A DNA stretch of 37,941 nt, taken from Dehalococcoidia bacterium. GTDB taxonomy: Bacteria; Chloroflexota; Dehalococcoidia; Tepidiformales; Tepidiformaceae. The translations under genes were made by a program, and so were the position numbers. The stretch lies in assembly GCA_034428315.1 (NCBI GenBank), contig DAOUID010000314.1, positions 1 through 37,941 on the forward strand, read 5' to 3'. Every line of letters starts with the position of its first letter. The first letter of the stretch is position 1. Below, one piece after another: positions 1-37,941 of the stretch. Under the pieces are notes generated by a model. That model made no database searches, was not told where the DNA came from, and was given only the letters and a program-made list of their open reading frames with translations.

Positions 1-732
1 GTACCGCAAGTAGACCTCGTCCGTCTCCGGGTTCGCGTGGGCCGACATGAGCGCGAGGCGCTTCGCTGTCTCTCGCGTGAGCGCTTCTCCCGCGACCGCC
101 GTCAACGTGTCGGCGCCGCCCACCACCACCGGCCCGAGCGTCACGAACGCCTCGTCGATGGCGTCGAGCGTGTACAGGCCTGCGTAGACCGTGGGACCAC
201 CCTCGACCAGCAGCACCTCCGCCTCGAGCTCCTGCCGCATGTGGCGCAGCATCTCGGCGAACTCGCGCCCCTCCGCGAGCGTGACGACGGGGCGCCCCGT
301 CGCCTCAATCGCCCGACGCCGCTCGGCCGCCGCCGCCTCGGACAGGTAGACCACCGCTGGAAAGTCCCGTGCCGTGAAGAACGGTCGTTCCAGCGGCAGG
401 TCGCCCCCCCGGCTCACGACCGCCGCGATGGGCGTCCGCGGGTTGCCCCGTTCGACCCGGATCGCCTCCAGCGCTTCGTCCCCCAGCCGCGAGGAGGTGC
501 CGCTCGCCCGCAGCGTCCCCGCCCCGTTCAGGACGATGTCCGCGTTCACCCGCAGCTCCCGCATGAGCCGCTGGTCCACCGCCGACCCGATGCCCTGCTC
601 CGTGCCCTCGATCACGCTCTTCCCGTCCGCCGACATCACCGTGTTCGCGATGACGTACGGGCGGTCGGGCGGGGGCGCCGGCAGGTCCAGCGCCGTGTAG
701 TCGGGCTTGCCTGGCGACCAGGCGTCGCTCAT
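1..732 (-). CDS. RibD C-terminal domain / DHFR-like reductase family protein (3' end beyond window)
   Basis: Absent from the ORF track because it leaves the window. My hand translation of the minus strand from ATG (732-730) reads MSDAWSPGKPDYTALDLPAPPPDRPYVIANTVMSADGKSVIEGTEQGIGSAVDQRLMRELRVNADIVLNGAGTLRA...EVLLVEGGPTVYAGLYTLDAIDEAFVTLGPVVVGG. This is the layout of RibD_C / bacterial DHFR-like reductases. ATGA start/stop overlap with hisI. Confidence 0.6.
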   Translation of the reverse strand, partial: MSDAWSPGKPDYTALDLPAPPPDRPYVIANTVMSADGKSVIEGTEQGIGSAVDQRLMRELRVNADIVLNGAGTLRASGTSSRLGDEALEAIRVERGNPRTPIAAVVSRGGDLPLERPFFTARDFPAVVYLSEAAAAERRRAIEATGRPVVTLAEGREFAEMLRHMRQELEAEVLLVEGGPTVYAGLYTLDAIDEAFVTLGPVVVGGADTLTAVAGEALTRETAKRLALMSAHANPETDEVYLRY

Positions 733-1055
733 GGCAGGTCGTGCTCGCGGTCGACCTCGCGGTAGTAGCACGTCACGTTGTTCGTGTGGCACGTCGGCCC
801 CTCGGGTCGCGCCAGCACCAGCAGCGAGTTGTCCTCGCAGTTCTTGTGCAGGCTGACGAAGTTCAGGAAGTTCCCGCTCGTCAGGCCCTTCTCCCAGAGC
901 TCGTCCCGGCTGCGGCTCCAGAACGTCACGTGCCCCGTCGCGAAGGTGTGGTCCAGAGACTCCCGATTCATCCAGCCAAGCATCAGGACCTGGTTCGTCT
1001 CGGCGTCCTGGACGATGGCGGGAATGCGGTCGTGTTCGTCGAAGGTAAGGGGCAT
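729..1055 (-). CDS. hisI: Phosphoribosyl-AMP cyclohydrolase
   Basis: 108-aa ORF with IPAIVQDAETNQVLMLGWMNRESL...GHVTFWSRSRDELWEKG...EDNSLLVLARPEGPTCHTNNVTCYY, typical HisI. Last gene of a his cluster. Confidence 0.9.
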   Translation of the reverse strand: MPLTFDEHDRIPAIVQDAETNQVLMLGWMNRESLDHTFATGHVTFWSRSRDELWEKGLTSGNFLNFVSLHKNCEDNSLLVLARPEGPTCHTNNVTCYYREVDREHDLP

Positions 1056-1128
1056 GGGCGCGCTCCGGGCGTGGCGTGTTCGCTGCTTTCGAGCATACCC
1101 GAGGGAGGCGCTGTGCTCGCGGCGCGGC

Positions 1129-1892
1129 TCAGTCGCGATCGGCCACCGGACGCATCGCGATCCCCTGCTCCGAGAGCGCGTCCTTCACCTCGCGGATCGA
1201 GTACGTCCCGAAGTGGAAGATGCTCGCCGCCAGCACCGCGTCCGCCTTCCCCTCCGTCAGCGCCTCCGCCATGTGGTCGGGCCCGCCCGCGCCCCCGGAG
1301 GCGATGACGGGCACGTTCACGGCCTCGCTCATCGCGCGCAGCATGGGGATGTCGTACCCGCTCTGGTGGCCGTCCGTGTCCATGCTCGTCACGAGCAGCT
1401 CGCCCGCGCCCCGCCCCACCACCTCCCGCGCCCAGGCGATGGCGTCGATGCCCGTGGGCGTGCGCCCCCCGTGCGTGTAGACCTCCCAGCCGTCCCCCAC
1501 CCCCTTCGCGTCGATGGCGACGACGATGCACTGGCTCCCGAAGCGGTAGGCCCCCTCGTTCACGAGGTCCGGGTCGTTCACCGCCGCCGTGTTGATGCTG
1601 ACCTTGTCCGCTCCCAGCTCCAGCATCGTCTTCATGTCCGAGGTCGTGCGGATGCCGCCTCCCACCGTGAACGGGATGAACACCTGGTCCGCCGTCGCTG
1701 ACACCATGTCGTACACGGTTGCGCGGTTGTCCGAGGAGGCCGTGATGTCGAGGAATACGAGCTCGTCCGCTCCCTCGGCGTCGTACAGCTTGGCCAGCTC
1801 GACCGGATCGCCCGCGTCGCGCAGCTCCACGAAGGAGACGCCTTTCACCACGCGCCCGCGGTCCACGTCGAAGCAGGGGATGATCCGCTTCG

Positions 1893-1899
<7 letters not shown>
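1129..1899 (-). CDS. hisF: Imidazole glycerol phosphate synthase cyclase subunit
   Basis: The C-terminal 256 aa of track ORF 1129..2196 read [55 protein letters not shown]...ASIFHFG. The upstream 99 aa are G/R-rich read-through. I place the start at GTG 1899-1897. Confidence 0.92.
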
Positions 1900-5647
<3,748 letters not shown>

Positions 5648-5681
5648 CCCGAAGCCTCCGAACGTCCACAATGGCGCCACC

Positions 5682-6494
5682 ATGAGCGACACCTCCCCGC
5701 GGGACACCTACACCCACGGCCACCACGCGTCGGTTGTCGCCCAGCACAGCCGCCGCACCGCCGAGGAGGCGGCCGCCTTCCTGATTCCCCACCTGCGCCC
5801 CGGGATGCGCCTCCTCGATGTCGGCTGCGGCCCCGGCTCGATCACCGCCGGCCTCGTGAAGTACGTCGCGCCGGGCGAGGTCGTGGGCATCGATGCCGAG
5901 CCTTCCGTCCTCGAGACGGCGCGCGACCTCGCGCAGGGCGTCGACAACCTCAGCTTCGAGGAAGGCAGTGCCTACGCCCTCCCCTACGACGACGGTTCCT
6001 TCGATGTCGCCCATGCCCACCAGCTCATGCAGCACCTCGCCGACCCCGCCGCCGCCCTGCGCGAGATGGGCCGCGTGGTTCGTTCCAGCGGCTACGTGGC
6101 CGCCCGCGACTCCGACTACCAGACGATGATCAGCCACCCCCGCACCGAGGCCATCGAGGAGTGGCGCTCCCTCTACACGGAAGTCGTGCGCCGCAACGGG
6201 GCCGACGCCAACGCGGGGCGGCGCATCGCCTCCTGGATGGCCCGCGCCGGCTTCGAGCAGGTCGAGATCTCGACCACCGTGGCGATCATGCGCGACCCCG
6301 CCGAGGTCCTGAACTGGGGGGACTCCTGGGCGGAGCGGATCACCACCTCCGCGCTCGCCGAGCAGGCGCTCGCTTACGGCCTCGCTACGCGCGACGACCT
6401 GGAGCGCATCGCCGCCGGCTGGCGCGCCTGGGCGCGCGACCCCGAAGCCCTTTTCCTGTTCGTTCACGTCGAGGGCCTGGCCACCCTTCCCTGA
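5682..6494 (+). CDS. Class I SAM-dependent methyltransferase (Methyltransf_11/UbiE-like)
   Basis: 270 aa. Motif I is RLLDVGCGPGSIT. Post-I acidic residue in VVGIDAE. Also DGSFDVAHAHQLMQHL. Substrate not inferable. Confidence 0.8.
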   Translation: MSDTSPRDTYTHGHHASVVAQHSRRTAEEAAAFLIPHLRPGMRLLDVGCGPGSITAGLVKYVAPGEVVGIDAEPSVLETARDLAQGVDNLSFEEGSAYALPYDDGSFDVAHAHQLMQHLADPAAALREMGRVVRSSGYVAARDSDYQTMISHPRTEAIEEWRSLYTEVVRRNGADANAGRRIASWMARAGFEQVEISTTVAIMRDPAEVLNWGDSWAERITTSALAEQALAYGLATRDDLERIAAGWRAWARDPEALFLFVHVEGLATLP

Positions 6495-6591
6495 CCCCTC
6501 CGGGCCACGGGGCTGCCGGGCCGCCTGCCCTATACTGAGTCGCAGCGCCTACTCGTAGAACGCAGGCCAGGCCTGCGACAGGACCGGTCTT

Positions 6592-7653
6592 GTGGCACGC
6601 CTTGGCCCCATCTCGCGGCTCTTCGGCTTCCTGTCCCACGATATCGCCATCGACCTGGGGACGGCGAACACGCTCGTCATGGTCCGGGGCCGCGGCATCG
6701 TCATCATTGAGCCCTCCATTGTCGCCATCGATCGCACCTCCAAGCGCATCCTCGCGATTGGCGAGGAGGCCCAGCGCATGGTCGGCCGCACCCCCGCCAA
6801 CATCGTCGCCGTCCGTCCGCTGCGCGACGGCGTGATCTCCGACTTCGAAGTCACCGAGCGGATGCTCAGCTACTTCATTCGCGCCGTGCAGGACCGCTCC
6901 TTTCTCGCCCAGCCCCGGGTCGTCGTCGGCATTCCCAGCGGCGTGACGGAGGTGGAAAAGCGCGCCGTGCACGACGCCGCCCTGAGCGCGGGCGCCCGCT
7001 CCTGCTTCCTCATCGAGGAGCCCCTCGCTGCCGCCATCGGCTCGGGCCTGCCCGTCATGGAGGCGTCCGGCTGCATGGTCGTCGACATCGGCGGCGGCAC
7101 GACCGAGGTCGCGGTCATCTCCCTCGGGGGCATGGTCGTGAGCCGTTCCATCCGCGTCGCCGGCGACGAGATGGACCGCAGCATCGTCGCCTACGCCCGC
7201 CAGGTGCATAACCTCCTGATCGGCGAGCGCACCGCCGAGGAGGTGAAGAAGGTGGCCGGCTCGGCCGCCCCCCTCGATACCGAGGAGTCCGTCACCCTCC
7301 GCGGTCGCGACCAGGCCACCGGGCTCCCCAAGGCGGTCGAGGTCAGCACCATCGAGCTGCGGGACGCCCTCGCCGGCGCCGTCAGCCAGATTGTCGAGGC
7401 CGTCCGTTCCTCGATCGAGGTCACGCCTCCCGAGCTCGTTAGCGACCTCATGGCCCACGGCATCGCCCTCGCCGGCGGCGGCGCGCTCCTGCGCGGGCTC
7501 GACCGGCGCATCAGCCAGGAGACGCGCTTCCCCGTCTACGTCTCCGAGGACCCGTTGCTCTGCGTCGTCCGTGGCGCCGGCGCCATCTTCGACGAGATCG
7601 AGGCGAGCAGCACGGTCGAGCAGCAGTTCGACTCGGGAAGGGCGCGGCGCTAG
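6592..7653 (+). CDS. mreB: Rod shape-determining actin homolog MreB
   Basis: FGFLSHDIAIDLGTANTLVMVRGRGIVIIEPSIVAID...VVGIPSGVTEVEKRAV...VVDIGGGTTEVAVISLGG. GTG start at 6592; the true start could lie a few codons downstream. Confidence 0.93.
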   Translation: MARLGPISRLFGFLSHDIAIDLGTANTLVMVRGRGIVIIEPSIVAIDRTSKRILAIGEEAQRMVGRTPANIVAVRPLRDGVISDFEVTERMLSYFIRAVQDRSFLAQPRVVVGIPSGVTEVEKRAVHDAALSAGARSCFLIEEPLAAAIGSGLPVMEASGCMVVDIGGGTTEVAVISLGGMVVSRSIRVAGDEMDRSIVAYARQVHNLLIGERTAEEVKKVAGSAAPLDTEESVTLRGRDQATGLPKAVEVSTIELRDALAGAVSQIVEAVRSSIEVTPPELVSDLMAHGIALAGGGALLRGLDRRISQETRFPVYVSEDPLLCVVRGAGAIFDEIEASSTVEQQFDSGRARR

Positions 7654-7671
7654 CCTCGAAACGGTCGCCGC

Positions 7672-8496
7672 ATGCTGTTCTTCAGTCGATACACGTACTG
7701 GGTCGGGGCCATGGTCGCCCTCGCCGTCCTGCTCGCGATCATCGGGCGGGCAGGTTTCCTCGACCCCGTGCAGGATGTCTTCCTGCGCGTCACCGGCCCC
7801 GCCGAGGAGGGAATCTCCTCCGGCTTCCAGCCCGTGGCCGACTTCTTCGGTGACGTCGGCGATGTCGACCGCCTGCAGGAGGAGAACCGCCGCCTCCTGA
7901 GTGAGAACGAGAGCCTCCGCAACGAGAACGCCGCGCTCCGCGCCGACAGCTTCCGCCTCGCCGAGCTCGAGGAAGCCCTCGGGCCGGTCACCGCCGACCC
8001 TGCCGTGGTGCTGCTCACCTCGGGCGTTCTCAGCCGCATCCAGGGACCCCTCACCCGCGAGCTGCGCATCGACCGGGGCTCCAACCACGGCGTTGCGGTG
8101 GGCAACCCCGTTCTCTCCACCCAGGGGACGCTCATCGGCACCGTCACGGAAGCCCTCCCCGGGAGCTCGTTCATCCGCCTCCTGACCGATAGCCGAAGCA
8201 GCGTCGCCGCGCAGGTCCTCGGCAGCCCCGCCGATGGCATCGCCAGGGGCGACGGCGGCGCCATCAGCTTCGATCTCGTCGAGGGCAGCGTGAATATCGG
8301 CGATACCGTCGTGACGTCGGGTCTCGGCGGCGCCTATCCCCCCGACATCCCCATCGGCGAGGTGACGGCCGTCCTCGGCGACTCCCAGGATCCCTTCCCC
8401 ACCGTGCGCCTCCAGACGACCGTGCGGATCTCCACCACGCGCACCGTCCTCGTCATGATCAGCTTCACCCCGGCGCGCTTCGAGGTTGAAGAGTAG
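7672..8496 (+). CDS. mreC: Rod shape-determining protein MreC
   Basis: N-terminal TM helix, then a coiled coil (RLQEENRRLLSENESLRNENAALRAD), then a beta-rich C-terminal domain (GDTVVTSGLGGAYPPDIPIGEV). Position directly after mreB. Confidence 0.82.
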   Translation: MLFFSRYTYWVGAMVALAVLLAIIGRAGFLDPVQDVFLRVTGPAEEGISSGFQPVADFFGDVGDVDRLQEENRRLLSENESLRNENAALRADSFRLAELEEALGPVTADPAVVLLTSGVLSRIQGPLTRELRIDRGSNHGVAVGNPVLSTQGTLIGTVTEALPGSSFIRLLTDSRSSVAAQVLGSPADGIARGDGGAISFDLVEGSVNIGDTVVTSGLGGAYPPDIPIGEVTAVLGDSQDPFPTVRLQTTVRISTTRTVLVMISFTPARFEVEE

Positions 8497-9011
8497 TGCG
8501 GGCCGCGCTACTGGTGCTGCTGATCGTGGCGACCGTCCTCGCCCAGGTCGCCATCGCGCCCTTCTTCCCGCTCGCCGGGGTCGTCGTCGAGCTTCCCGTG
8601 GTAGTCCTGCTCCTCCTGGCCATCTTTGCCGGCCCGGGGGCCGTCATGGTCGGTCTGCCGCTCCTCGTGCTCTTCCTCGGCTTCTCCACCAACGTCGAGT
8701 ACGAGTGGTTGGTGCTCGCCTACCTGCCCCTTCTGCCCTGCGCGGCGTGGATCCAGCGGCAGCGGGCCATCCCCCAGACGCCCTACGCCCTCGCCCTCGT
8801 GATGGCTGTCGGCGCCGCCGTCTGGACCCGCCTGGTCTTCGTCACCGTCGCCATCACCTCCGGCGCGAGCCCCGACCTGGGCTCGCTCGTGACCGGCATC
8901 CTCCTGCCGGGCGTCGCATTCGATGCCGCCCTCCTCTCGGTTAGCTACTTCCTCTGCCGCCAGGTCCGCCTGCCCACCCACTCCCTCGACCTCGAAGAGG
9001 CGGAGTTCTAA
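8496..9011 (+). CDS. mreD: Rod shape-determining protein MreD
   Basis: 171-aa polytopic hydrophobic protein. GTG start overlaps the mreC stop by 1 nt. The call rests mainly on position between mreC and PBP2. Confidence 0.65.
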   Translation: MRAALLVLLIVATVLAQVAIAPFFPLAGVVVELPVVVLLLLAIFAGPGAVMVGLPLLVLFLGFSTNVEYEWLVLAYLPLLPCAAWIQRQRAIPQTPYALALVMAVGAAVWTRLVFVTVAITSGASPDLGSLVTGILLPGVAFDAALLSVSYFLCRQVRLPTHSLDLEEAEF

Positions 9012-9015
9012 CGCG

Positions 9016-10923
9016 ATGAGTCTCGTTGGCGATCGCCGCGTCGACCCCGGCCTCAGCCGCAACCGGCCTCGCGGGAACGTGGGCATTCTGCGCATCGCCG
9101 TGGTCGTGCTCTTCGTCGTTCTTGCGGGGCGGCTGGCCCACATGCAGCTCGTCGATGGCGCCGAGTACGCCGAGCGCTCGGAGCGCAACCGCATCGTCGC
9201 CGAGAGCGTCAGCCCTACCCGGGGCCTGATCTACGACCGCAAGGGACAGCCGCTCGTCACGAACAGCGGCTCCTTCGCCGCCATGATCACCCCGAGCTTC
9301 CTGCCCGAGAGCCCCGCCGATCGCTACCGCCTCTACCTCTACCTTGAGGACCTTCTCGGAGTCCCCGCCCTCCAGATCGAGGAGACCGTGACCACGGCCG
9401 AGGAGCGGGGTCAGCATGACCTCCCCATCCCCATCGCTCGCGCGCTCGACCGGCCCGTCGCCCTCATGCTCCAGCAGGTCGCCGCCGATCTCCCCGGCGT
9501 CACCCTCTCGGTCGAGCCCCGGCGGCTCTACCCCGGCGGCGCCGAATTCAGCCACATCCTCGGGTACGTGGGACCGCAATCGCCCGAGGAGTGGCGCGTC
9601 CTCCAGGAGGACGGATACGCCTTCAACGAGCTGGTCGGCAAGGTCGGCGTCGAGGCGCGCTACGAGGCCGTCCTTCGGGGCATCCCCGGCAACGCGATCC
9701 GGGAAGTCGACGCCCTGGGCGACCTCGTCACCACGATCGAGAGCACCGAGCCCGAGGGCGGCCAGGGCGTCCTCCTCTCCATCGACTCGGACCTGCAGCG
9801 CTACGTGTACGAGCTGCTCACCAACACCATGGGCGAGGCGACCACCGCCGCCGCCGTCGTGATGAGCCCCGTCACGGGCGAGGTCTACGCCATCGTCTCC
9901 GTGCCCACCTACGACAACAACATCTTCTCCCTCCCCGATCCCGGCGAGGAGTACCAGCGGCTGCTGGACGATCCCCGCATCCCCTTGCTGCACCAGGCCC
10001 TCAGCCCGGTTGCCCCCGGGTCCACCTTCAAGATCATCACCGCCGCCGCGGCCCTCGAGGAGGGCAACATCACGCGTTACACCCAGCGCAATGTCGACAG
10101 CACGGTGCTCGAATTCATTGGCGAGGACGGCCAGCCCTACTACTTCTACGATTGGCGCGTCCACGGCGAGCTTGACCTCATCGGCGCAATTTCCTGGTCC
10201 TCCAACATCTACTTCTACATGGCCTCTTGCGGAATCCCCGGCGAGGGAATCGGCGGGCTCGGAGCCAACATCGAGCAGTCGGCCATCGTTCTCGGTTACT
10301 ACGCTCGCAGCTTTGGGCTCGGCCAGGTCACCGGCCTCGACATCGCCAGCACCGAGTCGTCCGGCGTCATCCCCAGCCCCGAGTGGAAGCGCCGTGTCCG
10401 CAGCGGTCCCCTCTTCAACCCCGAGGACCGCGACTGGTACCTCGCCGACACGTGTTTCATGGGCATCGGCCAGGGCGACGTCACGGCCACGCCGCTGCAG
10501 ATCGCGGTCGCGACCGCCGCCATCGCCAACGGTGGCGACCTCCTGAAGCCGTACGTCACCAGGCAGGTTCTCGCCGCCGACGGCTCCGTTGTCTCCACCA
10601 CCGAGCCAACCCGGGAGCGCGTGCCCGTCGATGAGCAGCATCTCGCCGTCATCCGCCAGGGCATGCGCCAGTCCGTCATCGACGGCGCCGCCCGCCTCGC
10701 CGCCCTCCCCGACCTCCTCGTCGCCGGCAAGACCGGAACCGCCGAGTTCGTCGACCCCGAGGACGGCGTCACCAAGGAGCGAGCCTGGTTCACCGGCTTC
10801 GCCCCCTACAACAACCCCCAGGTCGTCGTCACGGTCTTCTATGACCTTGGCGTGGGCGGCACCAAGGCCGCTCCCGTCGCCGCCGACATCATCGGCTTCT
10901 TCATGGAGAACGTGGCGCCATGA
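9016..10923 (+). CDS. mrdA: Penicillin-binding protein 2 (elongasome transpeptidase)
   Basis: From ATG 9016: signal-anchor ILRIAVVVLFVVLAG and a PBP dimerisation region (RGLIYDRKGQPLV). Transpeptidase motifs are STFK, SSN (WSSNIYF) and KTGT (AGKTGTAEF). The track ORF start at 8923 lies inside mreD and is over-extended. Confidence 0.88.
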   Translation: MSLVGDRRVDPGLSRNRPRGNVGILRIAVVVLFVVLAGRLAHMQLVDGAEYAERSERNRIVAESVSPTRGLIYDRKGQPLVTNSGSFAAMITPSFLPESPADRYRLYLYLEDLLGVPALQIEETVTTAEERGQHDLPIPIARALDRPVALMLQQVAADLPGVTLSVEPRRLYPGGAEFSHILGYVGPQSPEEWRVLQEDGYAFNELVGKVGVEARYEAVLRGIPGNAIREVDALGDLVTTIESTEPEGGQGVLLSIDSDLQRYVYELLTNTMGEATTAAAVVMSPVTGEVYAIVSVPTYDNNIFSLPDPGEEYQRLLDDPRIPLLHQALSPVAPGSTFKIITAAAALEEGNITRYTQRNVDSTVLEFIGEDGQPYYFYDWRVHGELDLIGAISWSSNIYFYMASCGIPGEGIGGLGANIEQSAIVLGYYARSFGLGQVTGLDIASTESSGVIPSPEWKRRVRSGPLFNPEDRDWYLADTCFMGIGQGDVTATPLQIAVATAAIANGGDLLKPYVTRQVLAADGSVVSTTEPTRERVPVDEQHLAVIRQGMRQSVIDGAARLAALPDLLVAGKTGTAEFVDPEDGVTKERAWFTGFAPYNNPQVVVTVFYDLGVGGTKAAPVAADIIGFFMENVAP

Positions 10924-12056
10924 GTCGACTCGGAGTCGAGGGCACCCTTCGCGCCTGGGATCGCTTCGATGCGATCCTCGCCCTGGCGGCGCTTGCCCTC
11001 GTCGGCTACGGGCTCGTGCTCATCTACAGCGGCAGCCTCGGCTCCTACGACGGCCCCGCCGTCAGCCTCCAGAATCCCGTCGTGCGGCAGGGCCTCTTCG
11101 CCTTCATCGGCATCGGCGCGATGTTCATCGTCTCGCGGCTCGACTATCACGCCCTCCTGCACTACGCCTGGTGGCTCTACGGGGCCTCCATCCTGCTGCT
11201 TCTCGTCCTCATCCCCATCGGCCAGACCGAGTTCGGCTCGACCCGCTGGTTCGACTTCGGCCCCGTCCAGTTCCAGCCATCCGAGTTCGCCAAGGTCGCG
11301 ACCGTGCTCCTCCTCGCCCGCTTCCTCAGCGAGCAGGGCGGCGACGCCCGCGACCTGCGTGTGCTCGGGGGCTCGCTCGCGATCACCGCTCCCGTGCTCC
11401 TGCTCGTTTTCACCCAGCCCGACCTCGGCACGAGCATCATCTTCGCCGCCATCTGGCTGGGCATGGTCGTCGTCGCGGGCATCCAGCGGCGCCATCTCCT
11501 CTTCTTCGGCGCCGTCTTCCTCGCCCTGCTCCCTTTCCTCTGGACGTTCACGGTCGCCGACTACCAGATCGAGCGCATCTCCGTCCTCCTCGATGCCGAG
11601 GAAGACCCCCTCGACGCCGGCTACAACCCGATCCAGTCGCAGATCGCGGTGGGGTCGGGCCAGCTCTTCGGCAAGGGTCTCACCAACGGCGATCAGACCC
11701 AGCTCGACTTCCTCAAGGTGAAGACCAAGGACTTCATCTTCAGCGTGCTCGGGGAGGAGCTCGGCTTCGTGGGGGCCATGGCCCTCTTCGCCCTCTTCAT
11801 CCTCTTATTGATGCGAGGGATCAGGGCGGCCCAGATCGCGGGCGACGTTCCCGGTCAGCTGGTGGCCTCGGGGATCGTGATCATGATCCTCATGCAGGCC
11901 TACATCAACATCGCCGTGAACCTCAGCATCTTCCCCGTCACCGGCCTCCCCCTCCCCTTCGTGAGCCAGGGCGGCAGCTCCCTTCTCACCCTCTTCATCG
12001 GGCTCGGCGTCATCCAGAGCATCGTCATGCGACACCGCGCCTATCGCCAGTTCTGA
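10920..12056 (+). CDS. rodA: Peptidoglycan glycosyltransferase RodA (SEDS family)
   Basis: 378-aa polytopic protein with QPSEFAKV, FTQPDLGTSIIF and PLPFVSQGGSSLL. ATGA overlap with the mrdA stop. Confidence 0.9.
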   Translation: MSRLGVEGTLRAWDRFDAILALAALALVGYGLVLIYSGSLGSYDGPAVSLQNPVVRQGLFAFIGIGAMFIVSRLDYHALLHYAWWLYGASILLLLVLIPIGQTEFGSTRWFDFGPVQFQPSEFAKVATVLLLARFLSEQGGDARDLRVLGGSLAITAPVLLLVFTQPDLGTSIIFAAIWLGMVVVAGIQRRHLLFFGAVFLALLPFLWTFTVADYQIERISVLLDAEEDPLDAGYNPIQSQIAVGSGQLFGKGLTNGDQTQLDFLKVKTKDFIFSVLGEELGFVGAMALFALFILLLMRGIRAAQIAGDVPGQLVASGIVIMILMQAYINIAVNLSIFPVTGLPLPFVSQGGSSLLTLFIGLGVIQSIVMRHRAYRQF

Positions 12057-12085
12057 AGGCCGCCCCACCCCACCTCCGGGCGCCC

Positions 12086-12116
12086 GGCGACGGAGTGCCT
12101 CCCGTCGCCGTCTTCT
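12086..12116 (+). terminator. Putative intrinsic terminator after rodA
   Basis: Perfect 8-bp stem ggcgacgg (12086-12093) / ccgtcgcc (12102-12109) with an 8-nt loop, followed by gtcttct. The T-tract is short. Confidence 0.4.
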
Positions 12117-12195
12117 AGAGAGCGCCGTGTCCATCCCTGCCGTCCCCGTCCCCGTCGCCGCTCGCGTGAAGCGCCGTTCGCGCTAGGATCGCGAG

Positions 12196-13146
12196 GTGAC
12201 CTTTCCCCCGGACGATCCAGGATCCCCCCCACCACCCGTGTGGTCCCACCTCCTCACCCCGCTCGCCATCCTCCTCGGCGCTGCCGCGATCGTGGTCGCC
12301 GTCATCGTGACCGACGACGGCTCCGAGCCCTCCCCCCCGATCGCCCCCGCCCTCGACTCCCTCTCGGCCTCCGCCGAGTCGCTTTCGGACTCCGCCGAGT
12401 CGCTCTCGGCCTCCGCGGAGACCCTCGCCGTCGCCGCCGAGTCGCTCTCCGAGACCGCCGACCGGATCGTGGCCGCCGCCCAGCAGGGCTCGGACGCTGG
12501 TGGCGGAGCCGCCCAGGGGGCGACCCTTCGCGACGCCCTCGACGGCTACGCCGAGTCCCTCGGGCTCGACCTGGCGAGTTTCGGGCAGTGCGTCCAGTCC
12601 GCCGAAGCGGAGGAGGCGGTCGTGGAACAGCTGCAGCAAGGGGTCGCGCTGGGCGTCAACGGCACCCCCACCTTCTTCATCAACGACAAGTTCATCTCCG
12701 GCGCGCAGCCGGCCTGGGTGTTCGCCGAGGTCATCGCCGCCGAGCTCTCCGGCAGCCCTTCGTCCATCGACGAGTACTCGGACGACCTCCAGGTGCTTGC
12801 CCGCCGCGATCCTCCCGGCCTCGCCATCGTGCCCCAGCGCCCCGATGTCGCCGGCGCCGCCATCGAGGGCAGCCCCGACGCCCGCGTCATGATCGTCGAG
12901 TTCAGCGACTTCCAGTGTCCCTTCTGCCGGCGCTGGTACGACGACACGCTCCCGCAACTCCGCGACCTCATCGGCGATGACGTGGCCCTCGCCTTCGTCC
13001 ACTTCCCCCTGACGCAGATCCACCCCAACGCTCCCGCCGCCCATGTCGCCGCCCACTGCGCCGGGGAACAGGGCAAGTTCTGGGAGATGCACGACCTGCT
13101 CTTCGATCAGCAGGACGCCTGGTCGCGCCTCCCCAACCTCAACTGA
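12196..13146 (+). CDS. DsbA-family thiol:disulfide oxidoreductase (Thioredoxin_4-like), membrane-anchored, apparently circularly permuted
   Basis: GTG start, then TM helix LLTPLAILLGAAAIVVAVIV and a heptad-repeat linker. The segment LGLDLASFGQCVQS...GVNGTPTFFINDKFISGAQP is normally the C-terminal half. It is followed by VMIVEFSDFQCPFCRRW...HFPL...HCAGEQGKFWEMHDLLF, normally the N-terminal CxxC half. Confidence 0.75.
   Translation: MTFPPDDPGSPPPPVWSHLLTPLAILLGAAAIVVAVIVTDDGSEPSPPIAPALDSLSASAESLSDSAESLSASAETLAVAAESLSETADRIVAAAQQGSDAGGGAAQGATLRDALDGYAESLGLDLASFGQCVQSAEAEEAVVEQLQQGVALGVNGTPTFFINDKFISGAQPAWVFAEVIAAELSGSPSSIDEYSDDLQVLARRDPPGLAIVPQRPDVAGAAIEGSPDARVMIVEFSDFQCPFCRRWYDDTLPQLRDLIGDDVALAFVHFPLTQIHPNAPAAHVAAHCAGEQGKFWEMHDLLFDQQDAWSRLPNLN
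12352..12456 (+). repeat. About five imperfect 21-bp tandem repeats inside the DsbA-like gene
   Basis: Units: gccgagtcgctttcggactcc (12373-12393), gccgagtcgctctcggcctcc (12394-12414), gcggagaccctcgccgtcgcc (12415-12435), gccgagtcgctctccgagacc (12436-12456), plus a degenerate unit upstream. They encode the heptads AESLSDS / AESLSAS / AETLAVA / AESLSET. Confidence 0.8.
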
Positions 13147-13227
13147 CCGCCTCAACGCGCCTCGCCCACGCCCCACCCCCTCCGGCGCGGTATCCTGCCC
13201 CGCACATCCGACGAGGAGCGATGCGTT

Positions 13228-13683
13228 ATGGGCGTGAAGCCACCAACCCTCGAAGAGCATCTCGAGATCGAAGCGATCAAGCAGCTCAGGGTCCTCTACT
13301 CGCAGCTGTTCGATGGCCTCCGCACGGACGAGATGGCGATGCTCTTCACCGAGGACGCCGTCTGCGAGTTCAGCGACGACCTGCCGTACGGCGACTGGGT
13401 CGGCCGCGACGAGATCCGCGAGCAGTACGCGAAGGTCGCCGGAGGCGCCTCCAAACCCTTCTCGTTCATGCACGCGACGACCAACGGCTGGGTCCAGCTC
13501 ACCGGACCGGACAGCGCGACCGGCAGCTGGTTCCTGCTCGATCTGGGGCTCGGGGACAACCCCAATCCCGTCGGCCTGCTCGGGGTCTACAACGACGTCT
13601 ACAAGAAGGTCGACGGCGAGTGGTTCATCCACCGCACGCGCATCGACCACATCTGGACGCAGGGGTCCGCCGGCGGAGGCTAG
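13228..13683 (+). CDS. SnoaL-like / NTF2-fold protein
   Basis: 151 aa. EIEAIKQLRVLYSQLFDGLRTDEMAMLFTEDAV...WFIHRTRID is the usual SnoaL_4-type pattern. GAGGAG lies 9 nt upstream of the ATG. Confidence 0.6.
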   Translation: MGVKPPTLEEHLEIEAIKQLRVLYSQLFDGLRTDEMAMLFTEDAVCEFSDDLPYGDWVGRDEIREQYAKVAGGASKPFSFMHATTNGWVQLTGPDSATGSWFLLDLGLGDNPNPVGLLGVYNDVYKKVDGEWFIHRTRIDHIWTQGSAGGG

Positions 13684-13692
13684 CGCCCGCGC

Positions 13693-15327
13693 TCAGACCC
13701 CGACCGGCTCCCGGCTGTGGAGCACGTATCCCTCATAGCCGGCCTCGGCGACCTCGTTGCACTTCTGGCGGTAGACGTCGAGTCCACCGGCGTAGGGCAT
13801 GAACACGCGCGGCTTGCCGGGGATATTCGCGCCCAGGTACCACGAGTCCGCCAGCATGTAGAGGGTCTGACTCGCGACCTCGTTCACGTGGTCCACCCAC
13901 TCCGCCTCGGCCCCGGCGTCCGCCTCCGCGAGCTCGATGCCGTTCTCGCCCATGTAGGCGACGAATTCGGACACGAACTCGACGTGCTGCTCGATCGTGG
14001 GCGGCATGTTGCTCAGCACGGACGGGCTGCCCGGGCCGGTGATCATGAACATGTTGGGGAAGCCCGCGGGCGATAGCCCCAGGTACGCCCTCGGCCCCTC
14101 CGCCCACTTCTCCTTGAGCGCCGCCCCGTCGCGGCCCCGGATGTCGATGCGGTTGAACGCGCCCGTCATCCCGTCGTAGCCCGTCGCGAAGACGATGACG
14201 TCGAGCTCGTACTCGCCGTCCCGCGTGCGGATGCCGCTCTCGGTGATCGCCTCGATCGGGGCGTGGCGGATGTCGACCAGGTCGACGTTGTCGCGGTTGT
14301 AGGTCTCGTAGTAGTTGGTGTCGATGAGCGAGCGCTTCGACCCGAACGGGTGGTCGCGCGGCATCAGCTTCTCGGCGGTCTCGGGGTCGTCGATGGTCTC
14401 GCGGATCTTGGAGCGGATGAACTCCGCGGCGGTGTCGTTCGCCCGCCGATCCTCACGGACGTCGTTGAAGGTCGTGAGGACGAAGCGGAATCCGCCCTGC
14501 TCCCACGCGGCCTCATAGATCTCACGCCGCTCCTCATCGTCGACGTCCAGCGCCGAGCGCTGGGACTCGTCGTAGGGCATGCCGCCGGCCGACCAGCGGC
14601 TCTTCTCGAAGATCTCGTCGTAGTTCTCCTTGACCTCGTCGAGGAACTCGGGCGTGACCGTGCCGTGGCGCGCCGGGATGGTGTACTGCGGTGTCCGCTG
14701 GAAGACGGTCAGGTGCCCTGCCTGGCGCGCGATCACCGGGATCGCCTGGACCCCGCTCGAACCGGTGCCGATCACGCCGACGCGCTTGCCCGCGAAGTCG
14801 ACCCCCTCGTGCGGCCACGCGCCCGTGTGGTGCCACTCGCCCTCGAAGCGATCGAGCCCCTCGATCTCGGGGATCTGCCCCGCCGAGATGCACCCCACGC
14901 CGGTGATGAAGTACCGAGCCAGCACGCGGTCGCCCCGGTCGGTCTCGATCTCCCAGCGATTCAGGTCCTCGCGGAAGTGGGCGGCGGTGATGCGCGTCTC
15001 GAACTGGATGTCCCGGCGCAGGTCGAACCGGTCGGCCACGTGGCTGAGGTAGCGAAGGATCTCGGGCTGCTCGGGATACTTGCCGCTCCAGGTCCACTCC
15101 TGGGCAAGCTCCTTGTCGAAGGAGTAGCAATAGATGTAGGACTCGGAGTCGCAGCGCGCGCCGGGGTAGCGGTTCCAGTACCAGGTACCGCCCACATTGT
15201 CGCCTGCCTCGAATACGCGCGCCGAGAGGCCGAGCACGTCGCGCAGCCGGTACAGCATGTACATGCCCGCGAACCCGGCGCCGATCACGACGGCGTCGTA
15301 TTCCGGGCGGGTGGTGTCGGTCGTCAT
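13693..15327 (-). CDS. Baeyer-Villiger (cyclohexanone-type) flavin monooxygenase
   Basis: FAD Rossmann motif YDAVVIGAGFAG. GGTWYWNRYPGARCD. BVMO fingerprint FEGEWHHTGAWP. NADPH Rossmann motif VGVIGTGSSG. Confidence 0.9.
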   Translation of the reverse strand: MTTDTTRPEYDAVVIGAGFAGMYMLYRLRDVLGLSARVFEAGDNVGGTWYWNRYPGARCDSESYIYCYSFDKELAQEWTWSGKYPEQPEILRYLSHVADRFDLRRDIQFETRITAAHFREDLNRWEIETDRGDRVLARYFITGVGCISAGQIPEIEGLDRFEGEWHHTGAWPHEGVDFAGKRVGVIGTGSSGVQAIPVIARQAGHLTVFQRTPQYTIPARHGTVTPEFLDEVKENYDEIFEKSRWSAGGMPYDESQRSALDVDDEERREIYEAAWEQGGFRFVLTTFNDVREDRRANDTAAEFIRSKIRETIDDPETAEKLMPRDHPFGSKRSLIDTNYYETYNRDNVDLVDIRHAPIEAITESGIRTRDGEYELDVIVFATGYDGMTGAFNRIDIRGRDGAALKEKWAEGPRAYLGLSPAGFPNMFMITGPGSPSVLSNMPPTIEQHVEFVSEFVAYMGENGIELAEADAGAEAEWVDHVNEVASQTLYMLADSWYLGANIPGKPRVFMPYAGGLDVYRQKCNEVAEAGYEGYVLHSREPVGV

Positions 15328-15400
15328 GGCGGTTCTCCCTTGTCAGGCGTGGCCTGCGCGCTCAGGCCCCCAGACTACTACTCTCGTGCGTGTGCGTCGG

Positions 15401-16357
15401 CTATGGCGACGCCTGCGCCGACTCCCTGGACTGCTCGTAGATGACCGCGCGCACGGCCTTCACCACCTGCTGAAAGCCCCGCTCGCTCCCCGGGAGCATT
15501 AGCAGGGTGAAGAACCCGTGCATCTGCCCCTCGTGGCGCATGAAGTTGACCGCCACGCCCGCCTCCCGCAGCCGCTCCGCGTAGGCCTCGCCTTCGTCCC
15601 GGAGCACGTCGTGCTCGGCGGTCAGCACGACCGCCGGCGGGAGCCCGGCAAGGTCGGCCGCGCGCAGGGGCGAGGCGTCCGCCTCCAGCCGCCGCGCCGC
15701 GTCCGGCGTGTAATGGTCCCAGAACCAGACCATCGCCTCCCGCGTCAGCAGCACCTGGTTCCCCGGATCGGTGTACGACGGCCGGTCGAAGTCGGCGTCC
15801 GTCACGGGGTAGATCAGGATCTGCGCCGCGATTGCCGGGCCTCCGCGGTCGCGCGACCGCAGCGCCATCACGGCGGCCAGGTTGCCGCCCGCGCTGTCCC
15901 CGGCGACGAACAGGGGCGCGCCCGGCCCGGCGATCTCGGCCAGGTGCTCGCCAACCCACTCGAGCGCCGCGTAGGAGTCGTCCACCGCCACCGGGTAGCG
16001 GTGCTCCGGCGCGAGCCGGTAGTCGACCAGGACCACCGCGCAGGACGTGCGCTCGGCGAGCTTGCGGGCCACGGTGTCGCTCTCGTCGATCGAGCCGATC
16101 ACCCAGCCGCCCCCGTGGTAGTACACGATGACGCCCGCGGGCTGCTCGAGCGGCGCCAGGATTCGCAGCGGCGCCTCGCCCCCCGGTACCGCCAGCCGGC
16201 GCTCCTCGACGCGGAACATGGCCGGGGCCGGCCCGTTCATATCCGAAAGGCCCGCGCCAAGCGCCCGCGCCTCCTCGACGCTGCTTTCGTGCAGGGGCTT
16301 GCCGCCCCCCTCCGCCATCTGCGCAAGCAACTCGGCGGTCGCGAAATCAAGCGTCAA
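15401..16357 (-). CDS. Alpha/beta-hydrolase fold-3 esterase (hormone-sensitive-lipase family)
   Basis: Oxyanion motif YYHGGGW. Nucleophile elbow GDSAGGNLAA. C-terminal acid/His context (AEHDVLRDEG...HGF). Confidence 0.88.
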   Translation of the reverse strand: MTLDFATAELLAQMAEGGGKPLHESSVEEARALGAGLSDMNGPAPAMFRVEERRLAVPGGEAPLRILAPLEQPAGVIVYYHGGGWVIGSIDESDTVARKLAERTSCAVVLVDYRLAPEHRYPVAVDDSYAALEWVGEHLAEIAGPGAPLFVAGDSAGGNLAAVMALRSRDRGGPAIAAQILIYPVTDADFDRPSYTDPGNQVLLTREAMVWFWDHYTPDAARRLEADASPLRAADLAGLPPAVVLTAEHDVLRDEGEAYAERLREAGVAVNFMRHEGQMHGFFTLLMLPGSERGFQQVVKAVRAVIYEQSRESAQASP

Positions 16358-16486
16358 CGGATCCTCCCCTCGTGCGCGGTCCGCTCAGGATAGAGATGCC
16401 ACCATCCGAACGCACCATCCCGGGGCCCCGAAGGGGACCCGCCACCCCCTGGAGTCACTAGCCCATCGATACCGTACGATGCCGGC

Positions 16487-17267
16487 GTGAGCGTTCTCGA
16501 CCAGTTTCGGCTCGATGGCCAGGTGGCCGTCGTCACCGGCGGAGGCCGCGGCATTGGCCGAGGCATCGCCCTGGCCTTCGCAGAGGCCGGCGCCGACGTG
16601 GCCGTCGCCGCTCGCCGGACACACGAGGTCGAGGCCGTGGCGGAAGAGGTCCGCGAACGGGGTGGGCGTGCCCTCGCCGTGGATGGACGTCCTCGACTGG
16701 CCCGCGAACGACCGCCTCGCCGAGGCCACGGTCGCCGAGCTGGGGAAGCTCACCATCTGGGTCAACAACGCCGGGGGGAATCTCGACCGCACCCAGCGCG
16801 CGCTCGTCGATACGCCCGAGGACGTCTGGGACACGCTCGTAGACCTTAACCTGAAGACCGCCTGGTGGGGCGCGAAGGCCGCCGCCGAGCAGATGGCCGA
16901 GGGCGGCAACATCATCAACATCTCATCCGTCGCCGCATGGGGCGCTTCCCCCTCCGCCGGTCCCTATGCCGCCACCAAGTCCGCCATGATCAACATGACG
17001 AAGACGCTCGCCATGGAGCTCGCGCCCCAGAAGATCAGGGTGAACTGCATCGCTCCCGGCCTCGTTCCCACGGAGATGTTCTTCGAGACCATGAAGGTGG
17101 ACGAAGACGCCGTCGAGAACATGGGATCGCAGTTGCCCACCGGGCGCGCCGGCAAGCCCGAGGACCTCGGGGCGGCGGCGGTCTACTTCTGCTCCCCGGC
17201 GGCGGAGTGGATTACCGGTCAGACGTTGGCCGTCAGTGGCGGACCAACGGGAACGAGGGAAATGTGA
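16487..17267 (+). pseudogene. Short-chain dehydrogenase/reductase, frameshifted (or sequencing error)
   Basis: The N-terminal part ([44 protein letters not shown]...ERGGRALAV) is in the frame of ORF 16487..16849. The remainder ([32 protein letters not shown]...YAATK...) is in the frame of ORF 16515..17267. The switch lies near 16678-16684 (gccgtggatggac). The two parts are collinear with the intact paralog next door. Confidence 0.7.
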
Positions 17268-18031
17268 GCATCCTCGATCGGTTCCGTCTCGATGGTCAGG
17301 TGGCGGTTGTCACCGGTTCTGGCCGGGGCATTGGCGAGGGCATCGCCATCGGCCTCGCCGAAGCCGGCGCCGCGGTGGTTCTCGCCGCACGGCGGACGAA
17401 CGAGATCGAAGCGGTCGCGGACAAGGTCCGGGCCGCGGGCGGACAGGCGCTGGCGCGAACGACAGACTTCCTCGAGGTCGACCAGATCGAGGCGCTCGCG
17501 GATGCCACCGTAGCCGAGTTCGGAAAGCTCACGATCTGGGTCAACAACGTCGGCGGCGCCCAGGACCGGACCGCCCGCACCGTCCTCGGGACGCCCGAGA
17601 AGGCCTGGGACAACCAGATCGACCTCAATCTCAAGTCCGTCTGGGCAGGGGCGAGAGCGGCAAGCCGGGTCATGGGCGAGGAAGGCGGCGTCATCGTGAA
17701 CATCTCCTCCGCTGCCGCCACGAAACCCTCTCCGATGAACGGCCCCTACGCCGCCGCCAAGTTCGGCGTCAACGGCCTCACCATGACGCTCGCCGCCGAG
17801 CTGGCGCCCAGGGTGCGGGTCGTCGGCGTCTCCCCCGGCCCCATCCCCACCGAGGTCATGATCGAGTACACCGGCATGAGCGAGGAGCAGTTGCGCCAGG
17901 GGCTCGGCTCCATGCTGCCCATGAAGCGTATCGGTGAGCCCGAGGACGTTGCCGCCGCCGTCGTCTACCTCGCGTCTCCCGCCGCCTCCTGGGTGACAGG
18001 CGCAACCCTCTCCGTCACCGGCGGCAGCTAG
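17264..18031 (+). CDS. Short-chain dehydrogenase/reductase (FabG-like)
   Basis: GTG 17264 gives a GTGA overlap with the upstream stop. [34 protein letters not shown] and PGPIPT are present. The track ORF start at 16865 is over-extended through the paralog. Confidence 0.88.
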   Translation: MSILDRFRLDGQVAVVTGSGRGIGEGIAIGLAEAGAAVVLAARRTNEIEAVADKVRAAGGQALARTTDFLEVDQIEALADATVAEFGKLTIWVNNVGGAQDRTARTVLGTPEKAWDNQIDLNLKSVWAGARAASRVMGEEGGVIVNISSAAATKPSPMNGPYAAAKFGVNGLTMTLAAELAPRVRVVGVSPGPIPTEVMIEYTGMSEEQLRQGLGSMLPMKRIGEPEDVAAAVVYLASPAASWVTGATLSVTGGS

Positions 18032-18049
18032 CCCCCAGGGGGCGGTGGC

Positions 18050-18733
18050 GTGACCCACACCAGCGACTCAGTGCTGGCCTGGCTGCGCGAGAACGGCTCG
18101 GAAGAGGCCCGGGAGGGGATGCTGCGTTACGGAATCCCCAACGAGCATGCCTTCGGACTCGCGATGCGCGACATGAAGAGCTATGCGAAGGAGATCGGAA
18201 AGGACCATGACCTGGCGCTCACGCTGTGGGAGTCAGGCTGGTACGAGGCCAGAACGGTCGCCGTATTCATCGCCGAGCCCTCGGCGGTGACGAGTGCGCA
18301 TATGGACGGCTGGGCCGCCGACTTCGATAGCTGGGCGATCTGCGACACGGCGTGCTTTCACCTGTTCGACCGCACCCGTCACGCCTGGGGCAGGGTGCCG
18401 CGGTGGGCCAGGGCGCGCAGCGAGTTCAAGAAGCGCGGGGCTTTCGCCCTGCTCTGGGGCCTGAGCACCCACGACAAGGAAGCAGACGACGACCGGTTCA
18501 TCGGCGCGCTCCAGTGGATCGAGCACGGCGCCCAGGACGACAGGCTCTACGTGAAGAAGGCGGTGGACATGGCCCTGCGTGCGATGGGCAAACGTAGCCG
18601 CACGCTGAACGACGCCGCCCGCGACATCGCCGCCCGCCTCGCAGCCGACCCGGCGCGGGCGCCGAGCTGGATCGGCCGCCACGCCCTCCGCGAGCTGGAG
18701 TCGGAGCGCGTACAGGCCAGGCTTCGAGGGTAG
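18050..18733 (+). CDS. DNA alkylation repair protein (AlkD-like HEAT-repeat family)
   Basis: 227 aa. MLRYGIPNEHAFGLAMRDMKSYAKEIGKDHDLALTLWESGWYEARTVA...KRGAFALLW...YVKKAVDMALRAMGKRS matches the DNA_alkylation family pattern. Last high-GC gene before the island. Confidence 0.78.
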   Translation: MTHTSDSVLAWLRENGSEEAREGMLRYGIPNEHAFGLAMRDMKSYAKEIGKDHDLALTLWESGWYEARTVAVFIAEPSAVTSAHMDGWAADFDSWAICDTACFHLFDRTRHAWGRVPRWARARSEFKKRGAFALLWGLSTHDKEADDDRFIGALQWIEHGAQDDRLYVKKAVDMALRAMGKRSRTLNDAARDIAARLAADPARAPSWIGRHALRELESERVQARLRG

Positions 18734-19108
18734 GAGTGGCTGGCCACAGGCTGCTGTGCTGCGAACGTTCGAACTGGCGATTGGCCTGTAGGGAATCAAC
18801 CCCAGCTACTATGCGAGAGGGCCGAGAGGGAAACCTGACCGACGGGCAGTTAGTGTCGATTGCGGAACCAGAGCCGAGTTATCGGTCTTCCAATCCGCTC
18901 CAAACGCTGCGGTATTCGTGGGGAGTGAGTTTGCCCTCTCCTCGCGTCACCGCACACCGCACGAGTCGAGGCGGGCCGGGATGACAGTGACACTGCGGTG
19001 AGCAGGCCTCTGCGTCTCCACGCCTACCTTCGCAGCCAGAGTGATGCATTGCTATAGTCCTGAGTGAACCTTAGGCCGCAAGCCGTTGGCGGGTGATCGG
19101 AGCCGACG

Positions 19109-20737
19109 ATGGACGAGCAGCGCTCGGTGGAATCCTCGGACTTCACTCTCGAGGTCGAGAACTTCGGCCCGATAGTGAATGCCAGCGTCGAGTTGCGCCC
19201 GCTCACCGTGTTCGCTGGACCCAGCAACACAGGGAAGTCTTACTTGGCGATCCTCGCCTATGCGCTCCACAGGTGCTTCGGCCCACAGAGGTTTCCGCGC
19301 TACGCCGGGTACCGCGAATACTCCCTGAGGCCACGGCCAGCGGGCCGAACCCGGCTTGCCAGTTTGGCATCAAGTGGCTTGCGGGAGTGGCTATCCGAAA
19401 CCCAAGAGTGGCTGTTTGACACGCCGGAGGGCAAATTGCCTCCACCCCTGCCCCAAGCTGTGGTCGAGCAACTGCGGCCCGCCTTGGAAGCAGCAGGCGA
19501 TCTAGATCGCTACGTGGAATCGGAGATGACGCGGTGCTTTGGCATCGAGCATCACAAGGAGCTAATTCGGCGACCAGGAAGCCACCAAGGCTCCAGACTT
19601 GCTTTGAATATTCCGAGGCATTCGGGGGAGCATCCGAAGGAAATCGTTGGGGATGGCGTACACATGGCACGCTATCAGTTCGACTTCACTCGAAGTCACA
19701 CAAAGTCAGACTCCGGGAAGATCTCGATAGGGCAGCCGGTCCACTTTGGCTCAGAATACTTGGAAGACCTTCGTGAGAGCATACTCCGTAGCACGGACCT
19801 CCGACCAACAGGAAACTGGGATGAAGTCCCTGATAGGGAAGTGGAGTACATTGCAAGGCAAATCGTCGATGCAATTCTTCTGTCGTCATTCCATCCGCTC
19901 AATGCCAATGCTTTCTATCTTCCGGCTAGTCGTACTGGAGTGATGCATAGCCACCAAACTGTCGTTAGCGCGCTGATCCAGAGCGCGACTGCTGCAGGCC
20001 GGCGGCCTACGGCTAGAGTTCCTGTGTTATCAGGAGTACTGGCCGACTTCTTGGATGACTTAATTGCGCTGCCGAACCGCCCATTCCAAGCATCCGCTGC
20101 TGGTCCTCGTAGGCGGCGGCGGAATCCTCAAGCTCGGAGAGAGTTCGATGAACTAGCTGGCCTCTTGGAGGAGAGGCTGCTGAAGGGGAAGGTCGACGTC
20201 GAGAGGGGAGAGACGAACTACCCGACTTTCTCCTACAGGCCACGGGGCTGGAAGCAGGGTCTCCCACTCATGCGGACATCGTCAATGGTGTCAGAACTAG
20301 CTCCCGTTGTGCTCTACCTCCGATACCTGGTACAGCCGGGGGATCTCTTCATCATTGAAGAGCCAGAGTCGCACTTGCATCCAGAGATGCAGTCGGCATT
20401 CGCTCAGGAACTGGCGAGGCTAGTCCGATCCGGAGTTCGCGTTCTGGTGACCACCCACAGCGAGTGGCTCCTTGAACAAATTGGAAATCTGGTTAGGCTC
20501 TCGGAATTGCCAGCAAGAGAGCGCAGAGGGTTAGCGGGAGCAGATGTCGCGCTGAGGCCTGAGGAGGTCGGCGCCTGGCTATTCACGCCAAAGCTGCGAC
20601 CACGGGGTTCGACGGTGGAAGAGATTGAGCTTGAGCAAGAAACGGGCCTCTTCCCGACTGGCTACGAAGAAGTAAGTGCAGCTCTTTATAACGAAAGCGC
20701 GGAGATATTCAACCGTATGCAGGACCCCGCCAGGTGA
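19109..20737 (+). CDS. ABC/SMC-like ATPase of the AAA_15/AAA_21 type
   Basis: 542 aa. Walker A GPSNTGKS (19217-19240). Q-loop-like YLPASRTG. Signature-like TSSMVSELAPVVLYL. Walker B/D-loop LFIIEEPESHLHP (20345-20377). H-loop VTTHS. About 330 aa are inserted between Walker A and the signature. GGAG lies 7 nt before the ATG. Confidence 0.85.
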   Translation: MDEQRSVESSDFTLEVENFGPIVNASVELRPLTVFAGPSNTGKSYLAILAYALHRCFGPQRFPRYAGYREYSLRPRPAGRTRLASLASSGLREWLSETQEWLFDTPEGKLPPPLPQAVVEQLRPALEAAGDLDRYVESEMTRCFGIEHHKELIRRPGSHQGSRLALNIPRHSGEHPKEIVGDGVHMARYQFDFTRSHTKSDSGKISIGQPVHFGSEYLEDLRESILRSTDLRPTGNWDEVPDREVEYIARQIVDAILLSSFHPLNANAFYLPASRTGVMHSHQTVVSALIQSATAAGRRPTARVPVLSGVLADFLDDLIALPNRPFQASAAGPRRRRRNPQARREFDELAGLLEERLLKGKVDVERGETNYPTFSYRPRGWKQGLPLMRTSSMVSELAPVVLYLRYLVQPGDLFIIEEPESHLHPEMQSAFAQELARLVRSGVRVLVTTHSEWLLEQIGNLVRLSELPARERRGLAGADVALRPEEVGAWLFTPKLRPRGSTVEEIELEQETGLFPTGYEEVSAALYNESAEIFNRMQDPAR

Positions 20738-21198
20738 GTGGACTTGTCGCGAGAGTTAGGACCGATGTTCACGACACTTGCATCAAGTCCCGTTGCAGGA
20801 AAGAGGGCTGTACGGCGTCAATGGAAGGATTGCCTTCCCCCCGTATATTAGTGGACCTCGACTGCGACGATCTTCGCCTTCCCGAGGGCCGTCAGCGATG
20901 TGATTACGTGTACTTCGATGGGGACAGGGCGTCGTCAAGGGTCGTACTCATCGAGCTCAAGAAGGGGGCAGTTAAAGGCAGCGAGGTCCTCGGTCAGCTT
21001 CAGGAAGGAGCTAACATCGCCGAAAAGTGGATCCCGCCGGGAACTGCGTTCAGACTCCATCCGGTGGTGGTGCACGGGAAGGGGGTCCACAAACAAGAGA
21101 TGAAACTCCTGCGCAACCGCAGAATCCGATTGCGTGATCGGACGGCACAGGCGTTATTGATGCGCTGTGGTGGATCCCTGAAGAGCGTGCTCAAGTAG
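20734..21198 (+). CDS. Small PD-(D/E)xK-fold protein (putative nuclease)
   Basis: 154 aa. GTGA overlap with the ATPase stop. RCDYVYFDGD...RVVLIELKKG (D57, E74-x-K76; 20902-20961) fits the beta-beta core of restriction-endonuclease-like folds. The motif-level call is mine alone. Confidence 0.5.
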   Translation: MSGLVARVRTDVHDTCIKSRCRKEGCTASMEGLPSPRILVDLDCDDLRLPEGRQRCDYVYFDGDRASSRVVLIELKKGAVKGSEVLGQLQEGANIAEKWIPPGTAFRLHPVVVHGKGVHKQEMKLLRNRRIRLRDRTAQALLMRCGGSLKSVLK

Positions 21199-21203
21199 GT
21201 TGC

Positions 21204-22421
21204 ATGTCCGCTGTGGGCAGTGATAGTAGGGAGTTCTCGCAAGACCTTCGAATTCGGGTCGACTCCGTTCTTGAGGCGGCGCGAGATGTCTCTGGGGTTA
21301 CTGGCTTGACCCATGGGTTCTACCGATACCCCGCCCGCTTCTCTCCACTCTTCGCGCGGGCTGCCATTGATGCCTTCACTGAACCTGGTGACCTTGTGCT
21401 CGATCCGTTCATGGGTGGTGGGACGACTGTCGTGGAGGCACGGACACGCGGCCGCCGCGCCTTCGGGTCGGACACAAGTGCACTCGCGGTATTCATAGCC
21501 CGCACCAAAACGACTGCGCTCACGGACCGAGAGCTCGCGGAAGTTGCTCGGTGGGCTGAGTACCAGGCTGCTCGAAGGAGAGCTTTCAGGAAGGCTGAAG
21601 TCGCCAACGACAATGGCGCTGTCTACCACTTGCGGAATTTTAACAGCCCTCTCACCTGGCGCCTGCGGGACTTTCTGCGGGGTGCCCTCCATCACCTTGA
21701 CGCTCTCGCGACTCCGCGCTCCAGGCGATTCGCGCGCGCTGTCTTGTTGCGGACAGCTCAGTGGGCTGTGGACACGCGCCCTAAGCCCAGAGGTCTTCCC
21801 GAAGTACGGCAGCGCCTCGTCCATGACGTGGAGGAGATGTCTCTTGGGCTGCGGGCGTTCCGGAGTGCGAGGAGCCACGCCGACAGGGCTGCTCGAGTCA
21901 CTCGCCGGCGGCAGGTCGTGCAACAGCGGTCCGCGGAGGCACTACGTGACGCACACTTGCTGACGCAGTTGGGACCTCCGCGCCTCGTCTTGACCTCCCC
22001 TCCATACCCAGGCGTGCATGTGCTATACCACCGATGGCAGCTAGCTGGGGGGAAGGAGACCCCCGCCCCCTTCTGGATTGCGGGCGAAAGAGATGGCGCG
22101 GCCGCGTCCCACTACACCCTCGCCGACCGACACGACCTGGAGGCCTACTTCGAGCGACATGAAGCTGCATTTGCTGCCGTAGCGGAAAGGTGCGACTCAC
22201 GATCCGTGATTGTGCAACTCGTCGCGTTCGCAGACCCCGCGACGCAGCTTCCTCGGTACATGGCGAGCATGGAGCGAGCCGGCTTCCGGGAGTTAGCCCC
22301 TAGCATCCCCCTCAAGGATCGTTGGCGCGATGTCCCGAACCGACGGTGGTACTCGGCGCAGCGAGGAAGGACGCCGGCCAGCAAAGAGCTCGTCCTCTTT
22401 CACGTACCTGTCTCCCGCTGA
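21204..22421 (+). CDS. DNA (N4-cytosine or N6-adenine) methyltransferase, motif I before motif IV
   Basis: 405 aa, starting 5 nt after the upstream stop. YPARFSPLFARAAIDAFTEPGDLVLDPFMGGGTT (SAM-binding FxGxG block, about 21390-21428). About 190 aa later, LVLTSPPYPG (catalytic SPPY, 21996-22007). Confidence 0.8.
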   Translation: MSAVGSDSREFSQDLRIRVDSVLEAARDVSGVTGLTHGFYRYPARFSPLFARAAIDAFTEPGDLVLDPFMGGGTTVVEARTRGRRAFGSDTSALAVFIARTKTTALTDRELAEVARWAEYQAARRRAFRKAEVANDNGAVYHLRNFNSPLTWRLRDFLRGALHHLDALATPRSRRFARAVLLRTAQWAVDTRPKPRGLPEVRQRLVHDVEEMSLGLRAFRSARSHADRAARVTRRRQVVQQRSAEALRDAHLLTQLGPPRLVLTSPPYPGVHVLYHRWQLAGGKETPAPFWIAGERDGAAASHYTLADRHDLEAYFERHEAAFAAVAERCDSRSVIVQLVAFADPATQLPRYMASMERAGFRELAPSIPLKDRWRDVPNRRWYSAQRGRTPASKELVLFHVPVSR

Positions 22422-22459
22422 AACCCATGGGACCGACCCTCCCAGCTTGGCCCTCGGTC

Positions 22460-24877
22460 TCAAGCGCCAGTGATTTGGTCGATGTCCAGGTCGCCGAGCT
22501 CGTTGATGAGGGGAAGGAGCACAGGGCCGATCGCATCAGATCCTGCGGCGATCCTCTCCCTCTCGTCCATGCCCTCGGCAACTCTATAGGTCCCCCCTTC
22601 TGGCTCGCGCAGCAGTCCCAGCCCCACTAGTACGAGCCCGTACTTCCACTGTGCGTCTAGCAGATCGTTCTTCTTGGGCTTCGACCTGCGTTCAGCTCGG
22701 AGGTACTCGTTGTCCATGTTGACCTGGAAGAGGTATTGCACGGCCTGACTGGTCTTGTCCTTGCCGAGGTTCAGGATTCTGAGGGCGGACCACTTGTCCA
22801 TCCCGGCGTCGTCCCAACCGTTTTCGCAGATCTCTTCGATCTTCGGGAATTCAATGCCTGAGGATCTGAGGCTCAGCCGAGTGCGGCGTTTGTCCCGGTC
22901 CCCGCCAGATCGGGTTTTCTGCTCTGGCCCGACGGTGATGCGAGCCCGATTGACGAACGGAGTGACCAGTGTCTCGTCGTTAACCCTGACCTCGACGAGG
23001 AGCTGGTCATCCTCCACAACGCTTGGGGGAAGGTCGAGGCTTAAGTGAGCGACGCCTGCGGACAGGCGCATCACGTAGGTGTACTCGTTCGGTGCAATCA
23101 AGATCCCTTCTCGGTGGAGGCTCACGTCAAGGGAACCGGGGAGGATTGCACGATCAAAGTAGTCGTTCTCGACGTCCGTTGCGAAGTCGATCCGCGTGCG
23201 CTGCCCAATGTGACAGTTCCGCTTGAGTTCCTCGCCGTACGGGAGGTCGAGGAAGCGAAATTGGGTGGGGTGAGGCCGACCTTCGAACTTGTCGCCCTCG
23301 GTGGAAGGCTGGACGGTAGCTTGGTTCGGCAACCGCCTCCCCCGGAGGAAAAGCGCGTTGAGGACACTGGAGTGCCGCATCACCTGCTGGAGCACCTCCT
23401 CAAGGGGGCGATCGTCCGTTAGCCGTTCCTCAAGGCGCCTGTCAGCCCGTTGACGGTTCAACTCACGAAGTCGCTGATCGTCCGCAACTAGCTGCTTTAT
23501 CTTCTCCTCCACTTCCTTGCGGAACTGCGACTCCGACAGTCGGTCGCGACTGTTCTGAGTCAGATCCTCCAGCGATGGGACCGAGAGCTCGGTGCAGTCA
23601 ACCACCACCGCAAGGGCGTTCTCGAGCACACCGAGCCCGACGGCCTTGGTGCCGAAGAGCCGCTTGTGCAGCATCCCATGCGACTGCCCGTTCACGGCGA
23701 AGACCACCCCGTGGTCTCCGCGGTAGCGGCTGGCGTTGTCTGCCTTGAGGCAGAAAATCCGGTAGGTGAATTGCTCCCCACGTACCGTCATTGTGCCCGT
23801 CGCGTCGTACTCTGGGTCCGCTTCCTTCAGCCGGCGATCGAGGCCGGTGAGGTTCCACTCGGTGCTACGTGGCTCTCCTTCCCACCTGCATTCGTGCAAA
23901 CGGATGGGAAGGGGGAGCTGAGGCATCCATACGTCTAGCTCCTGGCGCAGCCCACCGCTCTGCCCGAACTGTGTGATGGCCTCTGTCTGGTATTGGTAGA
24001 GCTTGATGAGTGTCCCGGACTCCACTTCGACCTGGTACGGACTGTTGTACAGAGGGCCGATGGGGAGAGTTGCTGCTGGGAACCGCAGGATCTCTCCACC
24101 TCCGGGGTGTTGGTCAGCGCCGATGGGTGCGAGATACCTGTACGCCGTCATGCTATCCCCCTCCTGGTAATCGCGGCGCACAATCGTGAATCCCCAGTCG
24201 GACGACTCGCCGTCTTCCTCAGCAAGAGCAGGAGCCCGGCGACTCAGGACGAGTTGGAAGTGGCTGTCCCCGCAGAATCGAAGGGCCGCCGTTCCTCCCA
24301 TCGCGAATTTGCCCTGAGTGAAGGCGATGTCCTTCTTGAGACTATTGCCGAGCGAGAGAAGCGTTGCAGGTTGCTTCTCCGGTGCCTGCCCCTCGCCCCG
24401 ATCAAGGATCGTCACGGACGGATAGTTCCGCTGGCGGTCAACCTGCTTGCGCCGGTCGCCAGTGAGCGCAATCGAAGTCGTGGCTCGGGCAACCTTGCGG
24501 ATCACCGCAGGATCCCACGCTTCGAGGGATCCCGAGTACGACGCATCAGGGTTGGCGTCGAAGAACCGTGCAACCGCGCGGCGTACGCTCGTTGGCGCGT
24601 GTGGCCCTCTCGGGTCGATTCCCTCTTCGCGACACCGCCTCATCAGCAACGCGTCAATGGCGTTGGTGATCTTCTCTGCGAGGGCGGCCTCTGGGACGAC
24701 CGCTTGAGCGCCAATCGTCGCGTAGTTGTCCTCGCGGTCACCCAGCAACCGCCACGAAGGTTCGTTATCCCAGAGTCCCGCTTCCGTGAGAGCCTGGACT
24801 ACCTCCTCCTCACGGTCGGCCCCAAGGAGCGTGAACAGCAGCCTGCGGACGGCGGCGTCATCGTTGACGTTGAGCAT
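22460..24877 (-). CDS. GHKL (Bergerat-fold, MORC/HATPase_c_3-like) ATPase with a long C-terminal extension
   Basis: 805 aa. N-box EKITNAIDA (24650-24676). G1 ILDRGEG (24389-24403). G2 QGKFAMGGTAAL (24293-24313). Charged helical segment RKEVEEKIKQLVADDQRLRELNRQRADRRLEERL. GAGG lies 8 nt before the ATG, which is 19 nt after the upstream stop. Confidence 0.65.
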   Translation of the reverse strand: MLNVNDDAAVRRLLFTLLGADREEEVVQALTEAGLWDNEPSWRLLGDREDNYATIGAQAVVPEAALAEKITNAIDALLMRRCREEGIDPRGPHAPTSVRRAVARFFDANPDASYSGSLEAWDPAVIRKVARATTSIALTGDRRKQVDRQRNYPSVTILDRGEGQAPEKQPATLLSLGNSLKKDIAFTQGKFAMGGTAALRFCGDSHFQLVLSRRAPALAEEDGESSDWGFTIVRRDYQEGDSMTAYRYLAPIGADQHPGGGEILRFPAATLPIGPLYNSPYQVEVESGTLIKLYQYQTEAITQFGQSGGLRQELDVWMPQLPLPIRLHECRWEGEPRSTEWNLTGLDRRLKEADPEYDATGTMTVRGEQFTYRIFCLKADNASRYRGDHGVVFAVNGQSHGMLHKRLFGTKAVGLGVLENALAVVVDCTELSVPSLEDLTQNSRDRLSESQFRKEVEEKIKQLVADDQRLRELNRQRADRRLEERLTDDRPLEEVLQQVMRHSSVLNALFLRGRRLPNQATVQPSTEGDKFEGRPHPTQFRFLDLPYGEELKRNCHIGQRTRIDFATDVENDYFDRAILPGSLDVSLHREGILIAPNEYTYVMRLSAGVAHLSLDLPPSVVEDDQLLVEVRVNDETLVTPFVNRARITVGPEQKTRSGGDRDKRRTRLSLRSSGIEFPKIEEICENGWDDAGMDKWSALRILNLGKDKTSQAVQYLFQVNMDNEYLRAERRSKPKKNDLLDAQWKYGLVLVGLGLLREPEGGTYRVAEGMDERERIAAGSDAIGPVLLPLINELGDLDIDQITGA

Positions 24878-24896
24878 GGTGGTGACCTCGTCTTCC

Positions 24897-26144
24897 TTAG
24901 TTGCGCTTTCCGCGCTCGAGCTTGAGCGCCTCGCTCAGCAGGTAGTTGATCGCGGAGACGACCTCCTGCCGACGAGAGATCGGGGTTCGTGAGCCTTCAG
25001 GGACCAGGCCGGCCTTCCTCCAGAGCGCTCCACGGCCGAGGCTGAAGTCGGCGTTCTTCAACAGCTCTACGAGCACTTCCTCGTCCTTTTCTCGTCTCCC
25101 GACCCACTCGTGCCACACAGCAGCTATCACCCTCAGGATGGTGTTGTTGAACGCCAACGTGTTGCCACGTTCCCTCGATGGCTGCGCTTCTCCCACGGCA
25201 AGCCGCTGGTATTCGGTGCGCGCCTTTGTCAGGAACGTGAAGAACCGTTCTGCTGGCTTGGTAATCAGGTCAGAGTCGGTGTCGACTTCAAGCGCTCGCT
25301 GCTTGCTGATACGTCCGTAGTACCCCACCTGTAGGGTTCGAAGCAGAGTCGCGAGCTGATTGTAAGTGATGAGCTTGTCGCTGGTGCCGGACACCGTACT
25401 CCGCTCCATTTCGACGTTCCCGTCCAGTAGGCCGCAGCTGTTCATCACGGCTTCAGCGGCTCGGTTGAAGGGGTCCCGGGCATCGAATCGTGACTTCGTC
25501 AGAGCATCGATAGGGCGAGCCTTCGCGGCGTCCGAGAACATCTGCCGCAGTGACTGGATGTCTACCTCGCCGAATAGGAGGACGGGGATCGCCTCGGACT
25601 CAAGCTGGTCGAGACGTTGCTTTGTCGCCTCGAGTTCCTTGTTCAGCTCCCGGTTGGCGGACTTGCCCCGCTTTTTCGCCTTTGCTCCGTTGATCTTCTC
25701 GTCCAGTTCACGGATTTGAGTACGTCGCTCGTCCACCAAGTCATAGATCGCGCGTCGTCGATGTTGTCCGTCGAACAACTTCAACTGTCCGACAGCCGAG
25801 AGTGGGATGCGGATCACACCGAAGCGTCCTTCTGTGTTGGCGAAGGCTTCGAATTCGATGAGGTCTGGGTCGAGGGCGACCATGATCGCTCCAGATACCC
25901 ACGCAGGCTGGTCCCACAGATAGCCTCGGATCGCGTCGGCGTGAGGCTGATGCAACCTACGATTCGCGTCGCTCACGATGTCATCGTCAACCCGCCGCGG
26001 CAGCAGCCCGTTCAAGTCCTTGAGGGTTAGCGCGAAGCTGTACACGTCCCGTCCGCCCTGGACGAGCCGCATCGCTTGAGCGCTTAGGTCCCCGAACTGA
26101 GGTGATGATTCCGCGGCGACTGCCACGGCACTTGCGTTTACCAT
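24897..26144 (-). CDS. DGQHR-domain protein (DndB/DpdB family, ParB/Srx fold)
   Basis: 415 aa. NRRLHQPHADAIRGYL followed by LKLFDGQHRRRAI (DGQHR at 25758-25772). GGAGG lies 9 nt upstream of the ATG. Confidence 0.8.
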   Translation of the reverse strand: MVNASAVAVAAESSPQFGDLSAQAMRLVQGGRDVYSFALTLKDLNGLLPRRVDDDIVSDANRRLHQPHADAIRGYLWDQPAWVSGAIMVALDPDLIEFEAFANTEGRFGVIRIPLSAVGQLKLFDGQHRRRAIYDLVDERRTQIRELDEKINGAKAKKRGKSANRELNKELEATKQRLDQLESEAIPVLLFGEVDIQSLRQMFSDAAKARPIDALTKSRFDARDPFNRAAEAVMNSCGLLDGNVEMERSTVSGTSDKLITYNQLATLLRTLQVGYYGRISKQRALEVDTDSDLITKPAERFFTFLTKARTEYQRLAVGEAQPSRERGNTLAFNNTILRVIAAVWHEWVGRREKDEEVLVELLKNADFSLGRGALWRKAGLVPEGSRTPISRRQEVVSAINYLLSEALKLERGKRN

Positions 26145-26184
26145 GCCCTACTCAGCCTCCTAGCCAAGGGTGAGAATACAATGT

Positions 26185-26213
26185 AAATTACCCGCTTAAA
26201 TAGCAGTTTGCAA
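26185..26213 (-). promoter_or_regulatory. Possible sigma70-type promoter for the DGQHR-GHKL operon
   Basis: On the minus strand: TTGCAA (26213-26208), a 17-nt spacer, then TAATTT (26190-26185). It sits in the only AT-rich patch upstream of the operon. Consensus match only. Confidence 0.25.
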
Positions 26214-26616
26214 CCCGCATGCTAGGTGGAGCGTACATTCCACCCCTCGTCCCCTCACACCTAGGACTGGCCCGCCTCAGCTAGAGATGGGGAACCAGGC
26301 CGGCCGAGAGCGCCCGGCGCGACGGTGCTCCGCGACTTCCAGCGGCGTGCCCCCATCGGCAGACCGTACGTCGTGGAGCCACTCGGCAGGGACATCCACT
26401 TCCTCGCTCGCCAAGACCTGGCCCGCGGGATGAACCCTTGAACAGACACGCTTCACGGTGCTGGAATCCGCATCCGCCCGGCGTTGGCCGGCTGGCGGAG
26501 TCCTACCCGTGTCGTGTGCGCTTAGCGTCACCCTGCGGCAGGCGGGGCCCTGCTTGCGCGGACACTGCTATGGGTGACCCACCACGGACAGCGGGGCACT
26601 GCGCTCGCACGCCCGG

Positions 26617-26832
26617 CTAGGGTGCTACGCCCACTTCTTGTTCGGCGAGTTGATGCTCGACCCATGTCGACAGTCGCCGCCACTCAGCGATGCTCATCCT
26701 CATGGAGCGCTGATAGCCGGCGCCGGGGTAGGGCGTATCGCTGCTGCTCACGAGATAGATCAGAATCTCTTGACGATCGACCTTCACGCGGAGATTCCAA
26801 GCTGGAATCGCCTTCGCCGTCAGTTCGGCCAT
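26617..26832 (-). CDS. Hypothetical small protein (71 aa)
   Basis: MAELTAKAIPAWNLRVKVDRQEILIYLVSSSDTPYPGAGYQRSMRMSIAEWRRLSTWVEHQLAEQE looks protein-like (strand-strand-helix). The overlapping plus-frame translation is R/P/A-rich junk. No family recognised. Confidence 0.35.
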   Translation of the reverse strand: MAELTAKAIPAWNLRVKVDRQEILIYLVSSSDTPYPGAGYQRSMRMSIAEWRRLSTWVEHQLAEQEVGVAP

Positions 26833-27159
26833 GCTCACCCCCGCCGGAGTTCGCGTCGGCCTCAGGCCGTTGCACGTCCGGTTCAAGTCGTTCTTCGGGT
26901 GGCATCCTATCACCCCGTCGCGGCTCCACCGGCTCTCAGCAATCCCGCCCGGGACCCCTCCCCGTCGAGTCGTGCCCCTCTGGCATGCGGACGCCGATGC
27001 GGGGCTCGTAGGTGTAGTGGCGTGGTTGGCGTCCTCGCCGAGCTTGCGGCGGAGCCTGCTCCCACGATGGTCCGCATGGGGCGCACGTCACCGCCGCCCT
27101 TCTCCCCCCAGACCGGTAGCGTCTGGCCCAGCGGGATTGCTCTAGACTCCTCTCCAGCG

Positions 27160-28257
27160 ATGAGCCTTACCAGCCACCTCAATGACAGAGAGTCGCCGGT
27201 CCGGGGGTTCCTTCATGCCATGTTCCCCAACACGAGGGGGCCACTGGCGGAATGCCGCCGCGCAATGGCCCTGCCGGCAACGATTGACCGCTTGCCGCAG
27301 ACCGCGCCCGCGACCGCCTACGGTCAGCTCGGCATGGCGATCGATTACCGGATCCGGTACCACTTCGCCGAGCTGCTGTCGCGAGACAGGTGGGTCGAGG
27401 ATGAATGGGACGGTACAGCGCCTGCTGAGATGTGGTTGGAGCACATTGAGGATGGCGAGCCCATCGTGTGGCGTGTGCGAGGTGGTCGCGCCGAGCGCAT
27501 CGAGCAGCATGCTGAACTGATTGCCTCGCGCGCGGCAGCGTTCGTGATCCGACGGGACGGCCCGCCGGACGATCTCTTCTGGCACTCACGAGTCCTGGGC
27601 GACCTGGGTGTGCCCGGGGAGCGGAAGCTAGCCCGTGGCTGTGTCGCAGGCTTCTTCGACGCGCTTGATAGCGCCGTCCGCGAGCTCTACCCCCACCAGC
27701 GCAAGCTGACGGCCGAGGAGGAGCGTACGTTCGCCGGCTTCTGCCTTATCCTGGCGGCCTTCGAGTCCGTGTATCGAGCGGGGGCACGTGCCTGGCCACC
27801 ACCGTACCTAGTGGGGCAGCGTCCCCCGGACACCGCGGACGAGCTGCTTGCCCTCGTGCCGGACGCATGGGTGGAGGATGCTGCTGCCCTGGGGAGCGCG
27901 TTCGCCGCACGGTACCCCGAGTGGCGGGGCGCAGAAGCCCAGCTCAACCCGAACTTCGAGGGGAGCAGGGATGTCGGCGGCGCCGATGCGGACTTCATCG
28001 CCGATGCCTGCCTGTGGGACATCAAGACGACCAAGAAGGCAAGCGCGCAAGGTCAGTGGCTCCGCCAGCTGCTCGGCTATGTCCTCCTCGACTACGAGGA
28101 CGAGTACCGGCTCGAGCGCGTGGGTTTGATCCTGCCGAGGCAAGATACGCGGGTGAGCTGGCCGGTCAGCGATCTCATCGCAGCAATGTCGGACCGCACG
28201 GACTTGGAACTGCGGGACCTGCGCGACCGCTTCCGTGCTGTCTGCCAGGGTAGCTGA
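27160..28257 (+). CDS. RecB/Cas4-like PD-(D/E)xK family protein
   Basis: 365 aa from ATG 27160; the track ORF start at 26638 is over-extended. GGADADFIADACLWDIKTTKK...WLRQLLGYVLLDY gives D-x-D ... D-I-K ... QxxxY (27985-28080). Confidence 0.55.
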   Translation: MSLTSHLNDRESPVRGFLHAMFPNTRGPLAECRRAMALPATIDRLPQTAPATAYGQLGMAIDYRIRYHFAELLSRDRWVEDEWDGTAPAEMWLEHIEDGEPIVWRVRGGRAERIEQHAELIASRAAAFVIRRDGPPDDLFWHSRVLGDLGVPGERKLARGCVAGFFDALDSAVRELYPHQRKLTAEEERTFAGFCLILAAFESVYRAGARAWPPPYLVGQRPPDTADELLALVPDAWVEDAAALGSAFAARYPEWRGAEAQLNPNFEGSRDVGGADADFIADACLWDIKTTKKASAQGQWLRQLLGYVLLDYEDEYRLERVGLILPRQDTRVSWPVSDLIAAMSDRTDLELRDLRDRFRAVCQGS

Positions 28258-28482
28258 CCGCTGGGCTCCGACGGCACTGCCTTCCGACAAGCGGGGTTGG
28301 GGGTTGTACGATGCGGCCCGTGACGGAAACCGGGGCCTAGCACCGGACGTTCACCACCCCGGGGTGTTGCTCAGCGTGCTGCTATCGAGTGCCGCGACAC
28401 GGATGCTGAGTCCCAAGCTAAGTAAGCGAGTCGCCGCCTGACTCCGACGACCGCTCGCGCCCAGCGGTAGGGAAGCGCGTAA

Positions 28483-28866
28483 ATGATGCCGCCCTGCCCA
28501 TCGTGGCAGCCAGAGTTGTTGACAACGAGGTCGTTCAGCGTGCAGGCCCGGGGGGATGCTGTCCCCGATCTCGCGCGCGTATATCTCGCCGTAGTGCCCA
28601 CGGCGGCGATGGAGCGCTGGATGAACTGGGGGGCCACCCCCCACGAACTGCGGGAGGGCGGCCACCTCGCGTTCGAGGGCGCGCTCGCCCCGGGTAAGCA
28701 ATTGCGCCCACTGCTCCGTGGCGTCTTCGTCCGCCAGGGCGTCGCCCGCTGCGAGTTCCTCGACGAAGAGCGTGATCCCGAGCACACAGGGAACGGAATG
28801 CGCGGCCGGCGGCGGCACGGGCGGGCGCCTGCTAACGTGTATCCCCCAGGGTTACCTGAGGAATAG
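28483..28866 (+). CDS. Hypothetical protein upstream of the HNH gene
   Basis: Two antisense ORFs share third codon positions here. Over 75 codons (28560-28784) I counted GC1 about 81% and GC2 about 47% for the plus frame. This is the normal coding pattern for a high-GC genome, and it is inverted for the minus ORF 28351..28818. Start codon uncertain. Confidence 0.35.
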   Translation: MMPPCPSWQPELLTTRSFSVQARGDAVPDLARVYLAVVPTAAMERWMNWGATPHELREGGHLAFEGALAPGKQLRPLLRGVFVRQGVARCEFLDEERDPEHTGNGMRGRRRHGRAPANVYPPGLPEE

Positions 28867-28885
28867 CCTGCAGGAGGTGGACGAA

Positions 28886-29446
28886 GTGAGCGACCTGCCT
28901 TCACTCGTGCGTGCGACCACGGCAGAGGCGTACGCGCTGGCCGACAAGACGGGCCGTCTGCCTGAGCGGATCGAGGTCGAAGCCAGCTTCGACGTGGACG
29001 CTGTGGGGGGCCTCGCTCTCAACCAATCCCGTCGGTCTCCCGGTGCGGTGAAGATGAAGATGGAGCTGGCTCCCCAGGCGGCGCCTCCAGGACTGCGCCT
29101 GATAGCAGACCACGCCGCGAGAGAGTCCGTGAGGGGCCGGAAGAAGCGCACGCGCAAGCGGATCAACCACACGATCCTCTACCGAAGACAGGGCGGATAC
29201 TGCGCCGGCTGCCGCCACTACTTTCAGCCGAGGAATCTGACCATCGACCACGTGTTACCACGAGTCGGCGGCGGAAGCGACGAGATTGCCAACCTGCAGC
29301 TTCTCTGCGAGGCCTGCAACCAGCTCAAGGGAAACGGAACGCAGAAGGCGTTGTTGGCCGAATTACGAGCGCGGGGCTTCGTCAATGCCGGGCCGAATAC
29401 ACCGCCGCGTGAGGAGGGCCCGGGCGCTAGGAAGTCGGCGAGGTGA
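28886..29446 (+). CDS. HNH endonuclease with an N-terminal beta-rich module
   Basis: GTG 28886 lies 8 nt after AGGAGG. HNH core CAGCRHYF...LTIDHVLPRVGGGSDEIANLQLLCEACNQLKGN (29201-29329). N-terminal segment ERIEVEASFDVDAVGGLALNQSRRSPGAVKMKMEL. Confidence 0.85.
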   Translation: MSDLPSLVRATTAEAYALADKTGRLPERIEVEASFDVDAVGGLALNQSRRSPGAVKMKMELAPQAAPPGLRLIADHAARESVRGRKKRTRKRINHTILYRRQGGYCAGCRHYFQPRNLTIDHVLPRVGGGSDEIANLQLLCEACNQLKGNGTQKALLAELRARGFVNAGPNTPPREEGPGARKSAR

Positions 29447-29573
29447 ATGCAAGCCCAGCGGCGCCGTTTCAATCCCCACCCGGGCCTCGGATCTGCAGAC
29501 ATGACGAAGGGCCACGCATATGGGTGGGGGCCGGGGACACCGCCGCCACCGGCGATGGCCCCGTGCCCGTCCT

Positions 29574-30285
29574 CTAGGCGGCCAGCGCCCCCTTCTGCTC
29601 CTGCTCGAGCGCCCACTCGAACAGGGGGAGCGTGGGGGCTTCGTCGCGACGCCGGCCACGAGGCGGATGCGGATCCTCCTGCTCGTCGGCCAGGAACTCC
29701 GCCCACGAGAACAACGAACGCTGCTGCTCGGGCGCATCCTTGCGGCGCGCTTCCGCTGCGCTCGTGACCGCGATCGCAACCGGCTCGGGCACGCGCCACT
29801 CGTCGTCGACCAGCAGCGCCTCGGCCTCCGCCGCGACCTGCTGGGCCTCGGCGAAGACCGACTCGACCGAGCCGGCGTCCTCCTCGCCCGCGACGATCTT
29901 TCTCGCCAGGGCGAGCATGAGGTCGTCACCGTCGTCCCCGTAAGCGGCGAGGCCGTCCTCGGGCAGCTCGCCCTCAACGGCAAGCGACGACTGGAGCTTC
30001 TGCGCCACGAGCTTGAGGGCGTCGGCCTGCAGGGTGTTCCGGTAGGCCATGAAGACGACCTGGACGGGCTCGGTCTGGCCGATGCGCCAGGAGCGCCGTG
30101 ATGCCTGCCTCATCGTATAGACCGAGTAGTCCGTCTCCGCCCATACGATTGTTGGAAACTGCGCTGGCGGCTCGTGCGGCCGTCCTTGAGGGAATCACCT
30201 CGTCGCGCCCGACGGTGTGCTTGACGAAGCCGTAGCGCTCGATCCAGCGGCTTCCTCGCGCGGCGGAAGTGCCGGTGTGAAGCAA
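29574..30285 (-). pseudogene. Remnant of an SNF2-family helicase C-terminus
   Basis: IVWAETDYSVYTMRQASRRSWRIGQTEPVQVVFMAYRNTLQADALKLVAQK is helicase motif VI context (QAxxRxxRIGQ). The frame is open only back to 30194. Further upstream, homology-like sequence (SRWIERYGFVKHTVGRDEV) is in another frame. No motif I-IV region exists. Confidence 0.6.
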
Positions 30286-30289
30286 TGCT

Positions 30290-30466
30290 CTACTCTAATT
30301 CGTCCTCCTGGACATGGGCTCGTGACTTCGAGCTCTCCTCACCTACCGGCACCTCCTGCCGACGCAGGTGCTCTCGCACGATGATCCGCGCGAGTATCCG
30401 CAGCCCTGATTCGAGCATCTCGCGCTGTTCCGGCGTGTACTCGTCTTGGCCCTTCGCGTCGTCCAT
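30290..30466 (-). CDS. Hypothetical small protein (58 aa)
   Basis: MDDAKGQDEYTPEQREMLESGLRILARIIVREHLRRQ... is the only protein-like part of the 710-aa antisense artefact ORF 30290..32422. Function unknown. Confidence 0.3.
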   Translation of the reverse strand: MDDAKGQDEYTPEQREMLESGLRILARIIVREHLRRQEVPVGEESSKSRAHVQEDELE

Positions 30467-30598
30467 GCTCCCGACCTCCGTTCCGTGACCTCTCAGCATC
30501 CCCGCGCAGTGGCGCGCGCGGAAGGTCCTGAAAGGGGGTGCGTAGGTGAACCCAGGGCCCTCCCCGGCGCCTTGCCGCGACCTCGGTAGACTGGCGCC

Positions 30599-32170
30599 GT
30601 GCCCGCCAGCACCAAGGACGCCAACAGCGCCACCACCGGCTACGAGGCCGAGCTGTGGGGGATGGCCGACGCCCTCCGCGGGAGCATGGACGCCGCCGAG
30701 TACAAGCACGTCGTCCTCGGGCTCATCTTTCTCAAGTACATCTCCGATGCCTTCGAGGAGGCTCACGCCAAGCTGGAGTCCGAGCGCGACCAGGGTGCCG
30801 ACCCTGAGGACCCCGACGAGTACCGCGCCCAGAGCATCTTCTGGGTGCCGCCTGAGGCGCGCTGGGCGCACCTGAAGGCGCAGGCCAAGCAACCGACCAT
30901 CGGGCAGCTGGTCGACGATGCCATGGCCGCCATCGAGCGGGACAACGAGGGGCTCAAGGACGTGCTCCCCAAGGACTACGCCCGCCCCGCCCTCGACAAG
31001 ACGCGCCTTGGCCAACTCATCGACCTCGTCAGCAACATCCGGGTCGGGGACGAAGAGTCCCGCTCGCGGGACGTGCTCGGCAGGGTCTACGAGTACTTCC
31101 TGTCGCGGTTCGCCAGCGCCGAGGGGAAGCGGGGCGGGGAGTTCTACACGCCTCGCTCCGTCGTCAGGCTGCTCGTCGAGATGCTCGAGCCGTACAACGG
31201 TCGTGTGTACGACCCCTGCTGCGGCTCCGCCGGCATGTTCGTGCAGTCGGTCGAGTTCATCCGGGCGCATGCCAGCGGGAACGGCAACGGCGGCAAGGCC
31301 CGCGCCGACATCTCCATCTACGGCCAGGAGTCCAACTACACGACGTGGCGCCTCGCCCGCATGAATCTCGCCATCCGCGGCATCGAGGGCCAGATTGCCC
31401 ACGGCGACACCTTCCACAACGATCGCCACCCCGACCTGAAGGCCGACTTCATCCTCGCCAATCCCCACTTCAACGACTCCGAGTGGCAGGGGGAGCTCCT
31501 CACCGACGACCAGCGCTGGGCCTACGGCGTCCCGCCCGCGGGGAACGCCAACTTCGCCTGGGTGCAGCACATGGCGCACCACCTCGCGCCGAACGGTGTG
31601 GCCGGCTTCGTGCTGGCCAACGGCTCGATGTCGTCGAACCAGTCGGGCGAGGGCGAGATCCGCAAGAACCTGATCGAGGCTGGCCTCGTCGACTGCATGG
31701 TGGCACTGCCCGGCCAGCTCTTCTACTCGACCCAGATACCCGCCTGCCTCTGGTTCCTCGCCCGAAACCGCCACGGCGGGAGCCACGACCGAAGCGACAA
31801 GGTGCTCTTCATCGACGCCCGCAAGGTGGGCCACATGGTCGACCGCACGCACCGCGAGCTTAGCGACGACGACATTCAGCGTGTCGCCGACACCTACCAC
31901 GCCTGGCGAGGCGAGGAGGACGTGGGCGAGTACGCCGACGTCCCCGGCTTCTGCAAGAGCGCCACGCTTGAGGAGGTGCGCAAGCACGGCCACGTGCTTA
32001 CCCCCGGACGCTACGTCGGCACCGAGCCGCAGGCAGACGACGGCGAGCCCTTCGCGGAGAAGATGGCCCGCCTCAGCACGCAGTGGCGCGAGCAGCAGGC
32101 CGAGGCGGCCAAGCTCGATGAAGCGATCGAGGAGAACCTGCGCAGCCTGGGGTTCCCTGAAACGGGGTGA
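30599..32170 (+). CDS. hsdM: Type I restriction-modification system methyltransferase subunit
   Basis: HsdM_N pattern [52 protein letters not shown]. Motif [13 protein letters not shown]. Motif IV NPHFN. GTG start. Confidence 0.93.
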
Positions 32171-32185
32171 AGTAGCACATACCTG

Positions 32186-32214
32186 TTGTGTCAGTTTCCC
32201 CAAAGTCCCATAAT
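32186..32214 (+). promoter_or_regulatory. Possible internal promoter for higB
   Basis: TTGTGT (32186-32191), a 17-nt spacer, then CATAAT (32209-32214). It lies in the AT-rich 58-nt gap after hsdM. Consensus match only. Confidence 0.3.
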
Positions 32215-32228
32215 GGGATCGAGGCGGT

Positions 32229-32528
32229 TTGCACTTGCACATCATCGCCAAACGGACACTGCGGAAATTCTGGGAGAGCCACCCGAACGCTGAGCAACCG
32301 CTGCTTGCCTGGTTCCGCACAGTCGAACACGAAGACTGGGACACGCCGGCGAAGGTGAAGGCGAGGTTCCCGAAGGCCAGCATCGTTGGCGACAGCCGCG
32401 TGGTCTTCAACATCCGGGGCAACGAGTACCGCCTCGTTGTCCACGTCCACTATCCGTCTCGGCGCGTCTATATCCGGTTCGTGGGGACGCATGCCGAGTA
32501 CGACCGCATTGATGCACGGGAGGTGTAG
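32229..32528 (+). CDS. higB: Type II toxin HigB family (mRNA interferase)
   Basis: HIIAKRTLRKFWESHPNAEQPLLAWFRTVEHEDWDTPAKVKARFPKASIVGDSRVVFNIRGNEYRLVVHVHY is the canonical HigB_toxin pattern. TTG start at 32229 or 32235. Confidence 0.85.
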   Translation: MHLHIIAKRTLRKFWESHPNAEQPLLAWFRTVEHEDWDTPAKVKARFPKASIVGDSRVVFNIRGNEYRLVVHVHYPSRRVYIRFVGTHAEYDRIDAREV

Positions 32529-32561
32529 CAACTACCACCGTCACCCTAGGGCCGGAATGAT

Positions 32562-33785
32562 ATGGAGAGAGATATGGTCAACGTGAGGCCCATCCGAACC
32601 GAAGCCGACTACGAAGCCGCTCTGGCGCGCGTTGCGGAGCTCATGGACGCCCGCGAAGGGACGCCCGAGGGGGAGGAACTTGACGTGCTCGCCGACCTCG
32701 TCGAGGTCTATGAGGACAAGCACTTCCCCATGGGCTACCCCGACCCCGTCGCCGCGATCGAATTCTGCATGGACCAGCAGGACCTGGCCCCGCGCGACCT
32801 CGTTCCCTACATCGGGAGCCGCGCTCGGGTGTCCGAGGTGCTCTCGGGGAAGCGAGCGATCACGATGTCCATGGCGCGAGCACTGCACGAGCACCTCGGC
32901 ATCCCCGCCGAGGTGCTCCTGCAGAAGCCTGCCCCCGCCGGCGATGCCGCCCTCGACACCCTCGACGCCGAGCGCTTCCCCCTCAAGGAGATGGCGAAGC
33001 GCGCCTGGATACCCGATGTTCCGAACCTCAAGGAGCGAGCAAGCGAACTGGTGGCCGGGCTCCTCGGTCGCGCCGGCGGCCCCGATGCCCTCACCGCAGT
33101 CCCGATGTACCGGAAGAACGACCACCAGCGCATCAACGCCAAGACCGATCCCCACGCCCTGCGAGCCTGGTGCTGGCAGGTGCTCGCTTCTGCGCACGAC
33201 GACCCTCCGAGCGCCGAGTACGAGACCGGAACTGTCACCCTTGAGTTCTTGCGGGCAGTCGCGCAGTTGAGCGTGTCGGAGGACGGACCGGTACGGGCGA
33301 AGGACTATCTCGCCGACCACGGGATCGCCCTCCGCGTGGAGCGCCACCTCCCGCGGACACACCTCGACGGCGCCGCCTTCCGGCTGCCGGGGAAGCCGCC
33401 CGTCATCGGCCTCACGCTGCGCTACGACCGCATCGACAACTTCTGGTTCTGCCTGCTGCACGAGCTGGCCCACATCGGCCGCCACTTTGACGGCCGCCCC
33501 GAGGGCTTTGTCGACGACTTCGACCTCCCGGGGGAGAGCGCACGCGAGACGGAGGCCGACGAGTGGGCGCAGGAAGCGCTCATCCCGAGCGACGAGTGGC
33601 AACGGAGCGCGATCTGGCTGGAGCCAGCTCCCCTGAATGTGTACTACCTGGCGAACTCCCTGGACATCCATCCCGCCATCGTCGCCGGCAGGATCCGCCG
33701 CGAGACCGACGACTATCGGCGCCTCTCGCAACTGGTCGGGACGGGCCAGGTCCGCCAGCAGTTCGAGGAGAAAGAGGCCGAGTGA
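32562..33785 (+). CDS. HigA-like HTH antitoxin fused to an ImmA/IrrE (COG2856) zinc metallopeptidase domain
   Basis: The N-terminus is PIRTEADYEAALARVAELMDA...DPVAAIEFCMDQQDLAPRDLVPYIGSRARVSEVLSGKRAITMSMARALHEHLGIP (HigA/XRE HTH). The C-terminus has FWFCLLHELAHI (HEXXH at 33459-33473) and EADEWAQEALIP. Confidence 0.85.
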   Translation: MERDMVNVRPIRTEADYEAALARVAELMDAREGTPEGEELDVLADLVEVYEDKHFPMGYPDPVAAIEFCMDQQDLAPRDLVPYIGSRARVSEVLSGKRAITMSMARALHEHLGIPAEVLLQKPAPAGDAALDTLDAERFPLKEMAKRAWIPDVPNLKERASELVAGLLGRAGGPDALTAVPMYRKNDHQRINAKTDPHALRAWCWQVLASAHDDPPSAEYETGTVTLEFLRAVAQLSVSEDGPVRAKDYLADHGIALRVERHLPRTHLDGAAFRLPGKPPVIGLTLRYDRIDNFWFCLLHELAHIGRHFDGRPEGFVDDFDLPGESARETEADEWAQEALIPSDEWQRSAIWLEPAPLNVYYLANSLDIHPAIVAGRIRRETDDYRRLSQLVGTGQVRQQFEEKEAE

Positions 33786-34426
33786 CTGAATTCGTACCCG
33801 TAGGCGACCTTCACGTCGTCCTTCAAACGGGACCGCAGACTGTGGACTGGGTGATCGTGGCAGCGACTGTGGTGATCGCTGTATCCGCCCTCGCCTCCCT
33901 CTGGTTGAACTGGCGGCTGACCCAGGACAATCGTGCGCTCCGGAAAGCTGGCACGGAGCCGGTGGTAGTGGCCTACCTGGAGATCAAGAGACTGTCCGCC
34001 GCCTACTTGATCTATCTCGCGCTGGAGAATGTTGGGCAAGGGCCTGCGCTCGATGTGGAGTACTTCGTGGATGCCGACCCTCAAGACTTCGCTGCCCACG
34101 GAGTCCTGAAGGTGCCTGTGAGGACTCAACGCAAGGTTGCGAGTCTGCTTCCACAAGGTGGACGGATCGAGCGCTTCATGGGAGGCAGCACGACCCTGCT
34201 TGGTGACAGCGAAGAGGCTGGGCTTCAGCCCTTCCGCGTTAGGGTCTCCTACACAAACCTGCGGGGCGTTGCTGCTGAGTCCAAAGAGTACCCCCAAGAC
34301 ATCTCCGAGGTGAGAGAAGTCGTGGAGGTTGTCCCCTCCGACGAACGGATTGCGAAGGCCCTCGAGAAAATCGAGAAGCACCTCTCTAGAGACGCCGCTG
34401 ACGAAGCGGGGGAAGAAGTGTCATGA
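33782..34426 (+). CDS. Hypothetical single-pass membrane protein
   Basis: GTG 33782 gives a GTGA overlap with the upstream stop. One TM helix, WVIVAATVVIAVSALASLWLNW, then a roughly 170-aa soluble part with an acidic tail. ATGA overlap with the hsdS start. No family recognised. Confidence 0.5.
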   Translation: MTEFVPVGDLHVVLQTGPQTVDWVIVAATVVIAVSALASLWLNWRLTQDNRALRKAGTEPVVVAYLEIKRLSAAYLIYLALENVGQGPALDVEYFVDADPQDFAAHGVLKVPVRTQRKVASLLPQGGRIERFMGGSTTLLGDSEEAGLQPFRVRVSYTNLRGVAAESKEYPQDISEVREVVEVVPSDERIAKALEKIEKHLSRDAADEAGEEVS

Positions 34427-35658
34427 CGCCAGCCGAAGGATGGCGAAATGCCTCGTGGGGCGATCTGGCAACACTGGAGTACGGCAAGTCGCTGCGCGGG
34501 TATCAGGAGTCGGACGGCCCCTATCGCGTCTACGGCACGAACGGGCCGATAGGGTGGCACTCGGAGGCGCTGTGCCCCTTCCCTAGTGTGGTCATCGGAA
34601 GGAAGGGAGCCTATCGGGGCGTGCACTACTCGGCCGGACCCTTTCATGTCATCGATACGGCCTTCTACCTCAGGCCCAAGGTCGAGCTAGACACCAAGTG
34701 GGCCTACTACCAACTCCTCACCCAGAACATCAACGGGATGGACAGCGGCTCCGCGATACCCTCAACCAGCCGTGAGGACTTCTACAGCCTGCCGGTCGAT
34801 GTACCGCCCCTGGACGAGCAGCGCGCCATCGCCCACGTCCTCGGGACGCTCGACGACAAGATCGAGCTGAACCGCCGCATGAACAAGACCCTCGAGGCGA
34901 TGGCGCGGGCCCTGTTCCGGTCGTGGTTCGTCGACTTCGATCCCGTCCGCGCGAAGATGGAGGGACGCTGGCGTTCGGGCGAGTCCCTCCCCGGCCTCCC
35001 CGCCCACCTCCACCCCCTCTTCCCTGACCGCCTCGTCCCCTCCGAGCTCGGCGACATCCCCGAGGGCTGGGAGGTTCTTCGCGCCGGCGAGGCTGTGACA
35101 GTGGGCGGGGGCAGCACACCCAGCACGAAAGAGCCGTCGTATTGGGATGGCGAGCATTGCTTTGCGACGCCCAAGGACCTGTCCCTCCTGCAAGCGCCCG
35201 TCCTTGCCTCAACCGCGCGCAAGCTGACTGATGCAGGCGTTGCGCGGATTCGGTCGGGGTTGCTGCCGCCCGGGACGGTGCTGCTCTCATCCCGGGCGCC
35301 GATTGGTTACCTGGCTATCACCGAAACTCCCGTCGCTATCAATCAAGGCATTGTCGCCATGGTCTGCGATGGACCGATAGGTGCCCAGTACGCGCTGAAC
35401 TGGACGCGGGTCAACATGGACGCCATCGAAGCGAGAGCGAGTGGCACCACCTTCGCTGAGATCAGCAAATCCTCGTTCCGCGACCTGCCCTTCCTGACTC
35501 CATCTGGACCCGTTCATGCTGCGTACGAAGCGACAACAGGGCCGCTCTACAGACGGGTCTCAGGGGTGGCTCGGCAATCCCGAGCCTTGGCCGCGCAGCG
35601 TGATACGCTGCTGCCACAGCTGGTGTCTGGCGAGTGGCGAGTTGTCACGAGAGCGTAA
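34423..35658 (+). CDS. hsdS: Type I restriction-modification system specificity subunit
   Basis: Two target-recognition halves are separated by the conserved PPLDEQRAIAHVLGTLDDKIELNRRMNKTLEAMARALFRSWFVDFDPV. C-terminal conserved helix ALAAQRDTLLPQLVSGE. Confidence 0.9.
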   Translation: MTPAEGWRNASWGDLATLEYGKSLRGYQESDGPYRVYGTNGPIGWHSEALCPFPSVVIGRKGAYRGVHYSAGPFHVIDTAFYLRPKVELDTKWAYYQLLTQNINGMDSGSAIPSTSREDFYSLPVDVPPLDEQRAIAHVLGTLDDKIELNRRMNKTLEAMARALFRSWFVDFDPVRAKMEGRWRSGESLPGLPAHLHPLFPDRLVPSELGDIPEGWEVLRAGEAVTVGGGSTPSTKEPSYWDGEHCFATPKDLSLLQAPVLASTARKLTDAGVARIRSGLLPPGTVLLSSRAPIGYLAITETPVAINQGIVAMVCDGPIGAQYALNWTRVNMDAIEARASGTTFAEISKSSFRDLPFLTPSGPVHAAYEATTGPLYRRVSGVARQSRALAAQRDTLLPQLVSGEWRVVTRA

Positions 35659-35675
35659 GCCCAAAGGATCTGATA

Positions 35676-36548
35676 ATGGCACTTATCCCTCCCTTCTTCT
35701 TGAACACGACAGTTGCGCTCGGCGTCCCCTTACAGGACGGAGAAGTGCAATTCAGCGCCACGGGTTTTCTGTACGGTCACCCTACAGGCCAAGTTGATGA
35801 TCAAGGCGATAATTTCTATTGGCTGTTCCTTGTAACTAATCGCCACGTTTTTGAACAGGCAATACAAAGAAGTCAAACAATGATGGCTCGATTCAATAGG
35901 CCCTTCGGGTCCGAGCCCAACATGTACCGGCTAGACTTGAGTCAAGACGACGGAAGCCCCTCGTGGTTTGCTCATCCCCTTGCGGAGAATGATGTTGCAG
36001 TAATGTACATTAACCACGAGGCACTAAAGAGTGATGGTATTGAGTACGCATTTTTCGAAGAAGGAAGGCACACGTGTTCTTTGGAGGATGCCCGTACTTC
36101 AGGCGTCAGCGAAGGGGATGGAGTCTTCACCCTAGGGTTTCCCCTCGGAAATACCGGGGAAGAGAGGAACTACGCAATAGTGAGACAGGGCATCATAGCC
36201 AGGATCAGAAACTGGCTCAGCGGAACCACTCATATGTTCCTTATCGATGCTTCTGTTTTCCCCGGAAACAGCGGTGGTCCAGTACTGCTCAAGCCGGAAG
36301 CAATTGCTATTGAGGGGACACAAACTAATGCCCACTGCAGCCTAATTGGGATGGTGTCCTCTTATTTGACATATACAGAAGTCGCGGTAAGTGAGCAGAC
36401 GGGTCGTCCGCGGATGATATTCGAGGAGAACTCTGGTTTGGCGAGCGTGGTCCCTCAGAACGTCATTCAGCAAACGGTTTCCCTTGCTGTGGACAGACTT
36501 GGCCTGCGTAGGCAGGTTGCCCCTGCTGAGCCTAGGAGTGTGGAGTAG
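35676..36548 (+). CDS. Trypsin-like (S1/Trypsin_2) serine protease
   Basis: 290 aa from ATG 35676. Catalytic triad context: LVTNRHV (His57, 35844), ENDVAVM (Asp106, 35991), FPGNSGGPVLL (Ser199, 36270). No signal peptide is evident. GC is visibly lower than in the neighbours. Confidence 0.8.
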   Translation: MALIPPFFLNTTVALGVPLQDGEVQFSATGFLYGHPTGQVDDQGDNFYWLFLVTNRHVFEQAIQRSQTMMARFNRPFGSEPNMYRLDLSQDDGSPSWFAHPLAENDVAVMYINHEALKSDGIEYAFFEEGRHTCSLEDARTSGVSEGDGVFTLGFPLGNTGEERNYAIVRQGIIARIRNWLSGTTHMFLIDASVFPGNSGGPVLLKPEAIAIEGTQTNAHCSLIGMVSSYLTYTEVAVSEQTGRPRMIFEENSGLASVVPQNVIQQTVSLAVDRLGLRRQVAPAEPRSVE

Positions 36549-36602
36549 AGGCCGTTCCCCGAAGATGCCGCTCAGCGCTGTTTGTGTTTGACACCCTGAG
36601 CG

Positions 36603-36869
36603 ATGCAGGCCGATCATGACGAGGCCGATAGGCAACTCATCATGGACTGGCGCGAGCACATCACCGTGGACCCGAACGTCTGCCATGGGCAGGCCTGCAT
36701 CGTGGATACACGCGTCACGGTCAGTGTCATCCTCGACAACCTCGCCGCCGGCCTGACGGGAGAGGAGGTCGCTGAGAGCTATCCGTCCGTTCCCGCCGAG
36801 GCAGTCACGGCGACCCTCCAGTACGCGGCGGAGCTGGCCAGGGAGCGGCCGGCGCCGCTGGGCCCATGA
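36603..36869 (+). CDS. DUF433 domain protein (antitoxin-like)
   Basis: ITVDPNVCHGQACIVDTRVTVSVILDNLAAGLTGEEVAESYPSVPAEAVTATLQYAAEL is the DUF433 pattern. The likely start is ATG 36642 rather than 36603. ATGA overlap with hicA. Confidence 0.75.
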   Translation: MQADHDEADRQLIMDWREHITVDPNVCHGQACIVDTRVTVSVILDNLAAGLTGEEVAESYPSVPAEAVTATLQYAAELARERPAPLGP

Positions 36870-37108
36870 GCCGCGACGACAACCTGCGAGAGAGAATTCT
36901 CAGTGGGCAGTCCGACGCTAACATCCGCTTCGAGGACCTCCGTTCGTTCCTGTTGCGGCTGGGCTTTGCCGAACGCACCCGCGGGGGCCACCATATGTTC
37001 AGGAAAGAGGGCGTCCGCGAGCTGATCAATCTGCAGAGACACGGGAGCCAGACGAAGCCCTACCAGGTGCGGCAGGTCCGTCAGGCAATCCTGAAGTACC
37101 ACCTGTGA
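36866..37108 (+). CDS. hicA: Type II toxin HicA family (mRNA interferase)
   Basis: 80 aa. FEDLRSFLLRLGFAERTRGGHHMFRKEG...LQRHGSQTKPYQVRQVRQAI is the HicA/YcfA pattern. Confidence 0.85.
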   Translation: MSRDDNLRERILSGQSDANIRFEDLRSFLLRLGFAERTRGGHHMFRKEGVRELINLQRHGSQTKPYQVRQVRQAILKYHL

Positions 37109-37117
37109 GGAACCCAG

Positions 37118-37330
37118 ATGCATAAGTACGAAGTCATCATCTATTGGAGCAACGAGGACGACGCCTTCATCGCTGAGGTTCCCGAGCTACCCGCCTGCAG
37201 CGCCCACGGCGACACCAAGTCGGCCGCCCTGCAGAGCGTCGAGCAGGCCATCGAGCTCTGGATCGACACCGCGCGGGAGTTCGGCGACCCCGTCCCGGAG
37301 CCCCGGGGTGAGCGCCTGATGCTGGCGTAA
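37118..37330 (+). CDS. hicB: Type II antitoxin HicB family
   Basis: 70 aa. YEVIIYWSNEDDAFIAEVPELPACSAHGDTKSAALQSVEQAIELWIDTAREFGDPVPEP is the HicB/UPF0150 pattern. Confidence 0.85.
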   Translation: MHKYEVIIYWSNEDDAFIAEVPELPACSAHGDTKSAALQSVEQAIELWIDTAREFGDPVPEPRGERLMLA

Positions 37331-37336
37331 GGCCGC

Positions 37337-37941
37337 ATGACCGGCATCACCGAGGCCGTGGCCGAGGAGGCCGCCCTCGACTGGCTCCGCGAGAGCGGCT
37401 GGCAGACCGCCTACGGCCCGGACATTGCGCCGGAGACTGCTGGCGCTGAGCGCGACAACTACCAACAGGTCGTATTGGAGCGCCGCCTGCGCGCCGCCCT
37501 CGCGTCCCTGAACCCGGACCTTCCCGCCGACGCGCTCGAGAGCGCCTTCCGCAAGCTCACCCGCCCCGACGGCTCGACCCTCGCGGCCCGCAACCGCGCC
37601 TTCCACCGCATGCTCGTGTGGGGCGTCGAGGTCGAGTACCGCACGGCGGAGGGCGCCATCCGCGGGGCGCAGGCGCGGGTCGTCGACTTCGAGCGCCCGT
37701 CGGCTAACGACTGGCTCGCGGTCAACCAGTTCACTGTCACCGAGAACAAGCACACGCACCGCCCCGACGTCGTCCTGTTCGTGAACGGCCTGCCCCTGGG
37801 GGTCATCGAGCTGAAGAACCCGGCGAACGAGGACGCCACCATCTGGGACGCCTGGCAGCAGCTCCAGACCTACAAGGAGCACATCCCCTCCCTCTTCGCC
37901 CCGAACGAGCTGCTGATCGTCTCCGATGGCTCCCTCGCCCG
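37337..37941 (+). CDS. hsdR: Type I restriction enzyme R subunit, N-terminal part (runs off window)
   Basis: Not in the ORF track because it is open at the window end. My hand translation from ATG 37337 reads [33 protein letters not shown]...[47 protein letters not shown]. This is the HSDR_N PD-(D/E)xK nuclease domain. Confidence 0.85.

Follow-up and report, generated by a model that had tools for sequence, protein, structure and literature searches.

Three co-directional open reading frames are tightly joined on the forward strand of the window, the 37,941-nucleotide stretch of Dehalococcoidia DNA analysed here, and two genes on the opposite strand converge on them (Table 1). The stop codon of the first frame, an ATPase gene, overlaps the GTG start of a small second gene as GTGA at 20734-20737, and the TAG stop of the small gene (21196-21198) is followed by a 5-nt gap and the ATG of a DNA methyltransferase gene at 21204. 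The three frames, the overlap, the gap and all the motifs listed in an earlier sequence-only reading were recovered where that reading had placed them. All three are genuine genes rather than chance frames, as shown by the Pfam matches of the first and third and by the family profile of the second.

Table 1 Features of the analysed region and the basis of each call
Feature	Coordinates	Strand	Basis
Promoter-like site	19029..19058	+	TTCGCA-18-TATAGT with TG, sigma-70-like, ~50 nt upstream of ATPase start
OLD/AAA_15-type ABC ATPase, 542 aa	19109..20737	+	Pfam, PADLOC, motifs, synteny
Small PD-(D/E)xK-type nuclease (predicted), 154 aa, GTG start	20734..21198	+	Conservation, AF2, Foldseek, family HMMs
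Junction of two independently inherited DNA blocks	21192..21240	.	Small-gene stop, 5-nt spacer, first ~12 methyltransferase codons; blastn
N4/N6 DNA methyltransferase, 405 aa	21204..22421	+	Pfam, PADLOC, motifs, synteny
GHKL (MORC/Hsp90/Topo VI-B-like) ATPase, 805 aa	22460..24877	-	Invariant motifs, AF2, Foldseek, synteny
DndB-like (DGQHR, ParB/Srx superfamily) protein, 415 aa	24897..26144	-	Pfam DndB 1.5e-45, TIGR03187 DGQHR 1.6e-25

The product of the first gene, previously described as an ABC-type ATPase, was confirmed as such and belongs to the OLD/AAA_15 type (Pfam AAA_15 8e-19, AAA_21 4.7e-13). It carries the Walker A motif GPSNTGKS at residues 37-44 (with K43), the signature-like SSMVSEL at 391-397, the Walker B segment LFIIEEPESHLHP at 413-425 and the H-loop TTHS at 448-451; the Walker A, Walker B and H-loop motifs are kept in 10 homologues. 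Among 89 PADLOC matches, the best were PD-T4-4_A (3e-35, 120 bits) and PDC-M47A (2e-27), which ranked above AriA, GajA and Old (1e-20 to 1e-8). The PD-T4-4_A match reaches the C-terminal region of the protein, where residues 374-534 align with model positions 288-455 of 460. The first gene is the predicted component A of a two-gene defence system of the PD-T4-4, PDC-M47 and WonAB-like kind.

The small gene is annotated by NCBI as encoding 125 aa (P0001). The longer GTG form is the correct one, because the family conserves the first ~29 residues, with C16 and C26 among them, and most relatives are 155-160 aa long. A profile search collected 1029 cluster representatives at E<=1e-3. The protein contains CDYVYFDGD (56-64) and VVLIELKKG (70-78), with D57, E74 and K76; E74 is invariant in the family, and conservation is at least 90% at D57, K76 and Q88. 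An AF2 model with a mean pLDDT of 95.9 showed a PD-(D/E)xK-like fold in the order alpha-beta-beta-beta-alpha-beta, placing D57 at beta2 and E74-x-K76 on beta3, the canonical PD-(D/E)xK positions. The top Foldseek matches were almost all PD-(D/E)xK enzymes (among them Bse634I, Cdn1, FokI, EcoO109I, Can2, Cap4, MspJI and UL24), none of them at E<1e-3 (best E 0.024 and 0.010), and no match was returned from Pfam, NCBIfam or PDB sequences. Within the family, PDC-M47B was matched by 53 of 66 members (best 2e-8), the best of the PD-T4-4_B models by 4 of 66, and Cas4 by one or two. The window's own protein matched PDC-M47B at E=0.013, below significance, and did not match PD-T4-4_B. Taken together, these results favour a minimal PD-(D/E)xK nuclease, as had been proposed, as component B of the pair, with D57, E74, K76 and additionally Q88 as the predicted catalytic residues. 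Four conserved cysteines (C16, C26, C56 and C145) suggest a metal site.

To judge which genes belong together, the genomic context of the homologues was compared. In each of the 13 distinct related loci, a small sample, the small gene was immediately preceded by the ATPase gene, usually with a 4-nt overlap (read from coordinates in at least eight of the 13), and no methyltransferase of the window's type was found within 7 kb of the pair in any of them. The flanks varied among housekeeping genes, defence islands and Hma systems, and at three loci (L013, L016 and L023) the pair was surrounded by housekeeping genes only. In the two nearest relatives (L002 and L003, with pair proteins 56-63% identical to the window's) and in L014, the pair is flanked by the genes for the Hma helicase and the DUF1156 methylase. 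It lies 10-11 nt upstream of the methylase gene, which is unrelated to the window's methyltransferase. With the window included, the pair therefore adjoins a methylase in 4 of 14 loci, which counts against treating the pair and the methyltransferase as separate modules. In L002 and L014 the surrounding Hma genes are degraded and the pair is intact, which points to its autonomy. The ATPase and small genes are a conserved, autonomous two-gene unit. One pattern-seeded scan of viral contigs found no relatives of the pair.

The methyltransferase keeps different company. It matched Pfam N6_N4_Mtase (1.5e-12) and PADLOC MTase_II (1e-16), its motif I DPFMGGGTT (67-75) comes before motif IV TSPPY (264-268), and more than 5000 homologues were found. 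Those at 71-82% identity are always convergent to genes for an ~805-aa protein and a DndB protein, as seen in all six close loci fetched (L004-L008 and L022, four of them distinct), and the methyltransferase still adjoins homologues of the 805-aa protein at 38-43% identity (L019-L021). The ATPase-nuclease pair was absent from all four distinct close loci and from the three distant ones. The DNA itself is divided in the same way: by blastn, window positions 19140-21192 align to L002 at 68% identity, and positions 21240-26226 form one 5-kb block against L022 (86.6%) and L004-L008 (74-77%). Over its first ~12 residues the methyltransferase differs from its relatives, and conservation begins at about D13-L14-R15.

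The 805-aa partner had no match in Pfam, PADLOC, NCBIfam or PHROG. It shows the invariant N-box, G1 and G2 motifs of GHKL ATPases (E67-K68-x2-N71-x2-D74, D158-x-G160-x-G162 and G188...G193-G194), and its AF2 model (pLDDT 82) matched TRAP1, Hsp90, MORC2, Topo VI-B and GyrB in Foldseek at 1e-8 to 1e-6. Besides its GHKL and transducer domains it has a helical C-terminus, a coiled coil and Ig-like beta-sandwich domains. Pfam, PADLOC, NCBIfam, AF2 and Foldseek revealed no nuclease domain in the protein. The DndB-like gene is present in L004-L008 and L022 and absent from the distant loci L019-L021; in this clade it joins the methyltransferase/GHKL module as a third gene. A Dnd phosphorothioation system was rejected, as the DndB-like gene stands alone, with no DndA-, DndC-, DndD- or DndE-like gene among the island ORFs scanned; TIGR03233 dndB scored 60 bits against a cutoff of 328. 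Two opposite-strand genes, for the convergent GHKL ATPase and the DndB-like protein, are the conserved partners of the methyltransferase, which is the modification gene of this neighbouring module.

The promoter-like site upstream of the ATPase gene was the sole candidate in 18600-22600 and is a weak call, as a consensus match only, with one site found against 0.7 expected. No terminator-like site was found on the forward strand between the three genes. Given the single sigma-70-like site upstream and no such terminator between them, co-transcription of the three genes is plausible, and the methyltransferase is probably expressed from the promoter of the pair because the 5-nt gap is too short to hold a promoter of its own. 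The earlier placement of the methyltransferase in the same probable transcription unit is physically correct. A shared promoter would mean regulatory coupling in this genome, which again counts against two separate modules.

The pair was compared with known systems of similar architecture. PD-T4-4 (Vassallo et al. 2022) and the PADLOC candidate PDC-M47 are likewise two-gene operons in which the gene for an AAA_15/21 (ABC) ATPase precedes that for a small PD-(D/E)xK nuclease, and the PD-T4-4 nuclease has been classed as PD-(D/E)xK (bioRxiv 10.1101/2025.07.10.664194). The window pair differs from them in the sub-threshold match of its small protein to PDC-M47B and lack of a PD-T4-4_B match, in the conserved ~29-aa N-terminal extension and four conserved cysteines of that protein, in its high-GC lineage and in abutting a methyltransferase gene. 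The same pairing of an OLD-type ABC ATPase with a small variant PD-(D/E)xK nuclease occurs in the 'OLD-ABC ATPase + novel REase' operons of Krishnan et al. 2020 and in WonAB of the Vibrio cholerae WASA-1 prophage. [quoted passage not shown] It is related to the window pair by architecture and via PD-T4-4, not by direct sequence comparison, and unlike the window pair it is prophage-borne and found mainly in Gram-negative bacteria. Two of the grounds that the sequence-only reading had itself named for rejecting its model apply: the trio is not syntenic elsewhere, and the pair falls in catalogued defence families, PD-T4-4/PDC-M47 by the PADLOC search and WonAB-like by the literature.

Septu (PtuAB), PARIS (AriAB), Gabija (GajAB) and OLD also combine an ABC/AAA_15-type ATPase with a nuclease effector, as a pair or as a fusion. 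Septu, PARIS and Gabija were rejected because their effectors are HNH or TOPRIM and the AriA and GajA models score below PD-T4-4_A; the PtuA model reached 14.9 bits against a cutoff of 500. It is common for defence cassettes to sit inside Hma, BREX, DISARM and Type I R-M loci (bioRxiv 10.1101/2024.01.29.577857), and three of the HEC systems embedded in Hma (helicase / DUF1156 methylase / DUF499 ATPase), HEC-01, -02 and -03, also combine an ABC ATPase with a nuclease (Payne et al. 2024). The effector in the window is PD-(D/E)xK rather than TOPRIM, NERD or PIN, and the host system is the methyltransferase/GHKL/DndB module. An Hma-embedded cassette was rejected for the window, in which tblastn found no Hma gene; that arrangement occurs in the relatives L003, L002 and L014. 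For the second module, the closest parallel in kind is given by the MORC/paraMORC GHKL ATPases, which occur alongside methylases in R-M operons (Iyer, Abhiman and Aravind 2008, PMC2292703). These prokaryotic systems, predicted to be R-M-like, share with it a GHKL and transducer ATPase linked to a DNA methylase. The module in the window differs in lacking any helicase, SF-II or other, and a recognisable RE, HNH or Vsr nuclease; its accessory gene is DndB-like, a type absent from the PMC2292703 account, and its 805-aa family has no Pfam model.

The ATPase-nuclease pair, which is of a known kind, and the methyltransferase probably belong to separate anti-phage modules that now lie side by side. 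We consider it likely that window positions 19109-26144 hold two separate defence modules end to end in a low-GC defence island. On this same assessment, module 1 (19109-21198) is probably a translationally coupled, divergent pair of the PD-T4-4, PDC-M47 and WonAB kind, and module 2 (21204-26144), comprising the methyltransferase, the convergent GHKL/MORC-like ATPase and the DndB-like protein, is probably a paraMORC-type, R-M-like system that is as yet uncharacterised. By analogy with WonAB, an ATPase dimer would act as sensor and regulator, with the nuclease held on the ATPase C-terminal extension. An infection cue would lead to ATP binding and hydrolysis and so license the nuclease, through D57, E74 and K76, to cut nucleic acid, giving abortive-type protection with no methyltransferase required. 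The mechanism of module 2 is a guess, because no nuclease domain was recognised in it: the methyltransferase would mark self DNA, unmarked DNA would be targeted by the GHKL ATPase together with a nuclease, and the DndB-like protein, though absent from the distant loci, is a candidate for that nuclease. The pair appears to have been placed right at the methyltransferase start codon, so that the methyltransferase would now probably be transcribed by read-through. Small defence cassettes are known to settle within or beside R-M-like systems, and the position of the pair at the junction fits this pattern.

There is a small chance of functional coupling between the pair and the methyltransferase, for which the Hma-neighbour pattern of the relatives, itself in line with published cases of embedded defence, leaves room. 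It is unlikely that the five genes form a composite in which the pair, once juxtaposed, came to work as part of the methyltransferase/GHKL/DndB system, either as its missing nuclease or as a fallback abortive effector under shared regulation with the methyltransferase, and likewise in the Hma systems of relatives. Such a role would suit the GHKL protein, in which no nuclease was recognised, the repeated embedding of the pair just upstream of the methylase gene of a larger system (in the window and in L002, L003 and L014) and the likely read-through. However, every other locus keeps a full, conserved methyltransferase/GHKL/DndB block in the absence of the pair, which the block therefore does not need, the pair outlasts degraded Hma genes in L002 and L014, and the embedded cassettes tested to date act independently of Hma.

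The proposal of the sequence-only reading, a single ATP-dependent R-M-like system of ATPase, PD-(D/E)xK nuclease and methyltransferase, in which methylation shields self DNA from the ATPase-driven nuclease, is improbable. The co-directional layout, with its GTGA overlap, 5-nt gap and no intervening terminator, favours it, as does the position of the pair's nearest relatives directly upstream of a methylase. A precedent exists in MADS, where an AAA-type ATPase operates within a methylation-based system and the methylase mad5 is undeletable unless mad2 or mad3 is also deleted. Nevertheless, the trio was found only in this window, with none of the 13 pair loci carrying this methyltransferase family and none of the four distinct close methyltransferase loci carrying the pair. 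The pair also occurs alone amid housekeeping genes, WonAB functions as two genes without a methylase, and the DNA homology breaks exactly between the small gene and the methyltransferase. MADS itself was rejected for the locus, as the MAD3 model (NF047739) scored 24 bits against a cutoff of 420 and none of the island ORFs scanned resembled a MAD kinase, specificity or other core gene (MAD6-8). Finally, that the small protein serves the ATPase as a metal-binding regulator or as an adaptor without catalytic activity, as its possible structural metal site and its lack of significant Foldseek or sequence-database matches might suggest, is very improbable, given the conservation of E74, D57, K76 and Q88 at canonical positions, fold matches drawn mostly from PD-(D/E)xK nucleases and the matches of family members to PDC-M47B, PD-T4-4_B and Cas4 models.

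The ATPase, small protein and methyltransferase genes, which a sequence-only reading had joined into one three-gene, ATP-coupled R-M-like module, are best explained as parts of two modules that abut within the window. The description of the genes themselves was borne out. The three ORFs are co-directional, the first two share GTGA at 20734-20737, and the small gene ends with TAG at 21196-21198, leaving 5 nt before the methyltransferase ATG at 21204. All quoted motifs were located at the expected residues, namely Walker A (GPSNTGKS, 37-44), SSMVSEL (391-397), Walker B (LFIIEEPESHLHP, 413-425) and TTHS (448-451) in the ATPase, D57, E74 and K76 in the small protein, and DPFMGGGTT (67-75) and TSPPY (264-268) in the methyltransferase. 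Pfam assigned the first gene to AAA_15/AAA_21 and the third to N6_N4_Mtase. The genes occupy the left end of an island of lower GC, with 57-63% GC at ~19-26 kb versus ~70% in the flanking mreBCD/PBP2/rodA region. Searches for insertion scars (direct repeats, IS ends) around the island returned only short two-copy matches of the kind expected by chance, and no tRNA gene was found. A single promoter-like site was found, no terminator-like sites were found on the + strand between the three genes, and their co-transcription is plausible.

Positions of the genes and sites discussed (window coordinates)
Feature	Position	Strand	Remark
Promoter-like site	19029-19058		single site found
Gene 1, ATPase	19109-20737	+	542 aa
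Gene 2, small protein	20734-21198	+	154 aa, GTG start
Gene 3, methyltransferase	21204-22421	+	405 aa
GHKL ATPase	22460-24877	-	805 aa
DndB-like protein	24897-26144	-
Protein with C-terminal PD-(D/E)xK-like region	26638-28257	+	539 aa
HNH endonuclease	28718-29446	+	242 aa
ORF	29574-30113	-	179 aa, GC3 0.90
hsdM (Type I R-M)	30599-32170
Peptidase_M78 (ImmA/IrrE-like)	32562-33785		407 aa
hsdS (Type I R-M)	34423-35658
Trypsin-like peptidase	35634-36548		304 aa, GC3 0.54
hsdR N-terminus (Type I R-M)	37337 to window end

The small protein gave no match at E<=0.01 in Pfam, NCBIfam, PHROGs or PADLOC, and a word-indexed search retrieved only four non-self relatives. A profile search of a 50%-clustered library, by comparison, returned 1029 representatives at E<=1e-3, mostly 155-160 aa in length; the profile began at about residue 30. 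No relatives were detected in a viral contig scan or by tblastn against plasmids. In an alignment of 66 sequences, C26 and E74 were invariant, and C16, D41, D43, C56, D57, K76, G78, Q88, L89, G92, P110, C145 and L149 were at least 90% conserved. Since the N-terminal ~29 residues are conserved in the family, they belong to the protein. The first two genes thus truly join at the GTGA overlap, and the 125-aa NCBI call, which omits this extension, was rejected. The AlphaFold2 model built from the same alignment (mean pLDDT 95.9, pTM 0.91) showed the order alpha(3-11), beta-hairpin, beta(37-41), beta(58-62), beta(69-76), alpha(82-97), beta(107-114), which puts D57 at the start of core strand 2 and E74-x-K76 on strand 3, the canonical PD-(D/E)xK geometry. 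Foldseek searches with this model gave nothing below E=1e-3 in the PDB or a viral library, and a PDB sequence search with the profile yielded noise only. The top Foldseek ranks in both lists, all above that threshold, were almost all PD-(D/E)xK enzymes, including Bse634I, Cdn1, FokI, EcoO109I, Can2, Cap4, Card1, MspJI, Mus81, AddB and Cas4 in the PDB and UL24, VRR-NUC and RecU in the viral library. The model, the conserved D57/E74/K76 and these ranks agree with the nuclease assignment made from the sequence, and the prediction of a conserved, nuclease-like PD-(D/E)xK protein is well supported. Four cysteines are conserved in the family (C16, C26, C56 and C145), two of them within the N-terminal extension, and their pattern suggests a Zn or Fe-S site that may resemble the metal site of Cas4/AddB-type PD-(D/E)xK nucleases.

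The trio had also been read as neither a classical type I/II/III nor a standard Septu/PARIS layout. Among PADLOC models, the best matches of the ATPase were PD-T4-4_A (3e-35) and PDC-M47A (2e-27), with NsnB, AriA, GajA and Old ranking lower. The small protein of the window reached PDC-M47B only at E=0.013; when the 66 family members were scanned one by one, 53 matched this model (best 2e-8), a few matched PD-T4-4_B and one or two matched Cas4. The small protein was compared with PD-T4-4_B through PADLOC models, and its likeness to WonB is one of architecture and by way of PD-T4-4. The PD-T4-4 effector has been classed as PD-(D/E)xK (bioRxiv 10.1101/2025.07.10.664194), and a literature search on PDC-M47 found nothing. 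WonAB of V. cholerae consists of an OLD-type ABC ATPase and a variant PD-(D/E)xK nuclease, is related to PD-T4-4 and to 'OLD-ABC + novel REase' operons, and acts by abortive infection; both genes and both catalytic sites are required, and no further gene is needed (PMC12137116). The pair is best read as a divergent PD-T4-4/PDC-M47/WonAB-type two-gene defence system, autonomous and of a catalogued kind, and by analogy with WonAB it would operate in a similar manner. It represents a divergent branch of ABC-ATPase and PD-(D/E)xK defence present in metagenome-assembled genomes of several phyla, and its nuclease family, with ~1000 cluster representatives and a conserved Cys4 site, is half-recognised by current catalogues. 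Membership in MADS was considered on account of a weak MAD3 match and dismissed, as that match scored 24 bits where the cutoff is 420.

To describe the gene order around the pair, 16 loci (13 distinct) with small-protein relatives were fetched (L001-L003, L009-L018, L023-L025). The locus search was seeded with one small-protein alignment (A1), reaching closer relatives only, and gave five genome loci and five metagenome loci. An ATPase homologue retaining Walker A, Walker B and the H-loop stood directly upstream of the small gene in all 13 distinct loci, with a 4-nt overlap in at least eight of them as read from coordinates. The surroundings of the pair varied: housekeeping genes flanked it in L013, L016 and L023, LeuRS lay downstream and a DEAD/MZB helicase upstream in L009, and other defence or mobile genes flanked it in L001, L010 and L025. 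The L010 locus (Rhodothermales; 984-4498, 7674-9444) carried McrBC upstream of the pair, a 25-aa DUF1156-like remnant directly after the small gene, and a second AAA_15/21 ATPase paired with DUF3226 downstream.

The trio itself was not syntenic elsewhere. A homologue of the window methyltransferase was found within 7 kb of the pair in none of the 13 distinct loci. Conversely, the loci of its closest homologues (71-82% identity; L004-L008 and L022) shared the layout of window 21204-26144, in which a convergent ~801-810-aa protein and a DndB-family protein of 415-422 aa are encoded after the methyltransferase, and the AAA_15 ATPase and small genes were absent upstream of the methyltransferase. 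At the DNA level, window 21240-26226 formed a single contiguous block 86.6% identical to L022, whereas window 19140-21192 aligned with the pair in L002. These two separate homology blocks place a breakpoint at 21192-21240, and the methyltransferase departs from its relatives over its first ~12 residues. The methyltransferase therefore belongs to a module other than the pair, and the two modules are probably separable both evolutionarily and functionally. A new class of ATP-coupled R-M system, built on an ABC motor, would have been of note; the evidence favours two systems that abut by chance.

The second module comprises the methyltransferase, the 805-aa protein and the DndB-like protein. The 805-aa protein had no match in Pfam, PADLOC, NCBIfam or PHROGs, and a PDB sequence search returned noise only. 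It has more than 650 homologues, the best 120 of which carried no Pfam domain and no functional name, the few named ones being 'hypothetical protein'. Invariant GHKL motifs were recognised in it (E67-K68-x2-N71-x2-D74, D158-x-G-x-G162 and G188...G193-G194), and its AlphaFold2 model (pLDDT 82) matched the ATPase-transducer modules of TRAP1/Hsp90, MORC2, Topo VI-B and GyrB at 1e-8 to 1e-6; after these modules come a coiled coil, Ig-like domains and a C-terminal helical part. The C-terminal region also holds the invariant residues D633, N719, D721 and N722. Distant homologues from other phyla (38-43% identity) still adjoin a methyltransferase of the same family, without DndB, indicating that the methyltransferase and the 805-aa gene form the core of the module. 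The closest known class is formed by the 'MORC/paraMORC' GHKL ATPases, whose linkage to methylases in predicted R-M systems was described in 2008 (PMC2292703). No nuclease domain was recognised in the module; the DndB-like protein, of the ParB superfamily (Pfam 1.5e-45) and with a DGQHR motif, is a candidate nuclease, though not universal in such loci, and the mechanism can be only loosely suggested. A literature search for DndB, GHKL and methyltransferase together found nothing, and a reappraisal of Dnd does not mention a GHKL partner (PMC10853773). This widespread, uncharacterised methyltransferase and ~805-aa GHKL/MORC-like module, with or without DndB and without a recognisable nuclease, is probably the window's most novel feature and its more interesting experimental target.

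The position of the pair next to a methylase recurred in its relatives. In L002 and L003, the nearest relatives (pair proteins 56-63% identical), 10-11 nt separate the pair from an unrelated DUF1156 methylase, as against 5 nt in the window. In L003 (4604-17488) the pair sits between an SNF2-type helicase and this methylase, with DUF499 beyond, an arrangement that constitutes an Hma system. In L002 (1334-4033) and L014 (1794-9395) the pair is intact in the same layout while Hma is degraded, carrying IS insertions in the former and reduced to fragments of DUF1156 and DUF499 in the latter. Defence cassettes, often an ABC ATPase with a nuclease, have been reported within Hma, BREX, DISARM and Type I R-M loci, and those tested act independently of Hma (bioRxiv 10.1101/2024.01.29.577857). 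In four of 14 loci the gap between the end of the cassette and a methylase start codon was 5-11 nt, and the methylases came from two unrelated families. This fits the published embedding but is also compatible with coupling in regulation or function, as in MADS, where such a tie to the methylase exists for MAD3 and MAD4. It nevertheless appears unlikely that the site directly upstream of the methylase start was selected, within the methylase's transcription unit, rather than accidental. If it was, the window pair would function as one component of a five-gene paraMORC/DndB system without a recognisable nuclease of its own. The cassette may then ride on a gene that the host cannot lose, or, by analogy with MADS, may be a backup abortive arm linked in its expression or activity to the larger R-M-like system's methyltransferase; these scenarios overlap, and their probabilities are not additive. 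A small cassette flush against the methylase of a larger system bears on the assembly and co-regulation of defence islands.

Embedding was seen again in the same window, as the M78-peptidase and trypsin-like genes lie between hsdM, hsdS and hsdR of the Type I R-M system, the latter gene overlapping the end of hsdS. Between the DndB-like gene and this system, outside the block conserved with L022, the gene for the 539-aa protein, whose C-terminal PD-(D/E)xK-like region matched PADLOC RTasPDDEXK (2.7e-13) and PDC-S61 (5e-5), is followed by the HNH endonuclease gene. The 179-aa ORF, which had no Pfam match, contains WRIGQTEPVQVVF; judged from its sequence, it resembles an SF2/SNF2 helicase fragment from the C-terminus, perhaps left over from a further defence gene.

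Follow-up and report, generated by a model that had tools for sequence, protein, structure and literature searches.

A gene for a DndB-family (DGQHR) protein lies directly upstream of one for a large GHKL ATPase in DNA from a Dehalococcoidia bacterium (GenBank assembly GCA_034428315.1, contig DAOUID010000314.1), which raises the question of the system to which the two belong. The 37,941-nt stretch analysed, hereafter the window, had been read from its letters alone as carrying a self-contained two-gene operon, embedded in a defence island, that maps to no named system. We likewise found no named system for the locus in PADLOC-DB v2.0.0, NCBIfam 2026 or the literature, and no paper that describes the GHKL protein. 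On balance, we read the locus as a three-gene, two-transcript, restriction-modification-like cassette, in which an SPPY methyltransferase and the GHKL ATPase form the core and DndB lies upstream.

The DndB-like protein and the GHKL ATPase

Both ORFs of the original prediction were confirmed: the 415-aa ORF with its DGQHR motif (25758..25772, residues D125-R129) and the 805-aa ORF at 22460..24877(-) (Table 1). The 415-aa protein scored 156.2 bits against Pfam DndB (cut-off 29.1) and 90.4 bits against TIGR03187 DGQHR (cut-off 58.85), in agreement with its predicted family; the ParB/Srx fold also assigned to it was not recovered by Foldseek. The 19-nt junction and its GAGG are exact in the sequence, and we therefore regard the DndB and GHKL genes as co-transcribed. 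The operon link is borne out by a clade of ∼ 20 relatives (16 contigs of matching length; GHKL 72-91% and DndB 70-96% identical) in which the pair is kept, and the pairing persists down to DndB at 59% identity.

Of the profile HMMs proposed as checks, the DGQHR/DndB models were passed, whereas HATPase_c_3 gave 13.4 bits on the N-terminal 250 aa of the GHKL protein, below its cut-off of 25; no Pfam, NCBIfam or PADLOC model matched this protein. The predicted motif triad is present (EKITNAIDA, E68/N72/D75; ILDRGEG, D159/G161/G163; QGKFAMGG, G189/G194/G195) and, together with the motif IV threonine T231, all four motifs are at least 95% conserved in 78 homologues. The AlphaFold2 model (mean pLDDT 82) matched TRAP1/Hsp90, MORC2, GyrB and MutL in Foldseek (E = 1e-9 to 7e-6). 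The alignments to MORC2, GyrB and MutL cover 420-480 columns and extend past the ATP-binding domain; the modelled fold is GHKL plus transducer. Invariant residues of the transducer-like domain are the RLHECR segment (R326, E329, C330, R331), C428, E437 and S443-R446. The charged helical segment noticed earlier is also predicted by the model, and is followed by a region that matches tandem Ig domains (RPTP Ig1-2, titin; E ∼ 2e-5) and by a C-terminal helical domain that gave no fold match and is a candidate dimerisation element. In line with the first reading, which recognised no nuclease motif, we found no nuclease fold: none occurred among the 54 Foldseek matches with E < 1e-3, the non-GHKL remainder of which were Ig-like sandwiches.

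Table 1. Features of the locus, with positions in the window.
Feature	Position	Strand	Basis or detail
DNA methyltransferase, 405 aa	21204..22421	+	Pfam N6_N4_Mtase; conserved partner of GHKL gene
Tail-to-tail spacer, 38 bp, between convergent methyltransferase and GHKL genes	22422..22459	.	ORF coordinates
C-terminal helical domain, aa 724-805, and stop codon	22460..22708	-	Helices H724-732, H734-755, H772-795
Two Ig-like beta-sandwich domains, ∼ aa 530-720	22718..23290	-	Foldseek; all-beta in model
Charged helical, coiled-coil-like segment, aa 451-509	23351..23527	-	Model helices H451-465, H468-486, H489-502
Transducer-like (S5-like) domain, ∼ aa 301-450	23528..23977	-	Foldseek span; boundary inferred from secondary structure of model
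GHKL (Bergerat-fold) ATPase domain, ∼ aa 1-300	23978..24877	-	Motif conservation, Foldseek
Intergenic junction, 19 nt, DndB TAA to GHKL ATG	24878..24896	-	GAGG 8 nt ahead of ATG
DndB/DGQHR-family protein, 415 aa	24897..26144	-	Pfam DndB, TIGR03187
Candidate sigma-70-type promoter of DndB-GHKL operon	26185..26213	-	TTGCAA, 17 nt, TAATTT

The convergent methyltransferase

The DNA methyltransferase encoded tail-to-tail with the ATPase scored 48.4 bits against Pfam N6_N4_Mtase (cut-off 26.7) and 1e-16 against PADLOC MTase_II; the original prediction left it out of the system. Its motif I (DPFMGGGT, aa 67-74) and motif IV (TSPPYPG, aa 264-270) are at least 95% conserved among homologues and enclose a variable TRD-like region; conservation is lowest at aa 121-140 and 221-260. 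As a rule of thumb, an SPPY motif indicates N4-cytosine methylation. Both enzymes are likely to be catalytically competent: conservation at this level extends to the ATP-binding motifs of the ATPase as well as to motifs I and IV of its partner, and the ATPase is predicted to have a GHKL-plus-transducer fold. The spacer between the two genes showed no terminator-like hairpin.

We surveyed 82 GHKL loci, from the best 80 of the 429 species-level genomes with a relative, which span many bacterial phyla and one haloarchaeon. A methyltransferase homologue is present in 80 of them; 71 have it immediately next to the GHKL gene, on the downstream side and convergent (median gap 54 bp, from tblastn extents). 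Pairwise identities of methyltransferases and ATPases correlate (Mantel r = 0.52, a value reached by 0 of 999 permutations), in part through shared vertical descent. Strict co-evolution is weakened because methyltransferases have been swapped: those of loci L006 and L027 are 91% identical while the ATPases share 37%, and in 17 of 64 pairs ATPases more than 65% identical accompany methyltransferases less than 50% identical. The evolutionary core of the cassette thus appears, by sequence comparison, to be the methyltransferase and the convergent 805-aa protein, and we read the cassette as restriction-modification-like because the constant partner of the ATPase across genomes is the neighbouring DNA methyltransferase.

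No conserved nuclease gene was found near the GHKL loci. Because no nuclease was identified, we withhold the term restriction in its strict sense. A conventional restriction-modification system, with the 805-aa protein as an endonuclease whose cryptic site lies outside the ATP pocket and whose ATPase licenses cleavage, is in our view unlikely. The tail-to-tail R/M layout with a small upstream gene is typical of Type II, many polar residues beyond the GHKL motifs are invariant (candidates are H328/E329/C330/R331, C428/E437, S443-R446 and D568/Y573/R576), and fusion of GHKL modules to nucleases has precedents in MutL and paraMORC3 (PMC2292703). However, neither a nuclease fold nor a nuclease profile was detected, and free exchange of methyltransferases among distant ATPases ill suits an enzyme with its own matched specificity.

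The flanks of the GHKL loci are rich in serine recombinases, IS21 and Mu-type transposases, and integrases. The description as a defence island holds for the window, which also contains a PD-T4-4-like pair, a Type I restriction-modification system and an HNH gene, but not consistently for the family, whose flanks carry mainly recombinases and housekeeping genes. Four loci lie on IMG/VR viral contigs, and two loci adjoin terminase genes. GHKL paralogues (23-30% identity) on three plasmids adjoin SspC-SspD or SspABCD phosphorothioation genes, and another such paralogue, in Halogeometricum, adjoins a different DNA methyltransferase. The family's flanks, the copies in prophages next to terminase genes, the VapBC pairs co-located at 8 loci, and DNA compaction by eukaryotic MORCs, taken with the fold match to DNA-bound MORC2, would all suit a non-immune role, either as an epigenetic or chromosome-organisation module of mobile elements (e.g. 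methylation-guided compaction or silencing) or as a self-maintaining addiction module. We give such a role little chance, since defence is the better fit for a patchy distribution shaped by horizontal transfer, for modification-gene partners of two chemistries (methylation and Ssp phosphorothioation) and for the window's own island. We infer a defence role for the family solely from gene context, and the cassette looks like an unnamed, mobile, restriction-modification-like one.

The variable upstream slot

DndB occupies a position 5' of the ATPase gene, the upstream slot, in which other lineages place unrelated, mostly DNA-binding proteins. Among the 82 loci the slot holds U1 (24), U2 (12), VapBC (8), DndB (6), HARE-HTH (2) or HTH_17 (2); the rest have small proteins or, at ∼ 17 loci, no ORF of at least 100 aa. 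The DndB cases are the window, four members of its own clade and, once independently, locus L008. U1, U2 and DndB are mutually unrelated by profile comparison; U2 has an RHH-like N-terminus, as read from its consensus, and, at its C-terminus, a weak PaaX-like wHTH match below threshold. Slot class tracks GHKL phylogeny, with nearest neighbours in agreement for 45 of 78 (13.8 expected).

We therefore consider it highly improbable that DndB and the ATPase form a self-contained two-gene defence, a ParB-like NTP-dependent loader/sensor plus clamp as originally proposed, beside an unrelated methyltransferase. A DGQHR gene is the immediate neighbour at only 6 of the 82 loci, as against 80 with the methyltransferase (38 bp away in the window); in GHKL homologues at 53% identity DndB is absent and the methyltransferase present; ∼ 17 loci do without any sizeable upstream ORF; and most DndB relatives have other contexts: those at ∼ 40% identity stand alone, form tandem pairs, are fused to HEPN_Swt1 or Mrr_N, or lie 5' of the PADLOC candidate system PDC-M33. 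Points in favour of the pair are its 19-nt spacing with a ribosome-binding site, its retention in the window's clade, the independent second DndB in L008, and a DndB relative (42% identity) located ahead of PDC-M33, a system with GHKL-like motifs in its A protein. Within the three-gene cassette that we favour, DndB looks like a lineage-specific add-on.

A consensus promoter scanner made no call on the candidate promoter of the operon, which the window and loci L003-L006 share in the conserved form TTGACA-17 nt-TATAYT. Its spacer carries a partial palindrome, AAGCGCTT, that is perfect in L004, 7/8 in L003 and L005 and 6/8 in the window. In S. enterica, DndB acts as an autoregulator: the dimeric protein binds to palindromes located in its own promoter (PMC4507180). 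Binding of ATP and GTP has been reported for a DndB-like protein (bioRxiv 10.1101/2025.10.10.680097). By analogy, and from the weak palindrome, the DndB-like protein is probably a regulator or DNA-binding adaptor. Because classical controller proteins are much smaller than U1 and U2 (200-400 aa), an adaptor or sensor role fits the latter two at least equally well.

Proposed mechanism and comparison with known systems

We propose that the methyltransferase would mark host DNA, probably as N4-methylcytosine, and that the ATPase would act as a dimeric, ATP-gated clamp on DNA without the mark, its sequence recognition coming from the methyltransferase as in Type III restriction-modification or BREX. 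The ATPase may block replication or transcription without cutting; alternatively, it may cut via an unrecognised nuclease site or a partner. The DndB-like protein would most likely be an NTP-modulated, DNA-binding autoregulator of the operon, comparable to a Type II controller (C) protein, but could instead be a DNA-binding adaptor for the clamp.

The DndB-like protein resembles DndB (dndBCDE) and DpdB (dpd) in passing Pfam DndB and TIGR03187 and in heading its operon, and the promoter-overlapping partial palindrome recalls DndB autoregulation (PMC4507180). It differs in falling far below the equivalog cut-offs (60 versus 328 for DndB, 27 versus 300 for DpdB) and in a helical insertion of ∼ 55 aa predicted directly after the DGQHR motif in the structure model. 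As originally noted, dnd, dpd and ssp genes are absent among the window's main ORFs; there is no dndCDE or dptFGH, and the downstream gene encodes a GHKL ATPase. The Ssp-linked paralogues fall outside the window's GHKL subfamily and match neither SspE/F/G/H nor any other PADLOC model. PDC-M33 is similar in having a DndB relative directly 5' of PDC-M33A/B/C, and PDC-M33A in its N-box-like and GxxGxG motifs; no homology of PDC-M33A to the 805-aa family was detected (hhalign probability 0.4%).

Prokaryotic MORC/paraMORC GHKL+S5 ATPases were predicted to act in restriction-modification operons (Iyer, Abhiman and Aravind 2008, PMC2292703). Like them, the 805-aa protein has at its N-terminus a GHKL domain whose ATP motifs are intact and, after it, a transducer domain; it is likewise linked to a DNA methylase, has a sporadic bacterial and archaeal spread consistent with horizontal transfer, and is predicted to act on DNA according to the methylation state of that DNA. 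The methylase here is of the N6_N4 type with SPPY, whereas those described in PMC2292703 are mostly C5-cytosine enzymes. The protein also misses the HATPase_c_3 threshold, its C-terminus is distinct (coiled coil, two Ig-like domains, helical tail), and the GHKL loci lack any conserved partner of the SF-II helicase, Vsr or restriction-endonuclease kind.

In many Type II systems a controller protein gene precedes the restriction gene. The upstream proteins of the cassette are not Xre-type, are far larger and have a putative regulatory role, but the gene order is alike, with a DNA-binding gene and the 'R' gene on one transcript and the 'M' gene convergent, and some lineages do without the upstream gene. 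In Type III restriction-modification and BREX, recognition comes from the methyltransferase, and unmodified DNA is the target of its NTPase partner. The cassette has no Res-type helicase-nuclease, PglZ, BrxC or BrxL, and its NTPase is of the GHKL type rather than SF2 or AAA+. It nevertheless resembles both in combining a methyltransferase with a large NTPase in a putative mobile self/non-self module; like BREX, it is without a recognisable nuclease, and its methyltransferase is exchangeable among NTPase lineages, as in Type III and BREX.

The GHKL-Ig ATPase and the DndB-like protein

The 805-aa protein belongs to a well-conserved family with full-length homologues and contains all four GHKL motif types: ExxxNxxD, DxGxG, GxxGxG and the motif IV threonine. 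Each motif (E68/N72/D75, D159/G161/G163, G189/G194/G195 and T231) is at least 95% conserved among 78 homologues, and K69, E162/Q164, K190/M193 and W228/R234 around them are conserved to the same extent. Curated sequence models are silent on this protein. The N-terminal 250 aa on their own reached 13.4 bits with HATPase_c_3 (E = 0.081; cut-off 25); the full-length protein has no match in Pfam or NCBIfam, and at E ≤ 10 Pfam returned this sub-threshold HATPase_c_3 hit alone. Searches of PDB chain sequences with the protein or with a 24-sequence profile gave nothing useful. An alignment-based AlphaFold2 model (mean pLDDT 82) was matched by Foldseek to TRAP1/Hsp90 (1.8e-9), the DNA-bound MORC2 ATPase (2.2e-9), the GyrB ATPase region (1.4e-7) and MutL (7e-6). 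These alignments span 420-480 columns and therefore cover both the ATP-binding and the transducer domain, so that the protein is modelled as a Bergerat fold followed by a transducer. The remaining significant matches were all Ig-like sandwiches, at about aa 530-720, and none of the 54 fold matches with E < 1e-3 was a nuclease fold. The GHKL assignment of the original prediction is thus supported by motifs and predicted fold. PADLOC-DB v2.0.0, including its Dnd, Dpd, Ssp, BREX, MADS and PDC/HEC candidate models, has no match to the protein at E ≤ 0.01, in keeping with the earlier statement that the pair maps to no named system.

Both ORFs, the position of the DGQHR motif and the junction of the two genes are exactly as originally described: 19 nt separate the TAA stop of the upstream gene from the ATPase gene and include GAGG, 8 nt ahead of its ATG. 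The product of the upstream gene is 415 aa long and has LFDGQHRR at residues 123-130. Pfam DndB (PF14072; 156.2 bits, threshold 29.1) and TIGR03187 DGQHR (90.4 bits, threshold 58.85) bear out its assignment to the DGQHR/DndB family. The equivalog models score far below their cut-offs (TIGR03233 DndB, 60 bits against 328; NF041060 DpdB, 26.8 against 300); we therefore regard it as a DndB-family protein that is an orthologue of neither DndB proper nor DpdB. The absence of the usual Dnd and Dpd partners was also confirmed, as no DndC/D/E-like ORF and no tgt/dpdA-like gene were found in the window. A model of the DndB-like protein (pLDDT 79.7) had no PDB match with E < 0.1 in Foldseek, and its presumed ParB/Srx fold is taken from the published classification of DndB (bioRxiv 10.1101/2025.10.10.680097). 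The model predicts a long helical hairpin (aa 127-183) inserted straight after the DGQHR motif. This segment lies outside the alignments to PADLOC DndB and TIGR03233, and the best-scoring stretches of both profiles are at about aa 176-409.

Features of the window, predicted domains of the ATPase and features at related loci (L and P numbers are our handles for loci and proteins)
Feature	Location	Strand	Remarks
AAA_15/AAA_21 ATPase (542 aa) and 154-aa ORF	19109-21198	+	4-nt overlap; PADLOC PD-T4-4_A, 3e-35
Methyltransferase	21204..22421	+	
GHKL-Ig ATPase	22460..24877	-	805 aa
GHKL domain of ATPase	about aa 1-300		predicted
Transducer of ATPase	about aa 301-450		predicted
Charged helices of ATPase	aa 451-509		predicted
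Two Ig-like domains of ATPase	about aa 530-720		predicted
Helical tail of ATPase	aa 724-805		predicted
DndB-like gene	24897..26144	-	
DGQHR motif	25758..25772		
Candidate promoter, window	26185..26213	-	17-nt spacer holds partial palindrome AAGCGCTT
Candidate promoter, L003-L006	about 8640-8700		17-nt spacer holds partial palindrome AAGCGCTT
PD-(D/E)xK-like gene	26638-28257	+	539 aa; PADLOC RTasPDDEXK, 2.7e-13, C-terminal region
HNH endonuclease gene	28718-29446	+	242 aa
hsdM	30599-32170		Type I restriction-modification
IrrE/M78-peptidase-like gene	32562-33785		between hsdM and hsdS
hsdS	34423-35658		Type I restriction-modification
Trypsin-like peptidase gene	35634-36548		after hsdS
Tandem DndB-DndB pairs, HEPN_Swt1 or Mrr_N fusions	L097 3492-5818; L101 5813-8167; P0172, P0230		
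DndB relative and PDC-M33 A/B/C	L092 8001-12771		
Phage terminase (Nu1/GpA) beside cassette	L001 14294-16833; L089 11659-13692		apparent prophages

Linkage to a methyltransferase

A scan in which a single genome stood for each species found relatives of the ATPase in 429 genomes. The best 80 of these loci were kept and, together with two from contig look-ups, make up a set of 82 that extends over many bacterial phyla and a haloarchaeon. Full-length homologues of the methyltransferase (36-77% identical) are present in 80 of the 82 loci. The gene lies directly downstream of the ATPase gene and convergent with it in 71 loci (median gap 54 bp; 38 bp in the window) and within about 3 kb in nine more; of the two loci that lack it, one is a truncated contig. 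One full-length locus, L003 from a Dehalococcoidia MAG, stands alone in having a DndB and a GHKL gene while no methyltransferase homologue lies within 10 kb. Its neighbours include IS21-type genes, and the methyltransferase may have been lost or displaced.

The original prediction had taken the DndB-like gene and the ATPase gene as a self-contained two-gene unit. The pair is real within one clade, since close homologues of both proteins (DndB 70-96% identical) come from contigs of matching length in 16 cases and a DndB at 59% identity precedes the N-terminal part of an ATPase homologue. However, only six of the 82 GHKL loci, the window included, have a DndB gene upstream. ATPase homologues at 53% identity are preceded by U2 (an unrelated family of the same gene position) or by the methyltransferase, and not by DndB. 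The earlier finding is real and worthwhile, and the functional unit should be redrawn as methyltransferase, GHKL-Ig ATPase and a variable upstream gene.

The pairwise identities of ATPases and methyltransferases correlate (Mantel r = 0.52, 78 complete pairs; none of 999 permutations reached this value). The methyltransferase matches N6_N4_Mtase with 48.4 bits and has an N-terminal motif I (DPFMGGGT) and, about 200 aa later, a motif IV (TSPPYPG), both invariant in the family. Its least-conserved blocks fall between the two, as expected of a target-recognition region. As a rule, SPPY goes with N4-cytosine methylation, which suggests that the enzyme of the window makes N4-methylcytosine. A methyltransferase with intact catalytic motifs is thus tightly linked to a second component, as in restriction-modification systems. 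A cognate endonuclease was not found, either as a domain of the 805-aa protein or as a conserved neighbour.

The methyltransferases are not always inherited with their ATPases. The window and L004, both of the DndB clade, share one type (75% identical). L005 and L006, of the same clade, have another, about 40% identical to that of the window, with ATPases that are 76-79% identical to ours. Of the 64 pairs whose ATPases exceed 65% identity, 17 have methyltransferases below 50%. Conversely, the methyltransferases of L006 and L027 (both Dehalococcoidia MAGs) are 91% identical, whereas the adjacent ATPases share only 37%, which indicates a recent exchange of the gene between two cassette subfamilies. 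An enzyme with a matched sequence specificity of its own would tolerate such swaps poorly; the sequence comparisons therefore favour either a generic reading of the mark or, on the pattern of Type III systems and BREX, recognition through the methyltransferase.

The upstream slot and the DndB-like gene

The same-strand position directly 5′ of the GHKL gene is occupied by unrelated families. U1 (~200-235 aa) is found in 24 loci and U2 (~350-400 aa) in 12; the consensus of U2 reads as RHH-like at the N-terminus, and its C-terminus matches a PaaX-like wHTH weakly, below threshold. Eight loci have complete VapBC pairs or, in one case, a PIN gene only; two small families account for four loci each, HARE-HTH and HTH_17 for two each and DndB for six (window counted), and about 17 loci have no ORF of at least 100 aa. 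Profile-profile comparison revealed no relationship between U1, U2 and DndB. In the PDB, the U1 and U2 profiles matched designed helical repeat proteins only, and these matches were dismissed as compositional. The VapB(AbrB-type)-VapC(PIN) pairs (L017, L049, L050, L055, L064, L072 and L073) lie about 15-120 bp upstream on the GHKL strand, in one subclade, and the antitoxin was not found beside the PIN gene of L062. The class of the upstream gene agrees with that of the nearest ATPase neighbour in 45 of 78 cases (13.8 expected; maximum 32 in 2,000 shuffles); the slot is therefore stably occupied within subclades and replaced between them.

DndB of the window type is found in only the four closest loci (76-81% identical) among the 82, and the clade linked to it is the most divergent ATPase branch (≤ 42% identical to any other). 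Another DndB lineage occurs upstream of a GHKL homologue once, in L008 (Pfam, 330 bits). Relatives of the DndB-like protein at about 40% identity are solitary, stand as tandem DndB-DndB pairs or carry a fused HEPN_Swt1 or Mrr_N domain. Given these varied contexts, DndB-like proteins seem to be a portable module that several conflict-type systems employ. A metagenome scan with the DndB profile yielded four loci only, too few for statistics. In L092, a DndB relative (42% identical) lies directly upstream of the PADLOC candidate PDC-M33 A/B/C. PDC-M33A carries an N-box-like EFIQNSIDA and GSFGIGK and is thus GHKL-like, with undetectable homology to the 805-aa family; this second, non-homologous pairing of DndB with a GHKL-like protein was seen once.

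A sigma-70-like promoter (consensus TTGACA-17 nt-TATAYT) upstream of the DndB-like gene is common to the window and L003-L006. The palindrome in its spacer, degenerate in the window (6/8), is a candidate operator. We favour a role of the DndB-like protein as an NTP-modulated autoregulator of the operon. DndB of S. enterica is a dimeric repressor that binds palindromes of its own promoter (PMC4507180), and a DndB-like protein binds ATP and GTP (bioRxiv 10.1101/2025.10.10.680097). Moreover, the gene heads the operon behind this conserved promoter with its partial palindrome, and the slot may be empty or filled with classical DNA-binding folds. A role as adaptor or loader, along the lines of the original proposal, is a less favoured possibility; it is supported by how large U1 and U2 are and by the stable occupancy of the slot within clades.

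Genomic setting, mechanism and comparison with known systems

The first 18.8 kb of the window hold housekeeping genes (LigA, PBP2, RodA and others) at about 70% GC. From 19 kb it drops to 58-62%; across the PD-T4-4-like pair and the cassette (19000-26000) the GC content falls from about 0.70 to 0.57-0.63, consistent with horizontal acquisition. Neither a tRNA gene nor convincing flanking direct repeats mark island borders in the window. The PD-T4-4-like genes look like a PD-T4-4/WonAB-type pair of OLD-ABC ATPase and small nuclease (compare PMC12137116), and the 154-aa ORF has no profile match. WonAB was considered for the cassette and rejected, as it pertains to this neighbouring pair. The PD-(D/E)xK-like and HNH genes, divergent from the DndB operon, were examined as the missing nuclease and also discarded: at E ≤ 1e-5 the 82 loci contain no homologue of either, barring a weak HNH match 4 kb from the cassette in L001 (same contig as L026). 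Because neither is conserved beside the cassette elsewhere, both probably belong to the island independently of it. An hsdR to accompany hsdM and hsdS was not found in the window.

When 2,353 flanking ORFs (81 loci) were clustered, no conserved helicase or nuclease emerged around the methyltransferase-ATPase pair. In 35 loci, serine recombinases, IS21 and Mu-type transposases or integrases predominate among the two nearest ORFs to either side; the others are unrelated housekeeping genes. Four cassette loci (L085-L088) are on IMG/VR viral contigs and two are beside terminase genes; tblastn found no match in the INPHARED phage genomes. Judged by its recombinase-rich flanks and its presence on viral contigs, the cassette behaves like a mobile unit. 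The window itself fits the defence island that had been proposed, with its PD-T4-4-like pair, nuclease genes and hsdM/hsdS, but this does not extend to the family, whose flanks are mostly recombinases and housekeeping genes.

The superfamily comprises 3,182 representatives at 50% identity (full HMMER search), 1,188 of them with E ≤ 1e-30. Plasmid paralogues at 23-30% identity adjoin modification genes: SspC-SspD, DUF262 and SIR2 genes in Hymenobacter, SspC-SspD in Ensifer, SspA-B-C-D in Devosia and a site-specific DNA methyltransferase in Halogeometricum. Among the contextual arguments for an action of the family on DNA according to its modification state, partnership with two modification chemistries is the strongest. 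Paralogues about 30% identical lie beside SspC-SspD or complete SspABCD in L083 (NZ_CP110137), L084 (NZ_CP101520) and L102 (NZ_CP104964), and are possible unrecognised Ssp restriction partners; 84% of sspBCD clusters are without a known one (PMC8092258). The Ssp-linked paralogues match no NCBIfam model and no PADLOC model (two plasmid paralogues, E ≤ 0.01). SspFGH was rejected as their identity, given this lack of a PADLOC match, the Walker A of SspF and the FtsK-like nature of SspH (PMC8092258). The two Rhizobiales plasmids also have a BbrUII-like/histidine-kinase fusion and an uncharacterised ~650-aa protein. The HEF_HK 'paraMORC-like' kinases (PMC8011034) are a different protein, namely the neighbouring 'sensor histidine kinase' of these plasmids.

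Other GHKL-transducer proteins dimerise and close on ATP binding. Starting from the observed domain content, linkage, co-variation, slot variability and methyltransferase exchange, we suggest a model in which the methyltransferase marks host DNA and the ATPase, likely a constitutive C-terminal dimer, would close upon ATP binding around or along unmarked DNA. Site recognition by the ATPase would go through the methyltransferase, and the outcome could be a block without cleavage or cleavage by a cryptic site. On a wider reading, the GHKL-Ig superfamily would be a hitherto unrecognised class of proteins that read DNA modification and have no nuclease. As dimeric clamps gated by ATP they would entrap or compact unmarked DNA, a prokaryotic counterpart of MORC-type silencing. 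They would have been plugged repeatedly into N4/N6 methylation (the core family, 429 species) and SspABCD phosphorothioation (the paralogues, as one missing restriction partner), with interchangeable upstream proteins (DndB, RHH-wHTH, HARE-HTH) whose part would be loading or sensing and not just regulation. We consider this rather unlikely as a whole.

We found no name, no defence-finder model and no experimental test of a system with this architecture. The family, in 429 species-level genomes and a superfamily of 3,182 clusters at 50% identity, is not rare; a recognisable nuclease is missing. Literature on DndB with GHKL, DGQHR, bacterial MORC phage defence and GHKL with methyltransferase did not yield a description of the cassette, and public sources that name these proteins call them 'hypothetical'. 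Should it confer immunity, it would be a compact system of two genes in which the methyltransferase can be swapped, as can a third gene beside them. It would also offer a tractable model for how a GHKL clamp reads DNA modification, for the role of DndB-like proteins outside phosphorothioation clusters and for the partners of orphan sspBCD clusters.

Iyer et al. 2008 come nearest in concept: for MORC/paraMORC proteins they predicted that GHKL+S5 ATPases cooperate with methylases in systems resembling restriction-modification (PMC2292703). Their families, defined by HATPase_c_3-type sequences and helicase/nuclease neighbourhoods, are described with mention of neither ParB nor Dnd (PMC2292703). 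The GHKL-Ig family differs from these descriptions: its HATPase_c_3 score is below threshold, and the conserved neighbourhood of SF-II helicase, restriction-fold, Vsr or HNH genes is missing. The two share the linkage to a DNA methylase, found here in 80/82 loci.
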